From assembly GCA_018971835.1 (NCBI GenBank), contig JAGWZW010000006.1, forward strand, positions 7,749 through 71,748: DNA of 64,000 bases, read 5' to 3'. The notes below the pieces were generated by a model. It searched no databases, was not told where the DNA came from, and saw only the letters and a program-made list of their open reading frames with translations. This DNA is from Alphaproteobacteria bacterium. GTDB taxonomy: Bacteria; Pseudomonadota; Alphaproteobacteria; Micropepsales; Micropepsaceae. A program made the translations under genes and the position numbers. Shown piece by piece: positions 1-64,000 of the stretch (its first letter is position 1; each line of letters opens with the position of its first letter).

Positions 1-1
1 G

Positions 2-187
2 ACCACCAGGCTCGTTCGTGTCGGCCCCGCCGGCGCGGCCGATCCACAGAGCCTCGCCGGTCGATTGCGCCAGGTACGGGGCGTTGCCGAAGCCGTGGTG
101 GTGGCCGAGGAAGGCCTCGCCTATCTCAAGGTCGATTCCAAGCTGTTCGATGCCGAGCAGGCCGAAAACGTCGCCGCAGCGGCATGA
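2..187 (+). CDS. 3' end of an unidentified CDS entering from the left edge (partial)
   Basis: Frame 2 is open from the window edge to TGA at 185-187, with G-rich first and GC-rich third codon positions (...GVAEAVVVAEEGLAYLKVDSKLFDAEQAENVAAAA*). No family recognised. The complementary frame is also open, so the strand is uncertain. Confidence 0.25.
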   Translation, partial: TTRLVRVGPAGAADPQSLAGRLRQVRGVAEAVVVAEEGLAYLKVDSKLFDAEQAENVAAAA

Positions 188-489
188 CGCGTCCCCGTTC
201 AAACAAATGTTAAGCGAACGTTAATCGGCCTCGCCTCGGACCGGCGCAGCATTTGTCGTTTAATGCCGGCTTCCCGCAAACCGCTCGCAAGCGGAGCTGC
301 TATGCGGCAGCAACAAATTCCTTGCGTTCCCTGCGCATTTTAACGGGATAGTGAGGGACTTCCTATAATTAACGGCCAGGACGATTGCGCCTTCACGCGG
401 CAGCTATTTCCCGCGTGGTGAGGTAACCGCCTCCGCTGTGCGTGACCGGCACCGGTACTCATAAGCGTATCAATCACGAGGGAACACAG

Positions 490-2049
490 GTGTCTCAAGT
501 ATCCGTCGAATTCGACAAGACCGAGCGTTTACGCTTTGCGGAAATTACGGACGAGACGTGCAGACAACTGCGCAAATTCTGGCCGATCTTGCAGCAGAAC
601 CTGCCCAATATACTTGACGGCTTTTACGAGCACGCCGCCAGCGTGCCGCAACTCGCCAAACTGGTGGAAGGCCATGTCCCGCGCCTGAAACAGGCGCAGA
701 CCCTGCATTGGCAACGGCTCTTTCAGGGCGATTTCGACGACGCCTATTTCCAAAGCGTCTATCGTATCGGCACAGCGCACGAGAAGATCGGCCTCGATCC
801 GCGCTGGTACATCGCCGGTTACAGATACGTGCTCAACTGGATCGTCGAGGCCGCATGCGACAGCTTCCGCTGGTCGAAGAAGCAGCGCCACGACACCATC
901 TGCGCGATCAATGCCGCGGTTCTCTTCGACATGGATCTGGCGATGAGCGCTTATCAGGACGCCATGATACGCGCGCGGAACACCCAGGCCGACACCATTG
1001 TGCGCAATATCGGCGGAGGGCTGGAGGCCCTCGCGAGGGGTGACCTGACCTACCGCATTACGGCTGCGCTCGAGGGGCCATTCCGCAAGCTCGGCGATGA
1101 CTTCAACGAAGCCGGCGCGCATCTGGAGGAAGCAGTCAAGGCCGTTCTGGCAGGCACTTCGGGCATCAGCACCGACACCGCCGAGATCGCGACCGCGGCA
1201 GACGATCTTTCGCGCCGGACCGAGCAACAGGCGGCCAGCCTGGAAGAAACCGCTGCGGCGCTGGAAGAGATCACGGCAACCGTCAAACGCACGGCCGAAA
1301 ACGCCAAGGAAGCCGGCGATATCGTTGCCAGTGCGAAGACCGCAGCCGAAAGCGGCGGGCGAATCGTCGAATCCGCCATCGAGGCGATGAGCCAGATCGA
1401 ACAGTCGTCCAAGAAAATCACGGACATCATCGGCGTGATCGACGAAATCGCCTTCCAGACCAACCTGCTGGCGCTCAACGCCGGCGTCGAGGCCGCGCGA
1501 GCGGGAGACGCGGGCAAGGGCTTTGCCGTGGTGGCCAGCGAAGTGCGTGCGCTGGCGCAGCGCTCGAGTGAAGCGGCAAAGGAAATCAAGGCCCTGATCA
1601 AGACGTCGGGCGAGCATGTCGGCACCGGCGTCAAGCAGGTGGGCGAAAGCGGCAAGGCGCTCAATACCATCGTCGAGAAGGTGACCGCGATCAACGCGCT
1701 GGTGGGCGAGATGGCCGAGGCCGCCCGCCAGCAGTCCACGGGCATCGAAGAGGTTAATGTCGCCGTGGGCCAGATGGACCAGGTAACGCAACAGAACGCG
1801 GCGATGGTCGAGGAAAGCACGGCAGCCGCGCGCAGCCTGGCGGACGAAACGGCCGAACTCTCGCGCCTCGTCGGCTTCTTCAAGGTGCGCGAAGATCTGA
1901 AGAGCGAACGGTCGGCGGCCAAGGCCGAGCGGCGCGCAGTTGCGGCAACATCAAAGGTCGCACCGCGGCCCCCGCTCCCATCGCGGCGCGGTGGTGCGGC
2001 GCTCGCCGTTAAGCCCGCTGTCGCCGAAGAAGAGTGGCAGGAATTCTGA
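490..2049 (+). CDS. icpA: Soluble globin-coupled methyl-accepting chemotaxis protein (HemAT/IcpA-like aerotaxis transducer)
   Basis: N-terminal protoglobin-type sensor block (YRIGTAHEKIGLDPRWYIAGYRYVL, candidate proximal His). C-terminal MCP signalling domain (AFQTNLLALNAGVEAARAGDAGKGFAVVASEVRALAQRS). No obvious TM segment. The ORF opens at GTG 442, but GTG 490 has a GAGGGAA Shine-Dalgarno 8 nt upstream. First gene of the che operon. Confidence 0.85.
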   Translation: MSQVSVEFDKTERLRFAEITDETCRQLRKFWPILQQNLPNILDGFYEHAASVPQLAKLVEGHVPRLKQAQTLHWQRLFQGDFDDAYFQSVYRIGTAHEKIGLDPRWYIAGYRYVLNWIVEAACDSFRWSKKQRHDTICAINAAVLFDMDLAMSAYQDAMIRARNTQADTIVRNIGGGLEALARGDLTYRITAALEGPFRKLGDDFNEAGAHLEEAVKAVLAGTSGISTDTAEIATAADDLSRRTEQQAASLEETAAALEEITATVKRTAENAKEAGDIVASAKTAAESGGRIVESAIEAMSQIEQSSKKITDIIGVIDEIAFQTNLLALNAGVEAARAGDAGKGFAVVASEVRALAQRSSEAAKEIKALIKTSGEHVGTGVKQVGESGKALNTIVEKVTAINALVGEMAEAARQQSTGIEEVNVAVGQMDQVTQQNAAMVEESTAAARSLADETAELSRLVGFFKVREDLKSERSAAKAERRAVAATSKVAPRPPLPSRRGGAALAVKPAVAEEEWQEF

Positions 2050-2068
2050 CGAGGAACACGAGGCAGCA

Positions 2069-2371
2069 ATGACAGAAGTTGAGCCGAACACGAATTCGCG
2101 TTCTATCGCCATCCCCGCCATTCTCGACGCGGGCGCGGCGGTGGCATTGCTGGAGACATTGAACGAAGCGTTCGGCGCAGCCGAAGGCGTCAGCATCGAG
2201 GCCGGAGAGGTTCAGCGCGTGACTACGCCGGGCCTGCAGGTGCTCGCGGTTGCGGCCAGGAGCTTTGCCGCCAGGGGCCTTCCCTTCAGCTACGCGGATC
2301 CCGCTCCACCGCTGAGGGAAGCGGCAGAAACGCTCGGCCTTGGCCGGGCATTGGGGCTTGACGGAGAATAG
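2069..2371 (+). CDS. cheS: Small STAS-domain protein, CheS-like by position
   Basis: 100 aa. STAS-like pattern (IPAILDAGAAVALLETL...VSIEAGEVQRVTTPGLQVL). ATG 2069 preceded by GAGGAA. Sits in the orf2/cheS slot between icpA and cheY1 as in the S. meliloti che operon. Confidence 0.6.
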   Translation: MTEVEPNTNSRSIAIPAILDAGAAVALLETLNEAFGAAEGVSIEAGEVQRVTTPGLQVLAVAARSFAARGLPFSYADPAPPLREAAETLGLGRALGLDGE

Positions 2372-2372
2372 C

Positions 2373-2741
2373 ATGAGCAAACGGGTTCTCACTGTCGACG
2401 ATTCCAAGACCATGCGGGACATGCTCAGACTGGCTTTGACCAAGGCCGGCTATGATGTCGTGCAGGCCGACGACGGCGCGCATGGCGTCGAGGTGCTGCA
2501 GTCCAATCCTGACGTCGATGTAATCGTCACCGACATCAACATGCCGCGCATGGACGGTTACGCCTTCATCGATAGCGTACGCAAGAATCCGAAGAACCGC
2601 GCTACACCGATCCTGGTGCTGACGACCGAAAGCGAGCCGGAGAAGAAGCGGCGTGCGCGCGAGGCCGGCGCCACCGGCTGGATCGTCAAGCCCTTCGATC
2701 CGGAAAAGCTCGTAGCCGCGATCAATCGGGTCGCACCGTGA
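2373..2741 (+). CDS. cheY1: CheY-like single-domain response regulator
   Basis: REC domain (KRVLTVDDSKTMR ... VIVTDINMPRMDG ... GATGWIVKPF). Starts 1 nt after the cheS stop. Confidence 0.9.
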   Translation: MSKRVLTVDDSKTMRDMLRLALTKAGYDVVQADDGAHGVEVLQSNPDVDVIVTDINMPRMDGYAFIDSVRKNPKNRATPILVLTTESEPEKKRRAREAGATGWIVKPFDPEKLVAAINRVAP

Positions 2742-2776
2742 CGGAAACGATACTCGGAGCGGATTAGGAATACGTC

Positions 2777-4903
2777 ATGGACCCGATGGAATCGATCAAA
2801 CAGACCTACTTCCAGGAATGCGAAGAGCTGCTCCTGGCGATGGAGGAAGGTCTGATCGCGATGGAGAACGGCGAGGCCGACGGCGAGATGATTAACGCCG
2901 TGTTCCGCGCCGTGCATTCGATCAAGGGCGGCGGCGGCGCTTTCGGCTTCGAGGCGCTGGTAGCCTTCGCCCATCTGTTCGAAACAGTTCTGGATCACGT
3001 GCGCAGCGGCAAGCTGGAGGCAGATGCGGGCGTGGTCAAGGCGCTGCTGCGGGCCGGCGACATCCTGGCCGACCACGTCGCCGCCGCGCGTGAGGGCCGC
3101 ACGCTCGACAAAGGCCACGACAGCGCAGTGATGGAGGAACTGGCCCAACTCGCCGGCGAAGACCTGCCGGAAGCCGGCCCGGCTCCAGCGGATTTCGACG
3201 ATCTCGACTTCGCGCCCGTGCCGGTGATGTTCGCAGACGAACCGGCCGCACCCGCCACCGGCACCGGCTGGCGTATCCGCTTTGCGCCACATACCTCACT
3301 TTACGCCCACGCCAACGAGCCGCTCCTCATCCTGCGTGAGCTGAAGACGCTGGGCGCCTTGACGGTGTCCGCCGATCTTTCGCATCTGCCCGAGTTGGCA
3401 GCAATGGATGCAGACGCGGCTTATCTCGCCTGGGATATCGAGCTCGAGGGCGACGCTCCGCGTGAAAAGGTGGAGGAAGCCTTCGAATTCGTCACCGGCG
3501 ATTGCGACCTCGAAATCACCACCCGTGGATCGGCCCCGCCGTCTCTGGATCTGCAGGACATCGAGATTACCCAGGAGCCGGCCGGACTTCAGCCGATCGC
3601 AGAACCTGCCGCTGCACTCAAGCCGGCAGAACCCACCAAACCAGCGGCTGCCGCGCCGCCGGCGAAAGCCGAGCCGGCCGTCAAACCGACCATTCGCGTC
3701 GACCTCGACAAGGTGGACCGGCTCGTCAATCTCGTGGGCGAACTTGTGATCACCCAGGCGATGCTGGCCCAGCGGGTGTTCGACGGCGACAACCACGCTG
3801 CGAATTCGGTGGACAGCAGTCTGGCCGAACTGGAGCACCTTCTGCGCGAGCTGCAGGAGGGCGTCATGGCCATCCGCACGCAGCCGGTGAAATCGGTGTT
3901 CCAGCGCATGCCGCGGCTGGTGCGCGAACTCGCGGCGCAAACCGGCAAGCAGGTTCGCCTGGTACTGGAGGGCGAGGCCACGGAAGTCGACAAGACCGTG
4001 ATCGACCGGCTGGGCGAACCGCTCACCCACATGATCCGTAACGCCATCGATCACGGGCTGGAAGGCCCCGACGGTCGCGCCGCCGCCGGAAAACCGGAGG
4101 AAGGTGTCGTGCGCCTTTCGGCCGAGCATCGCGGTGGGCGAATCGTCATCGAACTTTCCGACGACGGCCGCGGCATCAACCGCGAGAAGGTGAAGGCCAA
4201 GGCGATTGAAAAGGGCCTGATTCCCCCGAACGCCGTGCTTAACGACGACGAAATCGACAACCTAATCTTCCTGCCCGGATTCTCGACGGCTTCGGAAGTC
4301 TCGAACATCTCCGGCCGTGGCGTCGGCATGGACGTCGTCCGGCGTAACGTCGTCGAGTTGGGCGGGCGCGTGGTCATCTCCTCCACACCCGGCCGCGGCA
4401 GCCGCTTCACCATGACCCTGCCGCTGACGCTAGCCGTGCTGGACGGCATGGTGGTCGCTGTGGGCAACCAGACCTTCGTGCTGCCGCTTACCCATATCGT
4501 CGAAAGCCTGCAGCCGCGCGCCGAGGACGTGCGCGCCTTCGGCCGCGACCGCAACCTGCTGCGCATGCGCAACAGCTACGTGCCGCTGGTGCGCATCGGC
4601 GAGCTTCTGGGCGTTGCCGGCTTTGAACCAAACCCGTCCAAGGGCGTGGTGATCCTGGTCGAAAGCGGAGGCGCAGGGCGACTGGCCCTGGCGGTGGACG
4701 CCATCCTCGGCCAGCGTCAGGTCGTCATCAAGAGTTTCGAAGGCAATTACCACTGCATCGAGGGCATTGCGGCCGCCACCATACTGGGCGACGGCCGCGT
4801 GGCGCTGATCCTCGACGTCGACGGGCTGGTCGGCCGCTGCCGCTCCAACCTGCAGGACGAAATGAGCGCCACAGAACCAAAAGCAACGGGGACTGCAGGA
4901 TGA
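2777..4903 (+). CDS. cheA: Chemotaxis histidine kinase CheA
   Basis: HPt motif AVHSIKGGGGAFG, HATPase region (HMIRNAIDHG, GRGVGMDVV) and a C-terminal CheW-like domain. 708 aa. Confidence 0.95.
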   Translation: MDPMESIKQTYFQECEELLLAMEEGLIAMENGEADGEMINAVFRAVHSIKGGGGAFGFEALVAFAHLFETVLDHVRSGKLEADAGVVKALLRAGDILADHVAAAREGRTLDKGHDSAVMEELAQLAGEDLPEAGPAPADFDDLDFAPVPVMFADEPAAPATGTGWRIRFAPHTSLYAHANEPLLILRELKTLGALTVSADLSHLPELAAMDADAAYLAWDIELEGDAPREKVEEAFEFVTGDCDLEITTRGSAPPSLDLQDIEITQEPAGLQPIAEPAAALKPAEPTKPAAAAPPAKAEPAVKPTIRVDLDKVDRLVNLVGELVITQAMLAQRVFDGDNHAANSVDSSLAELEHLLRELQEGVMAIRTQPVKSVFQRMPRLVRELAAQTGKQVRLVLEGEATEVDKTVIDRLGEPLTHMIRNAIDHGLEGPDGRAAAGKPEEGVVRLSAEHRGGRIVIELSDDGRGINREKVKAKAIEKGLIPPNAVLNDDEIDNLIFLPGFSTASEVSNISGRGVGMDVVRRNVVELGGRVVISSTPGRGSRFTMTLPLTLAVLDGMVVAVGNQTFVLPLTHIVESLQPRAEDVRAFGRDRNLLRMRNSYVPLVRIGELLGVAGFEPNPSKGVVILVESGGAGRLALAVDAILGQRQVVIKSFEGNYHCIEGIAAATILGDGRVALILDVDGLVGRCRSNLQDEMSATEPKATGTAG

Positions 4904-5382
4904 ACGACATCATGGACAATTCCGGCCAGACGAAGCGCCAGTTCATCACTTTCTGGCTCGGCGAACAGGAGTTCGGCGCCGACATCATGGCCATTCGCGA
5001 GATCCGCGGCTGGACGGCGACGACGGAGCTGCCGCACTCGCCCCATTACGTGCTGGGCGTGATCAACCTGCGCGGCATGGTTCTTCCGGTCGTCGACCTC
5101 AAGGCCCGGCTCGGGCGCGGGCGCACCGAAGCCACTGCCAAGAACGTCATTATCGTGGTGCGCTGCGCCGAGCAGACTATGGGCGTGCTGGTCGATGCGG
5201 TATCGGACATCCTTACGGTCACCGAGAGCGACATTCAGGTGACGCCAGAACTGGCACGCGATGCCGACAGTGAATTCGTGGAAGGTATCGCGGTGCTCGA
5301 CCAGCGCATGGTCACGATCCTCAGCATGGAGCGTCTGGCCGAAACGCTGGTCGCCCAGCACAAGGTCAGCCTGGCCGCATAA
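4900..5382 (+). CDS. cheW: Chemotaxis coupling protein CheW
   Basis: CheW domain (FITFWLGEQEFGADIMAIREIRGW ... VINLRGMVLPVVDL). ATGA overlap with the cheA stop. Confidence 0.93.
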   Translation: MNDIMDNSGQTKRQFITFWLGEQEFGADIMAIREIRGWTATTELPHSPHYVLGVINLRGMVLPVVDLKARLGRGRTEATAKNVIIVVRCAEQTMGVLVDAVSDILTVTESDIQVTPELARDADSEFVEGIAVLDQRMVTILSMERLAETLVAQHKVSLAA

Positions 5383-5391
5383 GAGGCAGTC

Positions 5392-6273
5392 ATGTCCGGC
5401 ACACTCCGCAAGCAAGACGCATCTCCGGTCGCGGATGGCGAGTTCGCTTTCACTTGGGCGGATTTTCACACAATCGCCCAGATCGTGCATGCGGAATCGG
5501 GTATCGTGCTGGCTGACAGCAAGGCCAATCTCGTCTATTCGCGACTAGCCAAGCGATTGAGGAAGATCGGCCTCAGGAGCTTTCGCGACTACTGCGAAAT
5601 TGTGCAGCGCGAGGACGGCGCCGACGAGCGACAGGTCATGATCGCGGCCATGACCACCAACGTCACCCGCTTTTTCCGTGAAACACACCACTTCTCCCTG
5701 CTGGAGAAGATCGTGCTGCCGCCGTTGCTCGACCGCGCCAAGAAAGGCGACCGGGTGCGGTTGTGGTCCTCGGCCTGCTCGTCGGGCGAGGAACCCTATT
5801 CGCTGGCGCTGACCATTCTCGGCCTCATGCCGGACGCGGGCAAACACGATATCCTGATCCTTGCCAGCGATCTGGATCCCAACATGCTGGCGCGCGCCGA
5901 AACCGGCATTTACAGCGCTGCGCAGGTCGAGCCCATTCCCGCGGACCTCCGGCGCAAATGGATCTCGGCGGCCAAGGCTGAAGGCGCCATGAGCTTCGAG
6001 GTAACGCCGCCTGTGCGCGAGCTGGTGCGCTTTCGCGAACTCAACCTGCTCGATCCCTGGCCGATGCGCGGACGCTTCGATGTCATCTTCTGCCGCAATG
6101 TCATGATCTATTTTGACGACGAAACCCAGAACGGTATTTGGACGCGCTTTGCCAAGGTTCTCGAGCCGGACGGAGTGCTGTGTATCGGCCATTCCGAGCG
6201 CATACCGGCGTCCATGCCGTTCGAACTGGTGGCGCAAACGAGTTATCGGCTGGCTGGCGGAGGAGCAAGATGA
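5392..6273 (+). CDS. cheR: Chemotaxis protein methyltransferase CheR
   Basis: CheR N-terminal helical domain plus SAM methyltransferase fold ([27 protein letters not shown]). Confidence 0.93.
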
Positions 6274-7328
6274 CGCCCATCCGTGTCCTCGTCGTGGACG
6301 ACTCGCCGACCATCCGGCAGTTGCTCACTATTGCGCTGGAAACCGATCCCGAGATCGAAGTGGTGGGCAGCGCACCTGAGCCAGCCGTGGCCCGGCAGAT
6401 GATCAAGGATCTCAATCCCGACGTCATTACGCTCGACATCGAGATGCCGCATATGAACGGCCTCGAGTTTCTGGAAAAGATCATGCGCCTCAGGCCGATG
6501 CCGGTGGTGATGGTTTCCACGCTCACCCAGCGCGGCGCGGACGCGACGGTGGCGGCGCTGGAACTGGGCGCCATCGATTACTTTGCCAAGCCGACGCATA
6601 ACCTGACCGAGAGCCTCAGCGCCAGCGCCGCGGAAATCGCCGAGAAGGTGAAAACCGCCGCGCGGGCACGCGTGCGCCCGCGTGAAACACCCGCCGCGGC
6701 GCGTGCCCCGGACGTCGATTACCGGCCAGCGAACAAGCTGGTGGCGATCGGCTCCTCCACCGGCGGCGTGGAAGCGCTGATCGAGGTCTTGTCGCGCTTC
6801 CCGAGGAATTGCGCGCCAACCGTTATCACCCAGCATATGCCCGAACATTTCCTGACCAGTTTTGCGCAGCGGCTGGACCGGCTCTGCGCGCCCGAAGTTC
6901 ACCAGGCCTATGAAGGTGCAGCGCTCGAGCCCGGGCATATCTATCTGGCGCCCGGCGGCGAAGCGCATCTCGAAGTCAGAAGCGGACGGCCGCTGCAATG
7001 TCACCTGCGCGTTGCCGACAAGGTGTCTGGTCATCGCCCGTCGGTCGATGTGCTGTTCGCCTCGGCCGCTGCAGCGGCAGGCAAGAGCGGGGTCGGCGTG
7101 ATCCTCACCGGCATGGGCCGCGATGGCGCCAGCGGCCTCAAAGCGATGCGTGACGCCGGCGCCATGACCGTCGGCCAGGACGAAGCCTCCTCGGTGGTCT
7201 ACGGTATGCCGCGTGTGGCATTTGAGATCGGCGCGGTAGCAGAGCAACTGCCGCTCGGCCGCATCGGAGATGAAATCGTGCGCCTGTGCAGGGCGCCCAT
7301 TCCAGTTTCTGCATCAAGGAGTGCATGA
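6270..7328 (+). CDS. cheB: Chemotaxis response regulator protein-glutamate methylesterase CheB
   Basis: REC ([14 protein letters not shown]) plus methylesterase domain (GSSTGG, GMGRDG). ATG 6270 overlaps the cheR stop (ATGA). The track ORF start at 6138 lies inside cheR and was rejected. Confidence 0.93.
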
Positions 7329-7717
7329 TGCCTGCTGCAACCAAGCTTTCCGTCATGGTGGTCGACGATCAGTTGACGATGCGCAGCCTTGTACGCTCGA
7401 GCCTGCAGCAGCTCGGCATCAACGACGTGCGCGAATATGCCGGCGGCGCCGAAGCCCTCGCCAGTCTTAATGCGCGGGTGGCCAATGTCGTGATTTCCGA
7501 TTTCAACATGCCGGGGATGGACGGCATCCAGCTTCTTCAGGCTATCCGCGCCCAGCCGCAGTACAAGAGCACGGCCTTCATCCTGCTCACCGGCCGCGCC
7601 GACAAGGAACTGGTGATCCGTGCGGTGAAGGCGGGCGCCAACAACTATCTCGTCAAGCCGTTCACTGCTGCAATTCTCAAGCAGAAGATCGAACAGGTGG
7701 TGGGGGCGCTGACCTGA
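7325..7717 (+). CDS. cheY2: CheY-like single-domain response regulator
   Basis: REC domain ([33 protein letters not shown]). Start overlaps the cheB stop. Confidence 0.9.
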
Positions 7718-8340
7718 TGGGGCAATTCGGTGCGACCACGGCAACGAACGGTGCGGACGGAACGGCGCGCAAGGAACCGCGGCGTTTCCTCAACCCGCAT
7801 GACGGCTGCTGGCACACCCAGATCATGCAGGGCGAAGCCTACGTCACCACCGATGGGAGCGAGGTGCTGACCACAATCCTCGGCTCCTGCGTGGCGGCCT
7901 GCATACGCGATCCGGCGCTGCGCCTGGGCGGCATGAATCACTTCCTGTTGCCCGACGGCGACAATCGCGACGGCGGCGGCATGCGTTACGGCGTCTATGC
8001 AATGGAAAAACTGATCAACGGCATTCTGTCACGCGGAGGGGTTCGCGAGAGACTTGAGGCCAAGCTGTTCGGGGGCGCCAATGTCATGGCGTCGCTTTCT
8101 GACGTCGGCAGCCGCAATGCCGATTTCGCCGAACGGTTCCTGCAGAATGAAGGCATCGCCGTCGTCGGCGGCGACCTGCGCGGCACATCGCCCAGGCGGA
8201 TCCAGTATTGGCCCGTCTCGGGCCGCGCCCGCCAACTCGCCATCGTTACGGACGCCGGGAAACTGGTACAGGACGAACTGCGCGAGGCCCGCGCCGAACA
8301 GCGCGAGAGCGAACAGGAGAGCGATGTCGAACTCTTTTGA
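7717..8340 (+). CDS. cheD: Chemoreceptor glutamine deamidase CheD
   Basis: CheD signature around the catalytic Cys (TTILGSCVAACIRD ... GGMNHFLLP ... AKLFGGANV). TGATG overlap with cheY2. Confidence 0.9.
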   Translation: MGQFGATTATNGADGTARKEPRRFLNPHDGCWHTQIMQGEAYVTTDGSEVLTTILGSCVAACIRDPALRLGGMNHFLLPDGDNRDGGGMRYGVYAMEKLINGILSRGGVRERLEAKLFGGANVMASLSDVGSRNADFAERFLQNEGIAVVGGDLRGTSPRRIQYWPVSGRARQLAIVTDAGKLVQDELREARAEQRESEQESDVELF

Positions 8341-8743
8341 AGCGCTCGGCGCCGGCGATATTCGCCCCGGAGCGGAACACGCACCGCTCATCCGCCTGCT
8401 TCTGGCGATGGCCGGCGAATGGGCCGCCATCGCTGGCGATATCAGCACGCTGGGGGCGCATGTGGCGCGCGCGGCAGCAGACCGCCACAACCCCGTCTCC
8501 ATTCGCGACCTGCAATCGTTCGACACCATCGGGCAGCGGGCCCACGCCCAGGCGGAATTGCTAACGAAACTTGCTTGCAAAATTGCGGCCGATCCGGCCC
8601 TTGCTCCGGCGCATTTGCCCGAGTTGCTGGCCCACATCCCATTTGAAGAAGTGAGAGCCAATCTCAAAGCGGCGTGCCACGGCGCCTCACCCGACCAGCA
8701 GGAACCTTCGCTGCCGGCCGACGATGCGGTGGACTGGTTCTAA
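8324..8743 (+). CDS. cheT: Small hypothetical protein in the orf10/CheT position of the che operon
   Basis: 139 aa. ATG 8324 overlaps the cheD 3' end. No recognisable domain. The symbol is assigned from synteny with the S. meliloti che operon only. Confidence 0.5.
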   Translation: MSNSFEALGAGDIRPGAEHAPLIRLLLAMAGEWAAIAGDISTLGAHVARAAADRHNPVSIRDLQSFDTIGQRAHAQAELLTKLACKIAADPALAPAHLPELLAHIPFEEVRANLKAACHGASPDQQEPSLPADDAVDWF

Positions 8744-8839
8744 GAACCGCTAAAACACATAACCCCTCCGAGTCGTTAAGGAAACTTTTCGTCCGAATCG
8801 GCGGAGTTGGCTGCAAAGCAATCTCTCTGTAAAAGAATG

Positions 8840-8853
8840 TTGATTTAGCTCAA
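8840..8853 (+). promoter_or_regulatory. FNR/FixK-type box TTGATTTAGCTCAA (TTGA-N6-TCAA)
   Basis: Matches the CRP/FNR-family core palindrome. Centred about 70 bp upstream of GTG 8916 in an AT-richer intergenic stretch, which fits a class II (-41.5) activator site with a short leader. Confidence 0.6.
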
Positions 8854-8915
8854 CGACATAACCGGGGAAAAAAGGAACTGGTTAGGGCGCTATTCACGCC
8901 AGGGCCGGCAAGATT

Positions 8916-10091
8916 GTGACACTCGCCTTCACGCCAGACAGTTCCGACGGCATCGCCACCAAGAGCTTTCGCGGCCCCCTGGGCGGGACCGAACATTTCA
9001 TCGCGCTGACTGCCGACGGCGAGCGCGACCTGCCCGGCCAGATCGCCGAAATCGAGGAACGGTACGCAGCCGCCCTCGACGCCCTTGCCCTGCCGGAGGA
9101 GAGCGCGGTCTTCCGCCGCCTATTCATCAGCGATGCCATGAACCAGGCCGAGACGGTGCGGGCAAGCGAACTGGTGCAATCGGCGCCGGGAAACCCGGTT
9201 GCCATCTCGCTGATCCAGCAGCCGCCGCTGCCCGGCGCCAAGCTGGCGCTACTGGCCTATCACCTCTCCGGCAGCACCATCCGCAAGCGGCGCCTTTCCG
9301 AGCATGACGTGCTGGTCGAGAAGAACGGCAGCCGCCATCTGTGGACCACCGGGTTGTGCGCTGGGCAGACCATTTCGGGCGCCTCGCCCGAGGCCCAAAC
9401 CCGCAGCGTCTTTGGTGACCTGATCGGCGCACTCACCAAAGAAAGCGGCACCCTGGGCGACAATTGCGTGCGCACCTGGCTCTACCTCAAGGATGTCGAC
9501 GTCTTCTATCAGGGCATGGTCGACACTCGCGGCGCGATCTTCGCCGAAAACGGCCTCACGCCGGACACACACTACATCGCCAGTACCGGCATCGAGGGCG
9601 CCTGCGCCCACCGCTACGATCTGGTGGCGATGGACGCCTATTCCAACCTCGATCTCGATCCCCGGCAGGTTTCCTATCTCAACGATTTCTCGCGGCTGTG
9701 CGCGACGAAGGACTATAATGTCCACTTCGAGCGCGGCACCCGCATCGCCTATGCCGACCGTGCGCACCATTTCATCTCGGGCACGGCCAGTATCGACACC
9801 AGGGGCGACGTGGTCTTTCTCGGTGACGTGTTGCGCCAGACCGAATATGCGCTCGGCCATGTCGATGCGTTGCTGCGTTCCGGCGGCGCCAGGCTCGACG
9901 ACCTCGGCCACCTCATCGTCTATCTGCGCGATCCGACTGATTATGCCCGCGTCCGCGCGTTTCTGAGCGAGCGCCTGCCAGGCGTGCCGGCGGTGATTGT
10001 CCAGGGCGCGGTGTGCCGCCCGCAATGGCTGATCGAGATGGAAGGCATCGCCATCGCGCCGCACGATGCGCCGTCGTTACCGTCATTTTGA
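8916..10091 (+). CDS. Rid/YjgF-fold protein, possible FkbO/Hyg5/XanB2-type chorismatase
   Basis: 391 aa. C-terminal RidA-like block (HFISGTASIDTRGDVVFLGDVLRQTEYALGHVDALL ... WLIEMEGIAI) behind a long N-terminal extension, the layout I associate with chorismatases. GTG start. Function not verified. Confidence 0.5.
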   Translation: MTLAFTPDSSDGIATKSFRGPLGGTEHFIALTADGERDLPGQIAEIEERYAAALDALALPEESAVFRRLFISDAMNQAETVRASELVQSAPGNPVAISLIQQPPLPGAKLALLAYHLSGSTIRKRRLSEHDVLVEKNGSRHLWTTGLCAGQTISGASPEAQTRSVFGDLIGALTKESGTLGDNCVRTWLYLKDVDVFYQGMVDTRGAIFAENGLTPDTHYIASTGIEGACAHRYDLVAMDAYSNLDLDPRQVSYLNDFSRLCATKDYNVHFERGTRIAYADRAHHFISGTASIDTRGDVVFLGDVLRQTEYALGHVDALLRSGGARLDDLGHLIVYLRDPTDYARVRAFLSERLPGVPAVIVQGAVCRPQWLIEMEGIAIAPHDAPSLPSF

Positions 10092-10119
10092 GTAACTTGG
10101 CTTCGGGGAGGAGATCATC

Positions 10120-10791
10120 ATGACTGCCGAAGAGCCGGATTTCGCCATGCTCAACGAGGCGGAGATTTCCGTCGCCAAGCTGCATACCGACCCTTACGAC
10201 TATGCCTATGTCGAGCAGGCGATCCGGCCGGAATTCCGCGAGGCGGTTCTGGCAGATGCGCCGGTGATCCCCGATCGCGGCAGTTATGGCCTGCCCAGCC
10301 TCAATTATGGCCCAGCCTTCGGAACCGTCATCAAGGATCTCACCAGCCAGCGCTTCAAGCGCCTGATCGAAGAGAAATTCGACATGGACCTCAGCAAGAA
10401 CCCCACGGTTCTGCTGATGATGGGCAACACCACCGGCCATTACAACGAAGGCTTCGCCCATCCCGATTCCCGGCACAAGATCGTCACTGTGATCGTGGGC
10501 TTCAGCCGCGAATGGCCTTATGAGAAGGGCCGCCTGCGCGTTCTGAGAAGTTCGGACCGCGAAGACTACGCCTTCGAATTTACGCCCGAATACGGCCACA
10601 TGCTGATGTTCCGCGTGAGCGAAAAGTCCTGGCACGGCTTCCTGCCGCAGAAGGGTCCGCGCATGAGCCTGCAACTCTGCTATGTGGATTCGGAGGCCTA
10701 TGTGCGCAGCGAATATGCGCGCCACGGTCTCAGCGCTTTCGCCAAATCGGTGCCGATGCTGCGCAAGATCATCGAATGGGCGCCGCGCTGA
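10120..10791 (+). CDS. 2OG-Fe(II) oxygenase family protein (prolyl-4-hydroxylase-like)
   Basis: HxD...H...R facial-triad pattern (FAHPDSRHK ... GHMLMFRVSEKSWHGFLPQKGPRMSLQL). GGAGGAG Shine-Dalgarno. Confidence 0.7.
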   Translation: MTAEEPDFAMLNEAEISVAKLHTDPYDYAYVEQAIRPEFREAVLADAPVIPDRGSYGLPSLNYGPAFGTVIKDLTSQRFKRLIEEKFDMDLSKNPTVLLMMGNTTGHYNEGFAHPDSRHKIVTVIVGFSREWPYEKGRLRVLRSSDREDYAFEFTPEYGHMLMFRVSEKSWHGFLPQKGPRMSLQLCYVDSEAYVRSEYARHGLSAFAKSVPMLRKIIEWAPR

Positions 10792-10815
10792 ACGGGCGCC
10801 AGGGAACCTGACCGC

Positions 10816-11496
10816 ATGAGCTTTCCGCCCCTGCCGAGCGTCGAGGAAATGGCCGGCCACTTCGAGCGCGCGCTGCGTGCCGCGCGCATCGCCGAAACAC
10901 CCTATCGCCGCTGGAACATGACGAACGTCTTTCCGGAGAGCATGTGCACGGGCATCCTTACCCTGCCCATCGCCCCGCCGCTGATCGACGATTGCCATGG
11001 CGTGCGCGACCGCCACAATGACAAGCGCAGCTTCTTCACGCCGGAGCTGCAGAAGGATTTCCCCACTTGTGCGGTGTTCGCCGAGGCCATGCAGCGGCCG
11101 GCAGTGGCGCGTGCCTTCAAGGAGGTTTGCAACGTTCCGGCCGAAGGCTCCTATCTGCGCATCGAATATATCCAGGATACTGACGGCGCCTGGCTCGAGC
11201 CCCATCGCGACATCAAGGAGAAGCTGTTCTCGATGGTGGTCTATCTGTGCACCGGCCCGCATGCCAAGGAATGGGGCACCGATATCTACGACGATGACAA
11301 GAAATGGGTCGGCCGTTCCTCCGCGGAGTTCAACTCGGCCGTGATCTTCATCGCCGGGCCCAACACCTGGCACGGTTTCGACAAGCGCCCGATCGTCGGG
11401 GTGCGCCGGCTAATGGAAATCAATTACGTTCATCCGAGCTGGCGCGACCGCAGCCAGCTCTCCTTCCCCGATCGTCCGATTACGGTCGCGCCGTGA
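10816..11496 (+). CDS. 2OG-Fe(II) oxygenase family protein, divergent paralogue of the preceding gene
   Basis: Same pattern (LEPHRDIKEK ... SAVIFIAGPNTWHGFDKRPIVGVRRLMEINY). Confidence 0.7.
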   Translation: MSFPPLPSVEEMAGHFERALRAARIAETPYRRWNMTNVFPESMCTGILTLPIAPPLIDDCHGVRDRHNDKRSFFTPELQKDFPTCAVFAEAMQRPAVARAFKEVCNVPAEGSYLRIEYIQDTDGAWLEPHRDIKEKLFSMVVYLCTGPHAKEWGTDIYDDDKKWVGRSSAEFNSAVIFIAGPNTWHGFDKRPIVGVRRLMEINYVHPSWRDRSQLSFPDRPITVAP

Positions 11497-11519
11497 GGGC
11501 CGACCCGCATCGTCGGAGC

Positions 11520-12179
11520 ATGGATGCGCCGCTCTCGCCGGTTCTGCTGCTGGGGCTCGCGTTGGAAAAGCTGCCGGTGCGGCTGATGCAGCCGGTGCTG
11601 GATGGGCTGCTGCGCATCGTCGTCCGCCGCCATCCCGATTGCCTGGAGCGCATGGCTGAGTGGGGCCAGGCGCGCGTACTCGTCGATCCGATCGACCTGC
11701 CCTTCGTCATCCTGCTGCATCCCGATCCCGCGCGGCCCAGCCTTACCGCATTGCGCCGCAGCCAATCCATCGAGGCGGATGCGGTGATCCGCGGCCCGCT
11801 CGAAATGCTGATCGAGCTGGCCGAGGGCCGAGTGGACGGCGATACCTTATTCTTCTCGCGCGAGCTGATCGTGGAAGGCGATACCGAGGTGGTGGTCGCA
11901 CTGCGCAACGCGGTGGACGGCGCCGGGATCGACATGATAGGCGACATCGCCGCCGCGCTCGGTCCCTTCGGCCGGCCCTTCCGCCGCGTCGCCGGAACCG
12001 GCACCCGGCTGCTTTCGCGCGTGCATGCCGACATGTCCAGGCTCGCTGCCGCGGTGATCGCGCCCGCGCTGCGCACCAGCGACGCGCAGGCCTTCCGCAT
12101 CGCCGAACTCGAAGAAGAAATCAAGGCGCTGCGCAAAGAACGCCCGCGCGCGCGCAGAAACGCCAGAGGCGCGTCATGA
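11520..12179 (+). CDS. ubiT: SCP2 sterol-binding domain protein, ubiquinone anaerobic biosynthesis accessory factor UbiT
   Basis: SCP2-like core (IRGPLEMLIELAEGRVDGDTLFFSRELIVEGDTEVVVALRNAVD). ATGA-coupled to the ubiU-ubiV pair. ATG 11520 with GGAG upstream; the track start at 11304 overlaps the previous gene. Confidence 0.8.
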   Translation: MDAPLSPVLLLGLALEKLPVRLMQPVLDGLLRIVVRRHPDCLERMAEWGQARVLVDPIDLPFVILLHPDPARPSLTALRRSQSIEADAVIRGPLEMLIELAEGRVDGDTLFFSRELIVEGDTEVVVALRNAVDGAGIDMIGDIAAALGPFGRPFRRVAGTGTRLLSRVHADMSRLAAAVIAPALRTSDAQAFRIAELEEEIKALRKERPRARRNARGAS

Positions 12180-13165
12180 TCCGGCCCGAACTCATCTGCC
12201 CAGCCGGCACGCCGGCCGCACTCAGAAGTGCCGTGGAAGCGGGCGCCGACGCGGTCTATCTCGGCTTCCGCGACGAAACCAACGCGCGCAATTTTCCCGG
12301 CCTCAATTTCAGCCGCAAGGAACTGGAAGAGGGTATCGGCTTCGCCCATGACAAGGGCGCCAAGATCCTGGTGGCCATCAACACCTTTCCCAAATCCGGC
12401 GAACCGGAGATCTGGCACAGCGCGGTGGACGACGCCGCCAGGCTCGGCGCCGACGCGGTGATCCTGGCCGATATCGGCCTGCTCGATTACGCGAAGCGCA
12501 GCCATCCCGGGTTGCGGCTTCATCTTTCGGTGCAGGCTGCGGCGCCCAATCCCATTGCCATAGGCTATTACGCCGAACGTTTCGGCATCCGGCGCGTGGT
12601 GTTGCCGCGCGTGCTGACTGTTCCTGAGATCGCCGATCTCAACGAAGCCATCGCCCCGATCGAGACGGAGGTCTTCGTCTTCGGCGGGCTCTGCGTGATG
12701 ACGGAGGGGCGCTGCGCGCTCTCCTCCTACGCCACTGGCCGTTCGCCCAACATGAACGGCGTCTGCTCACCGGCCTCGCATGTGCGCTATATCGAGAGCG
12801 CGCGCGGCGTCTCCAGTAAACTGGGGGATTTCACCATCAACGAATTCGGCCGTAACGAACCGGCTGGCTATCCCACACTATGCAAGGGCCGCTTCGTCGC
12901 CAAAGGCAAGGCGAGCTACCTGTTCGAGGAGCCGACTTCGCTCAACACCCTTTCCATCCTGCCCGAATTGATGAAGGCCGGCGTTACCGCCTTCAAGATC
13001 GAGGGCCGCCAGCGCGGCCGCGCCTACGTTGCCGCCGTGGTGCAGGCGTTTCGCGAAGGCGTCGATGCGGTCATGGCCGGCAAGCCCCTGCCCGACATCG
13101 ACCTGGCGCATATCACCGAAGGCGGGCGGCAGACCACCGGCGCCTATGAAAAGAGCTGGCGATGA
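12176..13165 (+). CDS. ubiU: Peptidase U32-family ubiquinone hydroxylase subunit UbiU
   Basis: U32 N-terminal block (ELICPAGTPAALRSAVEAGADAVYLG). Four Cys spaced 7/17/39 residues apart (GGLCVMTEGRC...GVC...TLCKG), as I recall for E. coli UbiU C169/C176/C193/C232. Confidence 0.85.
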   Translation: MIRPELICPAGTPAALRSAVEAGADAVYLGFRDETNARNFPGLNFSRKELEEGIGFAHDKGAKILVAINTFPKSGEPEIWHSAVDDAARLGADAVILADIGLLDYAKRSHPGLRLHLSVQAAAPNPIAIGYYAERFGIRRVVLPRVLTVPEIADLNEAIAPIETEVFVFGGLCVMTEGRCALSSYATGRSPNMNGVCSPASHVRYIESARGVSSKLGDFTINEFGRNEPAGYPTLCKGRFVAKGKASYLFEEPTSLNTLSILPELMKAGVTAFKIEGRQRGRAYVAAVVQAFREGVDAVMAGKPLPDIDLAHITEGGRQTTGAYEKSWR

Positions 13166-14067
13166 GCGGAGCGAGCGCAAAACTCACCCTCGGCCCCGTG
13201 CTGTTCCACTGGCAGCCGGAGGACTGGCGCGACTTCTACTTCCGCATCGCCGACGAAGCGGATGTCGATACCGTGCATGTCGGCGAGGTGGTGTGCTCCA
13301 AACGCACGCCGTTCTACGACAAGCTGATCCCCGAGGTGATGGAGCGGCTGGCAGCGGGCGGCAAGGAAGTCGTGCTGTCGTCGCTTGCGCTCATCATGAG
13401 CGAGCGCGAACAGGAGATGGCGCGCGGGCTTGCGGTCGCCGAGCGCGCGCTGATCGAGGCCAACGACATGACGCTGGCGGCGCTGCTGGCCGGGCGGAAC
13501 TTCGTCGTCGGGCCGTTCGTCAATATCTACAACGAGGGCACGCTCGGCGTGCTGGAAGGCATGGGCGCGGTGCGCCTCTGCCTGCCGCCGGAACTTCCCG
13601 CAGAAAGGCTGACTGCGCTGGCGGCGTGCGCCAAGTCGGAGCTGGAAGTTCTGGCCTTCGGGCGGCTGCCGCTGGCCATTTCCGCGCGCTGTTATGCGGC
13701 ACGCGCGCACAACCTTTCCAAGGACGGCTGCCTCTATGTTTGCGGCGAGCACCCTGACGGCATGGCGGTGGACACACTGGACGATGTGCCTTTTCTCGCC
13801 GTCAACGGCACGCAGACGCTGTCCTATCGGATGATCGATCTTTCGGCCGAGTTGCTACAGCTGCGCCAGATCGGCATTCGGCGGTTCCGTCTTTCGCCGC
13901 AGAAGGTTGACATGGTCGCGGTGGCGGAGACGTTTCGGGCGACGCTGAACGGGGCGATCGACGCCGAAGAAGCCTGCAGCCGGCTGGAAAACATCTGCCC
14001 CGATGCGGAGTTCGCCAACGGCTATTTTCACGGTCAGCCTGGTCACGCCTTGGTCGAAGCCGATTGA
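13162..14067 (+). CDS. ubiV: Peptidase U32-family ubiquinone hydroxylase subunit UbiV
   Basis: U32 family. One N-terminal Cys plus a C-x13-C-x4-C cluster (ARCYAARAHNLSKDGCLYVCG), matching my memory of UbiV C39/C180/C193/C197. ATGA overlap with ubiU. Confidence 0.85.
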   Translation: MSGASAKLTLGPVLFHWQPEDWRDFYFRIADEADVDTVHVGEVVCSKRTPFYDKLIPEVMERLAAGGKEVVLSSLALIMSEREQEMARGLAVAERALIEANDMTLAALLAGRNFVVGPFVNIYNEGTLGVLEGMGAVRLCLPPELPAERLTALAACAKSELEVLAFGRLPLAISARCYAARAHNLSKDGCLYVCGEHPDGMAVDTLDDVPFLAVNGTQTLSYRMIDLSAELLQLRQIGIRRFRLSPQKVDMVAVAETFRATLNGAIDAEEACSRLENICPDAEFANGYFHGQPGHALVEAD

Positions 14068-14074
14068 GAGAACG

Positions 14075-15355
14075 TCAACGCGGCAGTGCCAGCGGAAAGT
14101 TCGGTATCTTTTCCAGCCCGGTGAACCGCACCGTCGACAGATAGGTGCCGGTGCCCAGGCGGACATTGCAGCGGCGCGCGATCTGAACGGCCTCGGCGCT
14201 GTCGAGGTGGCTCAAATGCAGCAGCAGCTTCTGCCTGGCGCACAAGGCAACCGTGTCCTTTATGAATTTCACGGCCGTCTCCCGGTCTTCACTGTTGGGA
14301 TAGGGGCTGCCAAGTGCCATTGCGCTCAGACGGAATTCGAATTTCGGAATGGCGCGGAGAGATTGAAATTCCAGTGCGACGTGGATGTTGGGCAGCTTGA
14401 GCATTGCCGCCAATTCACCCAAGCGCGCCGCCGGCGTTCCCGGCGGTATCTTTTCGATTTTCAGGATCAACGGTGTTGAAGGCTGCAGACGCAACTTCTG
14501 CAAGGCGGTGATATACCGGATCCGCGATTGGAAGACTGTCAGCGTTTCATAGCTGACGCCAACGCCGAGAGCGCAAACCTGTTCGACAGCGGAAATGCGC
14601 CCCGCGTAGGCTGATACGGCATCCAATAGCGCAAATTCGATACTTGCGGCTATTTTCGGGTCCGCTTCGTCGAACATGAGCCCGCCGAGCGACGCCAGCT
14701 TGTCCGGCCCGCTGCGCACCGCCGAAAGAAACAGCGAACTGGACAAGCCGCGCTGCAGGCTCCAGACCGGAAAAAACGATGCTTTCAGGCTGAAGTCCGA
14801 AAGCATGGTGTGAATATCGGCGAGCCGGTCGAGTTCCGGCGCCGGCGGCTTCAGCACCGTTTCGGAAATCGCCGCCACGGGCATGGGTGGCGTGCATTGC
14901 GTACTTTGCGCGAAGACAATTTCCGTACCCTCGCGCTCCAGCATGGCTTCGATCAGTTTACTGATGCGCGGCAGGTCGCTGCCAGACGGAACCACGACGG
15001 TGGACACCACGTTACGGACAGAGACTTCCTCGACCTGATCACCAAACAGCGCCTGGCAGACCTCTCGCGCAATGGCCGCGCAAACCTGGGTGGCCTCGGC
15101 CACAGTCAGGCTGCGAAAGATCGCGATATAGGACAGCTCGTCAAGTTTCGCGAAGTAGTCGCCCGGCCCCTGTGCGCGCGCGATAGCGGTTTCGAACAGC
15201 TTGTGAACCAGTTCAGAAAGCCGTGGCCATTTGGTGTCGAGCCGGGTCTTGAGCGGTGCCAGCGCCAGCACATGCAGCTTTGCCGCGGGAACCTTGGCCT
15301 GCGTGCTATTGGCGGCCCCTGCGGCCGACCGCGCAATATCTGCAACGTCTGTCAC
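14075..15355 (-). CDS. Hypothetical protein with degenerate GGDEF-like and EAL-like halves
   Basis: By-eye alignment. N-terminal half follows the GGDEF-domain topology, but the GG[DE]EF site reads KLDELSY. C-terminal half follows the EAL-domain topology (FFPVWSLQRG ... LILKIEKIP ... HVALEFQSL ... LLHLSHLD) with catalytic residues replaced. GTG start. Confidence 0.45.
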   Translation of the reverse strand: MTDVADIARSAAGAANSTQAKVPAAKLHVLALAPLKTRLDTKWPRLSELVHKLFETAIARAQGPGDYFAKLDELSYIAIFRSLTVAEATQVCAAIAREVCQALFGDQVEEVSVRNVVSTVVVPSGSDLPRISKLIEAMLEREGTEIVFAQSTQCTPPMPVAAISETVLKPPAPELDRLADIHTMLSDFSLKASFFPVWSLQRGLSSSLFLSAVRSGPDKLASLGGLMFDEADPKIAASIEFALLDAVSAYAGRISAVEQVCALGVGVSYETLTVFQSRIRYITALQKLRLQPSTPLILKIEKIPPGTPAARLGELAAMLKLPNIHVALEFQSLRAIPKFEFRLSAMALGSPYPNSEDRETAVKFIKDTVALCARQKLLLHLSHLDSAEAVQIARRCNVRLGTGTYLSTVRFTGLEKIPNFPLALPR

Positions 15356-15460
15356 GCTACACCGCGAAAGTTCCTGACTTCAGATCATCTCAACTCAGAG
15401 TAACGCGCACGCCCTAACGGCGGGTTGCGCCGGGTGGTTAATCGTTCGTCAACGCACGCC

Positions 15461-15505
15461 AAAAAAATACCGGCGGAGGCCGTATTTGGTCCCCGCCGGC
15501 GGTAT
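15461..15505 (-). terminator. Rho-independent terminator after the 153-aa secreted-protein gene
   Basis: On the minus strand: GC-rich imperfect hairpin (ATACCGCCGGCGG ... CCGCCGGTA) followed by a T7 run, about 40 nt after the stop at 15546. Confidence 0.6.
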
Positions 15506-15545
15506 CTGCCGGCTGTCGCAGCGGCGACAGCTTCGTACGCGGCAT

Positions 15546-16007
15546 TCAATGTTTGTCGCAGTGATCCTTCCAGACCGAAACCCGGTAGATACAATCGTGC
15601 CTCGGGGTGATGAAGCTGTAAATTGCCAAGCCACGAATGACGATACCGGCGTCGCCCTGGAGCCCCGAAAGATTGGGATCGGAGACACTGAGCTGCCCCT
15701 TGTCGGGCGTCGCGCCGGCGGGCCCCGTAACATCGAACCAGACGCGCTTGCCCAGATCCTGCAGCACGCTCCTGGCTTCGCCGCGGTCGGAGCAGCCGAT
15801 GTCTATCCAGCCCATGACCGGATCGTTCGGCAACGACTGGCCCTTGAATTCCCAGAGTTCCTGCTGCACGAGCCCATCGCCGGCATTGCTGATCCTGGCT
15901 TCGGTGACCTTGCAGATTCCGCCCGTCACTTCGCCGGCGTTCGCAAGGCTTGCTGTACCGATCAGCGCTACAGCGCCGATCACGGCGGTGAGAAGAGTTT
16001 TCTTCAT
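15546..16007 (-). CDS. Small secreted hypothetical protein
   Basis: Signal peptide MKKTLLTAVIGAVALIGTASLANA. Four Cys. Good Shine-Dalgarno (AGGAGAA). No family recognised. Confidence 0.6.
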   Translation of the reverse strand: MKKTLLTAVIGAVALIGTASLANAGEVTGGICKVTEARISNAGDGLVQQELWEFKGQSLPNDPVMGWIDIGCSDRGEARSVLQDLGKRVWFDVTGPAGATPDKGQLSVSDPNLSGLQGDAGIVIRGLAIYSFITPRHDCIYRVSVWKDHCDKH

Positions 16008-16178
16008 CGCATTCTCCTGTCAGATGGATTGATGCGATGATACCATGCCGGTTGTGTGGTTGTTGCGATCTAGACTGTGACCGATGCGCGCTGCGAAACG
16101 ATGACGCGCATCGTGTGCAGTTCTGTAGATTAAACTTAGAACGACTCGAAAAGTTCATCCGCCGATCTTGGAAGCGTT

Positions 16179-16205
16179 GCGCGGCCGGAGATGATCCGGC
16201 CGCGC
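16179..16205 (-). terminator. Perfect 11-bp GC hairpin downstream of the c4 cytochrome gene
   Basis: GCGCGGCCGGA-GATGA-TCCGGCCGCGC, 8 nt after the stop at 16213. No strong U-tract on the minus strand, so terminator function is tentative. Confidence 0.45.
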
Positions 16206-16212
16206 CGCGCGA

Positions 16213-16866
16213 TTATTTGCTGGCCGGTTTTGTCGCCTCCTCAGCGGAGCTGGGCGAAGCCAGCGACGCCAGATAGCTCGACACGTCACGAATCTGCTCG
16301 TCCGTCATCTGGGCAACGTTGGCAGACATGATCTCGTTGTAGCGCTGCTTGGTGCGGAAGGCCAAAAGCTGCGCCGCCAGATATTCGCGATGCTGGCCCG
16401 CCAGACGCGGGATCGTCGCGCTGCCGGCTGCCGTATCGCCGTGGCAGGCGTTGCAGGCCGGCACGTTGTCGGCAGCCACGCCATTCTCGAAGATGGCCTT
16501 GCCGGCAGCCACTTCCTCCGGGCTCAGCCCGGAGGTGCGCGGTGGCGGCGGCAAAGCCGCGAAGTAGGTGGCGATTGCATCGATCGTATCGTCGGTCAGG
16601 TCGCCCGCCATGCCCCACATATAGGCCTGAGCATGGGCATCGCTGCGTTTGTGGTCCCGGAATGCCTTGAGCTGCGTAACAAGGTAGTCCTTGTTCTGGG
16701 CTGCCAGATCCGGGAAGAGCGGCGCGATGGAAAGGCCGCGGTCGCCGTGGCATTGGCTGCACGTGCTGGCGACAAGTGCGGGCTCCATCGGCACGGACGG
16801 TTGGGCTGACGCGCTCACAGCGAACAGGACTGCGCCCGCGGCAGCAAGGATTGCTATGGATTTCAT
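16213..16866 (-). CDS. Periplasmic dihaem cytochrome c, c4 family (Cyc1-like)
   Basis: Signal peptide plus two CxxCH motifs (CSQCHG, CNACHG) in two repeated cytochrome c domains. Starts 18 nt after the upstream cytochrome-porin gene, with a GAGGGGAAAG Shine-Dalgarno. Confidence 0.85.
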   Translation of the reverse strand: MKSIAILAAAGAVLFAVSASAQPSVPMEPALVASTCSQCHGDRGLSIAPLFPDLAAQNKDYLVTQLKAFRDHKRSDAHAQAYMWGMAGDLTDDTIDAIATYFAALPPPPRTSGLSPEEVAAGKAIFENGVAADNVPACNACHGDTAAGSATIPRLAGQHREYLAAQLLAFRTKQRYNEIMSANVAQMTDEQIRDVSSYLASLASPSSAEEATKPASK

Positions 16867-16884
16867 TTTCTTTCCCCTCGCTCT

Positions 16885-18324
16885 TTAGAACGCGATCCAA
16901 AGATAGCCGTAGAATGTATTGTTGTCCGTTGCCCCGGTGCTGGCGCCGGCGAACTTGCCATAGGCGGTGTAGGCGAGCGCCAGCTTGGTGTTCAGGAACG
17001 GCAGATAATCGACCTCAAAAGTCACGCCGCTGGTATCGGGCTTGGCCATCAGATCGGTGGAAGACCCGAACGTATCGAATGGCTGGATGCTGCCGCCGAT
17101 CATCCGGTGATAGTAGTAGGAAAGGCTGCCGCGCACCGTATCCATATGCGTATTGGCGGCGGTCAGGCTGGTGCCGTTGGCCAGATTGTAGGCGCTTGCG
17201 GTGCTGTTGAGGGTAGAGTCCTCGTGGATCCACGTTGCGGCAAGGGTGAAGATGTCGCGCGTACCGATGTACTGGTACTGGGTATCAAAGGCGTAATCGA
17301 GGTAGTTGTCGGTCGGACCGGAGCCAACGCCCTGGCACTTGCCGCTCGTATCAAAGATCGGATTACCCGAACTGTCGACAAAGCTGGTCTGCGTGAGGCA
17401 GCCGTCGCCGGCCAGGTCGTTGGCGACGCGGGTATGTGCCGACATGCCGTAGGTGCCGACCTCGAAGGAGTTGTTGTCCCAGTCCCATTCGCCGGCAAAG
17501 CGCCAATAGGGCGCGCCGCCGTCGATCACCATGCCGGCTGCCGAGTCATACGGTCCGTTGACGCCTTGCGGAGCCGACGTATAGACGCCGGCTTCGGCGT
17601 ACCAGGTGTTGTTGAGCATGCCATAGACCGTCAGGCCTGCAGAGTTGCCCGCGACTGTGCCGTCAATGAATGTCGCCCCGCCCGCGCCCTGGCCGGGCAC
17701 GGTATTCGGCGCCATATAGGGGTTATACCAGGCCGGCACCGTGTCCCAGAGATCCTGCACTGTCGGGTTGTTGTTCAGGCTGAGGCCCCAGTCCAGCTTG
17801 GCGCCGGAGGCGAGCATCTCGGTATCGGCAAAACGAATGTCGGTGTTGTCCATGCCGATGGAACCGGCCGTCGGATCGTAGGTGATCTGGATGAAGGTTC
17901 CCAGATGCGGCGCGACCTGGCCCGCATAGAACAGGCTCAACTGGCTTGGGAACTCGGTCGTGTTGTTCTGCGCATTGCCGAGGCCGTTCGAATCCGGCGC
18001 GGTTGCGCTGGTGTGGGTGTAGCCCGCGACCACCATGGCCGAGATCGGCGAGAAGAAGCTGAGATCCAGATTGCGCCGGTCGTTCTGGCCGACATCGCTG
18101 ATGCGCTGGCGGTTGTTGATCAGATAACCGTCGAGCTTGAAGCGCCGGCCGAACGGCGTCAGCTCCGGGAACACGGTATGGCAGGCTTCGCACGCCAGGC
18201 CGGTCTGTCGCGCATAACTGGGAACGGCCGCCGCCGGCGCCGCGCTCAGCGCCAGAAGACCAATAGCTCCCGCGCTTGCCAGCAGCGTGGCGCGGGCGCC
18301 GACCGGAAATGAGACTATCGACAT
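16885..18324 (-). CDS. Outer-membrane fused monoheme cytochrome c-porin, Cyc2-like
   Basis: 479 aa from ATG 18324. Signal peptide (...LALSAAPAAA), then a single CEACH haem motif (18178-18192) within PSYARQTGLACEACH. The remainder is Gly/Tyr/Asn/Thr-rich with alternating beta-strand character and ends in ...YGYLWIAF (OMP C-terminal Phe). Confidence 0.6.
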   Translation of the reverse strand: MSIVSFPVGARATLLASAGAIGLLALSAAPAAAVPSYARQTGLACEACHTVFPELTPFGRRFKLDGYLINNRQRISDVGQNDRRNLDLSFFSPISAMVVAGYTHTSATAPDSNGLGNAQNNTTEFPSQLSLFYAGQVAPHLGTFIQITYDPTAGSIGMDNTDIRFADTEMLASGAKLDWGLSLNNNPTVQDLWDTVPAWYNPYMAPNTVPGQGAGGATFIDGTVAGNSAGLTVYGMLNNTWYAEAGVYTSAPQGVNGPYDSAAGMVIDGGAPYWRFAGEWDWDNNSFEVGTYGMSAHTRVANDLAGDGCLTQTSFVDSSGNPIFDTSGKCQGVGSGPTDNYLDYAFDTQYQYIGTRDIFTLAATWIHEDSTLNSTASAYNLANGTSLTAANTHMDTVRGSLSYYYHRMIGGSIQPFDTFGSSTDLMAKPDTSGVTFEVDYLPFLNTKLALAYTAYGKFAGASTGATDNNTFYGYLWIAF

Positions 18325-18618
18325 TGTTCTTATCCCCTGCAGGTGGTTGGACGCCTTGAACGCGCGATCGCGTCTGGACAGTCCTGTTGTGTCGCTCGGA
18401 GATATCGCGCGCACCCTAACCCTTTGTTGCGTCATATCAATTATTGCATGATTGTAATCTTAATAAGATAACTTCTAGAAAACAAAGACTTAGTAGACTT
18501 AGGAGCAGTCGCAAAAGCGCACGCGTGGCCGCCTGTCGCGGCAACGCGTCAATTTGGCAACGGCCGGATTTGCTGCGCTGCAGCGCGACCGCGCAGCCCA
18601 ATCCAGCCTCTTAGTTCG

Positions 18619-19026
18619 CTATTCGACAGCCTTCAGCATCACCGCAACCTTGGCGGCGGCCGACTGGGCGGATTTCAGATCGTCGTCCTTGAGCCCCTTC
18701 GCGGCCTCGGCGGCGGCGGCTTCGAGCGCCGCCCTGGTTTTCGCGTCTGCGGCATCTGGGATGGCGCCATTGCCGGAGTGGGAACAGGGATTCATCTCTG
18801 TCGCGTCGAAATCCTTGCCCTTCGGCCCGGACAGGCAATTGAGCGTGTGATGAAGATGGGTATGCACCATCTTCACGGTGTCGGACTTGGAAGCCAGTCC
18901 GGCGTGAGTGGCAGCGGTGACAATTTCGGAATGCGCGTCCGCCAGGGCGGCCGCCGGCAGCAGCACCAACGCCGCCACCGCCAGAAGCGGCATCGTCCAT
19001 TTTGCATGTGTCGGTTTGCCGGTCAT
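18619..19026 (-). CDS. Small periplasmic His/Cys-rich protein (possible metal or redox protein)
   Basis: Signal peptide (MPLLAVAALVLLPAAALADA). Motifs VHTHLHHTLNC and NPCSHSGNG. Ala/Lys-rich helical C-terminus. Strong Shine-Dalgarno (GGAGAGAGGGA). Confidence 0.6.
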   Translation of the reverse strand: MTGKPTHAKWTMPLLAVAALVLLPAAALADAHSEIVTAATHAGLASKSDTVKMVHTHLHHTLNCLSGPKGKDFDATEMNPCSHSGNGAIPDAADAKTRAALEAAAAEAAKGLKDDDLKSAQSAAAKVAVMLKAVE

Positions 19027-19051
19027 ATCCCTCTCTCCTGTGTTGTATGCG

Positions 19052-19303
19052 TTATTGCTTGCGGGCGATGGCGATAAGGCCTTTTACGCCCATACCTGCA
19101 TTGACGTGATGGACGGCGATATCATCCCGCGCAAATCCTCCCTCGCGCAAGAGTGACAGCAGATTGCCCGGGCCGAACGGGCAACGCACTTCAGGACTGG
19201 CGAATGTCCATTTGTCTGCTACGGATTTGCCGGTGGCGTAAGCCCCGTTATGCCACCTCGCCATGCGCCAGCGCATCGAAGCGGCTTCAATGCATTTGCA
19301 CAT
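19052..19303 (-). CDS. Small hypothetical protein
   Basis: 83-aa ORF co-oriented with its flanking genes. Plausible codon usage but no recognised family. The real start may be the internal ATG (MARWHNG...). Confidence 0.3.
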   Translation of the reverse strand: MCKCIEAASMRWRMARWHNGAYATGKSVADKWTFASPEVRCPFGPGNLLSLLREGGFARDDIAVHHVNAGMGVKGLIAIARKQ

Positions 19304-19345
19304 GCCCGGAATTTAATGCGGCGGCATTACCTGGCGGCGCGGCCG

Positions 19346-20557
19346 TCAGCCTGTTGGAGACATGGCGCTGGTATCCATGCGCGGCTCCGCTGTTGGAATC
19401 ATCAGCACACTCGCCATCCAGCCGAGAACGGCAAGACCGGCGAGAAGCCCCCACTGCCCATGCGCCTCGATCATCAGGAAGATGATCGGCGTGACGATGC
19501 TGGTGGCTGCTGCGATCTGGCTGAGCAGGCCCGCTGCCGCGGCGCCTTTTTCAGGCGCGGGTACCACTGCTGGCAACACGGCCAGAACGGCCGAAGCGCC
19601 AGCGCCGCACGCTACCAGCCAGACGCAGAGCATCACGATACCGAACACGGCCGACGTACCCGGCAGGTAAAGGCCGATGCCGGATGCCGAACCAATGGTC
19701 GCCAGCGCGATGAAAAGCGGGCGCACCGGCATGCCCCTCGCCAGCAGAATCCCGACGCCAAGCCCGCCGGCGAGGTTGGCGAAATTTGCGGCGGCAAGGA
19801 TGTTCGAGGCCCGGACCAGCGACACACCGTGCGCATTCGCGAACAAGGACGGAAACACGGTGCTGGTGCCCAGACCGACAAATGCCATCAGTCCGAAGGC
19901 CAGCGATACGCGCAACGGGCCGATTTGCGTATAACCCGACAGGATATCCGCCAGCCCCGCTGCAAATGTGCCGGCAGGCTTTCTGGCCACCTGCGGCGGC
20001 CGCGGTAGCAGAAAGGCCGCTGCGCTGCACAGGATGAAGATGACAGCGTGAATCAGAAAGCCGTATTTCCAGTTGCTGCCGCCCGCAAACATGCCGCCCA
20101 TCACCAGCCCGAGCGAAAATCCTACCGGCGTATAGGTCGACCAGACGGCCATCGCGCTCATGCGCCGCCGGCCGGATGTGGTCGCCATAATCAGGGCCGG
20201 CGCACCAGCGAAAAACCCGATTAGCGAAAATCCTTCGAAGACGCGAATGACCTCAAACCCGAACACTGTTCCGGTGAACAGATAGCAGAAATTGGCGACG
20301 GCTCCGATGGCACAGCTGACACCCAACGCTTCGCGCGCGCCGATGCGATCAATCAGGCCGCCCGCAACGGTGGACAGCAGCGCCGTCGGCACCGTGAGCA
20401 GCGAAACAAACAAGGCGAAACCTTCGGGACCGGCGTGCAGCGCCCGCATGAAATCGCCCTGTATGGGAAGCGCGCGGCTGATCTCTGCCGCGCCGATGAC
20501 GCCATAGACGTAAATCAGGCCGATAGACCACCAGCTTCCCGCTTTCATCGTGCCCAC
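19346..20557 (-). CDS. MFS transporter
   Basis: About 12 hydrophobic segments. MFS-like loop motif (GGLIDRIGAREAL). The start may be ATG 20548. Confidence 0.8.
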   Translation of the reverse strand: MGTMKAGSWWSIGLIYVYGVIGAAEISRALPIQGDFMRALHAGPEGFALFVSLLTVPTALLSTVAGGLIDRIGAREALGVSCAIGAVANFCYLFTGTVFGFEVIRVFEGFSLIGFFAGAPALIMATTSGRRRMSAMAVWSTYTPVGFSLGLVMGGMFAGGSNWKYGFLIHAVIFILCSAAAFLLPRPPQVARKPAGTFAAGLADILSGYTQIGPLRVSLAFGLMAFVGLGTSTVFPSLFANAHGVSLVRASNILAAANFANLAGGLGVGILLARGMPVRPLFIALATIGSASGIGLYLPGTSAVFGIVMLCVWLVACGAGASAVLAVLPAVVPAPEKGAAAAGLLSQIAAATSIVTPIIFLMIEAHGQWGLLAGLAVLGWMASVLMIPTAEPRMDTSAMSPTG

Positions 20558-20574
20558 TCCCGGTCAAGCCGTCG

Positions 20575-21468
20575 TCAGACGCGTGCCACCTGCGCGACGA
20601 TCAACGCCTTGCGCACTTCGATATCGCGCCGGCGTGCATCTTCGACCGCCTTTTCCTCGGCGCAGGGTTCGGATGGTGGCGGAAAATCATCGAGAATCTC
20701 CGCGAAGAGCGCGGCGACTTCCTCGCGGAAATGGCCATGTGTGAAGATAAAGGCCGACTGCCGGCGGATCCCCTCCAGCACGCGCGCGCCGACTTCCCGC
20801 GGCTTCATGGCGAATTCCATCTTTTCCGGCCAGTCGTCTGCGCCTGATCCGCGGCGCTCCGGGCGCAGGCGCCGCTCCGCCGTCATGATGCGCGTATCCA
20901 CCATGCCGGGGCAGAGCGTGGAAACACCAATGTTGAAGGGCGCCAAGCTGAGGCGCAGCGATTCGGAAAGTCCACGGATGGCGAATTTGGTGGCCGAATA
21001 GAGCCCAGCCCAGCTGGGGCACGGGATGATTCCGGCCATCGAGGAGGTATTGACGAGATGCCCGCCCTCGCCATGCGCCTTCATCCCGGGAAGGAAAGTG
21101 ACAATGCCGTTGATAGTACCGCCGAGATTGATGGAAAAGATCAGATCCCAATCCTCGTAACTGGCTTCTTCGATTGGCACCGAAAGGCCGGTGCCGGCGT
21201 TGTTGCAGAGGATGTGAACATTGCCGAAGATCTGCGCCGTTTCTTCGGCTGCGCGGCGCATGGCTCCGCGATCGCGCACGTCGAGACGGATGAAATGCGC
21301 GGCGCCTTCATGGCTGGCCAGCATCGTCTTCGCTTCGGAAAGATGCGCCTGCTCGATATCGGCGATCACGACCTTCGCGCCCGCTTCCAAGAGCGTGGTA
21401 GCGATGCCCAGGCCGATGCCGCTGGCGCCGCCAGTGATGAACGCCGTCTTGCCGGCAAAGTCTTTCAT
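20575..21468 (-). CDS. SDR-family oxidoreductase
   Basis: TGGASGIG Rossmann motif (KTAFITGGASGIGLGIA). YxxxK region (YSATKFAIRG). Confidence 0.85.
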   Translation of the reverse strand: MKDFAGKTAFITGGASGIGLGIATTLLEAGAKVVIADIEQAHLSEAKTMLASHEGAAHFIRLDVRDRGAMRRAAEETAQIFGNVHILCNNAGTGLSVPIEEASYEDWDLIFSINLGGTINGIVTFLPGMKAHGEGGHLVNTSSMAGIIPCPSWAGLYSATKFAIRGLSESLRLSLAPFNIGVSTLCPGMVDTRIMTAERRLRPERRGSGADDWPEKMEFAMKPREVGARVLEGIRRQSAFIFTHGHFREEVAALFAEILDDFPPPSEPCAEEKAVEDARRRDIEVRKALIVAQVARV

Positions 21469-21500
21469 GGTTGGGCCCTCGGGAGGCGCAATGCGGCCAC

Positions 21501-22391
21501 TCAGGCCCCTTCGCTATAAATCGGGTTGGAAAGGATCCAGCGGATGGAATCGGCCCGTGCCTGATCGATGGCATCGTTGGGCAGCGCGGCCATGATGGCA
21601 GCGTGGCGGGCGGCCATGACCTCGCGAAATTCGGGATGGCTGAAGATATAAAGCGCGTTGTTCTGGATGCCCCGCAGCACATGCCGCCCCGCCTCGACCG
21701 GGCTCATGGCGTGCTGCATGACGTCCGGCGGCGGGGCACCCACAGCGGCATCCTCGGCGCTGTAACCGCTCTTCGCCAGCGCCTGTGGGCGGCTGCGATC
21801 GGAAGTACCGATGTTGGATTGCACCGGTCCCGGGCAATAGACCGAGACGCCGATCTTGCGGCCGATCATGTCAGTGCGCAGCGCCTCGGTGAGCCCGACC
21901 ACGGCGAATTTCGAGGTAGCGTAAAGCCCGACCGCACCCAGCGCCGCCACCCCGCCCATCGAGGAAACGTTGACGATGTGGCATTCCAGGTCGCTCGCCA
22001 GCATGCGCGGCAGGAAGGTGACGATGCCGTTGACCACGCCACCGAGATTGACGTTCAGTACCCAGTCCCAATCGTCATAGGTGGCGTGCTCAACCAGGCC
22101 ATGCACGGCCACGCCGGCATTGTTGACCAGCAGTTGCACTGGCCCCAGCACTTTCTCGATCTGGTCGGCGGCGCGGGCCAGGGCCACACGGTCGGTCACG
22201 TCCAGTTCGACCGGATAGACGCGCTGTCCCGGGTGGCCGGCGAAGTAGGCCAGCGTTTCGTCGCGATGCACAGCGTTGCGGTAGGTAAAGGCGACGGTCA
22301 TGCCCTCCTCGGCTAGCACCTTGACAATGCCGAGGCCGATGCCGCTGCTGCCGCCAGTGACAAGGGCGACCTTGCCGTTCAGATCTTTCAT
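21501..22391 (-). CDS. SDR-family oxidoreductase (paralogue)
   Basis: KVALVTGGSSGIGLG and YATSKFAVVG motifs. Confidence 0.85.
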   Translation of the reverse strand: MKDLNGKVALVTGGSSGIGLGIVKVLAEEGMTVAFTYRNAVHRDETLAYFAGHPGQRVYPVELDVTDRVALARAADQIEKVLGPVQLLVNNAGVAVHGLVEHATYDDWDWVLNVNLGGVVNGIVTFLPRMLASDLECHIVNVSSMGGVAALGAVGLYATSKFAVVGLTEALRTDMIGRKIGVSVYCPGPVQSNIGTSDRSRPQALAKSGYSAEDAAVGAPPPDVMQHAMSPVEAGRHVLRGIQNNALYIFSHPEFREVMAARHAAIMAALPNDAIDQARADSIRWILSNPIYSEGA

Positions 22392-22401
22392 CCCGTCCCT
22401 C

Positions 22402-24036
22402 CTAGAGTTCCGCGCGCGGCAAAGTGCGGCCGCGAATGATGTCCGAGGCTTTCTCCGCTATCATGATCGCAGGAGCATTGGTATTGCCGCCGGGGACGTT
22501 GGGCATGATCGAGGCGTCCGCCACCCGCAAGCCTTCCACGCCTCGCACCCTGAGCGTGGCATCGACAACCGCGCCGGGGTCGCTGTCCGTGCCCATCTTG
22601 CAGGTGCCCACTGGATGCTGGGTGATGGCGCCTTCAGAACGGACAAACTTTTCCAGTTCCTCGTCGCTCTTGATGCGTTCGCCAGGGATCAACTCGCCGG
22701 AGGTGTACTGCTTGAGCGGCGGCTGGTTGTAGATTTCCCGCGCAATGCGCACGCCGCGGATCATGCGCTCCACGTCCGAGCGCTCTTTGAAAAGGTTGAA
22801 CAGGATGCGCGGCGGATCGCGCGGATCGGCCGAGCGTAGCGTAACCTCGCCGCGACTGTCCTCGCGGATCATCGAGATGCCACAGCGCAGCATGCGATCC
22901 GGCTTGCGAATGAACGGGAACCAGATATCGCTGGCGCTCAGCTCCACCGAGACGCAGGTGTACTGCATGTCCGGCCGGTCGAGATTGGGTTCGGTGCGCA
23001 CGAAGATGTTGGCGCCGGTGCCGTTGGTGGCGAAGGCGCCCGTACGGAAGAAAAACCACTGCAGCACCAGCAACGTGGCGCGATCCAGCCGCAGCTTGTC
23101 GGTGTAGGTGCCGGCCTGCGCCCTCCAGCCCAGGAACAGGAAGGGATGCTCCACCAGGTTCTTGCCCACGCCGGGCAGATCGACAAGCGCTGAAATCCCG
23201 TGCTGCGCCAGTTCGTCCGCCGGCCCGATGCCGGAGAGCATCAGCGCCTGCGCCGAGCCATAGGTGCCGCCGGAGAGGATCACCTCGCGATTGGCACGGG
23301 CGCTATGAACCTCGCCGTTTCTCAGATACTCCACGCCGACAGCGCGCTTGCCCTCGAACAGTACGCGCGTGGTATGCGCGCGGCTGATCACGGAAAGATT
23401 GGGCCGGGACATCGCCGTCGCCAGATAAAGCCGCGCCACGTTGCCCCGAAGGCCCTTGTTGATGGTCAGTTCGGCGCGCTGGATGCCTTCGCTGCGTTCG
23501 CCGTGATAATCCTCCGTCGCGGGAAAGCCGGCCCCAACCACCGAATCCCGCAACTCGCGGTACATCTGGTTCTCGGCCGGCATGACGACATCCATCGGGC
23601 CGCCCGTGCCGTGATAGGCATTGTTGCCCGCCCAGCTGTTTTCCGAGCGCCGGAAATAGGGCAGCACGTCGGCATAGCTCCAGCCGGTGAGGCCTTTCTG
23701 CGCCCAGTCGTCGTAATCGAGCCTGTGACCGCGAGCATAGACCATGCCGTTGATGGCGGTGGAACCGCCCAGCGCCTTGCCGCGCGGAATCTCGATGCGC
23801 CGGCTGTTGGCATAGGGCTCCGGTTCGCCCACGAAGTTCCAGTTAAGGTCGCGCCGCAGCACGTAGCGCGGGAAGGCAATGGGCATATCCTTGAAAAGGC
23901 CGGTTGTCCGGCCGCCCGCCTCCAGGAGCAGAACGGAGGCGTCCTTCTGCTCCGAGAGACGGTTGGCAAGAACACAGCCGGCCGAACCTGCTCCGACAAT
24001 GACATAGTCGAAGCCTTGCGCCGAACCAGCTGCCAT
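22402..24036 (-). CDS. GMC-family FAD oxidoreductase (choline/alcohol dehydrogenase-like)
   Basis: [24 protein letters not shown]-binding motif. GMC signature [12 protein letters not shown]-terminal HPVGTCKMG. Confidence 0.9.
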
Positions 24037-24356
24037 TATGGAGCGCCCTCGCAGAATACCTCGTCGATCTGCATGGTGGGCATCGCCTTCGTGAACAACG
24101 GCACCTCGTCGAGCAGTTCCTGCGTACGGTTGGCCATAGCCTTCTCATAGGCCTGCCAATCAGCGATCCAGATGCTGATCACCGCAACGTAAGTCGGCGC
24201 GCCGCCATCTTGCGAGGACTGGCCCTTGCGCACCTCGATCTTGTGCAGAGACTTGCCGAGAATGTCCTGGATCAAGGGCACATGCCGGCGCTTGTAGAAG
24301 TCGAAGTCGAAGCCCTCATTGTCCTTCATCGGATAGAGCACGGTGATACATTTCAT
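24036..24356 (-). CDS. EthD-domain protein
   Basis: 106 aa. EthD-like pattern (ITVLYPMKDNEGFDFDFYKRRHVPLI). Its stop codon abuts the start codon of the GMC gene (1 nt shared). Confidence 0.7.
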   Translation of the reverse strand: MKCITVLYPMKDNEGFDFDFYKRRHVPLIQDILGKSLHKIEVRKGQSSQDGGAPTYVAVISIWIADWQAYEKAMANRTQELLDEVPLFTKAMPTMQIDEVFCEGAP

Positions 24357-24398
24357 GGCAGTAGCCTTTCACAGATTCCGGATTGCCGTGACGACATT

Positions 24399-26903
24399 TC
24401 AGAATGTCCGCTTGATCGAGAAGAATACCGTCCTCGGCATAGCGGGCTGCCCGTAAAGGGTGCCGTATGCAGCCAGCAGATTGAACTTTGTAAGGTAATA
24501 CTGCTTGTCCGTTGCGTTATCCACTTGCAGCGAAGCATTCCATTTCCCATCGGGTGTTCCGTAGGTCAAATGGAGGTTGAGCAGGCCATAGCCGGCCTGC
24601 GACGCGGCGGGGGTATTCTGCACGTCGTAGTAGACTCTCGTCTGGTAGGTCCAGTCGAGGCGCGGCGTGAGCGTGCCGGCCCGGTCGAAATCGAAGGTGT
24701 ATTGCGCACCGAGGTTGATCTTGAACGTCGGAACATCCGGCGGCACATCGCCCTTCATGATACCGCTCGGATTGGTGAGCGGATCGTAGGCCGCCGCGCC
24801 CAGGCTCTGATATTGAAAGTCGAGATAGCCCAGAGAAAGATTGAATAGCAGATTGTCAATGGGCTCCACCTCACCTTCGAATTCGAGCCCCATAACCTGC
24901 GCGGAGCCGGCATTCATGACCAGAGTGGTCGCCACGCTGCCGCCGGTCACGCCGACAACCTGCATCTGATTGTATTCGTTGATGAAGCCTGCCACATCGG
25001 CGCGCAGACGGTTGTCAAACCACTGACTCTTGACGCCGATTTCGTAGGCCTGCAGCGATTCAGGCCCAAAAGGAACCACCTGACTGGCCGCTGCCGGACG
25101 CGGGTTGATGCCGCCCGCCTTGTAGCCCGTGGAGTATTGCGCATAGGTCATCAAGTTCGGCGTCCATTGATACTGGAGCCCGACTTTCGGATCGATGCGG
25201 TAGGACGACGACGTCTCGGAGGTGATCGGAAACAGGAACGTACCCGGAGGGAAAATCGGGTTTGCGGGCGTGAGCGGCAGCAGCAGACGATAGAACGTAT
25301 ATGTCTTCTTGTCGTAGCTGTAGCGCGCGCCGACTTCCAGGCTCAGCTTTTTATTGAAGTGATAGATGCCGTGGACATAGCCGGAAATGTTCTTGGAATG
25401 CACCGGATCGTTCAGCTTGAAATTTATGCCGTAGGTACCGTCCGGGAATGCCGGCACCAGGCCAGGCGGAAGAATCTGTGCCCCCGGTACATCGACTTCG
25501 CCGCCGTTCCAGCTGTAGCCGGTAAAGTAATATCCGCCTAGCGTCCATTCGAGCGCGTCGTCGAATGCCTTGCCTTCGACCCGCAGCTCTTCGCTGAACT
25601 GGTGATGTTTCACCTCGTTGTAGACGAGTTCGATGGGGATCGGCCCGCCCTTGTTGTCGGAGAACTGGCCGCTGTTCACGCGATAACCCGTGATGGAGGT
25701 CACCAGCACATCGTCGGGCGCGCTCCAGGTGATCTTGCCCTGCACGCCCCAGGCGTTGCTGGTGTTCGCGTTGGGAATGGAAATCCCGCTGCGCTGATCG
25801 GTGAAGCTCGAATAGGTGCTGTAGGCGCTGCCGGTTACGAACCGGGAATCGATCGGAATGCCGTAATAGGGGACGGCCACATAGGTGTTGTAATTCGCCG
25901 TTCCGGCGCCGGGATAGCCGGGGTCTATCACGAGCGGGATATCGGGCGCTGCGTCGCCGGCGTCGCGTTCCAGGTCCGCCGAAAGATCGACCGTCAGATC
26001 GTCGTTGACCAGCCACCGGGCGGCGATACGCCCCATGATGGTGTCGGTCGAGCCTTCGGTTCCGGTCTGGCAACTGCCGCTGTTGGTCGTGGACTTGAGG
26101 TTGCCTGCCACCGCCGGATTTTTGCAGGCGTAGTCGTAGATGTTGACGTAGCCGTCTGCCCTTTCTGCGGCGCCAAACGCGCGCACGAAAAGCTTGCCGG
26201 GAATCAACGTGGTGTTGAACGCACCGCGGATCATCTGGCGGTTATAGCTGCCGTAGCCGGCTTCCACATACGCGTCCGGCTGCGGCCCCGGCTGAACGGA
26301 CGTGATGCGAACCGCGCCGCCTTCCGAGTTCTTTCCGAACAAGGTGCCTTGCGGGCCGCGCAACACCTCGACTCGCGCCACGTCGCCCAGCGTGAATTCC
26401 GAGCCGAACAGCGTCGAGTAATAGATGTCGTCGACATACATGCCGACGCCCGGTTCAAAGGCGAAGTTGAAATCGTTCTGGCCGACGCCGCGAATGAACG
26501 CGATAGCCGATTTGCCGTAACCCGCGCCGGCCGGCAGCAGCGTGACGTTCGGCACGCTTTGGGCGAGATCGGTGACATTCGAGATGCCGCGATCTTCCAG
26601 ATCGCTCGCGGTCAGAACCGTTATGGACAACGGCGATTTCTGAACGCTTTCCGAGCGGAAGCGTGCCGTCACCACGACTTCCTCCAGCCCGCTTGACGGG
26701 CTGGCGCTCGGTGCCGGAGGGGCTTTGGCATCCTGCGCGGTACCGGCTGCAGGCGCGGCCACCGCGACCACCGGCGCCATAAACATTGCCACGAACGCCG
26801 AAACTCCGGCCCGCACGGCCAGCGACTTGGGCCGGCCGAGCGCAGTTCCTTTCAAGTTCGTCAAGTAATACTTATGCCGTCCCGTGCGTCCTATATTCCT
26901 CAT
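24399..26903 (-). CDS. TonB-dependent receptor
   Basis: Signal peptide, plug domain (EEVVVTARFRSESVQKSPLSITVLTASDLEDRGISNVTDL), long beta-barrel, terminal ...FFSIKRTF. Confidence 0.9.
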   Translation of the reverse strand: MRNIGRTGRHKYYLTNLKGTALGRPKSLAVRAGVSAFVAMFMAPVVAVAAPAAGTAQDAKAPPAPSASPSSGLEEVVVTARFRSESVQKSPLSITVLTASDLEDRGISNVTDLAQSVPNVTLLPAGAGYGKSAIAFIRGVGQNDFNFAFEPGVGMYVDDIYYSTLFGSEFTLGDVARVEVLRGPQGTLFGKNSEGGAVRITSVQPGPQPDAYVEAGYGSYNRQMIRGAFNTTLIPGKLFVRAFGAAERADGYVNIYDYACKNPAVAGNLKSTTNSGSCQTGTEGSTDTIMGRIAARWLVNDDLTVDLSADLERDAGDAAPDIPLVIDPGYPGAGTANYNTYVAVPYYGIPIDSRFVTGSAYSTYSSFTDQRSGISIPNANTSNAWGVQGKITWSAPDDVLVTSITGYRVNSGQFSDNKGGPIPIELVYNEVKHHQFSEELRVEGKAFDDALEWTLGGYYFTGYSWNGGEVDVPGAQILPPGLVPAFPDGTYGINFKLNDPVHSKNISGYVHGIYHFNKKLSLEVGARYSYDKKTYTFYRLLLPLTPANPIFPPGTFLFPITSETSSSYRIDPKVGLQYQWTPNLMTYAQYSTGYKAGGINPRPAAASQVVPFGPESLQAYEIGVKSQWFDNRLRADVAGFINEYNQMQVVGVTGGSVATTLVMNAGSAQVMGLEFEGEVEPIDNLLFNLSLGYLDFQYQSLGAAAYDPLTNPSGIMKGDVPPDVPTFKINLGAQYTFDFDRAGTLTPRLDWTYQTRVYYDVQNTPAASQAGYGLLNLHLTYGTPDGKWNASLQVDNATDKQYYLTKFNLLAAYGTLYGQPAMPRTVFFSIKRTF

Positions 26904-27127
26904 GACCGTCCCCTTTCCTGTTTTTTAATTTGCGTCCCAAGTATAAATTCTGACGCGACTTCAGATTCACTGGCACCCAAGGATGGAAGGACAGACTCGC
27001 GGTCGCTCGCTTGCAGCGCAAAGTGATGCGCCGTGCAGACCAGATGGATGCAAATCGCCGGCTTTCCTCCCGATCCCGCAGTGATTTGCAAAAATTTCCA
27101 CTTCGGGTGCTTTGACATGAGGCAGAC

Positions 27128-27142
27128 GCAAACAGCGTGCCG
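27128..27142 (-). promoter_or_regulatory. Sigma-54 (-24/-12) promoter, cGGCACG-N4-TTGC, reading toward the TonB receptor operon
   Basis: The minus strand reads CGGCACGCTGTTTGC (GG-N10-GC spacing exact), about 225 bp upstream of the receptor start and adjacent to a divergent sigma-54 activator gene. A candidate UAS (GCAAACT-N14-AGTTTGC, 27230-27257) lies about 100 bp further upstream. Confidence 0.65.
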
Positions 27143-27357
27143 CATTCGGCTACCGGCAAACCAACGGTAAAAATTTATCTAACTAACTGATATTGAAATG
27201 ATATTTTCTAGCGTTGTCTCCATTGGGCGGCAAACTGCCAGTCACAGTGAAGTTTGCGGCCATAGAAATTGACAAAATTCGCAGTTTTGATTTCAAAGCC
27301 CTATGGAAATTGTATAATTTTCTCACTTGAAGTAATCGTCCGACATGGGGAGGAACG

Positions 27358-29130
27358 ATGACCGAAGCCCGGTTGACGCTGGCCGAGGTGATGCGGCAGG
27401 CGGGACGTTCGCAGATCACGGCCGATCAAAACTGGGATAGCGGCGCCTCCCCCACCTTCCGGGAGATGTTCGACAACCTGAAATTTTCGCCCGAGGACGG
27501 GCGAATCTGGTTTGGCGATCAGCGGATGATGCTGCTTCATGCGGCAGCATATGGCGCGCTTCGTCAGGAACTCATCGCCGCGCTGGGCCTGGAAAAAACC
27601 CGCGAATTGCTCATGCGGATGGGGCACGTCGCCGGCACCAGGGATGCCACGATCGTTCGCGACCGCTGGTCACACGGCACGAGCGGCGATGTGGCCAGCA
27701 TTTTTTTCAATGCCGGCGCGCGGCTTCATGGCTTGGAAGGACTCGTCAAGGTGCTTCCCGGCCAGTTCACCCTGAATGCGGACCGGGAGAGTTATCGGGG
27801 AACTTTCACCTGGCACGGCTCGGTGGAAGCGGCCGAACATGTCGCCGCATTCGGTCTTAGCACGATTCCGGTTTGCTGGATGCTGGTCGGCTATGCGAAC
27901 GGCTACGCCAGTTCCATCAACGGAACAGAGATGCTCTACAAGGAGATCGAATGCACAGCAATGGGAGCACCCTGTTGCCGCTGCGTCGGGCGTCCGGCTA
28001 AGGATTGGGCAGAAGGTGAACCCCAGGTGCGGTTCTACTCTGTGGCGGAACTGGTGCCGCGGGGCAGCCGGCAGACCGACAATGCCTCGAACACCGCATC
28101 CGGGCCCGGCCCGCAGATGGTCATCGGCGTTTCTCCAGCATTCCGCGCCGCGCGCGACAAGCTCGAAAAGGTGGCCGGAATTGACGCCACGGTCCTGCTC
28201 GAAGGCGAGTCCGGCGTCGGCAAGGAGATGTTCACGGCAACGTTGCACGCCATCAGCCCGCGCGCGAACGGCCCATTCATCGCCGTCAATTGTGCGGCCA
28301 TCCCGGATACGCTGATCGAATCGGAGCTGTTCGGCGTCGAACGCGGCGCATTCACGGGCGCGACGGTTTCCCGCCCCGGCCGCTTCGAGCGCGCCTCCGG
28401 CGGCACGCTATTTCTCGATGAGATCTCGTCCATGAGCCTGATCGCGCAGGGGAAGTTGCTGCGCGCGGTGCAGGAAGGAGTCATCGAGCGGGTTGGCGGC
28501 GTCCAGCCGATCAAGGTCGACGTACGCCTGGTGGCAGCGACGAATGTGGATTTGCGCAAGGAAGTCGATGCCGGCCGGTTCCGTCAGGATCTGTATTTCC
28601 GGCTGAACGTATTCCCCATCACCTTACCACCGCTACGCGAACGGCGCGACGACATCCCGCTGCTCATGCAGCATTTTCTGGAGCGGTACAGCGCCAAATA
28701 CGGCCGCAAGGTCGACATGTTCACCACCCAGGCGGTCAACGCACTGCTGCGCTACGATTACCCCGGAAATGTCCGAGAATTGCAGAACATCATAGAGCGC
28801 GCCGTCATTTCTGCCGGTACGGATGGCGTGGTCGACGTCCAGCACCTGTTTCCCCCCGGAAAAATCCCACCGGATATTCCCTATCTTATGGATTCAAGCG
28901 GCGTGTTCCGGGAAAGCGAAAACTCCGGCGAGCCGGCAGGAAACGGGAACGGAGCAAACGGCCTGATCGCACGGGCACTGGACGCGGGATTATCCATTCG
29001 CCAGTGGGACGAGCAGCTTTGCCGCGAGGCGCTGGCCCGCGCCCGAGGCAACGTCGCCAAGGCGGCCCGGATGCTGGGATTGTCGCGTGCGCAGTTGAAC
29101 TACCGCCTGCGCCAGTTGGACGATACGTGA
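27358..29130 (+). CDS. Sigma-54-dependent transcriptional activator, XylR/DmpR (NtrC) family with XylR_N + V4R sensor
   Basis: N-terminal XylR_N-like region (RMMLLHAAAYGALRQELI...). V4R-like Cys block (CWMLVGYANGYAS...ECTAMGAPCCRC). AAA+ core (GESGVGKEMF, ESELFGVERGAFTGA). C-terminal HTH (NVAKAARMLGLSRAQLNYRL). Confidence 0.9.
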   Translation: MTEARLTLAEVMRQAGRSQITADQNWDSGASPTFREMFDNLKFSPEDGRIWFGDQRMMLLHAAAYGALRQELIAALGLEKTRELLMRMGHVAGTRDATIVRDRWSHGTSGDVASIFFNAGARLHGLEGLVKVLPGQFTLNADRESYRGTFTWHGSVEAAEHVAAFGLSTIPVCWMLVGYANGYASSINGTEMLYKEIECTAMGAPCCRCVGRPAKDWAEGEPQVRFYSVAELVPRGSRQTDNASNTASGPGPQMVIGVSPAFRAARDKLEKVAGIDATVLLEGESGVGKEMFTATLHAISPRANGPFIAVNCAAIPDTLIESELFGVERGAFTGATVSRPGRFERASGGTLFLDEISSMSLIAQGKLLRAVQEGVIERVGGVQPIKVDVRLVAATNVDLRKEVDAGRFRQDLYFRLNVFPITLPPLRERRDDIPLLMQHFLERYSAKYGRKVDMFTTQAVNALLRYDYPGNVRELQNIIERAVISAGTDGVVDVQHLFPPGKIPPDIPYLMDSSGVFRESENSGEPAGNGNGANGLIARALDAGLSIRQWDEQLCREALARARGNVAKAARMLGLSRAQLNYRLRQLDDT

Positions 29131-29143
29131 AACCTGCCGGTGC

Positions 29144-30568
29144 TTATTCTACCGCGGCGAACCGACGGCACAGCGGCGCGGGATCGACGATGGCCCGGCC
29201 GAGCTGGGCACTGCGGGCGTCTTCGCCGAAGGCCAGCAGCATGAGTTGCGTGGCGTGAACGATTGGTGTGGGCGTTTCGAAGTCCAGCCGCCGCTGCCGC
29301 GCATCAAGGTTGATGTGGCACATCGGGCACATGGTGGCGACGATATCCGCGCCGCAGGCACGCGCGTTCGTCAGCACCTTCTTCGTCATCTTCAGCGACA
29401 CCTCGGTCTTAGAGATACCGAGCGAGCCGCCGCAGCAATCGGTCTTGCCGGACCATGCGACCGGCTCCGCGCCCAGTGCCCGCACCAGATAATCCATCTT
29501 CATCGGATATTCGGGATGTTCGGCGCCGGTAATGCGGCTTGGGCGCGTAATCAGGCAGCCATAATAGCAGGCGACCTTCAGCCCGGCGAGCGGCCGCCTG
29601 ACGCGCGCGGCGACCTTGTCCGGGCCGGCCTGTTCCATCAGCGTGTCGAGCAGGTGCTGCACGCGCACCGTGCCGCCATAGCTATGGCCGATCTTTCCAG
29701 CGATCCTCGCCGCCTTGGCCGCATCCTCGCGGACAGCATGCTCGACCGTCTTGAGCCGGCCGAAGCAAGCGCTGCACGGCGTGGTCAGCGTACCGATCTG
29801 CATGCGCTCGACGGCGGCGATGCTGCGCATCGGCATCAGTGTGGCCTGTTCCGCGTCGGTCGCGTGCGCCGGGCTGGAGCCGCAGCAGGTCCAGCCTTCC
29901 GGCTCGACCAGATCGAGATCGAGCGCGCGGGCCACCATGCGAGCGGTGCGGTCATAATCCGAAGCGCTGCCCTCCGAAGCGCAGCCTGGAAAATAGCCGA
30001 TCTTTTTGCCGGCATCGGCCACCGCGACCACGGCTGTGGGCATGCGAACAAATTTCGGCAACAGCTTGAGCCGGCCGCGGCGAAACAATTGCCACCCCAA
30101 CCCGGCATCATGGACCGGCTTGCCGCGCACGAGGTTGAAGGCCAGCATCAGCAGCGCCTCGGGCAGCCGCCCGAAGATGGCGACCAGCCGCATGAACAGC
30201 GCGTTGAAGGCAGGGATCTCGGGAACCGCCGGCGCGATGCCGCGCTTCTTCGCCTCGATGCGCAGCATATCCATCACACCGGTCACGTCGATGCCGCGCG
30301 GGCAGCGCGTGGCGCAGGTGTAGCAGGAGGAACAGAGCCAGATCGTCTTGCTCGCCAGCACGTTTTCGTCGTTCAACTGCAAAGCGCGCATCACCTGGTT
30401 CGGCGTCAGGTCGAACTGGTCGGCGAGCGGGCAGCCCGCGGTGCACTTCACGCACTGCCAGCAGCGGTTGATATTCTCGCCTATCCGTGCCCTGACCGTA
30501 TCGGCGAACGTCGCCGCACCCGATTGCGCACCGCGCGCGAAGGCCGCCGTCTGTTCCATCGCGTTCAT
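29144..30568 (-). CDS. hdrCB: Heterodisulfide reductase HdrC-HdrB fusion-like protein (2x[4Fe-4S] + two CCG domains)
   Basis: HdrC-like ferredoxin motifs (CWQCVKCTAGCP, CSSCYTCATRCP), followed by two CCG-type Cys-rich domains (YFPGCASEG...WTCCGSS; ACYYGCLITRP...KTDCCGGS). ATG 30568 lies 5 nt after the metF stop; the track start at 30808 is inside metF. Confidence 0.8.
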   Translation of the reverse strand: MNAMEQTAAFARGAQSGAATFADTVRARIGENINRCWQCVKCTAGCPLADQFDLTPNQVMRALQLNDENVLASKTIWLCSSCYTCATRCPRGIDVTGVMDMLRIEAKKRGIAPAVPEIPAFNALFMRLVAIFGRLPEALLMLAFNLVRGKPVHDAGLGWQLFRRGRLKLLPKFVRMPTAVVAVADAGKKIGYFPGCASEGSASDYDRTARMVARALDLDLVEPEGWTCCGSSPAHATDAEQATLMPMRSIAAVERMQIGTLTTPCSACFGRLKTVEHAVREDAAKAARIAGKIGHSYGGTVRVQHLLDTLMEQAGPDKVAARVRRPLAGLKVACYYGCLITRPSRITGAEHPEYPMKMDYLVRALGAEPVAWSGKTDCCGGSLGISKTEVSLKMTKKVLTNARACGADIVATMCPMCHINLDARQRRLDFETPTPIVHATQLMLLAFGEDARSAQLGRAIVDPAPLCRRFAAVE

Positions 30569-30572
30569 CGGC

Positions 30573-31568
30573 TCACCCTCGCGGCTGCTGGCGCAATCCG
30601 GCTGCCTTGACGATATCGGGCACCGCCTCTTCCCATTCGATCGCCATGACATGCACGCCGGCCACGCCCTCGATCTCACGGATCTGCTGGATGGTTTCCA
30701 CGCAGATGCGTTTGCCCTCATTGCGCCAGGCCTGGGCGCGGGCCTGCTTGTCGTCGATGCCCTTGACTGCATCCTCGAGGCGCACGTCGATGGTTTCGGG
30801 CACGGCAAGGCCCGGCACGTTCTGGCGCAGGTGGCGCACCATGCCCGGGCTCTTTACCGGGCCGACACCGGCCAGGATCGCGGTCTTCTCGTGGACACCG
30901 AGATCGACGACTTTCTTCATAAACGCGCGGAAGCGCGGCACGTCGTAGATCAACTGCGTCTGGATGAAATCGGCGCCGGCCACGACCTTTTTGCGCAGGC
31001 GATAGGGGCGGATGGCGGCCGGGTCGGCAAACGGATTCTCGGCCGCGCCGATGAAAAGCCGCGGCCCGCCGCCGGGAATATCCTTGCCGTTCTGGTAGTG
31101 GCCTTCGTCGCGCATGCCGCGCACCATCGCCACGAGCTGGATCGAATCGACGTCGTGCACGTTCTTGGCGCCGGGGTGATCGCCCTTGGACTGGTGATCG
31201 CCAGAAAGACACAGCAGATTATGCACGCCAAGCGCGGCGGCGCCCAAAAGGTCGCTCTGCATTGCCAGCCGGTTGCGGTCGCGGCAGGTCATCTGCACGA
31301 TCGGCTCCAGCCCCTCGGCGATCATCAGCAGGCCGGTGGCGATGCTGCTCATGCGCACCACGGCGGCCTGGTTGTCGGTGACGTTCGCGGCATCGACCCA
31401 GCCCTTGAGCAGCTGCGCCTTCCGGCGCACGGCGTCGGCATCGCAGCCGCGCGGCGGGCCCAGCTCGGCGGTGACGGCGAACTGCCCCGCGGACAGCACG
31501 CGCTCCAGATTGCCGCCGGATTTAGGCGTAGTTTCGGGTGGAATGGCGGCTGCGTTTGCCAAGCTCAT
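30573..31568 (-). CDS. metF: Methylenetetrahydrofolate reductase MetF (small, acetogen/Hdr-associated type)
   Basis: MTHFR fold motifs (FAVTAELGPPRG, NVTDNQAAVVRMSS, QMTCRDRNR, LCLSGDH). Confidence 0.85.
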   Translation of the reverse strand: MSLANAAAIPPETTPKSGGNLERVLSAGQFAVTAELGPPRGCDADAVRRKAQLLKGWVDAANVTDNQAAVVRMSSIATGLLMIAEGLEPIVQMTCRDRNRLAMQSDLLGAAALGVHNLLCLSGDHQSKGDHPGAKNVHDVDSIQLVAMVRGMRDEGHYQNGKDIPGGGPRLFIGAAENPFADPAAIRPYRLRKKVVAGADFIQTQLIYDVPRFRAFMKKVVDLGVHEKTAILAGVGPVKSPGMVRHLRQNVPGLAVPETIDVRLEDAVKGIDDKQARAQAWRNEGKRICVETIQQIREIEGVAGVHVMAIEWEEAVPDIVKAAGLRQQPRG

Positions 31569-31570
31569 CC

Positions 31571-32263
31571 TCAGCCCTCCTTCGTTTCTTCACGCGGCGC
31601 GCGCAGGTCTTCGCGCACCATGCGGCGCAGGCCGCCGTCGCGGCTGGTGGACCAGTCCTTCGCCGGCTCGATTTCCATCAGCGCCTCGGTCATGCCGAGC
31701 GCCTCGGCCCGCTCCCAGATCATGTGCCAGGCGCAGGGCACCGTCGCGTCCACTTCGCAGACGCCGTTCTGCGAACCGCCGCAGGGGCCGTTGAACAACT
31801 GCTTGGCGCAGCGGCTGACCGGGCAGATGCCGCCGGTCTTGTCGAGCACGCAATTGCCGCAACCCTGGCAGCGCTCCTCCCACACGCCTTGCTCGGTGGG
31901 CAGACCCATGAACAGCGTGTTCAGCGCCGGCAGCACGCGCGTCCCGGGGAAGCGCTTGGCCAGCGTCTGCACGCCCACGCCGCAGCCCAGCGACAGCACG
32001 GCGTCGTAATTCTTCACCTGATCGGCCAAGGGATCGAGATATTCCCATTCGCACTGGCGCTGCACCATGCCCTCGCCGACGGCGAGCGGCGTGCCCTCGA
32101 TGCGCCGCTTCATGCGCAGGCTGGCCGCCAGCGCGGCCACTTCCTTGCCGCTGCCCGAGAAACAGACCGTGACGCAGGTGCCGCAGCCCACGGCCAGCAC
32201 CCGGTCGTAGTTCTCCAGCATTCTGGCGACGGCCTCGAGAGGTTTCTTCTCCGCGACGATCAT
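31571..32263 (-). CDS. metV: MetV-type iron-sulfur subunit (MTHFR C-terminal domain protein)
   Basis: Cys-rich (GCGTCVTVC, CQGCGNCV, CPVSRCAKQLFNGPCGG) with the NGPCGG block typical of MTHFR_C/MetV. ATGA overlap with mvhD. Confidence 0.8.
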   Translation of the reverse strand: MIVAEKKPLEAVARMLENYDRVLAVGCGTCVTVCFSGSGKEVAALAASLRMKRRIEGTPLAVGEGMVQRQCEWEYLDPLADQVKNYDAVLSLGCGVGVQTLAKRFPGTRVLPALNTLFMGLPTEQGVWEERCQGCGNCVLDKTGGICPVSRCAKQLFNGPCGGSQNGVCEVDATVPCAWHMIWERAEALGMTEALMEIEPAKDWSTSRDGGLRRMVREDLRAPREETKEG

Positions 32264-32739
32264 GCGGGATTTCCTTCTTCCTGAGCTTGGCCGCGTAGCG
32301 GGCTGGGGCCGAGGGCGCGCACGGTTTCGACATGCTCGCTGGCCAGTTCGGCGAATTGCACGCCCATCGCGGCGGAGATGTTGATCATGCGCGCCCGCGC
32401 GGGCTCCAGGCCGATCTCCTTCAGCGCCCCGTGGATGTAATCGAGGCGCTGGCGCGCATAGAGATTGCCCCTGATATAATGACAGCTGCCAGGCAGGCAG
32501 CCGGCGATCAACACGCCGTCGGCGCCGTCCTCGAAGGCGTGCAAGATGTTCACGATGTCGATGCGGCCGGTGCAGGGCAGCTCGACGATCTTGATGGCGC
32601 TGGGATAGGGCTGGCGCTTGCCGCCGGCCAGATCGGCCGCGGCATAGGCGCAATGCCGGCAGCAGAACGCCACCACTTCGGGATGAAAGCCGCCTGCGGT
32701 CGCTGCCGGTGATGCGATGACCGTGTCAGGGTTTGTCAT
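32260..32739 (-). CDS. mvhD: MvhD-like (methyl-viologen-reducing hydrogenase delta subunit) [2Fe-2S] protein
   Basis: FCCRHCAYAAADLAG ... VELPCTGRID ... GADGVLIAGCLPGSCHY pattern of MvhD/FlpD. ATGA overlap with hdrL. Confidence 0.85.
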   Translation of the reverse strand: MTNPDTVIASPAATAGGFHPEVVAFCCRHCAYAAADLAGGKRQPYPSAIKIVELPCTGRIDIVNILHAFEDGADGVLIAGCLPGSCHYIRGNLYARQRLDYIHGALKEIGLEPARARMINISAAMGVQFAELASEHVETVRALGPSPLRGQAQEEGNPA

Positions 32740-35700
32740 GGCGCATGGCTCTCATGGAAACGCTCAAACAGGGCATCGACCTTCGCCCGCACCTGCAGAT
32801 CGGTGTAGTGCCTGAGCTGGATGGCGTTGGCAGGACACTGGGCGGCGCACAGCCCGCAGCCCTGGCATAGCGCCGGTTCGATATAGGCCGCGCCGATGAT
32901 ACCGCCGACCCCGCAGAGCTCGGGGTTGATACGCGGCGCCGAATAGGCGCAGCTGCGCACGCAGGTCAGGCAACCCACGCACAGCGCCGGATCGACTTCG
33001 GCGATGCTGCCGCCGACCGTGATGCTGTCATGCGAGATCAGCGCACCGGCGCGCGCCGCCGCCGCGCGGGCATGCACCAGCGTCTCCTCCAGCGATTTGG
33101 GATAATGCGCGGTACCCGCCATGTAGAGGCCTTCAGAGAGGAAATCCACCGGCCGCAGCTTGACATGCGCTTCGAGGAAAAAGCCGTCCGCGTCGATCGG
33201 TACCTTGAGGCAGGAGGACAGCTCGCGCGCCGCGGGCGGCGGCACCAGCGGCGTGGAAAGCACAAGATAATCCGCCGTCAGCGCCAGCGCCTTTCCGAGG
33301 ATTTCCTCGAACACGCGTACGACAGGCCGACCGTTCTCACTGGAAACTTCCGGCACATGCGCCTCGTCGTAATGGACGAAGCGAACGCCGGCCTCCAGCG
33401 CCTTGTCGTAGAGCCGTTCCTTGAAACCGTAGGTGCGGATATCCTTGTAGATCACCGTCACTTCGGACGAAGGCTGGCGCGCCTTGAGGATGAGCGCGTT
33501 CTTGAGCGCGGTGGTGCAGCAGATGCGCGCGCAATAACGCTCTGCCGGGCCGACGCACTGGATCATCACCACGCGGCCCGGCACCTCGCCCGCCGCCAGT
33601 TTTTCTTCGAACTGGCTCTGCGTGAGGATGCGCGGATCGCGGCCGTAGCCGTATTCCTCGCCGCGGTATTCGACGCCACCGGTCGCCAGCACCGCCGCGC
33701 CGTGCTGCACCACCGCGCGCTCGACCGCGCCGTCGGGCGAGGTCAGCGTTGAGGTGAAATTGCCCATGAAGCCACTGGTTTTGGCCAACACGGTTTGCCG
33801 ATGCACGGTGATGCGCGGCTCGGCCTCGACCTCCGCCACCAGTTCAGCCAACAGAGCCTGCGGCCTGACCCACGCGCCGCTGCCGGCACGGCCGAGCGGA
33901 CTGGCCACGCCGATATCATCCAGCCCGAAATGCTGCTGGCGCAGTGCGCCGCCAAGCTCGGCCTGCTTCTCAACCAGATGCACGGCGAAGCCCTGCCGCG
34001 CCAGCGACAGCGCCACCGTCATGCCCGCCGGCCCGCCGCCCACCACCAGCGCGCTGCGGTTCATCGCCATCTCGCCGGTCTTCAACGGCTTCAGTTCGGC
34101 CGCCCGCGCCGCCGACATGCGCACCAGATCCTTCGCCTTGGCGGTGGCTTCGCCCCGGTCCTTGGAATGCACCCAGGAGCACTGGTTGCGGATATTGGCC
34201 ATATCGACCAGGAAAGGATTGAACCCCGCGCTGCGCGCACAGCCTCGGAACAGCCCCTCATGCGTCAGCGGCGTGCAACTTGCGACAATCAGGCGGTTGG
34301 CGCCCAGCTCGCGCGCAGTGTCGGCAATATGCGCGACACTATCGCGCGAGCAGGCATAGAGGCTTTCCTCGGCATGAATGACGCCCGGAAGCGTCTTGGC
34401 GTATTCGGCCACCTCATCGCAGTTGAGAAACCCCGAGATATTGGTGCCGCAATGGCAGACGAAGACGGCGGTGCGCGCTTCCTCGCTGCTGACATCGCGC
34501 TCCGGTGGGTATTCCTGTTTGCGCGTCAGCGTGCCGCGCGCGCTGGAAAGCAATTCGCCGATGCTGGCCGCCGCGCCGCTGGCATCCACCAGCGATTCGG
34601 GAATGTCCTTGGGCTCGCGGAACGGGCCGACAGCGAAGACACCGCGCCGGCTGGTTTGCAGGGGATCGAACTGCACAGTGCGGCAGAAACCGTGATCGTC
34701 CAGCTCGACGCCGAGGCGGCGGCCGAGATCGCGCACTTCGGGCGCGATCTCCATGCCGACGGAGAGCACCACCATGTCGAACTCTTCCTCGGTCACTTCG
34801 CGCGCCCCGGCCCGATCCCAATAACGCACCAGCAGATTCCTCGTTGCCGGGTCTTCGCGCAGGGCTGAGATGCGGCAGCGCGTATAGCCGATACCGTATT
34901 TCTCCCGCGCCGAGCGGTAATAGGCTTCATAGCCCTTGGAGAAGGCGCGCGTATCCATCATGAACACGCGGATCTTCGTATCGGGCTCGTGCTCGATGGC
35001 CTGCACCGCTTCCTTGGCGGCATACATGCAGCACACGGCCGAGCAATAGTCATGGGACTGGTCGCGCGAACCCACGCATTGCAGAAAGGCGATGCGCTTG
35101 GGCGTGCGCCTGTCGGACGGGCGCAGAACATGGCCGTTGTTCGGGCCTGAGGCGCTCAGCAGCCGCTCGAACTCCAGCGAGGTGACGACGTTGGGATAAC
35201 GGCCGTAGCCGTATTCTTCGGAGAGTTGCGCACGATAGGTCTGATAGCCGGGTGCCAGCACCACCGCGCCCACATTTATGTCGCGCGTCTCCTCCACCAT
35301 CGCATGATCGATGGCGCCGATGCCGCAGGCATAGACGCACTGGTTGCATTCGCTGCAGATGCCGCAGGAGAGGCAGCGCCCAGCTTCGGCCTTGGCCTGC
35401 TCCTCCGAATAGCCCAGCTCGACCTCGGCAAAATCGCCGCAGCGGGTGGCGACGGTCATCTCCGGCATCGGCACGCGCGGACTGCGAATGATCTGGCACT
35501 GCTGCACCTTGCGGTCCAGGTCTTCCTGCCGCATCTCGGCGACGGGCAGCACCGGCTTCTCTGCGCCGTGCGCTGCGCCTTTGCGCAGATAACGATGAAT
35601 GGCTTCGGCGCTTTTGTGACCGCCGGCGATGGCCTCGATCGCGAAGGCGGTGCCGGTAGTGCAATCGCCCGCGGCGAAGACACCGGGCCGGCCCGTAGCC

Positions 35701-37313
35701 ATCGTGGCAGTGTCGATTTCGAGCGTCTTGTCGCGCGAGATGTGTACCTTGGAGTCCGCCGGCGCCAGGCCGAGCCCCACCCGCTGGCCGACGGAGAAGA
35801 TCAGCACCTCGCCGGGGATCACGAATTTCGAATCCGGTACCGTCACCGCGGTGCGGCGGCCGTTCGCATCGGGTTCGAAGCGGACGCGCTCGCATTCGAG
35901 GCCTGCCACGCGGCCTGCACCATCGTCGATCACGCGCAGGAAATTGAGGCCGATCTCGATCACGATGCCTTCCTCACGCGCCGCCTTCTGCTCATGCGCG
36001 CTGGCCGGCATGGAGCCGGAACTGCCGCGCACCGCCATGTGCACCTTGTGCGCGCCCAGGCGCAGCGCGCTGCGCGCCACGTCCACGGCGACGTCGCCGC
36101 CGCCCACCACCACCACATCCTTGCCTTCAATCAGAGCCCGCGGATCGGCGCTCGGCGCATCACCCGCCGCGCGCATCATCTCCGCCAGGCGCACATCGCG
36201 CAGGAAATGCGTGTTGATGATGACGCCGTTCAAATCGTTGCCCGGAATCGGCAGGCGGATGCCTTCCTGGGCCCCCACAGCAATCAGCACGGCCTTGAAG
36301 CCCTGTGCGAAGAGTTCGTCGAGATTGTCCACGCGCGTGTTGAGCCGCAGATCGACGCCGAGATCGAGAATGTCCTGGATTTCACGCTCGATGATGCCCG
36401 CTGGAAGCCGGTGCGCCGGGACACCAAAGCGCAGCATGCCGCCCGGCGCCGGTAGCGCCTCGAACACCGTTACGCCGTAACCGTGGCGCAGCAGATCCTG
36501 TGCAGCCGTAAGGCCGCAAGGGCCCGCGCCGATGATGGCGATGCGTTCTTCGTGACGGCGCTCGGCGGGCGCTGGCGCCACACGCGGCCGCGCATATTCG
36601 CGATCGACCACAAAACGCTTCAGGCCGCGGATGTTCAGCGGCTCGTCCACCTTGCCGCGGCTGCAGGCGCTTTCGCAGCGATGATCGCAGATGCGCCCGC
36701 AGATGCCGGGAAACGGATTGTCTTCCTGAATGGTGCGCAGCGCATCGGCAGTGCGCCCCTCGCGAACCAGCGCGATGTAGCCTTGCGCCCGCTGGCCGGC
36801 CGGGCAAGCATCGCGGCACGGCGCCACACCGCGCTTCTCGATGGCATAGGCGTCCGGTGTTGCCTGCGGATAGAGACGATAGGCGGCGCGCTGCAGGCGC
36901 AGGCCTTCGTCGAACAGGCTGGGCAGCGATTCCGGGCAGACCTCCGCACATTTGCCGCAGCCGTTGCAGATATCAGTGGCGATAAAGCGGGGCTTGATGT
37001 GCAGCGTGGCCTTGAAGGCGCCGGCCTCGCCCTTCAGCGCAGCTACTTCGCTGTCTGTCAGGATTTCGATGTTGGGATGCGACGCCACATCGACCAGCCG
37101 CGGCGAGATGGTGCACATAGCACAGTCGTTGGTGGGGAAGGTCTTGTCGAGTTTCGCCATATGTCCGCCGAGGGCGGAACGCTTCTCCACCAGATAGACC
37201 TTGTAGCCGCTTTCAGCGAGGTCGAGCGACGACTGGATGCCGGCGATGCCGCCGCCAACCACCATCACCGCGCCGGTCTGTTCCTGCGCAGGGCCGTTCG
37301 CTGCTGCAACCAT
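32736..37313 (-). CDS. hdrL: Giant HdrA-like flavoprotein (HdrL-type): HdrA module with inserted GltD/NfnB-like NAD(P)H domain plus a second HdrA-like module
   Basis: 1525 aa. HdrA motifs (VVGGGIAGIQ, KTFPTNDCAMC). GltD/NfnB-like insert (FPGICGRICDHRCESACSR, IAIIGAGPCGLTAA, VVVVGGGDVAVD). Several 4Fe-4S ferredoxin motifs. Second FAD module (ALVVGGGPAGMT) and a C-terminal 2x[4Fe-4S] (CVGCLTCVRSC, CQGCGLCAAQCP). Confidence 0.8.
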   Translation of the reverse strand: MVAAANGPAQEQTGAVMVVGGGIAGIQSSLDLAESGYKVYLVEKRSALGGHMAKLDKTFPTNDCAMCTISPRLVDVASHPNIEILTDSEVAALKGEAGAFKATLHIKPRFIATDICNGCGKCAEVCPESLPSLFDEGLRLQRAAYRLYPQATPDAYAIEKRGVAPCRDACPAGQRAQGYIALVREGRTADALRTIQEDNPFPGICGRICDHRCESACSRGKVDEPLNIRGLKRFVVDREYARPRVAPAPAERRHEERIAIIGAGPCGLTAAQDLLRHGYGVTVFEALPAPGGMLRFGVPAHRLPAGIIEREIQDILDLGVDLRLNTRVDNLDELFAQGFKAVLIAVGAQEGIRLPIPGNDLNGVIINTHFLRDVRLAEMMRAAGDAPSADPRALIEGKDVVVVGGGDVAVDVARSALRLGAHKVHMAVRGSSGSMPASAHEQKAAREEGIVIEIGLNFLRVIDDGAGRVAGLECERVRFEPDANGRRTAVTVPDSKFVIPGEVLIFSVGQRVGLGLAPADSKVHISRDKTLEIDTATMATGRPGVFAAGDCTTGTAFAIEAIAGGHKSAEAIHRYLRKGAAHGAEKPVLPVAEMRQEDLDRKVQQCQIIRSPRVPMPEMTVATRCGDFAEVELGYSEEQAKAEAGRCLSCGICSECNQCVYACGIGAIDHAMVEETRDINVGAVVLAPGYQTYRAQLSEEYGYGRYPNVVTSLEFERLLSASGPNNGHVLRPSDRRTPKRIAFLQCVGSRDQSHDYCSAVCCMYAAKEAVQAIEHEPDTKIRVFMMDTRAFSKGYEAYYRSAREKYGIGYTRCRISALREDPATRNLLVRYWDRAGAREVTEEEFDMVVLSVGMEIAPEVRDLGRRLGVELDDHGFCRTVQFDPLQTSRRGVFAVGPFREPKDIPESLVDASGAAASIGELLSSARGTLTRKQEYPPERDVSSEEARTAVFVCHCGTNISGFLNCDEVAEYAKTLPGVIHAEESLYACSRDSVAHIADTARELGANRLIVASCTPLTHEGLFRGCARSAGFNPFLVDMANIRNQCSWVHSKDRGEATAKAKDLVRMSAARAAELKPLKTGEMAMNRSALVVGGGPAGMTVALSLARQGFAVHLVEKQAELGGALRQQHFGLDDIGVASPLGRAGSGAWVRPQALLAELVAEVEAEPRITVHRQTVLAKTSGFMGNFTSTLTSPDGAVERAVVQHGAAVLATGGVEYRGEEYGYGRDPRILTQSQFEEKLAAGEVPGRVVMIQCVGPAERYCARICCTTALKNALILKARQPSSEVTVIYKDIRTYGFKERLYDKALEAGVRFVHYDEAHVPEVSSENGRPVVRVFEEILGKALALTADYLVLSTPLVPPPAARELSSCLKVPIDADGFFLEAHVKLRPVDFLSEGLYMAGTAHYPKSLEETLVHARAAAARAGALISHDSITVGGSIAEVDPALCVGCLTCVRSCAYSAPRINPELCGVGGIIGAAYIEPALCQGCGLCAAQCPANAIQLRHYTDLQVRAKVDALFERFHESHAP

Positions 37314-37582
37314 TCAGAGAAACCTCGAAACTGCTAAACCGAAAATGGCTGACACGACATTTTTTGCGTTGGCGTTGGAATGAGCCTCGACGTCGTTGCG
37401 TGGCGCCGCGCCGGTTCGACACAGAATAACAGAGACCCTGATAATGACTATAGCAGCGCACGGCGTCACCGCTTGCGGAACAAGCGGTTGCGACAATTTG
37501 GATTCTCTTACGGGAGTCGCTCAGACGGCCGATCCGGCGTACGGCCTAAGCATTCTGCGACGACGCGCCGCAGCCGATCGCC

Positions 37583-38005
37583 TTAAACGTCCTCGACGAG
37601 TTCGATCAGATTTCCGCTGTCGTCATTTACGAACGCAACGCATGTGCTGGCGATGGTTCTGGGCGCCATCGCGATGACGACGCCACGGGATCGTAAATGT
37701 TCGACCGTCTCCGCAACGCCTTTCACAGCGAAAGCGACGTGCTTGACGCCGTGCGTACGCAGATCCTCGTCGGGAACACGGCGCCCTTCCGGCAGGGGCG
37801 CCGCGCCGGGTAACTCAAACAGTTCGATTCGAAACGTATCGTGAATGAGGAACGCGACCTTGGCGCCGAGATGCGGCAGCACCGCGCGACTTTCAAGCGT
37901 GAAGGCCAGCTTGTCGCAGTACCAGGCGACCGCACGCTCCAGATCGGGCACGCTGAACGCGCAGTGGTGCGGCGTCAAGCGGATTTGCGGCGGCGAGAGG
38001 GTCAT
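37583..38005 (-). CDS. VOC/glyoxalase-family protein
   Basis: 140 aa. Glyoxalase-like pattern (HHCAFSVPDLERAVAWY ... HVAFAV ... FVNDDSGNLIELVE). ATGA overlap with the MFS stop; the track start at 38224 lies inside the MFS gene. Confidence 0.75.
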   Translation of the reverse strand: MTLSPPQIRLTPHHCAFSVPDLERAVAWYCDKLAFTLESRAVLPHLGAKVAFLIHDTFRIELFELPGAAPLPEGRRVPDEDLRTHGVKHVAFAVKGVAETVEHLRSRGVVIAMAPRTIASTCVAFVNDDSGNLIELVEDV

Positions 38006-39222
38006 ACCGTCAGGCCCAGGTTCGAACGTGGCGGCGCCATTATGCCCCGCTTCATCGAGGCAAATGCCGCCAGAACGGCAGCCCCCGCGCAGGCGATGCC
38101 GACCGCCACAAAGGCCGGAAAGAGCCCGCCGACACGCCCGGCGACGAGCGTCACCACCAACGGCGTCAGGAATTGGCCGGTGGCGTTGGCACCCTGCCAC
38201 AATCCGGTGCCGCGGCCGCGCCACTCATAGGCAAGGCCCCGCATAGCCCAGGTGAGCAAGGTCGGGAAGCTCATGCCGGCGCCGATCTGATTGAGCGCCG
38301 CCGCAGCGACCAGACCTTCGAAGCCCGGCGCCAATCCCATACCGACAAATCCGGTCGCGAGGATTACCAATTCCACAAACAGCAGCGCGGAGACGGAAAG
38401 GCGGCGCGAAAGCCGCATGAAGACGAAGGAACCGATCGGCACGAAAATGCTGGCTATGGCGGTCAGTGTCCCGATCCGAACCGGATCGGAAACGCCGTGA
38501 TCGCGCAAACCGAACGGCAGCTCGAGCTGCACGACAAAGAACATCGTCGATACGAACAGCGTAATGGCGCAGATTCCCAGCATCTTCCGAAAGGGAAAGC
38601 GCGTGCTCGGCGCCGGACCGGCAGCCTCTTCCGGCTCGCTCTCGGGCTCCGGTTCCCAGGTGAACAGCGCCACCGCGCCCAACAGCAGCGCCGCGCTACC
38701 ATAGAGCACGAAGGGCCCGCGCCAGCCGAAGATCCCGAGCAAGCCGCCCAGGAAGATGAAGCAGACGGCCGAAACGGAGGCAATGGCCGTTTGGTAGGCC
38801 AGCCATTTGTCACGCGCGGCACCCTTGAAGAAATCGCCGATCAGCGTCGTGCTGACGGTCAGGATGAAAGATTCCAGAACGCCGACCACCACGCGCGAGA
38901 TCAGAATGCTGGTCAGCCGATCCAGCGCCAGCGGCGCCACGCCGACGATGGCGTACAGCAGCATCGCGATCAGCAACAGCTTGCGCCGGCCAAAGATATC
39001 CGCGGCGACGCCGGCCAGCGGCAGAAACAGAACCTGAACCATCGCCGGCACCGTCAGGATCATCGGAACCCAATAGCGCGCGCCGGGAACTCCGGCAAAA
39101 TGGTCCTGCAGCATCGGCAGGACGGGCGCCAGCACCACCGTTCCCATAACCGCCAGCGTGCAGGGCAGCAACAGGATGATCGCTTGCAACGGGCCAGCCT
39201 GTTTGCAGGATGTCTTGCTCAC
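38002..39222 (-). CDS. MFS transporter
   Basis: Multiple TM segments. MFS motif (LAGVAADIFGRRKLL). GTG 39222 has a GGGAGGA Shine-Dalgarno 5 nt upstream; the ORF opens at 39249. Confidence 0.8.
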   Translation of the reverse strand: MSKTSCKQAGPLQAIILLLPCTLAVMGTVVLAPVLPMLQDHFAGVPGARYWVPMILTVPAMVQVLFLPLAGVAADIFGRRKLLLIAMLLYAIVGVAPLALDRLTSILISRVVVGVLESFILTVSTTLIGDFFKGAARDKWLAYQTAIASVSAVCFIFLGGLLGIFGWRGPFVLYGSAALLLGAVALFTWEPEPESEPEEAAGPAPSTRFPFRKMLGICAITLFVSTMFFVVQLELPFGLRDHGVSDPVRIGTLTAIASIFVPIGSFVFMRLSRRLSVSALLFVELVILATGFVGMGLAPGFEGLVAAAALNQIGAGMSFPTLLTWAMRGLAYEWRGRGTGLWQGANATGQFLTPLVVTLVAGRVGGLFPAFVAVGIACAGAAVLAAFASMKRGIMAPPRSNLGLTV

Positions 39223-39281
39223 TTTTCCTCCCGCCCGGAAAGGCTTCACCCGGGTCGAGCCGTCACGATAGCATCAAGCAA

Positions 39282-39307
39282 ATGGCCGCGCCCATCGGCG
39301 CGGCCAT
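39282..39307 (-). terminator. Perfect 11-bp stem / 4-nt loop hairpin between the TonB receptor and MFS genes
   Basis: ATGGCCGCGCC-CATC-GGCGCGGCCAT, 36 nt after the receptor stop. The minus-strand tail is TTGCTTGATGC (weak U-tract). May be a partial terminator or an RNA-stability element. Confidence 0.45.
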
Positions 39308-39342
39308 CTTCGTTACGCCGGCAGTATGCTGACCTGCCGCAA

Positions 39343-41751
39343 TCAGAAGTCGGCACTCAGGCGCACGCCGACATAGCGCCTGGCATCGGCCGCCGGTTGC
39401 GACACCACCACATTGTTGCTGCCCCAGGGTGCACCCCAGAAGTCTTCGACATCCGAATAGTATACGTGATCGGTGACGTTGTTCACGAAGACGGTCAGCG
39501 CATAGGTTCCCGACTTGCTGCGCGCCGTCACGCCCAGGTTAAGCAGGCCAAAACCGGGCTGAACGGTGCGCGGGTTCTGGTCCGGCTGCATCTGGGCTTC
39601 GGTCCGATAGGAATAATCGGCCCGCAGCGTCAGATCGAACAGGTCCAGCGGAATGCGCTGTTCGGCGCCGATATTGATCTTGAATTTCGGCGAATTGGGC
39701 ATGGTCTTGCCGTCGACATTTTCGACATAGCTGCCCGTGGTGGCATCCAGATAGCAGACGGATGGCGTCGGGTTTTCAGGATAGCAAGGCTGGGACTTGT
39801 TGTCGGTGAACCAGGCATCGATGTAAGCCGCGTTCACGTTCAGCCGGAGAGTGTCGGTCGCCTGCCAGTCCGCATCCAGTTCCACGCCGCGGGTTTCGAC
39901 GCCACCCGGTATGAGGTTCAGCGTCGGATAGGTGCTGCCCGGAATAACACTGAAGGTCTGGATCTGGAAATTGCTGTACTGCGTGTCGAACAGCGCCAGA
40001 TTCAGGCCGAGGCGGTGATCGAAATAGGTGCCCTTGCTGCCGATTTCAAAGTTGTCGATATCGGTCTGCGGCGCGATGCTGAGCTGGTTTGACGCGTCCG
40101 AGGTGAGATAGAGCGTCGTGTTGTAGACCTTGGGCGCATAGCCACGCGCATAGGTCGCGTAGATCATGGAGTCGCGGTTGACGTGATATTGCAGGCTCGC
40201 GTCGCCGACCAGCGCCGAGGAACTGTTGCTGCCGGAGCTGGTGTGGGGCCCCCAATCGCCGAACGCACCGGGACCGCCAGCGGCAAAGCCGATCTGGTTA
40301 TCCGTATACTTCAGGACGTCATAGTTATAACGCACGCCGCCGATCAGCGAGAAGTCCGGAGCGAAGTTCCACGTCGCGCGGGCGTAGACGTCGTAGGTCG
40401 CCGTGTCCGGTTTCATCCGGTAGTTCACGAGTGCCGGCAGGAAGGCCCGGGCGTAATCCTCGTTGACGACCGAGTCCGAGTAGAACAGGCCGATGAGCCA
40501 ACTGAATGGCTGGTTCGCTGGCGACATCAGCTTCACTTCTTCGGTGAACTGGCGGATGTTTTCCGTCTGCGTTTGGAAGTCATAGAAGGCCGGCGCGGTG
40601 CAATGCGTCAGGTACTGGAAGAAAAACACCGAGCCGCCGGTGAAGCAGGTGTTGTCGAACACCGGCGCCGGTGCCGGCGGACCATAGCCCGCGGGGACGG
40701 TCTGACTTGCCACCACGAACAGATCCTGGGTGTTGTCCTGCCACTCCTGCTGGTAGGCCGTGGTCGAGCTGAGCGTGAGGCCGCCCAGCTGGTAGTTGAT
40801 GATGAGCGACGCGTCGGCATCGTGAATCTTTGCGCCCGAATTCGGCACCGAGCTGTCGTAGGTCAGGTTGGACCAGTTGGGCGTGATACCGGGCAGCATC
40901 ACGCTTGCCGCCAGCGGCGGCGCGCCGAGCAACGCCGCGCCCGGCTGCGCATAGGTATAGACGAAGTTCGCGCCGTGCGAATGGCCGTTCTGAATGTGGG
41001 CCATCAGCGTGATGTCGAGGTTTTCGTTCGGCTGGTAACGCAGCTTTCCGCGCACCCCGTAAGTATCCTGATAGCTCTTGTCGCCGTTCAGCTTGTTGGT
41101 GATCGGATAGATTGTATGGTCGGCGAAGGCCGAAAGGCTGTATTCGAGCTGGTCCGAGATCGGGCCCGCGACAAAACCGTCGACATGCTCGCCGGCGCGG
41201 TCGGTCGCAGTTGCGCTGAAGGACGCTGTGAAGACGTCGGACGGGCCGCGGGTCACGATGTTGATTTCACCGGCTGCCGCAGTGCGCCCGCCGAGCGTGG
41301 CCTGCGGCCCCTTGAGCACTTCGATCTGCTGGATGTCGGCCAGATGATTGCCGGCAAAGGAGTCGGAGGGAACCGGCACGCCGTCCAGCATGATCGCGAC
41401 GCCGGACGCCAGGCCCACTGTGGCCTCGTTGGCGACCGACGAAATGCCGCGCACGCCCAAGGGAACGCGGCCGTTGAAGGAACCGTTGAGTTGGATCGAT
41501 GGCACCAGGTTGTTCAGGTCCGCGATATCGGTGGCGTTCGCCTGGCTGATCTGGCTGGCGCCGACCACCGCAACGGAAACCGGCGCATCCTGCAGACGCT
41601 CCGACCGCTTCTGCGCGGTGATAACCACGGTTTCGATCTGCTCCGCCCCCGTGTCGGCTGCCGGCGCGGGTGATTGTGCGGCTGCACTACTCGCCCACGC
41701 TGCAGCGCCGAGCGCGATAGCTGTTGAAAGCAACAGATGTTTCCTACTCAT
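39343..41751 (-). CDS. TonB-dependent receptor
   Basis: Signal peptide (MSRKHLLLSTAIALGAAAWASSAAAQ), plug (ETVVITAQKRSERLQDAPVSVAVV), barrel ending ...GVRLSADF. ATG 41751 with GGAGAGG Shine-Dalgarno. Confidence 0.9.
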   Translation of the reverse strand: MSRKHLLLSTAIALGAAAWASSAAAQSPAPAADTGAEQIETVVITAQKRSERLQDAPVSVAVVGASQISQANATDIADLNNLVPSIQLNGSFNGRVPLGVRGISSVANEATVGLASGVAIMLDGVPVPSDSFAGNHLADIQQIEVLKGPQATLGGRTAAAGEINIVTRGPSDVFTASFSATATDRAGEHVDGFVAGPISDQLEYSLSAFADHTIYPITNKLNGDKSYQDTYGVRGKLRYQPNENLDITLMAHIQNGHSHGANFVYTYAQPGAALLGAPPLAASVMLPGITPNWSNLTYDSSVPNSGAKIHDADASLIINYQLGGLTLSSTTAYQQEWQDNTQDLFVVASQTVPAGYGPPAPAPVFDNTCFTGGSVFFFQYLTHCTAPAFYDFQTQTENIRQFTEEVKLMSPANQPFSWLIGLFYSDSVVNEDYARAFLPALVNYRMKPDTATYDVYARATWNFAPDFSLIGGVRYNYDVLKYTDNQIGFAAGGPGAFGDWGPHTSSGSNSSSALVGDASLQYHVNRDSMIYATYARGYAPKVYNTTLYLTSDASNQLSIAPQTDIDNFEIGSKGTYFDHRLGLNLALFDTQYSNFQIQTFSVIPGSTYPTLNLIPGGVETRGVELDADWQATDTLRLNVNAAYIDAWFTDNKSQPCYPENPTPSVCYLDATTGSYVENVDGKTMPNSPKFKINIGAEQRIPLDLFDLTLRADYSYRTEAQMQPDQNPRTVQPGFGLLNLGVTARSKSGTYALTVFVNNVTDHVYYSDVEDFWGAPWGSNNVVVSQPAADARRYVGVRLSADF

Positions 41752-42043
41752 AGCACACCTCTCCCCCAAGTCTGTTTTCACTACGCAGTTGACACAGCTT
41801 CACAACACGAACGCCCAAGAGCGGCGCGATTGAAGCAGGCGCCTCATCCGGCATCTGCCCCGCGACTTCTCGGCCTTCATCTCGAAAAACGGGATTTGTA
41901 AGTACCCGGCATTCCTCCTCAGCCCCGGCTCCCGCGGGGCTCTGTGCTGCAGCATATAGCAGATCACGATACGGATGACAAGTTCCGCTATACGGAACTA
42001 AATCCACGTGTGAGGGCGTGACCGCCACATGCCGGCCGAGCCC

Positions 42044-42523
42044 TCAGTGCGGAAGCCCCAGTTCGGTCATTGTGCCGGTTGCGTCGGTTCGGATGAAACT
42101 GTTGTACGCGACGATGATCTTGAAAAATCTGGCATTTTCGATCTCGTACATCACCAGGCCGCGAAAATCGAAGGCATCCCCTTCGCGTACCTGGCCGAAG
42201 AGCGACGCGCCGCTGACGGTTGCGACGAAGTGGGTCCACATATTAACTGCGAGCGTCCGGCTATCGCTGATGAAGCGATTGATATGAATGGTTTCTTCAA
42301 AGAAGGGCCAGATGGCTTCCTCATAATGTCTTCTCATGCCCTGAACGCCGCGCAACTCCAATGTGCCGTTCAGGATGACCGCGTCCCTGGCGAGATAGTC
42401 GTCAAATGCCGTCGCGTCCCTGGCGTTGAAGCGCCGGATATACGCATCAAATCTTTCGCGGCCGAATATATCAGACCCGATATCGGCTGAGCCGCGCCCA
42501 GATTTCCCGGGTTCTGCGTTCAT
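42044..42523 (-). CDS. NTF2/SnoaL-like domain protein
   Basis: SnoaL-like pattern (FDAYIRRFNARDATAFDDYLARDAVILNG...). ATG 42523 has a GGAGAA Shine-Dalgarno 8 nt upstream; the ORF opens at 42580. Confidence 0.6.
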   Translation of the reverse strand: MNAEPGKSGRGSADIGSDIFGRERFDAYIRRFNARDATAFDDYLARDAVILNGTLELRGVQGMRRHYEEAIWPFFEETIHINRFISDSRTLAVNMWTHFVATVSGASLFGQVREGDAFDFRGLVMYEIENARFFKIIVAYNSFIRTDATGTMTELGLPH

Positions 42524-42753
42524 ATTTTTCTTCTCCATCGCCTTACGAAGGGACCGCCGGCACTCAACGGAACCGGACATTTGGCATAGCTGTTCGTCTC
42601 ACGCGCCGTTGTCCGCGGACTATGTCCCCTGCTTGAAGTACCCGTCTTAATTTCAACTATCGACCGGATGAATACATGATGCGCTATGGCGATTGCCCCT
42701 TGGAGTATAGCTATGGCCCGTAGCGCCGCAGGTGCGCGATCGGGAGGACAGAC

Positions 42754-43533
42754 ATGGACGAGTGCCGGTTCCGCATGCTCAAGAGCATCGTGATGCACGA
42801 CATCCCGCAGGATGCCATCGCGGCGATGGAACGCTGGTATTGCAAGGACCATTCGCCGGAGATTGTGCGCCGCTTCGGCCCCTGGGAAGCGCGGCATGAT
42901 TCCTATCTGCCGGTGGATGCTCCGTCCGAGGCGCGCGCCTATGGCTATTACAACTGGCGCGTGACGGAAGGCTGGTGGCGCGAACTGCCTGCGCCCGGTC
43001 CGCAAGGCAATCTCTGCTTCACGCTGCCGCCGGTGTGGCCGAAGGTGGCGACCTGTTACATTCCCTGGCAGCCGACCGACGATTTCCTCGGTCATGATGT
43101 CGCGCCCGGCGAGAAGAACGTGCTGCGCTGGTATGTGCTGATGAAATATCCCAGGGGCGTCTCGCTCGATGAAGGAGAAGACTGGTTCCTGAACACCCAT
43201 GTTCCACAGGTGATGCGCCAGCCCGGCCTCTGGCGCTTCTTCAGCTATCGCACGATCAAGGAACCGCTGCCGCTGCCGGGAAGCTGGCCGCCCGGCAAGG
43301 TTCCGCCCGCCGGCAGCGTGTCTCATGATTGGGACCGGGTCTGCGAATTCTGGTACGAATCCTTTGCCGACTGGCGACACTCCATAATCGCGGCGCCGCC
43401 TGCTTATACGGCACCGCGCTGGGCGAGATATGACCGCTATCCGTTTCTGGAACCGCATGTCGATTTCGCCAGCTCCTTTCTTCTGGAGCGCCCCGCCGAC
43501 GAATTCCTGAGGGATGCGCGCGCTTACCTCTAG
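42754..43533 (+). CDS. Hypothetical protein with two EthD-like (dimeric alpha/beta-barrel) repeats
   Basis: Internal repeat ERWYCKDHSPEIVRRFGPW / EDWFLNTHVPQVMRQPGLW, resembling the EthD motif of the 24036-24356 gene (FDFYKRRHVPLI). Strong Shine-Dalgarno (GGGAGGA). The 402-aa antisense ORF is Arg-rich and was rejected. Confidence 0.6.
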   Translation: MDECRFRMLKSIVMHDIPQDAIAAMERWYCKDHSPEIVRRFGPWEARHDSYLPVDAPSEARAYGYYNWRVTEGWWRELPAPGPQGNLCFTLPPVWPKVATCYIPWQPTDDFLGHDVAPGEKNVLRWYVLMKYPRGVSLDEGEDWFLNTHVPQVMRQPGLWRFFSYRTIKEPLPLPGSWPPGKVPPAGSVSHDWDRVCEFWYESFADWRHSIIAAPPAYTAPRWARYDRYPFLEPHVDFASSFLLERPADEFLRDARAYL

Positions 43534-43727
43534 GCTGCCTCCGAAACATTGCGCCTGACAGCGCAGTGCCGCGGCTTCCGGAACGACCGGGCCGTCGCTA
43601 TCGCGGCTTGCGCTTGCACCGCGGCCGCAGGCGCCGTTACCTTCTCGGGTCATCGCTCGTGGCAGTTCCGGGCCGGCTCGCCCGGCTGCGCAGCTGCTTT
43701 CGCCGGGAAGGCGTGGCTTGTTCTGCA

Positions 43728-44633
43728 ATGAAATTCAATGGGTTAGATTTAAACCTGCTGGTCGCGCTCGACGCCCTGATGACCGAGAGGAGCGTGTCCG
43801 AAGCGGCCAACCGCATCGGCGTGACCCAGTCGGCCATGAGCGCCGCGCTCGGCCGGCTGCGGGAGTTCTTCGGCGACAACCTTCTGGTCAACGTCGGCCG
43901 CCGGATGGTGCTCACGCCGAGGGCCGAAACTTTGGCGCAGCCCGTCCATGAGACATTGCTGCGGATTTCAGGCCTGATCGCGCAGGCTCCTGAATTCGAT
44001 CCGGCAGCAAGTACCCGTCACTTCGAAATCATCGCCTCAGACTACATCGTCAAGACGGTTCTGGCGCGTGCCATTGGCGAGGCGACCCGGATGGCACCGA
44101 ACATACGCTTTACGGTCAGGGCACTGGGCGACTCGATCGAAACCCAACTCGAACGTGCCGAAGTCGATCTTCTCATCATGATTGCCCAGTATCTTTCACC
44201 GGGCCATCCCAGTGAACTGCTGTTCGAAGAAGACTATGTCGTCGTCGGTTGGAGCGGGAATCCGAAGCTGGCCAGTCCACTGGATGTCGATACCTTCTGT
44301 GCCCTGCGGCACGTTTCGGTTTCGCATGGCAGGAACCATCTGCCGACCTTCGAAACGCTGTACATGGCGGACCGTGGGCCGGGCCGCATCATCGACGTTG
44401 TCGTCTCCGCGTTCACCGATGTGGGAGACATGCTGGTCGGGACCGAGCGCATTGCCACCGTTCATCGCAGACTGGCCCATATCCTGTGCCGCGAACAGCC
44501 GCTGACCATGCACGAACTGCCATTTCCGATACCGCCGGTGAAATTGATGGCGCAGTGGCACCACATCCGGAAGAACGACCAGGAACTGCGCTGGTTCCTC
44601 GACATCCTGCACACCGTCTGCGACGCGGCGTGA
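43728..44633 (+). CDS. LysR-family transcriptional regulator (NodD/SyrM-like N-terminus)
   Basis: HTH (LDLNLLVALDALMTERSVSEAANRIGVTQSAMSAALGRLR) plus a LysR substrate-binding domain. Confidence 0.88.
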   Translation: MKFNGLDLNLLVALDALMTERSVSEAANRIGVTQSAMSAALGRLREFFGDNLLVNVGRRMVLTPRAETLAQPVHETLLRISGLIAQAPEFDPAASTRHFEIIASDYIVKTVLARAIGEATRMAPNIRFTVRALGDSIETQLERAEVDLLIMIAQYLSPGHPSELLFEEDYVVVGWSGNPKLASPLDVDTFCALRHVSVSHGRNHLPTFETLYMADRGPGRIIDVVVSAFTDVGDMLVGTERIATVHRRLAHILCREQPLTMHELPFPIPPVKLMAQWHHIRKNDQELRWFLDILHTVCDAA

Positions 44634-44869
44634 AACGCCGGTTTGACCGGACGCATGCGCAAAACGCCCCCGGTGCGGCTTCTCGCATCGCTGACGCAGA
44701 TCAATAGTTTCGGCGACGTCGAACTTAAACTCAATTTCGTTCGTTTGATGCCGGCGGCCGCGCAACAGCAGCGTGGTTGACCTGGCAAGTCGAAGATGAC
44801 GCGGTAAAGCCAGACATGCAGTTGCAGGGCGCAGGCCGCGAGGCGCCGCGGCGCTTGGGATATGTGACA

Positions 44870-45304
44870 ATGCCGGACGGGACCGCTTCGGATCGCGGTT
44901 GGCGCCATTTTGCCCACGGCGCCGATTTGGGAGTGTGCGGCTGGGGCCCCACGCTCGCTGCGGCTTTCGAGCAGGCTGCGCTGGCCCTGACTGCCGCCGT
45001 GACGGCCGCGCAAGTCGCCGCCCGCGACAAGGTCGAGGTGACCTGCGAAGCGGCCGATCGCGAACTTCTCCTTGTCGATTGGCTGAACGCAATTATCTAC
45101 GAGATGGCCGTGCGCCGCATGCTGTTCGGCCGGTTTGAAGTGCGCATCGACGGCTGCCGTCTAGCAGCAGTGATCCGGGGCGAGAAGATCGATCCGCAAC
45201 GCCACCAGCCGGCTTGCGAGCCCAAAGGGGCGACCTGTACCGAATTGCAAGTTGCACAGGATGCACGCGGCGTCTGGACGGCACGCTGTGTCGTCGACGT
45301 GTGA
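44870..45304 (+). CDS. Archease (RtcB activator)
   Basis: N-terminal WRHFAHGADLGVCGWG (archease E/H-H-x-A-D motif) and a C-terminal ...KGATCTELQV... region. The start is uncertain (the ORF opens at TTG 44777). Confidence 0.75.
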   Translation: MPDGTASDRGWRHFAHGADLGVCGWGPTLAAAFEQAALALTAAVTAAQVAARDKVEVTCEAADRELLLVDWLNAIIYEMAVRRMLFGRFEVRIDGCRLAAVIRGEKIDPQRHQPACEPKGATCTELQVAQDARGVWTARCVVDV

Positions 45305-45315
45305 GGTGACGAAGC

Positions 45316-46746
45316 ATGGAGCCATCGCATTTTACCCGCCTCGACGAAACCGCCTGGCAAATCGAGTGTAGCGGAGCGATGCGCGTGCCGGCCATCATCT
45401 ATGCTGACGAGAATCTGATTCGCGATATGGACGAGAAGGTCTATGCCCAGTTGTCCAATGTCGCGACCTTGCCGGGTATTGTCCGCGCGGCGTACGCCAT
45501 GCCGGATGCACATTGGGGTTATGGTTTTCCGATAGGCGGCGTGGCCGCATTCGACCCGGCAGAGGGCGGTGTGGTTTCCGCGGGCGGTGTAGGTTTCGAT
45601 ATTTCCTGCGGCGTGCGCACCATGCTCACCGGCGTGCCGGCCCACGAAGTGGCCAGCGTCCGGTGCGCCCTTGCGGATTCACTCTTCCGGCAGGTTCCGG
45701 CCGGCCTCGGCAGCGAGGGCGCGATTATTCTGGGCGATACCGAAATGGACGCCATGCTCAGCGGAGGGGCACGCTGGGCAATCGCATACGGATATGGCGA
45801 ACTGCGCGACCTTGAACGCATCGAGGAGCAAGGCTGCGTCGCGGGCGCGCGGACGGACTGCGTCTCGGTGCGTGCCAGGAAGCGCCAGCAGCGCGAGATG
45901 GGCACGCTCGGTTCAGGCAATCATTATCTGGAGGTTCAGGCCGTCGATGAGATCTTCGATCCCGACGCGGCAAAGGCCTATGGGTTGGTTCGCGATGAAG
46001 CCGCCGTCACGATTCATTGCGGTTCGCGCGGGCTCGGCCACCAGATCGGTACCGATTACCTGAAGGAGATGCTGCCCGCCGCCGCCGCGGCTGGGATCAT
46101 CCTGCCCGATCGCGAACTGGCCTCGGCTCCTATCGGATCGGAAACCGCCACGCACTATCTGGGGGCCATGCGCGCGGCGGTCAATTGCGCCTTGGCCAAT
46201 CGCGAGATCCTGGGGCATTTGCTGCGGCGCATCTGGGGACACTATTTTCCCGATGCCGATGTCCGCCTGCTGTTTGACGTCTCGCACAACACCTGCAAGA
46301 TCGAACCGCATGCGGTGGACGGCAGGACAAGAGAGTTCTACGTCCATCGCAAGGGCGCCACGCGGGCGTTCGGTCCCGGCCATCCGGCCATACCGGAGCC
46401 GCTGCGTTCCGTCGGCCAGCCCGTCCTGATCGGCGGCAGCATGGGCACGGCGTCGTATATCCTCGCCGGCATGGCCAGCGCCGAGGCCCGGGCCTTTTCA
46501 TCAGCCTGTCACGGCGCCGGCCGGGCCATGTCACGCCACGCGGCGGCAAAGCGATGGAAGGGCCGCCAGGTTGGCGACGAACTCTATACCCGCGGCATCG
46601 TCATCCGCAGCCCGTCGATGCGCGGCGTCGCCGAAGAAGCGCCGGGAGCCTACAAGGATGTCGGCGCGGTCGTCGCGGCAGCGGAGCATGCCGGTCTGGC
46701 CAGGCGCGTGGCCCGATTGCGGCCGCTCATCTGCATCAAGGGCTGA
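45316..46746 (+). CDS. rtcB: RNA-splicing ligase RtcB
   Basis: RtcB motifs (MPDAHWGYGFPIGG, GVGFDISCG, LGSGNHYLEVQ, SHNTCKIE, CHGAGR). GAGGTG Shine-Dalgarno. Confidence 0.93.
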   Translation: MEPSHFTRLDETAWQIECSGAMRVPAIIYADENLIRDMDEKVYAQLSNVATLPGIVRAAYAMPDAHWGYGFPIGGVAAFDPAEGGVVSAGGVGFDISCGVRTMLTGVPAHEVASVRCALADSLFRQVPAGLGSEGAIILGDTEMDAMLSGGARWAIAYGYGELRDLERIEEQGCVAGARTDCVSVRARKRQQREMGTLGSGNHYLEVQAVDEIFDPDAAKAYGLVRDEAAVTIHCGSRGLGHQIGTDYLKEMLPAAAAAGIILPDRELASAPIGSETATHYLGAMRAAVNCALANREILGHLLRRIWGHYFPDADVRLLFDVSHNTCKIEPHAVDGRTREFYVHRKGATRAFGPGHPAIPEPLRSVGQPVLIGGSMGTASYILAGMASAEARAFSSACHGAGRAMSRHAAAKRWKGRQVGDELYTRGIVIRSPSMRGVAEEAPGAYKDVGAVVAAAEHAGLARRVARLRPLICIKG

Positions 46747-46763
46747 GCACTGGCGGGCCTGAC

Positions 46764-47750
46764 ATGGCGCGGATCGCACTTGTAGGAGACATCATGCTCG
46801 GCCGGCTGGTTTCGGCGCAGCTCCGCAAGGGCCGCCGCCCCGAAATCTGCCTGGGCAATCTGGCGGCGCTGCTGAACGCGGCCGACGGCGTCATTGCCAA
46901 TCTGGAGTGCGCGATCACCACCCATCACCAGGAGTGGCAGCGCACGCCGAAGGTTTTCCATTTTGGTGCCGATCCCCGGGCGATGGAAGTTTTGAACGCG
47001 GGCAATGTTCGCGCGGTGAGCCTTGCCAACAACCATATTCTCGATTTTGAGATCGCCGGACTTAACGATACGCTCGAATATCTGGACCAGGCAGGCATCG
47101 CCCATGCTGGCGCCGGAAGATCGGAAGCGGAGGCCTTCGCCCCGGCGCGGTTCAATCTCGGTGATGTGAACATCGCCTTGTTCGCGGTCACGGATAACGA
47201 GGCGCCATTCGCGGCGGGTAGCGCGAGCGCCGGCACAGCCTATGTTGATCTGGCGCGTGCAGACGGCGCGTTGCGCCCCAGTGCGGCGGAGATCGGGCAG
47301 GCGCGCACGGCGGGCGCGGACCTGACTATTCTGTCATGCCACCTCGGACCGAACATGGTGCTGGAACCCTCGGCCGCCATCCGCAACTACCGCCGCGCCG
47401 CCGTTGACGTCGGGATCGATATTGTCCACGGACATTCGGCCCATGTCGTGCAGGGCGTCGAACGCGTCGGCCATTCCCTGCTCCTGCATGACACCGGCGA
47501 TTTCTTGGATGACTATGCCGTCGAGCCGGAAATGCGGAACGATTTGTCCTTCGTGTTCGTGATCGAGACGGCGTGCGCGCAGCTCCGGCGCCTTACGCTG
47601 GTGCCCGTGTCGCTCGGCTGCGGCGAAGTCCACCATGCGAACGCCAGGGAGAGCGACTACCTCTGCGCCCGCACCCAACAGCTGTCGGCGAAATTCGGCA
47701 CCGATCTTTTCCGCACGGCCGAAGGGCTCGAACTCCTGCTGTCCGAATAG
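46764..47750 (+). CDS. CapA-family (PGA_cap) metallophosphoesterase-like protein
   Basis: CapA pattern (IALVGDIMLGR ... ANLECAIT ... SLANNHILDF ... GIAHAGAG ... HGHSAHVVQG). Lies 17 nt after rtcB. Confidence 0.75.
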   Translation: MARIALVGDIMLGRLVSAQLRKGRRPEICLGNLAALLNAADGVIANLECAITTHHQEWQRTPKVFHFGADPRAMEVLNAGNVRAVSLANNHILDFEIAGLNDTLEYLDQAGIAHAGAGRSEAEAFAPARFNLGDVNIALFAVTDNEAPFAAGSASAGTAYVDLARADGALRPSAAEIGQARTAGADLTILSCHLGPNMVLEPSAAIRNYRRAAVDVGIDIVHGHSAHVVQGVERVGHSLLLHDTGDFLDDYAVEPEMRNDLSFVFVIETACAQLRRLTLVPVSLGCGEVHHANARESDYLCARTQQLSAKFGTDLFRTAEGLELLLSE

Positions 47751-47759
47751 GCCAAGCTG

Positions 47760-48431
47760 TCACGCTGGACGCGCGGGTTCTTTCCCGGCCCGCGGCGGAA
47801 AGCGCGAAAGTGTTTCGATCACCTCATCGTCGGCGACCTGCCGGAAGTCGGTGTAGTAGAAACCGATGGCGTCGAAATCCGCATAACGCTCTAGACAGAC
47901 GATATCGTCGGTTTCGGCACGCAGCGCCTCTATCGTCTCGGTCGGCGCGACGGGCACGGCCAGAACCAGTGCCCTCGGCTTGCGCAGCCGCGTGGCCCGC
48001 AACGCGGCCCGCGTCGTCGCCCCGGTGGCGACGCCGTCGTCCACGACGATGGCTGTACGCGCTTCGATCCCAACGGGCGGGCGCGTACCGAGGTAGCGCT
48101 GGTGCCGGCGGGCGATTTCGGCCAGCTCGCGATCGCGGACCTCGGAGAATGTCTTGTCCGAGATGCCGGACATCGCGATGACATCCTCGTTGCGCACCGT
48201 CAGCGGCTCGGCCCCATCGACCACAGCCCCCATTGCCAGCTCCGGCTGCGATGGTACTCCGATCTTGCGTACCAAGAGAAGATCGAGCGGTGCATCCAGC
48301 GCCTCGGCGATTTCGGCGGCGACGGGGACGCCGCCGCGCGGCAGCGCGAGAATGACCGGAGTCTTGCCCTTGTAATGCAGGAGCGCTTTAGCCAGCCTCT
48401 GGCCGGCCTCCTTGCGATCGCTAAACGGCAT
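47760..48431 (-). CDS. Phosphoribosyltransferase-domain protein
   Basis: PRTase motifs (ILALPRGGVPVA ... TAIVVDDGVATGATT). The start overlaps the upstream hydrolase gene by 11 nt. Confidence 0.8.
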   Translation of the reverse strand: MPFSDRKEAGQRLAKALLHYKGKTPVILALPRGGVPVAAEIAEALDAPLDLLLVRKIGVPSQPELAMGAVVDGAEPLTVRNEDVIAMSGISDKTFSEVRDRELAEIARRHQRYLGTRPPVGIEARTAIVVDDGVATGATTRAALRATRLRKPRALVLAVPVAPTETIEALRAETDDIVCLERYADFDAIGFYYTDFRQVADDEVIETLSRFPPRAGKEPARPA

Positions 48432-49143
48432 GGCCTTCTGCCCTTCCGCGCTCGTGACCGTGCGGCACGAGATGTTGCTTAAACCAGCGTGCGGCATAGC
48501 CGGTGACCGCCTCGAGTGCGCCCGGTTCGGGAAACAAATGCGTCGCCTCCGGCACGATTTCGAGCGCCTTCACGCACTGCAGTTGCCGGAAGGCATCCTG
48601 GTTCAACTCGATCACACCGAAATCCGCGCCCCCGACAATCAGCAAAGTCGGAGCGTGAACGCGCGCCAGCGCTTCGCCCGCCAGATCGGGCCGGCCACCG
48701 CGCGAAACAACGGCGCCGATCTCGGTGTGCAGACCGGCTGCCGCCACCAGGGCGGCCGCCGCACCGGTGCTCGCGCCGAAGAGGCCGATGGGCAAATGGC
48801 CGACCGAGGCCCGGTGTCCGCTCCAGCGCACCGCGTCGCCGAGCCGCGCGGCCAGCAGCGCGATATCAAACACATTGGCGCGATCCGCTTCCTCCTCCGG
48901 CGTCAAAAGATCGAGAAGCAGCGTGGCCATTCCTTGCGCATTCAGCGCCGCAGCGACGGCGCTATTGCGGGGGCTGAAGCGGCTCGAGCCACTACCGTGC
49001 GCAAAAATCACGATGGCCTGCGCACCTTGCGGCACGCACAATATCCCAGGCAGGCCGCGCGGCGGAATGCTGACGTCCTGCTTTTGAATTTCTCCAAAGG
49101 GCCGCCGCGAAATTGCAGGTGTGTGCTCGGACCGGGATGTCAT
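48421..49143 (-). CDS. Dienelactone hydrolase / alpha-beta hydrolase family protein
   Basis: Alpha/beta hydrolase pattern (AIVIFAHGSGSSRFSPRN ... GLFGASTGAAAAL nucleophile elbow ... EATHLF). Confidence 0.75.
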   Translation of the reverse strand: MTSRSEHTPAISRRPFGEIQKQDVSIPPRGLPGILCVPQGAQAIVIFAHGSGSSRFSPRNSAVAAALNAQGMATLLLDLLTPEEEADRANVFDIALLAARLGDAVRWSGHRASVGHLPIGLFGASTGAAAALVAAAGLHTEIGAVVSRGGRPDLAGEALARVHAPTLLIVGGADFGVIELNQDAFRQLQCVKALEIVPEATHLFPEPGALEAVTGYAARWFKQHLVPHGHERGRAEGHAV

Positions 49144-49193
49144 GACCTCGGGCCTTTCGGCTAAGATGATCGCGCGGCCACAGGGATGCCACC

Positions 49194-50306
49194 GTGATCG
49201 AAATCAACAATGTCGACGGCTCTCTTGCCGAAAAAATCCGCTTTCTCGGCAGCGGCGCGGCATTTCCCGGTGAAGCGGGGCCCGTGGAGATTCGCCAGAC
49301 CCATATGTCCTGTGTCTTCCTCACCCGGGAGAGGGTCTACAAGCTCAAGAAGCCGGTGCGTCTTTCCTACCTCGATTTCTCGACACTGGATCGTCGCGAA
49401 GCGGCATGCCGTGCCGAGCTGAAGATCAACCAGCTATTGGCTCCGGGCGTCTATCTCGCTGTTGCGCCGGTGTCGCGCGATGCGCAGGGCTATTCGCTCG
49501 ACCGCACAGGAGAGATTGCCGATTGGCTGGTGGTGATGCGCCGGCTGGACGAGACGTTGATGCTGGATCGCTTTCTCAGCGAAGGCCGCCTGACGCGGTT
49601 CGACCTGAACCGGCTGGTGGCGCGACTTGTCACATTCTACCGGCACGCGGCACCGGCATTGGTTCCGCCGCACGCCTGGCTGGCGAAATGGCGCCGCGAC
49701 ATCGCCGGCAACCATGCGCTGCTGCGCCGCGAGGCGTTTCGCCTTCCGCCGGCGAAGGTTGCGCGCATACACCACACTCTGCTGCGCTTCCTGCAGGAAC
49801 GCCAGGCGCTTCTCCTGCACAGAGCGGAGCATCGGCATATTGTCGATGGTCATGGCGATCTCAGGCCGGAGCACATCTGGCTCGGCCGGCCGCTTCGCAT
49901 CATCGACCGGCTGGAATTCGATCCAGCCTTGCGCCGGCTCGATCCGTTTGACGAAGCGGCCTATCTCGATCTCGAATGCCGGCGGCTGGGCGCCGCCTGG
50001 GCCGGGGACCGCATCCGTCGTGGGCTGATCCGCGCGCTCAGAAACGGGCCATCCTCGCAACTGTTCGTGTTCTATCGCTGCTATCGCGCAGCCCTGCGCG
50101 CCCGCCTTGCGGCCGCGCATTTGCTGGAACCCGAAGTACGCACGCCGGAAAAGTGGCGGCCGCTGGCGCTGGAATATCTGTCCTTCGCTGCGGCAGACGC
50201 CGCGTGCCTGGAACGCTTTCTCAGAACGCCAGCAGGTCGTCGGTCGGCAGGCCCTTATGCAACCGGAAAAGCGCCTCGGCCAGAAGCGGCGCGCAAGGAA
50301 GGATGA
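49194..50306 (+). CDS. Aminoglycoside-phosphotransferase-like (APH/choline kinase fold) protein kinase-like protein
   Basis: Kinase-like catalytic motif (IVDGHGDLRPEHIWL ... IIDRLEFD). GTG start. The 3' end overlaps the convergent prs-like gene by 86 nt. Confidence 0.6.
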   Translation: MIEINNVDGSLAEKIRFLGSGAAFPGEAGPVEIRQTHMSCVFLTRERVYKLKKPVRLSYLDFSTLDRREAACRAELKINQLLAPGVYLAVAPVSRDAQGYSLDRTGEIADWLVVMRRLDETLMLDRFLSEGRLTRFDLNRLVARLVTFYRHAAPALVPPHAWLAKWRRDIAGNHALLRREAFRLPPAKVARIHHTLLRFLQERQALLLHRAEHRHIVDGHGDLRPEHIWLGRPLRIIDRLEFDPALRRLDPFDEAAYLDLECRRLGAAWAGDRIRRGLIRALRNGPSSQLFVFYRCYRAALRARLAAAHLLEPEVRTPEKWRPLALEYLSFAAADAACLERFLRTPAGRRSAGPYATGKAPRPEAARKEG

Positions 50307-51258
50307 CGAGCTTGTCTCTCGCCGCACCGGCGGCCAGCCGGAACGGCGGCACCGCATCGGCGATGACCAGACGATCGAGCATCGGATCCGCGATCGCTTC
50401 GGCGGCACCGGACGTGAAAAGTCCGTGCGTCGCCATCGCCACCACCCGCCTGGCACCGGCCGCCCGCACGGCGCGCGCCGCCCGCAGCAGCGTGTTTCCG
50501 GTGCTGACGAGATCATCCACGATTAGTGCCGTGGCACCGGCCGCATCGCCGACGAACAGATCGCCGCTGACGACCCCGGCGCTGCGGTGCTTGTCGACAA
50601 AACCCTTGCCGACAGGTTGCGCGCCTGCGCTTTCGAGCGCCTCGCGCAGCAGTTCCGCGCGCTTTACGCCGCCCGGATCGGGAGAAACCACGCAAAGTGG
50701 TGCTGCCTTCATCGCCAGCGTGTAATCGACGAACAGCGGCGCAGCAGTGAGCGCAACTTGCGGACGGCGAAAGGCATTCTCGAAGGCCACCGGATTATGC
50801 ACGTCGAGGGTGACGACCGCGTCTGTACCGGCGGCCTCGAACAGCGCGGCAATGTAGCGCGTGGTGACGGGATCGTTCGGTTTCGTCCGCCGGTCCTTGC
50901 GCGCATAACATAGATACGGAACCACGGCCGTGACCTGCGCCGCGCCCGCATCCTTAAGCGCGCCAATAAAGAACAGCAGACGGCAGAGCTTGTCGTTGGC
51001 GCTTTCTACCGGCCCGCCGTACAGGCTCTGCAGGACGAAGATGCGTCTGCCGCGCACACTGACGAGCGGGCGGCTTTTGTGTTCGCCATCTTCGAAACTT
51101 CGTTCTTCATGAGCGCAAAGCGCAATGCCCAATTCGCGCGCCACGGCCGCGCCGAGGTCGCGACTGGCGTTGAGCGCGAACAGGCACGCGTCGCCCTCCT
51201 GGGCAAGGCTTCGCCGTACGGCTGTTTTCGGCGACCAGAGCGGAATTGCGGACGTCAT
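50221..51258 (-). CDS. Ribose-phosphate pyrophosphokinase (Prs) family paralogue
   Basis: Prs pattern (RSFEDGEHKSRPLVSVRGRRIFVLQS ... NDKLCRLLFFIGALKDAGA ... VVPYLCYARKDRR ... LIVDDLVSTGNTL). Confidence 0.8.
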   Translation of the reverse strand: MTSAIPLWSPKTAVRRSLAQEGDACLFALNASRDLGAAVARELGIALCAHEERSFEDGEHKSRPLVSVRGRRIFVLQSLYGGPVESANDKLCRLLFFIGALKDAGAAQVTAVVPYLCYARKDRRTKPNDPVTTRYIAALFEAAGTDAVVTLDVHNPVAFENAFRRPQVALTAAPLFVDYTLAMKAAPLCVVSPDPGGVKRAELLREALESAGAQPVGKGFVDKHRSAGVVSGDLFVGDAAGATALIVDDLVSTGNTLLRAARAVRAAGARRVVAMATHGLFTSGAAEAIADPMLDRLVIADAVPPFRLAAGAARDKLVILPCAPLLAEALFRLHKGLPTDDLLAF

Positions 51259-51380
51259 CTTCTCCGAACTCCACGATATTGAGCATTAAGCCCGCACCGT
51301 GCCCCTTCCACAAGCGAGCTTTCTCGATGGCGCCAAGGCACGGCGGCAACGAATTGAAGATCAACGCGCCCAGAAAACCG

Positions 51381-51394
51381 TTGATTTGCGTCAA
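51381..51394 (-). promoter_or_regulatory. FNR/FixK-type box TTGATTTGCGTCAA
   Basis: Near-consensus TTGAT-N4-(A/G)TCAA palindrome, about 125 bp upstream of the prs-like start (51258) and 10 nt beyond the histidine kinase stop. Its left half is identical to the box at 8840. Confidence 0.6.
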
Positions 51395-51403
51395 GCTTGC
51401 AGC

Positions 51404-53035
51404 TTAACAGTTGGCACTTACAGGCGCGCGCCCCATAAGCCGCTCTGGGGGCAGCCAAAGCATCACCGTGGTACCCTTGCCCGGACTGCTTTCGATGGAC
51501 AGCGAACCGCCATGAAGCTCGGCAAGCTCCTTCGCCAGAGGCAGGCCCAGCCCGGTTCCGTCGTATTTGCGGCTCAACCCGTTATCGATCTGGCCGAACC
51601 GCGCCAGCGCGACGGGAATGTCCGCTTCCGCGATGCCGATGCCGCTGTCCGCCACGACGATAGCTATGCCATCTCTGTGGTGCCGCACCGAGACGGTAAC
51701 CGCGCCGCCCTCTGGCGTGAATTTGACCGCATTGGAGAGCAGATTGAGCACGATCTGCTTGATCCGGCGGGCATCGGCGCGCAGCTGGATCGCGTCGGCG
51801 GTATGCACTACCGATAGCCGTACATTTCCGCGCGTGGCCTGCGTTCTGACGAATGGCAGGCATTCGTCGACGAGCTGGTTGACGTCGACGATGTCATTGC
51901 TGAGTTTCAGCTCTCCGGCATCAGACTTGGAGAGATCGAGGATATCGTTGATCAGTTGGAGCAGGTGCCTGCCGCTGTTGTGGATGTCGTCGACATAGCC
52001 GCGATAAGTGTCGTTTCCTACCCTGCCATACAGCTGTGCTTTCATGATCTCCGAGAAACCGATGATGGCGTTGAGGGGCGTACGCAACTCATGGCTCATG
52101 GCCGCAAGAAAGGACGATTTTGCCCGGTTTGCGGCATCGGCATGGGCAAGCGCCACATTGAGCTGGGACGCCGTGGCTTCCAGTTCGCGGTTGGCGCCTT
52201 CGACCCGCAGCAGGAGCTCGCGGTTATGGCGCAAGCTCATTTTGAACATTTCAAGTGACTTTCCGATCTCTCCGATCTCATCCCCGCGCCCCGTAAAGGG
52301 AATGGTGACGCTCAGATCGCCATTGGTGAGATGGCCGATTGAGCGGATAATCTTGCGAAGCGGATTGGCGACGACGTAACGGAATATCGCCCACAGGACG
52401 AACAGCATCGCCGCGCCAGCCAAAAGCACATAAAGGGAAACGGAACGGATCTCCGTATCAAGCCTGCCCACGGCGGCCGATGTTTCAAGACTGCTGGAGA
52501 AAACTGCAATAACATCGCCCTTTTGCATGTCCATCAGGTCGACGTGGCACAGCACGCAGGCTCGCTGCTTTGTTCCGGACGTTACGCCAAGCACGATCGG
52601 CATGCTGTAGCGGTAGGTGCTGCCCACGAAGCGGCCGACCGGCCTGCGGGTCTTCAGAGCCTCCTGATCTATTGCGTCTAGCGGCCGCTTGATCTGCGCT
52701 GAAGGGTGCTTCCGCGCCATATAGGCGACGACCTTTGGCCCCCAGGCGCTCCAAATCCGCCCGGGATAATCGGCGCTCTGTTCCTTGAACCAGGTGTTGA
52801 AGACACCGATGGCGACATTGTCGGGATCGACGCGGCGCTTGAGCATGACACTCAGCACCAGGGCATGGAGCGAATTCAGTTCGTTCTCTGAAATGGTCTG
52901 AAAGCGCTGCTGCATCTCCCGCTGGGCCACGCTCTCAAACGAACTCGCCGCGCAGAACACCAGGAAGGCCACGCCCAGCGCGCACATGAGAATAAACTGA
53001 ATCTGCAGGCGAAGAGCAGAAGGCGGGATACGCAT
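51404..53035 (-). CDS. Sensor histidine kinase with a periplasmic CxxCH (haem c, Tll0287/DUF3365-like) domain, HAMP, HisKA and HATPase
   Basis: TM1, then a periplasmic region containing CVLCH (52544-52558) after YRYSMPIVLG. TM2, HAMP (NPLRKIIRSIGHLTNGDL), H-box SHELRTPLNAI, and G-boxes (DSGIGI, GTGLGL). No adjacent response regulator. Confidence 0.8.
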   Translation of the reverse strand: MRIPPSALRLQIQFILMCALGVAFLVFCAASSFESVAQREMQQRFQTISENELNSLHALVLSVMLKRRVDPDNVAIGVFNTWFKEQSADYPGRIWSAWGPKVVAYMARKHPSAQIKRPLDAIDQEALKTRRPVGRFVGSTYRYSMPIVLGVTSGTKQRACVLCHVDLMDMQKGDVIAVFSSSLETSAAVGRLDTEIRSVSLYVLLAGAAMLFVLWAIFRYVVANPLRKIIRSIGHLTNGDLSVTIPFTGRGDEIGEIGKSLEMFKMSLRHNRELLLRVEGANRELEATASQLNVALAHADAANRAKSSFLAAMSHELRTPLNAIIGFSEIMKAQLYGRVGNDTYRGYVDDIHNSGRHLLQLINDILDLSKSDAGELKLSNDIVDVNQLVDECLPFVRTQATRGNVRLSVVHTADAIQLRADARRIKQIVLNLLSNAVKFTPEGGAVTVSVRHHRDGIAIVVADSGIGIAEADIPVALARFGQIDNGLSRKYDGTGLGLPLAKELAELHGGSLSIESSPGKGTTVMLWLPPERLMGRAPVSANC

Positions 53036-53282
53036 TTTCCGGTACTCAAGCGTGTCTGTGCTGCCGGCTTGATCCAGGGCGGCGAAATGACGGCCTTGCG
53101 GATGGACGCAGTAGCAGCTTCACATCGGGGCGATATTGTCCGGCAATATTTACAGATCGGTTAGTGTCTATGGCGTGAGACAATCTGTCCCGAACGCGCA
53201 TGCAATCTTCTTAGAAAGCATGTAAATCGCGCCGGACCGGGGGCGATCAGGAAAGCGGACCGGGGCCCTGCAGCAACGGCGT

Positions 53283-56200
53283 TCAGCTTCGATATTTCAG
53301 GCGCAGATGTCCGAGGCGCTCGGCCAGTATCGGCATGACGATCAGCACCAGCGGCATCTGCACGATCAGGCCGGAGATGATGGCCACCGCCAGCGGCTGC
53401 TGCATGGCCGAGCCCTGCCCCAGCCCCAGCGCCAGCGGCAACAGCGCCAGGATGGCGGCCAGTGTAGTCATGGCGATGGGACGGAAGCGGTTGATTCCGG
53501 CTTCGAACAGCGCCTCGGCACCGCGCCCGGCCTTCAGCAGCATCTCGTACTCGCTGAAATAGAAGATGGCCACTTCGGTGACGATGCCCACCACCATCGT
53601 CATGCCCATCATGGCCGAGATATTGAGCTCGATGCCGGTGAGCCAGAGCCCGATGAACACCGCGGGCATCGCAGTGAGCGGCATGGCGATGATGGCTAGC
53701 GCGAAATCGAAGCGCTCATAGAGATAAAGCAACAGCGCGAACACCAGAAAGAACGCCGCCACGATCACCACCATCAGGCCGCGAAAGGCGATCTGCTGCT
53801 GGCGATAGAGCCCGCCCAGCTCGTAATAGGTATCGCCGGTCATCAGGCCCGAGGCATCGAGCGCCTGCCGCACATCCGAAACGGTGCTGCCCATGTCGCG
53901 GCCCTCGATGCGCGCGGTGACGGCGACCATAGTCTTGAGATTGTCGCGGTCGATTTCGGGCTGCCCGGTCAACACGTGAAGCGTAGCGATGCGCGAGAGC
54001 GCCACCTTGTGCCCGTCCGGCGCGGCGATCAGCACACGCTCGAGGTCATGGATCGAGCCGCGCACGCGCGCCGGCACCCACAGCCGCACGCCGATGGCAC
54101 GCTCGCCGCGCTGGACCTCGGTGGCGACGTTGCCGGCAAGATACGTCTCCATTTGGGCGGCCACGTCGGCAGGCGTCAGCCCTTCGATGCCGGCGCGCAC
54201 CGGATCGACGTCGATGGCAAGCCCGTCGCCCGCCAGCACCACACCGTCCTTGATCTCGGTGACGCCAGGAATCTTGCCGATCAGATCGGCCACCCTCGGC
54301 GCCAGCTTACGCAGGGACGCCGCGTCGTCGCCGAAGAGTTCGATCTCGATGGGTTGCGGCACGGCGGTCAGATCGCCGATCAGGTCTTCCATCAATTGTG
54401 CGGTTTCGATCTCAAGGCCGGGAACTTTCTCTTCGACCCGATGCTGGATATCGGCCATCACATCTTCGATATCGCGCCGCGGCAGGGGCTTCAGCCTGAT
54501 GAAGTAATCGCCCGTATTGGCTTCGGTGAGGCCGCCGCCCAATTGCGTGCCGGTGCGACGTGAATAGGTCTGCACCTCCGGCGTGGCGCGGATGATCTTC
54601 TCCACCTCGTTCAGCATGCGGTCGGTATCGGCGAGCGAGGTGCCGGGCGGCGCGATGTAATCGAGGATGAAGCCGCCTTCGTCCATTGCCGGCATGAAGC
54701 CTGAACCGACCTGAAAATAGGCGAACAACCCCACGGTGAAAAGCGCCGCCACGGCACCGGCGGCCAGCAGCGGCCTGGCGCGCACCTTGCGGAACAACTC
54801 CTCATAGCGCGCCAGAACTTTCGAGAAGACTGGCCCGGCCTGCTCGATCTCGGCGTCCCGGCGGGTGACGAAATAGTCGGCCAGCAGCGGAATCACGAAC
54901 CATGCCGCCAGGAACGAGATGACCAGCGCACTTGCCATCGTCAACGACAGCGCCTTGAAGAAGGCGCCGGTGACGCCGGTGAGAAACGCCAGCGGCAGGA
55001 AAATGATGATGGTGGCGGAGGACGAACCGGCCAGCGGCGAAAGGAATTCCGTTACCGCCGCGCGGATGGAATCGTGCCGGTCTTCGCCATTGTGCGAAAG
55101 CCGCCGCACGATCTGCTCGATCATGACGATGGCGTCGTCGATAATCAGGCCGATGGCCGCCGCCATGCCGCCCAAGGTCATGATGTTGAAGCTCATGCCG
55201 GCTACCGACAGCACGAGCACCGTCGTGGCCAGCACGGCCGGCACGAAGATCAACACGATGGCGGTGATCTTCAGGCTGCGCAGGAACCCCAGCAGCACCA
55301 GGCCGGCCAGCACCACGCCGATCAGGATGGCATCGCGCACGCTGGCGGCGGAAGCCAGGATGAGCTGGCTCTGGTCGTACCAGTTGTGGATCTCGATGCC
55401 CTTGGGCAGCTTCGACTGGTAAGCGGCAAGCGCCGCCGCCACGCCCTTGACGATTTGGACCGTGTTGCCGTCCGGCTGCTGGAACACCTGCAGGATCACG
55501 GCGCGCCGGCCGTCGGCCGTGACGATGGTGTAGTTCGGCGCGGGCGCCTGATAGATGCGCGCCACGTCGGAAAGCAGCACCGTACCGTTTGCGCTGGATC
55601 GCACCACAGTGTTGCCGATGTCGCCGATCGTGCGCAGGCGCGAGTCGGCGACCGCGAGCAGCAGCTTGTGCCGGTCTTCCAGCCGGCCCACCACGGAAAG
55701 AACGTTGGTGGCAGTGAGCGCCTTGGCCAGCTCATCCATCGTCATGCCGTAGCTGGCGAGCAGCGCCGGGTCGGCCGCCACTCGGAACTCGCGCACCTCA
55801 CCGCCCTGTACATCCACCGAGGCCACGCCGTTCACTGCCGACAGCAGCGGCACCAGCTGGTACTGCGCGATGTCGCGCAGCGTCATCTGGTCGATCTTGT
55901 CCGAGGTCAGGCTGTAGGCCGCCACCGGGAACACGGTCGGGTTCATCTTGCGGGCACTGAAGGCGGTGTTCGCGGGCAGACTTGGCAGGATGCGCGAGAT
56001 CGCCGATTCGATCTGCAGCTCCGCCATGTTCATGTCGCGCCCCCAATCGAAGGTGATCGAGAGTTCCGCGCTGCCGCGGCTGGTGGTGGAGCGGACGTCG
56101 CGCACACCGGGCACGGAACGCACGGCCTGCTCGGCCGGGCGCGTGACCTGCGCCACCATCATCTCGGCAGGCCGGTCGCCGGCGTCGAGCGTGAGGCGCA

Positions 56201-56348
56201 CGCGCGGAAAGGCGACGTTGGGAAACAGCGCCACCGGCAGGCCAAAGGCGCTCACCAGCCCGCCGAGCGCCGCGACCAGCAGCAGAAAGAGGATCGAGCG
56301 GCGATGACGCGAAGCCCAGTGTGCCAGGCTGTATGTACTGGACGCCAT
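53283..56348 (-). CDS. RND efflux transporter permease (AcrB/HAE-like)
   Basis: 1021 aa, 12-TM RND layout. TM4 motif GLIIDDAIVMIEQ resembles HAE-type VDDAIVVVEN rather than the heavy-metal type. ATG 56348 lies 1 nt after the adaptor stop. Confidence 0.9.
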   Translation of the reverse strand: MASSTYSLAHWASRHRRSILFLLLVAALGGLVSAFGLPVALFPNVAFPRVRLTLDAGDRPAEMMVAQVTRPAEQAVRSVPGVRDVRSTTSRGSAELSITFDWGRDMNMAELQIESAISRILPSLPANTAFSARKMNPTVFPVAAYSLTSDKIDQMTLRDIAQYQLVPLLSAVNGVASVDVQGGEVREFRVAADPALLASYGMTMDELAKALTATNVLSVVGRLEDRHKLLLAVADSRLRTIGDIGNTVVRSSANGTVLLSDVARIYQAPAPNYTIVTADGRRAVILQVFQQPDGNTVQIVKGVAAALAAYQSKLPKGIEIHNWYDQSQLILASAASVRDAILIGVVLAGLVLLGFLRSLKITAIVLIFVPAVLATTVLVLSVAGMSFNIMTLGGMAAAIGLIIDDAIVMIEQIVRRLSHNGEDRHDSIRAAVTEFLSPLAGSSSATIIIFLPLAFLTGVTGAFFKALSLTMASALVISFLAAWFVIPLLADYFVTRRDAEIEQAGPVFSKVLARYEELFRKVRARPLLAAGAVAALFTVGLFAYFQVGSGFMPAMDEGGFILDYIAPPGTSLADTDRMLNEVEKIIRATPEVQTYSRRTGTQLGGGLTEANTGDYFIRLKPLPRRDIEDVMADIQHRVEEKVPGLEIETAQLMEDLIGDLTAVPQPIEIELFGDDAASLRKLAPRVADLIGKIPGVTEIKDGVVLAGDGLAIDVDPVRAGIEGLTPADVAAQMETYLAGNVATEVQRGERAIGVRLWVPARVRGSIHDLERVLIAAPDGHKVALSRIATLHVLTGQPEIDRDNLKTMVAVTARIEGRDMGSTVSDVRQALDASGLMTGDTYYELGGLYRQQQIAFRGLMVVIVAAFFLVFALLLYLYERFDFALAIIAMPLTAMPAVFIGLWLTGIELNISAMMGMTMVVGIVTEVAIFYFSEYEMLLKAGRGAEALFEAGINRFRPIAMTTLAAILALLPLALGLGQGSAMQQPLAVAIISGLIVQMPLVLIVMPILAERLGHLRLKYRS

Positions 56349-56349
56349 C

Positions 56350-57387
56350 TCAGTGCGTCCTGACAGCCGTGCCGTTTTCGAGCCCGGCATTGCCCGCAAC
56401 GACCACGCGCTCGCCTGCCTTCAGCCCCTTGACGAGCAGCGCATCTTCATCAGTCTCGAGCCCGATAGTGACGGCGCGGCGATGCGCAACACCCTTGGCG
56501 ATCACATACACGTAATTGCCCTGGGCGTCGGTCATGATGGCATCGTGCGGCACGACGATCCCGCTTTTGGACGGCAACTTCACCACACCTTCGAGCACCG
56601 TGCCGAGGATCAGCCGGGGCGCAATCGCCTGCGGGACGCCCACCACCGCGTTCACCAGCCGGCTTCTGGCGTCCATCATCGCGTCCACGGCTTCGACCGT
56701 ACTGGTGAAGCTGAGCGAATCGTCTTGCGGCGAGCGCAACCACACCGGCGCCCCCACCGGCACCTGGGGCGCATCCTCTGGTTCAAGGCCAACATTGACC
56801 AACAGCCGATCGCGCGTGGCAATGGAAGCGAGTACCGAATTGGCCTGCACCCGGTCGCCCGGCGAAGCGTTGAGCACCGTCACGATGCCCGGCGCGTTCG
56901 CGCGCAGCACTTCGGCGGCGCGGCCGGCTCCAATCTTCTGCTGCGCGCGCAATTGCGCAGCGGCGGCGGCATAGGCATTCTCCGCGGCAGCGAGCTGACT
57001 TTTGGTGGCAAGCTGCTGATCGTAGAGCGCCTTGGTATGCGCCAGATCCTTGGCGGCGAAAGCAGCAGCGGACTGTGCCTGCTGGAAGCTGGCCGCAGCG
57101 CCGGGCGCGGTTTCGATGGTGGCGATGGCATCGCCTGCCTTCACCAATTGACCTGCCCGTACCGATACCGCCGCCACGATGCCGTCGCGCGGGATCGCCA
57201 CCGTGGTCAGGTAATCGGGATCGGGCGCCACCGTGCCATAGGCCGAGACTTCGGGCTGGAGCGCTTCGGCTTTGGACACGGCCAGCGTCACCAGTGCGGC
57301 CGGCGTGCCGCCGTCATCCGGCGCCGCGCGCGCGGCGCCAATGGCAAGGACCAGGGCCGCCAGCGCGGCAACGAACGAACGCCTCAT
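56350..57387 (-). CDS. RND efflux periplasmic adaptor (MFP)
   Basis: Signal peptide, lipoyl/barrel-sandwich hybrid motifs (GIVAAVSVRAGQLVKAGDAIATIE), and a coiled-coil Ala/Gln-rich hairpin. ATGA overlap with the outer-membrane-factor gene. Confidence 0.88.
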   Translation of the reverse strand: MRRSFVAALAALVLAIGAARAAPDDGGTPAALVTLAVSKAEALQPEVSAYGTVAPDPDYLTTVAIPRDGIVAAVSVRAGQLVKAGDAIATIETAPGAAASFQQAQSAAAFAAKDLAHTKALYDQQLATKSQLAAAENAYAAAAAQLRAQQKIGAGRAAEVLRANAPGIVTVLNASPGDRVQANSVLASIATRDRLLVNVGLEPEDAPQVPVGAPVWLRSPQDDSLSFTSTVEAVDAMMDARSRLVNAVVGVPQAIAPRLILGTVLEGVVKLPSKSGIVVPHDAIMTDAQGNYVYVIAKGVAHRRAVTIGLETDEDALLVKGLKAGERVVVAGNAGLENGTAVRTH

Positions 57388-58694
57388 CTTCCATCCCCGG
57401 CTTCGACTGTGACCAGCGGCGTGGCGAGAAGGGTTCGAAGCGCCAGCGTATCGGTCCACAAGGTGGTCTTCAGATCGAACAGCTCGGCCTCGCGGGTGGC
57501 CAGGGACGTCATCATCAACACGTAGGTGGCCGAAGGCAGATTGCCGGCCCGATAGGCCCTCTGGCCTGCTTGCGCCATCTTGCGCAGTTGCGGCAATTGG
57601 GCCGAAAGGCTTTCCAGCTGTGCGTGCAGAAGGCCGAGCGCGTGCCAGATGCGCCAGGCGTCGGACACCGTGGCATCGAGGCGAGCCTGATATTCGGCGC
57701 GCAGTTGCGCGCGTGTCGCCCGCTCTTTGCGGATATTGGCCTGGGTGGTACCGAAAATGGGCAGGTTGAGTGTCACCGCCAGGCCGTTGGTCTGGATGTT
57801 GCTCGTATCCGAGGCCCGGTTGAAGCCGACATTGATCGCCGGGAACTGCTCCAAGATCGCGGTCCACACCGCTTCTTCCTGCGCATGATAGCCCGCCTTG
57901 AGCGCCAAAAGATCGGGTCGCGCCTCTGCCACATGGGCGAGCGCCGTACCGAGGGCGTTCTTTGCGATCGGTGCCGGCAATCCCGGGTCGGCGAGCGAAA
58001 GCGTTGCAGAGGGCGCCACGTTCAGCAGCGCCTTCAGCGCCGCGTCGGCCGCCAGCGCTTCGCGTGCTGCATTGTCGGCCTGGCTCGCCGTATCGAGCGC
58101 CGCGGAAAGATCCGCGCCGGCCGCATCGATGGTGCTGTCATGCGTGGCGAGCGCGCGCGTCGAGCGCGAGGCCTGGGCCGAGAGCACATCTGCCGCCGCA
58201 TGCAACTGCGCCGCCTTCGTTGCCGAGAAATAGGCCGTGACATAGGCACCGGACGCACTCTGGATCGTCTGCCACTCCTCCCAGAGCAGATTGAGCGCGG
58301 CTTCCTTGCGCGCAGCCTCCGCCCCTTCTGCCCGCGACGGCTCGGTCAGCAGTGCCTGCAGATCCTGCGACAGGCCCAGCGCATAGGCGTTGGTCAAACC
58401 CACCCCGTGAATCGTGGGACGATCGCCACTGAGCGAAACCTGCGGATCGGGCAGCAGGCCGCCGACATCGGCCGTGGCTTCCGTCACTTCGGCTTGGCGG
58501 CGAAGGGCGGCAAGATCGGGACTGGCCTTGAGCGCCAGCCGCGCCGCTTTCGTCATGTCCAGCGGGCCGGATGGCGCCGATGGCGCCACATCCGGCGCAG
58601 CGGGCAGGGGCTCGGCATGATAAACCGCGCATCCGCAGAGCAGCCCGGCCAGCAACGCGACAATCAGACCGGAGCGAACGGTGTTCCTCCTCAT
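57384..58694 (-). CDS. TolC/NodT-family outer membrane efflux protein
   Basis: Possible lipobox (LLAGLLCGC). Two OEP repeats, Ala/Leu/Gln-rich coiled coils. Confidence 0.85.
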   Translation of the reverse strand: MRRNTVRSGLIVALLAGLLCGCAVYHAEPLPAAPDVAPSAPSGPLDMTKAARLALKASPDLAALRRQAEVTEATADVGGLLPDPQVSLSGDRPTIHGVGLTNAYALGLSQDLQALLTEPSRAEGAEAARKEAALNLLWEEWQTIQSASGAYVTAYFSATKAAQLHAAADVLSAQASRSTRALATHDSTIDAAGADLSAALDTASQADNAAREALAADAALKALLNVAPSATLSLADPGLPAPIAKNALGTALAHVAEARPDLLALKAGYHAQEEAVWTAILEQFPAINVGFNRASDTSNIQTNGLAVTLNLPIFGTTQANIRKERATRAQLRAEYQARLDATVSDAWRIWHALGLLHAQLESLSAQLPQLRKMAQAGQRAYRAGNLPSATYVLMMTSLATREAELFDLKTTLWTDTLALRTLLATPLVTVEAGDGR

Positions 58695-58754
58695 TACCTG
58701 CGCGCAATATAGCATGTGGCCCTGCCCGCCGAATCTGCGACGCTGCCCGAAGGA

Positions 58755-59804
58755 TTACTTACGCGCGTAAGTCAGCAACGTAAAGCTGTTTGGGAAATAG
58801 GCATTCGGATAAAACGGCGCCACCGCGCGATCAACAGGGCGTGATGGATCAACGATACCCTCCGCCGTCACCAGATAAAGCCGCTGCGACTTCGAGTCCA
58901 AAGCCATAGTGCGCGCTTCCGGCCGCGTGGTCACGGCCTGTTCCAGCACATAGCGGTCCGGGCCATGCTGATCGAGTATCACGACATCCGCATCGATACC
59001 GCAGGAGGCATAAATCCGGCGCGTGGCAGCATCGTAAATGACCGTATCCACGCCGCGGCCGATTTCGGGGCTGGCAATCACCCTTCCGTCCTGTGCGTCC
59101 ATCACCAGAAGTACCGGACGATCGCCACGGCAGCCGATGAAGATGCGCCGGCCGGCTGCGTCATAGGCCATCGCGGTGGGCTCATGGCAGCCCGTGGTTT
59201 TCCATTCGGCCGTGACGGCATGGCGCCGCGCATCGATGCGCACCACGCGGTCGCGGTCGCGCTCGTTCATGAACAAATTTCCACGCCCGTCTGGCGCGGC
59301 GGCCTCAAGCTTCTCTGCGTCCATCGCGAGCGTGCCTGCCGGCTTCCCGGTATTCGCGTCCACGAAAGCTACGGCATGGTCGTCGCCCATTGCGAACACC
59401 ATCTGGCGGGTAACCGGCTCGTAGAAGCCGGCATCGGCGCTCTTGCCGAACTGCACGCGCTTAAGAGTCTTCAAGGTTGAGAGCTGGAAGATCGTGGTCG
59501 AACCGTCACCGTTGCTGGTGAACCCGCGGTCAAGCGCCGGCACCAGCGTGGTCGAATTGGCACCCGCGGAGTCTGCGATTTTCGCCACAACCTTGTGCGC
59601 CTCGACATCGTAAACCGTTACGCCCAACGCCCGGCGAGCCATGAAGAGATAGGACCGCGCGGCATCGAAGGTCAGATAGTCCCAGCCCGTCACCGCACCC
59701 GGAAATGTCACCGCCGATTGCATACGGTAGAATGCCGTTCCGGCCTGCGCGCTGAACGCCGCCGCTGCGAAAGCCAACGCGATAAGAAGAAGCCGCTTGT
59801 TCAT
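58755..59804 (-). CDS. Secreted YncE-like / YVTN-repeat beta-propeller protein
   Basis: Signal peptide (MNKRLLLIALAFAAAAFSAQA). Repeated blades of about 40 residues (...RIYASCG..., ...RLYLVTA..., ...FIGCRGD...). Confidence 0.7.
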   Translation of the reverse strand: MNKRLLLIALAFAAAAFSAQAGTAFYRMQSAVTFPGAVTGWDYLTFDAARSYLFMARRALGVTVYDVEAHKVVAKIADSAGANSTTLVPALDRGFTSNGDGSTTIFQLSTLKTLKRVQFGKSADAGFYEPVTRQMVFAMGDDHAVAFVDANTGKPAGTLAMDAEKLEAAAPDGRGNLFMNERDRDRVVRIDARRHAVTAEWKTTGCHEPTAMAYDAAGRRIFIGCRGDRPVLLVMDAQDGRVIASPEIGRGVDTVIYDAATRRIYASCGIDADVVILDQHGPDRYVLEQAVTTRPEARTMALDSKSQRLYLVTAEGIVDPSRPVDRAVAPFYPNAYFPNSFTLLTYARK

Positions 59805-59816
59805 GCGCCAGATCGC

Positions 59817-60854
59817 TTAATTCGTGCCAGCCTGCGGCAGCCCATACCACAGGATTGCGCCGCCTACGCGCTTGCCCGGCGAAGCGGCGACATAGAGCCG
59901 GTCCAGCGCCGGCACCAGCAGGCCGGACTTGGCACCCTCGGCGCTTTTGACGCGCGCAACCTCTTGGTAATGATCAGCATCGGTCTGCTGATAGACGCCC
60001 ACCGCACCCACCGCGCCGGGCACGTAGATGCGCTTGCGCGCGCGATCATAGAACACGCCATCTACGATGGCCGGCACGTCCAGCGTCGCAACGGTCTTCC
60101 CGTTGTCGGTATCGAGCACGAACATCTTCGTGGGGTTACGGGTCACGACGAACAGCCGGTGATCCGCCTCGTCCAGCGCCATGCACAGATTGGTGTGGGC
60201 GCCTTCGATCGGCCAACGGCCGATAATTTTCAGCGTCGTCTTGTCGACCACGTCGACTTCGTCATGGTCGGCGATATTGACGAACATGCGGCTCCCGTTC
60301 TGCTCGATGCGCACCGCTTCAGTATGATCGGAATCGAAGCGCAGCTTACGCAACACCTGCCCGGTTTTGGGATCGACCTCATTGAGAAAGCTGTCCTTCA
60401 TGCCCACGTCCTTGCCGCCGGACACAATGTAGAGATGGCCGCTGGACGGATCGTAAGTCGCCGAATCGGCGCCGGGCGCCGTCTTGATCGTGCCGATCAC
60501 CTTGTAGCTGGTTTCGTCGAGGATGCGGCTGAGGCCTTTGCCCGAATCGGTGACGATCATGCGATTGGTGCCGGGCACCAGAAAGATCGCGTGAGGTGTT
60601 TCGAAGCTCCTCAGGGTCTTTTCGCGCGCGCCGGTCCTGAGGTTAAAGACCTCCAGCGTGCCGTGATCCTCGGCGGCCAGGAACAGGCGGTTGGTCTTGA
60701 TATCCGCCGTCAGATGATCGAAGTCGCCGGTATAGCCGGGCAGCGCCACGCGCCCCAAAAGCTTGAGCGGCGGAGCAGCCTGTGCCGCGGCCGGCGCCGC
60801 AGGGATGGCGCCCATCGTCAGCAGAACCAAAGCACCGATGCCGATAAATTTCAC
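59817..60854 (-). CDS. Secreted YncE-like / YVTN-repeat beta-propeller protein (paralogue)
   Basis: GTG 60854 preceded by GGAGA. Signal peptide (VKFIGIGALVLLTMGAIPAAPAAA). Blade repeats (NRLFLAAED, HLYIVSGG, RMFVNIAD, RLFVVTRN, RIYVPGA, RLYVAAS). Confidence 0.7.
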   Translation of the reverse strand: MKFIGIGALVLLTMGAIPAAPAAAQAAPPLKLLGRVALPGYTGDFDHLTADIKTNRLFLAAEDHGTLEVFNLRTGAREKTLRSFETPHAIFLVPGTNRMIVTDSGKGLSRILDETSYKVIGTIKTAPGADSATYDPSSGHLYIVSGGKDVGMKDSFLNEVDPKTGQVLRKLRFDSDHTEAVRIEQNGSRMFVNIADHDEVDVVDKTTLKIIGRWPIEGAHTNLCMALDEADHRLFVVTRNPTKMFVLDTDNGKTVATLDVPAIVDGVFYDRARKRIYVPGAVGAVGVYQQTDADHYQEVARVKSAEGAKSGLLVPALDRLYVAASPGKRVGGAILWYGLPQAGTN

Positions 60855-60973
60855 GATCGATCTCCGCTTTCCGTCGTTTAGGTCCAACCCGGCCGGCGCC
60901 TTCGTTACTGGCAAACCTGCCCGGACCGCCGCCGGGAACCTAGTGGCGCATCCTGAAATCCGGCTGACGCTGA

Positions 60974-60991
60974 CCTGAACGCATTTTCAGG
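60974..60991. promoter_or_regulatory. Inverted repeat CCTGAA-N6-TTCAGG in the divergent promoter region
   Basis: Perfect 6-bp arms. A third CCTGAA lies 22 bp away (60952-60957). The same hexamer recurs as a tandem repeat at 63192-63213. Candidate binding sites for the adjacent OmpR-family regulator. Confidence 0.4.
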
Positions 60992-61077
60992 AATCGAAGA
61001 CGCTTGCTATTCGAGGCCGCGTCGGGATCATAATGCGCCCGGAATGCCGGCAGATGCCCGCAACGATTGTTGATGCG

Positions 61078-61743
61078 ATGAAGATTCTGATCGTCGAGGA
61101 CCACCAGCGGCTTGGCCGCTTCCTCAAGCAGAGCTTGACCGAGTACAACTACACCGTCGAATGGGCGACGACCTGCGAAAAGGCGAAAGACCATCTGGCG
61201 GAAAAAAACTTCGACGTCATAATTCTCGATCTTGGCCTGCCGGATGGCGACGGCCTGACGCTGCTGCGCGAATGGCGCGAAAATTCCTTCAACGAACCGG
61301 TGCTGATCCTGAGCGCCCGCGATTCCGTTGAGGACCGCATCAAGGGCCTCGACCTGGGCGCCGACGATTACCTGCCCAAGCCGTTCAGCCTGGAGGAACT
61401 GCTGGCCCACATCCGCGCGCTGCTACGCCGGCAATCGAGCGTGAAGCTTTCGGTGCTTGAGCATAGTGGCATCCGGCTCGATCTGCTGAGCCATACCGTC
61501 CATTTCAACGGCCTGCCGGTGGATCTGACGGGCCGGGAATTCGCCCTGCTCGAAGTCTTCATGCAAAGTCCGGGGCGAGTGCTGACCCGCACCTATATTT
61601 CCGAAAAAATTTGGCCGTCGAACTACGACATCGATGCCAACCTGTTGGACGTCTATATGAGCCGGCTGCGCGGCAAGCTGGAAACCGCGCCGGGCAAGAG
61701 CGTGTTCAAGACCGTCCGCGGGGTTGGATACCAGCTGCTATGA
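61078..61743 (+). CDS. OmpR-family response regulator (CusR/CopR-like)
   Basis: REC (MKILIVEDHQRLGRFL ... VIILDLGLPDGDG ... GADDYLPKPF) plus winged-helix domain (LTGREFALLEVF ... TVRGVGYQL). Confidence 0.9.
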   Translation: MKILIVEDHQRLGRFLKQSLTEYNYTVEWATTCEKAKDHLAEKNFDVIILDLGLPDGDGLTLLREWRENSFNEPVLILSARDSVEDRIKGLDLGADDYLPKPFSLEELLAHIRALLRRQSSVKLSVLEHSGIRLDLLSHTVHFNGLPVDLTGREFALLEVFMQSPGRVLTRTYISEKIWPSNYDIDANLLDVYMSRLRGKLETAPGKSVFKTVRGVGYQLL

Positions 61744-63170
61744 GAACGATCAAAGCCAAGCTGACGCTGTTCTATGCGCTCAGCGCTACGATCACGCTGG
61801 CCTGCCTGTTCGTCGCCGGTTACGTGCTGCTGGAAAGCCGGCTGATCCACGGCCTCGATCTTCTCAACGAAGCCGAATTCGATGAAATCCAGGCTCATCT
61901 CGGCAATGATTACGAACATCTGTCGACCGATGCCATCGATCGGCGCATCCGTGAAACCACGCAATATGCTTCAGTGCTGTTCTATGTAAACCTGCACAAC
62001 CGCAAGACCCACGACCTGTTCTATTCCAGCAACCTGAACCGCCAGATCATACCGGACGTTCCGGGCCAGCATATTTACAACACGTCCGTGCCGCATGTCG
62101 GCGAATTGCGCGTGGCCGAATTTGTGCTTCATGGCTACGACGTTACGGTCGGGACGCCGCTGGCTCCCATCCGTGCCGAAATGCGGATTTACGTTGAGGT
62201 ATCGCTGGCGCTGCTGGCGGGCATGCTGCTGGCCAGCATTGCCATCGGGTTTGGCCTCAGCCGTGTGATGCTGCAGCCGATCCGCACGATAAGCGCCACC
62301 GCCGACCGCATTCGCTCGGACAATTTGAGCGAGCGCATCCCCGTCGCCGATGTACACGATGAAATTGCTGATCTTGGCCGCCTGCTCAACCAGATGTTCG
62401 ACCGCCTTGAAGTCGCCTTCAACGAGGTCCGCCGCTTCGCCGCCGACGCCTCGCACGAGCTGAAGACGCCGCTCTCGCTGGTGCGCTTGCAGGCCGAAAA
62501 GCTGCTGGTGGACGGCAGGCTGGCCCCCGAGCACGAGGACGTGATGATCGTGCTGCTGGATGAAATAGGGCGGCTCAATCGCATCGTCGATGAATTGCTG
62601 TTCCTCTCGCGCGCCGAAGCCCACGCCATCCCGATCGAAACGACGTTGCAGGATCCCCGGCCTTTTCTTGAGGCTTTTCGGCAGGATGCCCAGGTACTTG
62701 CCGAGCATCAGAACAAGCGCTTCGACTTCATCTGCGATGGCGACGGCATGGCGGCATTCAACGAACGCTGGCTTCGCCAGGTTTTGCTCAACCTTCTGAC
62801 CAATGCGCTGAATGCCTCTCCGGTTGGCGCTGCCGTCCTGCTGCGTACGCAGTTTGCCGGAAAAATGTGGCGCGTAAGCATGGAGGATCGCGGGCCGGGG
62901 CTGCCGCCCGAGCAGCGCCAGCGCATGTTCGAGCGTTTTGTCCGCTTCGGCAATCAGGGTGACGATCGCGGCACCGGCCTTGGGCTGGCTATCTGCCGCA
63001 GCATGATCGAACTCATGGGCGGGCACATTCATGCCACCGCCGGGCCGGGCGATATCGGCCTTTGCAGCGTCTTCGAGCTACCGGCCCAGCCCTTGGCGCA
63101 TGCGGCGGCCGGCGCGCCTGGCGGGGCGGGTCTGCGCGCGCAACAGGCCGAGCCCACCGCCGCCAAGTGA
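61740..63170 (+). CDS. Sensor histidine kinase (CusS-like heavy-metal-sensor architecture)
   Basis: ATGA overlap with the regulator gene. N-terminal KLTLFYALSATITL TM, periplasmic loop, second TM, HAMP, H-box ASHELKTPLS, and HATPase (DRGPGL, GTGLGLAICR). Confidence 0.88.
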   Translation: MRTIKAKLTLFYALSATITLACLFVAGYVLLESRLIHGLDLLNEAEFDEIQAHLGNDYEHLSTDAIDRRIRETTQYASVLFYVNLHNRKTHDLFYSSNLNRQIIPDVPGQHIYNTSVPHVGELRVAEFVLHGYDVTVGTPLAPIRAEMRIYVEVSLALLAGMLLASIAIGFGLSRVMLQPIRTISATADRIRSDNLSERIPVADVHDEIADLGRLLNQMFDRLEVAFNEVRRFAADASHELKTPLSLVRLQAEKLLVDGRLAPEHEDVMIVLLDEIGRLNRIVDELLFLSRAEAHAIPIETTLQDPRPFLEAFRQDAQVLAEHQNKRFDFICDGDGMAAFNERWLRQVLLNLLTNALNASPVGAAVLLRTQFAGKMWRVSMEDRGPGLPPEQRQRMFERFVRFGNQGDDRGTGLGLAICRSMIELMGGHIHATAGPGDIGLCSVFELPAQPLAHAAAGAPGGAGLRAQQAEPTAAK

Positions 63171-63173
63171 CCG

Positions 63174-63189
63174 CGGCGCCGAAGCGCCG
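63174..63189 (+). terminator. Short GC hairpin after the kinase gene
   Basis: CGGCGC-CGAA-GCGCCG followed by ATTT, 4 nt after the stop. Short stem and weak tail. Confidence 0.3.
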
Positions 63190-63191
63190 AT

Positions 63192-63213
63192 TTCAGGTTG
63201 GCTTCAGGTTGGC
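63192..63213 (+). repeat. Perfect tandem direct repeat 2 x TTCAGGTTGGC
   Basis: 11-bp unit repeated head-to-tail, 42 bp upstream of the TTG start at 63255. The one-helical-turn periodicity is typical of OmpR-family binding sites. Confidence 0.6.
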
Positions 63214-63254
63214 GATCTAGCGTCGCGCCAGACCGTACAGAAAAGGAAGTCCCC

Positions 63255-63968
63255 TTGCGCATATCACGCTGGGCCGCGTTGCTCACGCTTGCCGCCGCCG
63301 CGATCCTGCCGGCCGCGGGCCACGCCAAGGCTGCGGTACGGATCCTGTTCGTCGTGCAGGACAAGGCCGCCGCGCCGGTGGTGGCCACCGACGCCGCGAT
63401 CAGCAAGCACCTCGAGGCGCTCGGCTACACCGTCACCAAGATCGACGAGGCCGCGCCCGTGCCGCCACCGGCAAGCGCGGACCTGATCGTCATCTCCTCC
63501 AGCATCAGCGCCCACAAGCTCGAAGGCAAATACCGCTCCGTGCCGCTGCCGGTGGTGACCTGGGAATCCTACCTGCTGCCGCACATGGGCATGTCTGGCA
63601 TGAAGGAGAACACCGATTTCGGCACGATCGAGAAGAACCGCTACCTCTGGATGGTGAACGCGCCGCACCCGCTCTCCGCCGGGCTGCCGGCGGGCATGCT
63701 CAATGTGTACAAGCGCGGCACCTCGATGAACTGGGGCAAGCCCGGGCTGGGCGCCACCATCGTCGCCACCATTGCCGGCGAGCCCGACAAGGTGGCGGAA
63801 TTCGCCTACGAGAAGGGCGCGACGATGGATTATGAAAACCTCGCCCCGGCGCGGCGGGTGTTCATTTTCCTGGACAACACCACCTTCACCAATCTGAACG
63901 ACGCGGGCGTGAAGCTGTTCGACGCGGCCATCTCCTGGTCGCTGGCCGCGCCCGAACAGACGCCTTAG
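63255..63968 (+). CDS. Secreted hypothetical protein
   Basis: TTG 63255 with an AAGGAAG Shine-Dalgarno. Signal peptide (LRISRWAALLTLAAAAILPAAGHA). Alternating beta-alpha pattern (VRILFVV ... DLIVISSS ...). No family assigned. The ORF opens at 63198. Confidence 0.55.
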   Translation: MRISRWAALLTLAAAAILPAAGHAKAAVRILFVVQDKAAAPVVATDAAISKHLEALGYTVTKIDEAAPVPPPASADLIVISSSISAHKLEGKYRSVPLPVVTWESYLLPHMGMSGMKENTDFGTIEKNRYLWMVNAPHPLSAGLPAGMLNVYKRGTSMNWGKPGLGATIVATIAGEPDKVAEFAYEKGATMDYENLAPARRVFIFLDNTTFTNLNDAGVKLFDAAISWSLAAPEQTP

Positions 63969-64000
63969 GAACCCGCGCGATGACAATCCTGCCCGTTTCC

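Follow-up and report, generated by a model that had tools for sequence, protein, structure and literature searches.

Cyc2 is the main candidate marker gene of microbial iron oxidation. Biochemically, Fe(II) oxidation has been demonstrated for one Cyc2 from each of three clusters, and in the model proposed for neutrophiles, electrons pass from Cyc2 to Cyc1 and on to a cbb3 oxidase. Confidence in the iron-oxidase assignment is highest for Cluster 1 (PV-1; Zetaproteobacteria, Gallionellaceae, Chlorobium) and lower elsewhere (Keffer et al. 2021), while outside the well-supported iron-oxidiser clades the function of Cyc2 is regarded as uncertain, with other functions considered possible (Keffer et al. 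2021, PMC8406198). Since most Cyc2 homologues are found in organisms that have never been shown to oxidise iron, what these proteins do is recognised as an open question (Keffer 2021). Homologues of Cyc2 and Cyc1 in Alphaproteobacteria have already been published.

The MtoAB, PioAB and MtrCAB systems likewise move electrons across the outer membrane by means of a barrel that holds a cytochrome. However, their decahaem cytochromes and their barrels, of ~26 strands, are distinct polypeptides, and the systems have no sequence relationship to the protein described here. These systems are thought to handle solid substrates, whereas the monohaem Cyc2 has been proposed to act on dissolved Fe2+.

Here, we analysed two adjacent genes in a 64-kb stretch of DNA (the window) from an uncultured alphaproteobacterium. 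With high confidence, we assign this two-gene unit as a module of a Cyc2-family protein and a Cyc1-like cytochrome.

A cyc2-like gene followed by a cyc1-like gene

The cyc2-like gene is situated on the minus strand at 16885..18324, with its ATG at 18324 and its stop codon at 16885-16887, and encodes a protein of 479 aa, a monohaem cytochrome c fused to a predicted outer-membrane porin. An in-frame ATG at 18435 would extend the product to 516 aa. This reading was ruled out, because the public gene calls use the 479-aa product and the homologues possess 36-50 residues before the haem motif. Inspection of the N-terminus, MSIVSFPVGARATLLASAGAIGLLALSAAPAAA/VPSY, suggests a typical Sec signal peptide comprising residues 1-33 (18226..18324, minus strand), in which positive charge and a hydrophobic stretch ending in AAA/VP are followed by cleavage at an AxA site, after AAA and before VPSY. 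In the AlphaFold2 model, a helix at residues 8-26 falls within this signal peptide. The sole CxxCH of the protein, CEACH at 18178-18192 (residues 45-49), lies 12 residues past the predicted cleavage site, and the C-terminus reads ...YGYLWIAF. An earlier note on this DNA had described this ORF with its signal peptide, CEACH and terminus, as well as the spacer and the dihaem gene that follow it, and all of these are present where it had placed them. The composition of both ORFs is of the coding type (GC3 0.77-0.79 vs GC2 0.51). Since a database search returned thousands of homologues for each of the two proteins, they do not represent chance ORFs.

The published Cyc2 consensus consists of AXPXFAR[Q/K][T/Y] upstream of CXXCH, with PXL 4 residues downstream (Keffer et al. 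2021, PMC8406198). The corresponding block in the window (18160..18228, minus strand) contains AVPSYARQT at 18202-18228, the CEACH haem site and PEL at 18160-18168. It reads AVPSYARQT...CEACH TVF PEL, so that the haem-site histidine is connected to the PxL element as H49-TVF-P53-E-L55, and its sole deviation from the published consensus is F to Y. AVPSYARQT agrees with 6 of the 7 specified positions and keeps the aromatic character of the remaining one, although a literal regular-expression filter would miss it. The haem-block motif given in the earlier note was thus verified against the publication (PMC8406198) with this single substitution. The CxxCH, on whose conservation among close homologues the same note had staked its assignment, occurs exactly once in each of the 120 top homologues, and PxL is present in 118 of them. 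At the aromatic position, 93 of these 120 proteins contain F and 27 contain Y, while the strict pattern is matched by 92. An alignment of 54 homologues shows no variation at A33, P35, A38, R39, Q40, T41, G42, C45, C48, H49 and T50, and the haem motif with about ten surrounding residues remains invariant even across homologues of only 45% identity.

In comparison with Cyc2 of an Acidithiobacillus rus operon (L008, fetched using the 1H1O sequence recovered from the PDB alignment), BLASTP gave 33% identity over the full length with an E-value of 3e-64. This identity exceeds the 17-23% published between Cyc2 clusters and falls within the 26-35% published among relatives of A. ferrooxidans Cyc2, which supports membership of the Cyc2 family; the assignment to a cluster is based solely on identity to this Cluster 2 reference. 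Taken with the published signature, the alignment bears out the Cyc2-like assignment made previously. Cluster 1 Cyc2, likened here by description, shares the fused architecture and the motif but belongs to a different cluster. Searches of Pfam, NCBIfam and PDB sequences with the 479-aa protein gave no match, as there is no curated Cyc2 model; relatives themselves are abundant. More than 4,000 homologues were found, every one tested having a single CxxCH, and the family comprises 2,737 clusters at 50% identity. Among the first 600 pattern matches listed, 586 were confirmed relatives.

The predicted beta-barrel porin domain (16888..18102, minus strand, ~residues 75-479) ends in an aromatic-x-Phe terminus (...LWIAF). 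The AlphaFold2 model of the protein (pLDDT 73.7, pTM 0.75) contains ~16-17 long strands, to be compared with the length and fold expected of the family, namely at least 365 aa and a porin domain of ~16 beta-strands. The best Foldseek matches to this model were the 16-stranded porins OmpC/OmpF/PhoE, with OprP (2O4V) also listed, at a probability of 1.00. The phosphate porins OprP (2O4V) and OprO (4RJW) are the structural homologues named for Cyc2 (PMC8406198). A porin-like barrel, which the earlier note had suspected, is therefore also predicted by modelling, and together with the porin fold matches it fits the published Cyc2 architecture. The haem region (residues 27-55) was modelled with low confidence (pLDDT <50), which we count against the mechanism proposed below. 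The cyc2-like protein would be located in the outer membrane and would probably carry covalently attached haem.

The cyc1-like gene (16213..16866, minus strand) encodes a dihaem cytochrome c4 of 217 aa with haem sites CSQCH at 16747-16761 and CNACH at 16441-16455, a signal peptide and two domains matching Pfam Cytochrom_C. Of the PDB entries, 1H1O, the Cyc1 of A. ferrooxidans, matches it best (E 1.7e-40, 142 bits), while other c4 structures scored 98, 87 and 76 bits and Pseudomonas-type c4 gave E-values of 1e-27 to 1e-20. The identity to Cyc1 of the reference rus operon is 43%. As judged from these alignments, the protein resembles rus-operon Cyc1 more closely than it does generic c4. In the end-to-end alignment to 1H1O, the methionines of the YMW and N-x-x-M segments align; these we take to be the haem-ligating residues of 1H1O. 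The window protein shares with A. ferrooxidans Cyc1/CYC41 (1H1O) the two c-type haem domains and the position directly after cyc2. In contrast, no aa3 oxidase operon comes after its gene, and the protein possesses a C-terminal extension of ~15 residues (SPSSAEEATKPASK).

The two genes are separated by a spacer of 18 nt (16867..16884, minus strand) in which a Shine-Dalgarno-like GAGGGGA can be read, implying that they are co-transcribed; the spacers in related loci are equally short. A perfect, GC-rich hairpin of 11 bp (16179..16205, minus strand) starts 8 nt past the cyc1-like stop codon, with a fold energy of -35.2 kcal/mol and a z-score of -3.0 vs shuffles. It has no U-tract and was not called by the consensus terminator scan, but transcription of the unit may possibly end here. 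Scanning the surroundings of both genes for consensus promoters and terminators returned nothing useful.

A conserved pair without the remainder of the rus operon

In 64 of 67 related loci, the flanks of which are otherwise unrelated, the cyc2-like gene has a dihaem ORF as its immediate downstream neighbour. The cyc2-like gene and the dihaem gene thus form a conserved module. A search for a recurrent third gene beside the pair across the related loci found none. HemN-like, Usp, histidine kinase, monohaem cytochrome c and HiPIP genes are occasional neighbours of the pair in other loci.

In comparison with Cyc2 of the Acidithiobacillus rus operon, the window's protein has the same signal peptide, the same single N-terminal CXXCH in an A-x-P-x-aromatic-A-R-Q-T signature with PxL after the haem site, and the same fused porin of ~16 strands; the identity extends end to end, and a cyc1-type gene is immediately next in both cases. 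Its length is likewise similar (479 aa vs ~485-516 aa). It differs in the Y for F and in its alphaproteobacterial MAG host, and no cup, coxBACD or rus genes are found downstream. When all ORFs of the reference rus operon were compared with the window by tblastn, only cyc2 and cyc1 were matched. The genes 3' of the pair in the window encode a 153-aa secreted protein and a 426-aa protein. Since the cup, aa3 oxidase and rusticyanin genes are absent downstream, this is not a rus operon but only its two-gene head. The resemblance to the rus operon drawn in the earlier note consequently holds for the cyc2-cyc1-like pair (33% and 43% identity) and does not extend to the remaining oxidase and rusticyanin genes.

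Among the scanned ORFs of the window, no terminal oxidase, cupredoxin, HiPIP or FNR-family (CRP/FNR) regulator was found, which we also count against the mechanism proposed below. The host had previously been described as having a 'rhizobia-like' genome. This is not supported, as the closest relatives with a name belong to Rhizomicrobium (order Micropepsales), with homologues of 62-66% identity. The host is an uncultured MAG without known iron physiology, a point that counts against Fe(II) oxidation.

A putative FNR/FixK-type box and signals of low oxygen

A putative FNR/FixK-type box is located at 18427..18440 on the minus strand (TTGCGTCATATCAA; on the coding strand TTGATATGACGCAA). It begins 116 nt upstream of the cyc2-like ATG (18324) and agrees with 8 of 10 consensus positions, with two mismatches to TTGAT-N4-ATCAA. 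The Acidithiobacillus locus, in contrast, has no such box. In the window, 19 FNR-like sites with at most 2 mismatches were observed vs 13.3 expected, so that the box alone is not above chance. Its position is more informative. In the window and in the related loci L001 (as a perfect palindrome), L002, L004 and L007, a TTGAT-N4-nnCAA box precedes the start by 91-116 nt; L025 and L026 have one at a corresponding distance, measured from the haem motif. Perfect FNR palindromes were found in the upstream region of 5 of 72 loci, distant family members included, vs 0 in five control regions. From these comparisons, the putative box appears positionally conserved in the window's clade and L007. The weak half-match pointed out earlier is thus present and, while not significant by itself, gains weight from its conserved position across loci. 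Most of the more distant soil-clade loci have no FNR-type box, indicating that low-oxygen control is not family-wide.

The pair is adjoined by a convergent ubiTUV operon, preceded by an FNR box with 1 mismatch; the scores of ubiT, ubiU and ubiV all exceed the cut-offs curated by NCBI. The conserved box and this neighbouring operon with its own FNR box point to expression of the pair at low oxygen, and control by FNR would be in line with the same sequence features. HemN-like and Usp genes near the pair in some other loci were likewise counted toward low-oxygen expression, as was a protoglobin-MCP sensor of the aerotaxis type encoded in the window. Searches of the literature for a connection of cyc2 with FNR or Rhizomicrobium, or with deletion mutants of heterotrophs, yielded nothing relevant.

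Proposed electron flow and its alternatives

By homology with A. ferrooxidans Cyc2/Cyc1 and neutrophile Cyc2, the most likely mechanism would be the following. A very small N-terminal monohaem cytochrome c, fused to a porin of ~16 strands, would form the outer-membrane protein, and a soluble periplasmic dihaem cytochrome c4 would be its partner. Dissolved Fe(II) would reach the haem in or at the barrel and donate one electron there. This electron would be passed to the periplasmic c4 cytochrome and from there to a terminal reductase that depends on cytochrome c and whose gene would lie elsewhere in the genome; the most plausible candidates are a high-affinity oxidase of the cbb3 type and an enzyme of denitrification. 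In line with the conserved FNR/FixK-type box and the neighbouring ubiTUV operon, the unit would be switched on when oxygen is scarce, which is also the condition where Fe(II) persists. For the whole statement, that is, a Cyc2/Cyc1-type electron conduit carrying out low-oxygen Fe(II) oxidation, we estimate a probability of roughly 0.55. Within it, Fe(II) as the substrate, the inward direction of flow and the identity of the terminal acceptor are presumed by analogy with the characterised systems.

The same chemistry might serve a different end. The pair could oxidise Fe(II) or a small reductant at the cell surface, thereby shielding the periplasm against Fe(II) and Fenton chemistry or preparing iron for uptake, with no material energy gain, an explanation that differs from energy-yielding Fe(II) oxidation in its physiological pay-off and not in its mechanism. 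Relatives are extremely common in metagenomes from soil and peat, as well as in heterotrophs that are not known as iron oxidisers, in agreement with the literature; no autotrophy or dedicated oxidase genes accompany the pair in the window, and the neighbouring genes vary without a fixed respiratory operon. However, a dedicated and tightly coupled c4 in 64 of 67 loci suggests that the electrons enter the respiratory chain and are not wasted, and cbb3 oxidases are known to receive electrons from c4 cytochromes. We consider a purely non-energetic role rather unlikely.

Somewhat more doubtful is electron flow in the outward direction under anoxia, in which electrons of the quinol pool would travel by way of the bc1 complex or a quinol oxidase of the inner membrane to c4 and the Cyc2-like haem, and finally reach an electrode, humic substances or Fe(III) in soluble or chelated form. 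Expression without oxygen is suggested by the FNR-type box and by the anaerobic ubiquinone operon next to the pair, and a single haem in a pore is reversible in principle. The 62-66% identical homologues carry the name Rhizomicrobium, a genus in which R. electricum is described, according to a title cited in PMC3408238, as a facultative anaerobe from a microbial fuel cell. Such an isolate would fit this opposite direction and counts against Fe(II) oxidation, but the link is to the genus name. The electrode-oxidising Tenderia electrophaga also sits in the published Cyc2 tree, so that the family's range goes beyond Fe(II). Against outward flow, all Cyc2 proteins tested so far oxidise Fe(II), and at high measured potentials. 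Those of the acidophile proteins are higher than that of Cyc2 PV-1. For the latter, a potential of +208 mV has been reported (PMC8406198). Such high potentials favour electron acceptance over donation to Fe(III) minerals, and the known outward conduits rely on multihaem chains of the MtrCAB type.

Finally, an ordinary substrate porin with an incidental CxxCH, placed by chance beside an unrelated respiratory c4, would agree with a barrel that resembles general and phosphate porins and with the lack of a Pfam or NCBIfam model for the protein, but it is effectively refuted by the conservation of the haem motif and its surrounding residues at 45% identity, by the dihaem neighbour retained in 64 of 67 loci despite unrelated flanks, and by the specific closeness of both proteins to the rus-operon pair.

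The protein family is known and very common, and this locus by itself leaves knowledge of the family unchanged. It provides a clean example from an uncultured alphaproteobacterium, reduced to the two-gene core. What is new here is that a Cyc1-like c4 almost always accompanies the gene in this branch, and that a conserved FNR/FixK-type box lies beside an anaerobic ubiquinone operon; through both observations, hypotheses become testable. If the low-oxygen link is true, surveys that count cyc2 to infer iron cycling would have to take into account the oxygen regime as well as carriers that are heterotrophs. More tentatively, the Cyc2-c4 pair could be a self-contained, horizontally mobile 'plug-in' under FNR/FixK control in many non-lithotrophic bacteria of soil, peat and mine water, used for electron exchange with extracellular iron, humics or electrodes at the oxic-anoxic boundary. 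Should this be the case, the flow may possibly be outward in Rhizomicrobium-like bacteria, and electron exchange through a monohaem cytochrome-porin would be far commoner among ordinary heterotrophs than the iron-oxidiser-centred view assumes.

Family placement of the 479-aa protein

The cyc2-like ORF runs on the minus strand from an ATG at 18324 to a stop codon at 16885-16887 and encodes 479 aa. Its N-terminal Sec-type signal is predicted to be cleaved between MSIVSFPVGARATLLASAGAIGLLALSAAPAAA and VP, the sole CxxCH (CEACH, 18178-18192) follows 12 residues past this site, and the C-terminus reads ...YGYLWIAF. Both this ORF and the 217-aa cyc1-like ORF have a composition of the coding type, and gene calls on identical contigs in public records give the same two products. 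Re-reading the sequence confirmed in every detail the ORFs, signal peptides, haem motifs, spacer and coordinates of the earlier note.

Published criteria for Cyc2 call for no fewer than 365 aa, a signal peptide and a single CXXCH, together with the motif AXPXFAR[Q/K][T/Y] directly before CXXCH, which is said to be unique to Cyc2, and PXL four residues past CXXCH (PMC8406198). The 479-aa protein reads AVPSYARQT-GLA-CEACH-TVF-PEL, with Y for F as its sole departure from the published consensus; apart from this residue, the haem-block motif given in the earlier note agrees with the same source. Among the best 120 homologues, exactly one CxxCH is found in all 120, the aromatic position is F in 93 and Y in 27, and PxL occurs in 118. 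Furthermore, the surroundings of the haem site are invariant across a 54-sequence alignment with a mean column identity of 51%.

Sequence searches with the 479-aa protein returned zero matches in Pfam, NCBIfam and PDB, and its more than 4,000 relatives in a large protein collection are all labelled hypothetical. An exhaustive HMMER search gave 2,737 clusters (50% identity) at E values of at most 1e-3, and 301 of these reached 1e-30 or lower. The AlphaFold2 model built from 54 sequences (pLDDT 73.7, pTM 0.75) contains 16-17 long strands, and its confidence drops solely in the loops and in the haem region, as expected for a model that lacks the cofactor. Foldseek against the PDB, where no solved Cyc2 structure exists among the targets, matched this model to the 16-stranded porins OmpC, OmpF and PhoE and also to OprP (2O4V) with a probability of 1.00; the Cyc2 porin is described as OprO/OprP-like with about 16 strands (PMC8406198).

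To obtain a reference, the sequence of 1H1O (A. ferrooxidans Cyc1) was taken from the search alignment and used as the query for genomic loci. The 479-aa protein shares 33% identity end to end (E 3e-64) with Cyc2 of the Acidithiobacillus rus-operon locus L008, and 13 representatives from other family clades share 32-34% with the same reference. Published identities are 17-23% between Cyc2 clusters and 26-35% among A. ferrooxidans Cyc2 relatives. Judged against these ranges, the sequence places the protein in the A. ferrooxidans-type branch, which is Cluster 2 in both source papers (PMC8406198 among them). The Cyc2 assignment proposed earlier is thus upheld by the published signature and by full-length homology.

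The dihaem partner and the extent of the unit

The cyc1-like ORF (16213-16866, minus strand; 217 aa) has its own signal peptide, matches Pfam Cytochrom_C twice and carries the haem motifs CSQCH and CNACH; an 18-nt spacer that includes GAGGGGA on the minus strand separates it from the cyc2-like gene. Its top solved-structure match is 1H1O (E 1.7e-40, 142 bits), compared with only 98, 87 and 76 bits for generic c4 structures, which bears out the dihaem c4, cyc1-like claim of the earlier note. Combined with 43% identity to L008 Cyc1, this makes the pair specifically cyc2-cyc1-like, more than a porin beside some cytochrome.

A dihaem gene lies directly 3' of the cyc2-like gene in five independent genomic contexts with differing flanks. 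Of 67 loci whose downstream sequence is long enough, drawn from a wider set including 80 metagenomic loci, 64 have a dihaem ORF that starts no more than a few tens of nucleotides past the cyc2-like stop. No third gene recurs beside the pair in the loci surveyed. Occasional neighbours are a histidine kinase (8 loci), a HemN-like radical-SAM protein (7), a universal stress protein (5), a monohaem cytochrome c (3) and a HiPIP (3), the carrier class of Iro and PioC. The examples at L069 6031-6408, L058 3030-4406, L096 6027-6989 and L004 7371-7760 in related loci are a HiPIP, a HemN-like oxygen-independent radical-SAM protein, a tandem Usp or a divergent monohaem cytochrome c.

When every ORF of the rus operon was run by tblastn against the window, cyc2 and cyc1 alone gave matches; a Pfam survey of it found no oxidase, cupredoxin or CRP/FNR regulator, and a perfect 11-bp GC hairpin (z-score -3.0, no U-tract) lies past the cyc1-like stop codon. 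The unit is therefore a two-gene module and not a rus operon (cyc2-cyc1-cup-coxBACD-rus), of which only the cyc2 and cyc1 counterparts are present. Complete or partial rus operons were seen on plasmids of A. ferruginosus CF3 (pCF3-2, 51 kb; L008, NZ_CP130948.1) and A. ferrianus MG (p1MG, 62 kb; L011, NZ_CP127524.1), in agreement with the mobile elements reported to flank rus operons (PMC10654088).

All on the minus strand, three uncharacterised flanking genes encode a secreted His-rich 135-aa protein (MVHTHLHHTLNC..., 18619-19026), a secreted Cys-containing 153-aa protein (15546-16007) and a 426-aa protein (14075-15355); none has a family match beyond a marginal EAL-domain match of the last. 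The 89%-identical locus L001 lacks the 153-aa gene and retains the 426-aa gene, called at 419 aa. Elsewhere in the window, a CCG-domain/4Fe-4S protein (29144-30808, minus) lies near a large and unusual redox protein with no relation to the pair, a 1,525-aa fusion (32736-37313, minus) of GltD-like pyridine-nucleotide oxidoreductase, FAD-binding and ferredoxin domains, and an archease-RtcB RNA-ligase pair (44777-46746, plus) adjoins a LysR-type regulator.

The upstream box and neighbouring genes with a probable low-oxygen link

An FNR-like box, TTGATATGACGCAA, starts 116 nt before the cyc2-like ATG on the coding strand, just downstream of the 135-aa gene. The earlier note had listed it as a weak half-match, and window statistics by themselves give it no significance (19 sites with at most 2 mismatches to TTGAT-N4-ATCAA versus 13.3 expected); its position, however, is kept in related loci. 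Boxes precede the start codon by 98 nt in L001 (TTGATCTCCATCAA, perfect), 111 nt in L002 (TTGATCTTCCGCAA), 102 nt in L004 (TTGATCTCGCGCAA) and 91 nt in L007 (TTGATGTTCGTCAA), and L025 and L026 carry the same TTGAT-N4-nnCAA form at an equivalent distance from the haem motif. In the stretch 120-300 nt 5' of the haem motif, 5 of 72 loci have a perfect palindrome, and none of five equal-sized control regions has one; 16 of the 72 have sites there with at most 2 mismatches, compared with 1-6 in controls. Since the Acidithiobacillus locus and most of the more distant soil-clade loci lack it, the putative FNR-type box is a feature of some family branches, including that of the window.

Convergent with the pair, a plus-strand gene run (8952-14067) ends in ubiT, ubiU and ubiV, which encode the oxygen-independent system for ubiquinone hydroxylation, and all three products score above NCBI's curated cut-offs. 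A one-mismatch FNR/FixK box, TTGATTTAGCTCAA, occupies the intergenic region ahead of it (8840-8853). Earlier genes encode an FkbO/Hyg5 chorismatase-like plus RidA protein (weak matches), a 2OG-Fe(II) oxygenase-like protein and a 226-aa protein without assigned function. The run looks like an operon for making ubiquinone without oxygen, and it may also provide its own 4-hydroxybenzoate. At the window start, a protoglobin-MCP fusion (442-2049, plus), a HemAT-type haem-based sensor, opens a chemotaxis cluster with CheA (2777-4903) and CheB (6138-7328); it suggests aerotaxis, which fits a micro-oxic lifestyle. Together, the conserved box, the ubi run with its FNR box and the protoglobin-MCP suggest an organism that lives where oxygen is low or variable.

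Host, proposed electron route and possible novelty

Contigs from four MAG assemblies encode exact copies of the 479-aa protein. In NCBI records, the members of its 90% cluster are named "Alphaproteobacteria bacterium" and relatives with 62-66% identity "Rhizomicrobium sp.". Because Rhizomicrobium is placed in Micropepsales, the earlier description of the genome as rhizobia-like is unsupported. In assembly GCA_021824885.1 (L001, L022), the exact protein is encoded on JAKAJQ010000744.1, and JAKAJQ010000593.1 encodes a copy with 89% identity whose context differs in part; either the bin mixes two strains or the loci are paralogous. MAGs with Acidithiobacillus-like cyc1 have accessions of the same JAKA series, hinting at a mine-water habitat.

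c4 cytochromes are established donors to cbb3 oxidases, Fe(II) oxidase activity has been demonstrated for proteins in each Cyc2 cluster, and a Cyc2 to Cyc1 to cbb3 pathway model is in print. On these grounds and by homology, the best-supported reading is that the outer-membrane cytochrome-porin would oxidise dissolved Fe(II) at its haem, the electron passing to the periplasmic c4 and on to a cytochrome-c-dependent terminal enzyme encoded elsewhere, with expression favoured at low oxygen; we infer substrate, flow direction, acceptor and regulation alike. Outward export of electrons under anoxia is a less probable rival that gains some weight from R. electricum, a Rhizomicrobium species that comes, according to a title in PMC3408238, from a microbial fuel cell. 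In a further rival, also less probable, the pair would protect the cell or handle iron with no gain in energy. Chance adjacency of porin and cytochrome is contradicted by the conservation data and effectively excluded.

Cyc2 and Cyc1 homologues outside classical iron oxidisers are already known: the Acidithiobacillus proteins link to dense homologue clusters in Hyphomicrobiales, Rhodospirillales, Burkholderiales and other orders, stand-alone cyc2 and cyc1 genes are on record (PMC10654088), and a 1,593-sequence Cyc2 tree takes in many organisms that are not known as iron oxidisers (PMC8406198). Two points may be novel: the near-obligatory cyc2-cyc1 pairing, quantified here for this branch, and the conserved FNR-type box. 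Literature searches returned no report of the one or the other. The pair itself will not surprise a specialist; the finding is solid and opens clear tests.

Follow-up and report, generated by a model that had tools for sequence, protein, structure and literature searches.

An uncultured alphaproteobacterial lineage, represented by a metagenome-assembled genome (MAG), carries five intact, co-oriented genes, hdrL-mvhD-metV-metF-hdrCB, whose products are predicted to form a type IV methylene-THF reductase (MTHFR; MetVF-HdrCBA-MvhD) with all six functional modules present and intact. Our preferred reading, to which we give a probability of about one half, is that this complex works mainly in the oxidative direction in a ubiquinone-making facultative anaerobe, coupling methyl-THF oxidation to the reduction of NAD(P)+ and of a high-potential acceptor, most likely a quinone.

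The genes lie at 29144-37313 on the minus strand of the window, the whole 64-kb stretch of DNA that was analysed, and are translationally coupled: hdrL (32736-37313, 1525 aa) shares an ATGA stop/start overlap with mvhD (32260-32739, 159 aa) at 32736-32739 and mvhD another with metV (31571-32263, 230 aa) at 32260-32263, and gaps of 2 and 4 nt separate metV from metF (30573-31568, 331 aa) and metF from hdrCB (29144-30568, 474 aa), respectively. A Shine-Dalgarno-like GAGG/GGAGG precedes each of the five starts. This confirms the five-gene layout given in a preliminary description of the region, with every coordinate, overlap and gap reproduced. Since the 24.6-kb context is identical in three independent assemblies (contigs of 112, 48 and 12 kb) and the order hdrL-mvhD-metV-metF is found again in 43 of 80 genome loci of other organisms, the operon is neither a product of chance nor an assembly artefact.

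Profile and structure matches agree that the five products correspond to the Moorella MetFV-HdrABC-MvhD set, as had been proposed. HdrL is an HdrA of the Moorella type, with two HdrA-type FAD modules and an inserted NfnB/GltD-like NAD(P)H/FAD module. The latter, already suspected earlier, spans residues 164-650 in the alignment to NfnB/GltD structures and splits FAD module 1 (residues 15-161 and 653-930); an HdrA N-terminal domain (944-1094), FAD module 2 (1088-1355) and a C-terminal 2x[4Fe-4S] ferredoxin domain (1356-1517) follow. Pfam matches comprise Pyr_redox_2, Fer4_20 and ferredoxin domains, NCBIfam models matched as well, and HdrL aligns piecewise in four segments to the HdrA structure 5odc_A; the sHdrA structure 6tjr matches residues 677-918. 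Both modules contain the E/K signature of bifurcation: E716/K767 of module 1 correspond to E356/K409 of HdrA in the alignment, and E1236/K1271 are their counterparts in module 2. Cys746/757/761/762 of module 1 align with Cys1253/1261/1265/1266 of module 2, and the E/K pairs and both Cys sets are invariant across 27 homologues.

MvhD is a [2Fe-2S] electron-transfer subunit of the MvhD/FlpD type that covers positions 1-123 of 123 of the profile PF02662 (E 9e-44) and also matches the VhuD/HdrA2 C-terminal part. MetV, the Fe-S subunit of a MetVF-type MTHFR with an NGPCGG block and 13 Cys, matches MTHFR_C/DUF5981 (PF12225, E 2e-36), and MetF, an acetogen-type catalytic subunit with a flavin and folate site, matches MTHFR (PF02219, E 1e-35, positions 2-287 of 287), which places both in the MTHFR family as the preliminary description presumed; with 331 aa, MetF is not the small protein it had been called. 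Among NCBIfam models it is closest to the MTHFR half of a bifunctional enzyme of Firmicutes type (PRK08645, E 3e-57), and MTHFR structures in the PDB are matched as well. A housekeeping MetF of the single-subunit, NAD(P)H-dependent E. coli/Thermus type was rejected based on the scores for PRK09432 (22.6 bits vs an equivalog cut-off of 382) and TIGR00676 (65 vs 294) and on the position of the gene within the Hdr operon. Searches by sequence found neither a solved homologue of MetV nor a structure for any MetFV-Hdr complex. HdrC and HdrB are fused in a single soluble, HdrD-like polypeptide of 474 aa, in which the CCG domain PF02754 occurs in two stretches alongside a Fer4_17 2x[4Fe-4S] dicluster domain. 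The HdrC part contains two CxxCxxCxxxC motifs (residues 36-46 and 79-89), the HdrB part two intact CCG motifs, C196-X31-CC-X35-CxxC and C338-X39-CC-X34-CxxC. As hydropathy analysis revealed no clear transmembrane helix in HdrCB (maximum KD19 1.65), a link to quinones would have to rely on a partner or on amphipathic association.

The assignment to type IV is drawn from the six intact modules (acetogen-type MetF, adjoining MetV, MvhD with overlaps on both sides, HdrA with NAD(P)H module and E/K signature, the two CCG motifs of HdrB and the two [4Fe-4S] motifs of HdrC), the presence of the E/K signature in each HdrA-type module, the coupled genes, and congruent MetF and HdrL trees, which imply that the gene set evolves as a unit. 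The Moorella thermoacetica enzyme (Mock et al. 2014), as described in later accounts (PMC8760232, PMC9430772), consists of the same modules MetF-MetV-MvhD-HdrA-HdrB-HdrC. As here, its HdrA is very large: three FAD sites are predicted in it together with one site for NAD(P)H, and each of its two TrxR-like flavin domains bears the E/K signature (Kremp et al. 2022, PMC9430772). Its metVF genes are co-transcribed with hdr and mvhD, to which the coupling of the genes seen here would correspond. However, the gene order given in these accounts for Moorella is hdrCBA-mvhD-metVF instead of hdrA-mvhD-metV-metF-hdrCB, HdrC and HdrB form a single polypeptide only in our operon, and the host is a ubiquinone-making alphaproteobacterium with no Wood-Ljungdahl genes nearby rather than a strictly anaerobic acetogen. 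In tblastn searches against Bacillota representatives, MetF was 52-59% and HdrL 43-46% identical. The Moorella enzyme runs reductively, and the reaction is reversible (PMC9430772); for type IV enzymes, that of Moorella included, these accounts give no second redox partner as established (PMC8760232, PMC9430772). The type is further characterised by subunits that assemble into one complex and by half-reactions with NADH and with methylene-THF, NADH:methylene-THF activity requiring a second partner.

The MetVF-HdrCBA-MvhD complex of Sporomusa ovata (Kremp et al. 2022, PMC9430772) likewise belongs to a ubiquinone-containing host. It was proposed to be membrane-attached and reversible, methyl-THF oxidation with ubiquinone and NAD+ as acceptors being exergonic by the authors' calculation, and the membranes showed methyl-THF:AQDS activity; NADH, dihydrolipoate and glutathione were without effect (PMC9430772). 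In contrast to HdrL, its HdrA is a smaller protein that has two FAD sites and a single E/K signature. HdrC and HdrB are individual proteins there, and the host is an obligate anaerobe with a Wood-Ljungdahl pathway and an enzyme studied by biochemistry, whereas ours is deduced from its genes. The HdrL of Desulfobacterium autotrophicum HRM2 (PMC2702500), a large soluble fusion of HdrA with a glutamate synthase (GltD) part, has an NADH site and is followed directly by mvhD, as is the case here, but the present HdrL contains no selenocysteine, unlike HdrL1 and HdrL3 of that organism. The order hdrL-mvhD-metV-metF is common to 29 loci of a 42-51%-identity group (Desulfobacterota, Bacillota, Nitrospinota and others). 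Loci of the Desulfobacterota type, whose HdrL is 42-47% identical and whose hosts are sulfate reducers or syntrophs, have no fused hdrCB after metF and often a second, 290-aa MTHFR paralogue instead.

The operon falls in a large undescribed clade of Proteobacteria and Chloroflexota MAGs. Within 10 kb of the cluster, corrinoid methyltransferase or C1-oxidation genes (MttB, URO-D, Pterin_bind, RACo, FolD, Fds) occur in seven of 13 proteobacterial contexts, although two pairs of near-duplicates (P0017/P0018 and P0008/P0011) reduce the independent observations to fewer than 13. Methyltransferase-module genes stand beside the cluster in six; P0002, the closest relative (89%), has only Pterin_bind downstream and fdsGBACD directly upstream. 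In P0003, the genes directly upstream on the same strand encode GntR, a fused MetV-MetF, a B12-binding protein, URO-D, RACo, Pterin_bind and FolD. P0013 has RACo-Pterin_bind-hdrL...hdrCB-URO-D on one strand. Downstream in L016 are a dimethylglycine-dehydrogenase-like DAO-GCV_T protein, MttB, an MtgC-like corrinoid protein and RACo. One URO-D gene each, with proteins mutually 40-47% identical, was found in P0017, P0018 and P0020. These neighbours suggest that the methyl groups to be oxidised come from vitamin-B12-dependent demethylases. The oxidative use of methyl-THF put forward in the preliminary description gains indirect support from related genomes only, but the demethylases are of the corrinoid-dependent MttB/URO-D/Pterin_bind/RACo class and not of the THF-dependent LigM/DmdA type envisaged there. 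Against the oxidative reading, the 64-kb window holds no methyltransferase, corrinoid protein, RACo, folD, fhs or fds gene, and it is among the six contexts with no C1 neighbours.

As a precedent, corrinoid-derived methyl-H4F is known to enter C1 oxidation in Alphaproteobacteria through a dedicated MetF paralogue, as with MetF2-MtgBCD of the aerobic Ruegeria pomeroyi, in which MetF2 oxidises methyl-H4F (PMC12478193), and cmu/metF2 of Methylobacterium extorquens CM4 (PMC3621897). These MetF2 enzymes stand alone, without MetV, MvhD, Hdr subunits or bifurcation machinery. Hdr-like Fe-S flavoproteins with CCG domains, on the other hand, are found in non-methanogenic, oxygen-exposed hosts in the form of sHdr (HdrC1B1AHC2B2-LbpA) of Hyphomicrobium and other aerobic Proteobacteria, but sHdrA consists of just one small FAD domain and the set is tied to lipoate-binding and sulfur-carrier genes, without MetFV, MvhD or an NfnB module. 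A sulfur-oxidising sHdr was rejected for the operon on its differing gene content, with no lipoate-binding, DsrE or TusA genes within 10 kb on either side.

The five proteins would assemble into a single iron-sulfur flavoprotein complex, either soluble or associated with the membrane. MetF with MetV would interconvert methyl-THF and methylene-THF, and MvhD and the ferredoxin domains would connect them electrically to HdrL, which would use its NfnB-like module for electron exchange with NAD(P)(H) and whose two HdrA-type flavins bear the bifurcation signature. At the fused HdrCB, two non-cubane-cluster CCG sites would be open to a third, high-potential redox partner. Methyl-THF (E0' about -200 mV), formed from methylated substrates by methyl transfer, would be oxidised, and the uphill reduction of NAD(P)+ would be paid for by electrons flowing downhill to an acceptor of high potential, reached at or via HdrCB and most probably the quinone pool, in a flavin-based electron bifurcation on the Sporomusa ovata model. 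From methylene-THF the path would lead on to formate and CO2, or else into assimilation.

As an alternative with a real though minor chance, the operon could encode a housekeeping reductive MTHFR that makes methyl-THF for methionine synthesis from methylene-THF and NAD(P)H, the latter alone or together with a co-substrate, as the sole MetF does in many anaerobes. The reversibility of the reaction, the reductive Moorella enzyme, the lack of a second metF in the 64-kb window and the six contexts with no C1-catabolic neighbours would agree with this. However, roughly 2,700 aa and three flavins are costly compared to the 300-aa MetF of other Alphaproteobacteria, the second MetV-MetF in P0003 lies beside a demethylase system, and one MAG has two copies of the entire cluster, one of them within a methyltransferase operon. 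Moreover, the 269-nt intergenic region 5' of hdrL (37314-37582, minus strand), presumably the promoter and 5' region, contains no Rfam riboswitch, in particular none for SAM, cobalamin or THF. A perfect 8-bp inverted repeat with a 5-nt loop is located there at 37468-37488; no sigma-70-like match on the minus strand, no FNR-like box at up to 2 mismatches and no sigma-54 -24/-12 match were found. A XylR-type sigma-54 activator (27358-29130, plus strand) is convergent with hdrCB at a distance of 13 nt; its tail-to-tail position is as reported before, but the analysis gave no support for a functional link to the XylR-regulated operon.

The quinone as third partner is favoured by frdABCD directly downstream of hdrCB in P0017 and P0018, in P0017 together with rquA (296 bits, cut-off 175) on the same strand, by ubiTUV in the window and by the AQDS activity and energetics of the Sporomusa ovata system. 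It is unlikely that this place is taken by a disulfide or persulfide, either on a protein or of low molecular weight (DsrC, lipoate-protein or thiol type), which the CCG clusters would reduce in the manner of methanogen HdrB or bacterial sHdr, tying C1 oxidation to thiol/disulfide or sulfur metabolism. Both CCG motifs for heterodisulfide-reducing non-cubane clusters are intact, HdrB structures (E 8e-41; HdrC, E 7e-17) are the best structural relatives of HdrCB, and a DsrE-like gene is located 2.5 kb downstream in L092, but no dsrC, lbpA or thiol-carrier gene recurs beside the cluster in the 13 contexts, the two thiols had no effect in Sporomusa ovata (PMC9430772), and CCG proteins also occur in quinone-linked enzymes, with SdhE-type (E 4e-44) and GlpC profiles among the HdrCB matches.

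Reductive C1 assimilation appears quite improbable. In this reading the complex would act together with formate dehydrogenase, Fhs and FolD to turn CO2 or formate into methyl-THF, either along a Wood-Ljungdahl methyl branch or by a route of the reductive glycine type, and bifurcation would yield a low-potential reductant. Acetogens classically use type IV MTHFR in this way, and the fdsGBACD genes of the closest relative would fit. However, Fds-type NAD-linked formate dehydrogenases in Proteobacteria usually oxidise formate, CODH/ACS, fhs or glycine-reductase genes occur in none of the 13 proteobacterial contexts, and the neighbours are methyl-donating rather than CO2-fixing systems. That mis-assembly or mis-binning placed an anaerobe's cluster in alphaproteobacterial DNA is hardly credible: the source is a MAG and one RND-pump homologue (78%) is labelled Terriglobia, but besides the shared 24.6-kb context, the GC (0.65-0.68) and GC3 (0.79-0.90) of the five genes match their neighbours and the nearest homologues are also in proteobacterial-looking contexts.

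The host is not simply aerobic. Although the region had been called otherwise aerobic-looking, the window contains ubiT-ubiU-ubiV for O2-independent ubiquinone synthesis, above NCBIfam cut-offs, and no terminal oxidase gene. The rquA-frdABCD genes, multihaem cytochromes and Na+-oxaloacetate decarboxylase of the relatives make the hosts look facultatively anaerobic, and the operon would probably be expressed at low oxygen. We found no description of this cluster for Alpha-, Beta- or Gammaproteobacteria, in line with the earlier statement that no characterised example was known from aerobic Alphaproteobacteria, and in the literature found no member is characterised outside obligate anaerobes (Poudel 2018, PMC6085437). 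In conclusion, the operon appears to encode a known kind of complex in an unexpected host group: a complete and intact Hdr-linked MTHFR gene set, studied so far only in strict anaerobes, now in an alphaproteobacterium.

On the minus strand of the window, between positions 29144 and 37313, lie five complete genes of an Hdr-linked methylene-THF reductase: hdrL (32736-37313, 1525 aa), mvhD (32260-32739, 159 aa), metV (31571-32263, 230 aa), metF (30573-31568, 331 aa) and hdrCB (29144-30568, 474 aa), the last encoding a fusion of HdrC and HdrB. All five ORFs are located exactly where the preliminary description placed them, and the translational coupling it proposed is seen in ATGA overlaps at both the hdrL/mvhD and mvhD/metV junctions and in gaps of 2 nt (metV/metF) and 4 nt (metF/hdrCB); a GAGG-type ribosome-binding site precedes each of the five starts. 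Pfam and NCBIfam upheld every gene assignment, including that of MetF and MetV to the MTHFR families: MetF covers the whole MTHFR profile (E 1e-35), MetV matches MTHFR_C/DUF5981 (E 2e-36), MvhD matches FlpD/MvhD (E 9e-44), HdrL is matched by HdrA, GltD and NfnB models, and HdrCB contains two CCG stretches and a dicluster domain. Since all five proteins span their homologues end to end, none is a pseudogene. Judged on every criterion that can be tested by sequence, the cluster falls under type IV of the MTHFR classification by Oppinger et al. (PMC8760232), and it differs from the studied enzymes of Moorella and Sporomusa in its HdrC-HdrB fusion, gene order and host.

HdrL aligns with the solved methanogen HdrA (5odc_A) in four out-of-order segments, residues 15-161 corresponding to HdrA 145-291, 653-866 to 293-507, 944-1094 to 2-152 and 1356-1517 to 495-651. 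Residues 164-650 resemble NAD(P)H/FAD modules of the NfnB, GltD and dihydropyrimidine dehydrogenase type, both in Pfam and in sequence matches to solved structures, which bears out the earlier assignment of a GltD/NfnB-like NAD(P)H domain to the HdrA subunit. From the four-segment alignment and this insert, HdrL has a split-module architecture, consisting of HdrA flavin module 1 interrupted by the NfnB-like insert, the HdrA N-terminal domain, flavin module 2 and a C-terminal ferredoxin domain. Bifurcating HdrA flavins are marked by a Glu/Lys pair, E356/K409 in 5odc_A, whose counterpart in module 1 is E716/K767; in module 2, aligned to module 1, E1236/K1271 and four cluster cysteines are in register, and the E/K pairs and cluster cysteines of both modules are invariant across 27 homologues. 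The architecture is the one described by Kremp et al. for Moorella HdrA, in which both domains carry E/K and there are three FAD sites and a single NAD(P)H site (PMC9430772), and hdrL-mvhD fits the definition of Strittmatter et al., who gave the name HdrL to a fusion of HdrA with glutamate synthase whose gene has mvhD behind it (PMC2702500). Besides two CxxCxxCxxxC motifs, HdrCB contains both CCG motifs in complete form (C196-X31-CC-X35-CxxC and C338-X39-CC-X34-CxxC); it matches solved HdrB with E 8e-41 and solved HdrC with E 7e-17, and showed no convincing transmembrane helix. Sequence searches returned neither a solved relative of MetV nor a structure of a MetFV-Hdr complex; the folds are settled by sequence matches to solved HdrA, HdrB, HdrC, NfnB and MTHFR.

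HdrL homologues are numerous in the database (more than 7,500 at E<=1e-20), as are homologues of the fused HdrCB (1,162 at E<=1e-30). The named matches among the top relatives are all MAGs, and named carriers include Betaproteobacteria (from a Rifle aquifer sample labelled RIFCSPLOWO2), Rhodospirillales and other Alphaproteobacteria, Steroidobacteraceae, Arenicellales and other Gammaproteobacteria, Myxococcales, and Anaerolineae, Caldilineae and other Chloroflexota. When contigs of species-representative genomes were scanned by HdrL alignment, hdrL, mvhD, metV and metF co-occurred in at least 43 of the 80 loci among the matches listed. Among these matches, no relative exceeded 65% HdrL identity, no carrier was a cultured proteobacterium, and only two of the 80 loci, both in the 42-43% identity group, came from organisms without a MAG label. 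A full-length fused hdrCB directly 3' of metF was found, among the matches listed, in the group with at least 55% HdrL identity, which comprises MAGs of Chloroflexota and of Alpha- and Gammaproteobacteria; it followed metF in none of the 29 listed metVF-bearing loci of the 42-51% group (Desulfobacterota, Bacillota, Nitrospinota and others). In twelve loci of the latter group a second MTHFR paralogue of about 290 aa follows metF (in locus L060 at 4975-5847; PF02219, E 4e-26), and in Desulfobacterota-type loci it holds the position that the fused hdrCB has in the clade of the window. In Chloroflexota locus L011 (8129-11747) an extra HdrA-like protein of about 1050 aa, which has two FAD modules and lacks the NfnB insert, is encoded upstream of hdrL; it is accompanied by a second MvhD immediately upstream of hdrL, and the pair recurs at equivalent positions in L009, L014, L015, L019, L022, L023, L039 and L085, so that these Chloroflexota clusters encode two HdrA-MvhD pairs.

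Neighbour-joining trees of MetF and HdrL agree, which implies that the operon evolves as a unit; in each tree, a Chloroflexota clade is the sister group of the proteobacterial clade to which the window belongs, and the two stand apart from Bacillota and Desulfobacterota. An HdrL 80% identical to that of the window occurs in a MAG labelled Betaproteobacteria by its source, and genes for an IS66-family TnpB and a DDE transposase lie about 600 bp downstream of the cluster of a 79% relative (L097, 18666-20672). These two observations indicate probable lateral spread of the operon among Proteobacteria. One MAG, GCA_040960095.1, carries two whole five-gene clusters (L091 and L092, each with 76% HdrL identity), one isolated and the other inside an operon running from RACo-Pterin_bind to URO-D beside multihaem cytochromes. 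A 2018 survey of bifurcating enzymes found such complexes in obligate anaerobes only, with 25 homologues (PMC6085437). The earlier remark that no characterised example was known from aerobic Alphaproteobacteria held up: in our literature searches, no paper turned up that describes the cluster in Alpha-, Beta- or Gammaproteobacteria. The gene set itself is already known, and the window operon belongs to a sizeable undescribed subclade.

Of 13 proteobacterial-clade contexts examined (59-100% HdrL identity, window included), seven have neighbourhoods that point to methyl-group metabolism. The closest relative, P0002 (89%), has fdsGBACD for an NAD-type formate dehydrogenase immediately upstream and a Pterin_bind gene of the methyl-THF:corrinoid methyltransferase type downstream. 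Upstream of the cluster in P0003 (80%), genes for GntR, a MetV-MetF fusion, a B12-binding protein, URO-D, RACo, Pterin_bind, an amidohydrolase and FolD lie on the same strand, and in P0013 (76%) RACo-Pterin_bind-hdrL-mvhD-metV-metF-hdrCB-URO-D occupy one strand. L016 (65%, labelled Alphaproteobacteria) encodes downstream a dimethylglycine-dehydrogenase-like DAO-GCV_T protein, an MttB-family methyltransferase, an MtgC-like corrinoid protein and RACo. Each of P0020, P0017 and P0018 (72%) has one URO-D-family gene of 415-425 aa, whose products share 40-47% identity and are weakly MtaA/CmuA-like. Downstream of hdrCB and on its strand, P0017 has rquA and then frdABCD (L095, 18292-22371; RquA 296 bits, cut-off 175; FrdA 1028 bits, cut-off 854), and P0018 has frdABCD alone (L096, 18248-21561). 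RquA serves rhodoquinone biosynthesis and FrdABCD is a quinol:fumarate reductase, so the adjacency suggests that the complex is linked to an electron sink of the rhodoquinone/fumarate type. The preliminary description had suggested that the complex could run oxidatively. In favour of this idea, seven of the 13 contexts contain corrinoid-demethylase or C1 genes, fewer of them independent since P0017/P0018, like P0008/P0011, are near-duplicates; such neighbours are absent from the window, P0008, P0011, P0021, P0122 and L010. The window itself contains no methyltransferase, corrinoid protein, folD, fds or second metF, and tblastn with MttB, corrinoid protein, RACo, Pterin_bind, URO-D, FdsA/B, PQQ dehydrogenase and a second MTHFR matched solely metF itself and one MFS paralogue.

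The region had also been regarded as otherwise aerobic-looking, a view that its gene content does not plainly support: the window encodes UbiT, UbiU and UbiV of the O2-independent ubiquinone pathway (11304-14067, plus strand) and a dihaem cytochrome c, and no terminal oxidase was found in its 64 kb. All three Ubi proteins score above the NCBIfam cut-offs (UbiU 510 bits against 440, UbiV 368 against 275, UbiT 69 against 47) and predict a host that can use ubiquinone for respiration when oxygen is absent; another MAG, GCA_028872025.1, has this region as well. A chemotaxis operon (442-8340, plus strand; cheA, cheW, cheR, cheB, cheY-like, cheD) has at its head the gene for a methyl-accepting chemoreceptor whose sensor domain is a protoglobin, and is likely a gas- or redox-taxis system. 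The RND pump of the window, encoded with its membrane-fusion protein and a HAMP histidine kinase (CzcA/AcrB type, 51404-57867, minus strand), has its best named relatives in "Alphaproteobacteria bacterium" MAGs (77-80% identity), compared with 63% for the nearest named family, Parvibaculaceae; the named matches of this one protein are weak evidence for an uncultured alphaproteobacterial lineage as host. An archease-RtcB RNA ligase pair is found at 44870-46746 (plus strand).

The operons flanking the cluster look like uptake and catabolism of plant-derived compounds. On one side, an operon at 19346-26903 (minus strand), divergent from xylR (27358-29130, plus strand), encodes a TonB-dependent receptor, a 106-aa ORF, a choline-dehydrogenase-like GMC oxidoreductase (598 bits against the "choline dehydrogenase" subfamily, cut-off 605), two SDRs and an MFS transporter 38% identical to the one directly upstream of hdrL in locus L090. 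On the other, a TonB-dependent receptor, an MFS transporter and a VOC/glyoxalase-family protein are encoded upstream of hdrL on the same strand and, farther out, a SnoaL-like protein, a chalcone-isomerase-N-domain protein and a LysR regulator (37583-44633), resembling a flavonoid or aromatic uptake and catabolism island. As no demethylase was seen there, we did not adopt these operons as a source of methoxylated substrates for the cluster.

The gene convergent with hdrCB at a distance of 13 nt, xylR, encodes an XylR_N/V4R/sigma-54 activator. A sigma-54 -24/-12 site 5' of hdrL would tie the operon to it; none was found there, and the whole window has 21 matches where 20.5 are expected. Scans for sigma-70 promoters and terminators gave nothing informative on the minus strand and no internal terminator above chance, and Rfam scans of the window and the hdrL leader detected neither a riboswitch nor any other RNA family. 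Between hdrL and the VOC gene lies an inverted repeat of 8 bp, perfect in both arms (37468-37488, ACCGCTTG / CAAGCGGT, 5-nt loop, no T-run following), which could be an operator or a weak terminator. In a search across 12 loci, no FNR box was found upstream of the window hdrL; five relatives have seven weak matches (1-2 mismatches) against about 1.7 expected, which is at most suggestive for those relatives, and TTGCCACAGATCAA is conserved upstream of hdrL in L088 and L091.

Oxidation of methyl-THF (E0' about -200 mV) with NAD+ is endergonic. For Sporomusa ovata, a ubiquinone-containing acetogen, Kremp et al. measured methyl-THF:AQDS activity and propose that membrane-attached MetVF-HdrCBA-MvhD uses ubiquinone and NAD+ as acceptors, with deltaG0' of about -29 kJ/mol (PMC9430772). 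We infer that the five products of the window form a complex, and estimate a probability of roughly one half that it is a bifurcating methyl-THF:NAD(P)+/high-potential-acceptor oxidoreductase. This reading is based on ubiquinone synthesis by the host, the NAD(P)H module, the two bifurcation-type flavins and the intact CCG sites, together with the methyl-THF-producing neighbours of relatives and rhodoquinone/fumarate reductase in one lineage. Quinone would be the most likely high-potential acceptor, and the complex may be used for methyl-group catabolism at low O2. A simpler precedent is found in the aerobic alphaproteobacterium Ruegeria pomeroyi, where methyl-H4F derived from MtgBCD is proposed to be oxidised by a stand-alone MetF2 (PMC12478193). 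A disulfide or persulfide partner at the CCG site, instead of quinone, is a serious alternative. A purely anabolic MTHFR is unlikely given the size of the machine, the missing methionine-type riboswitch upstream of hdrL and duplicate or additional MTHFR genes in relatives. Reductive C1 fixation is still less probable, as neither CODH/ACS nor fhs occurs in the 13 contexts. Mis-assembly is excluded for practical purposes: the window sequence lies within contig JAGWKH010000002.1 of MAG GCA_028865405.1 and its 24.6-kb context was recovered in two more ENA assemblies, so that a chimera is ruled out, and the GC and GC3 values of the five genes, compared with those of their neighbours to test for recent transfer, were in line with them and showed no anomaly.

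More tentatively, the bifurcating reading may extend to the whole fused-HdrCB type IV lineage of Proteobacteria and Chloroflexota, which would then be a methyl-THF:NAD(P)+/quinone (ubiquinone or rhodoquinone) oxidoreductase committed to the entry of corrinoid-dependent methyl catabolism in facultatively anaerobic non-acetogens, with quaternary amines and methoxylated aromatics as possible methyl substrates. If true, the extended reading would name the second partner of type IV MTHFRs, sought since 2014, and would bring respiring Proteobacteria that live in suboxic soils, aquifers and oceans within the range of "anaerobe-type" methylotrophy.

Among methylene-THF reductases, type IV is the least understood. 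Here, the complete machinery is encoded in a ubiquinone-making alphaproteobacterium and reveals a large unstudied clade in MAGs of Alpha-, Beta- and Gammaproteobacteria and Chloroflexota. Its host range, the repeated association with corrinoid demethylases and the proximity of rquA-frd offer a handle on the second partner, and the latter two lead to the testable hypothesis that methyl oxidation is the direction and quinone the partner. B12-dependent demethylation of betaines and methoxylated compounds is usually credited to strict anaerobes; our findings suggest that it is also used by respiring Proteobacteria in low-oxygen habitats.
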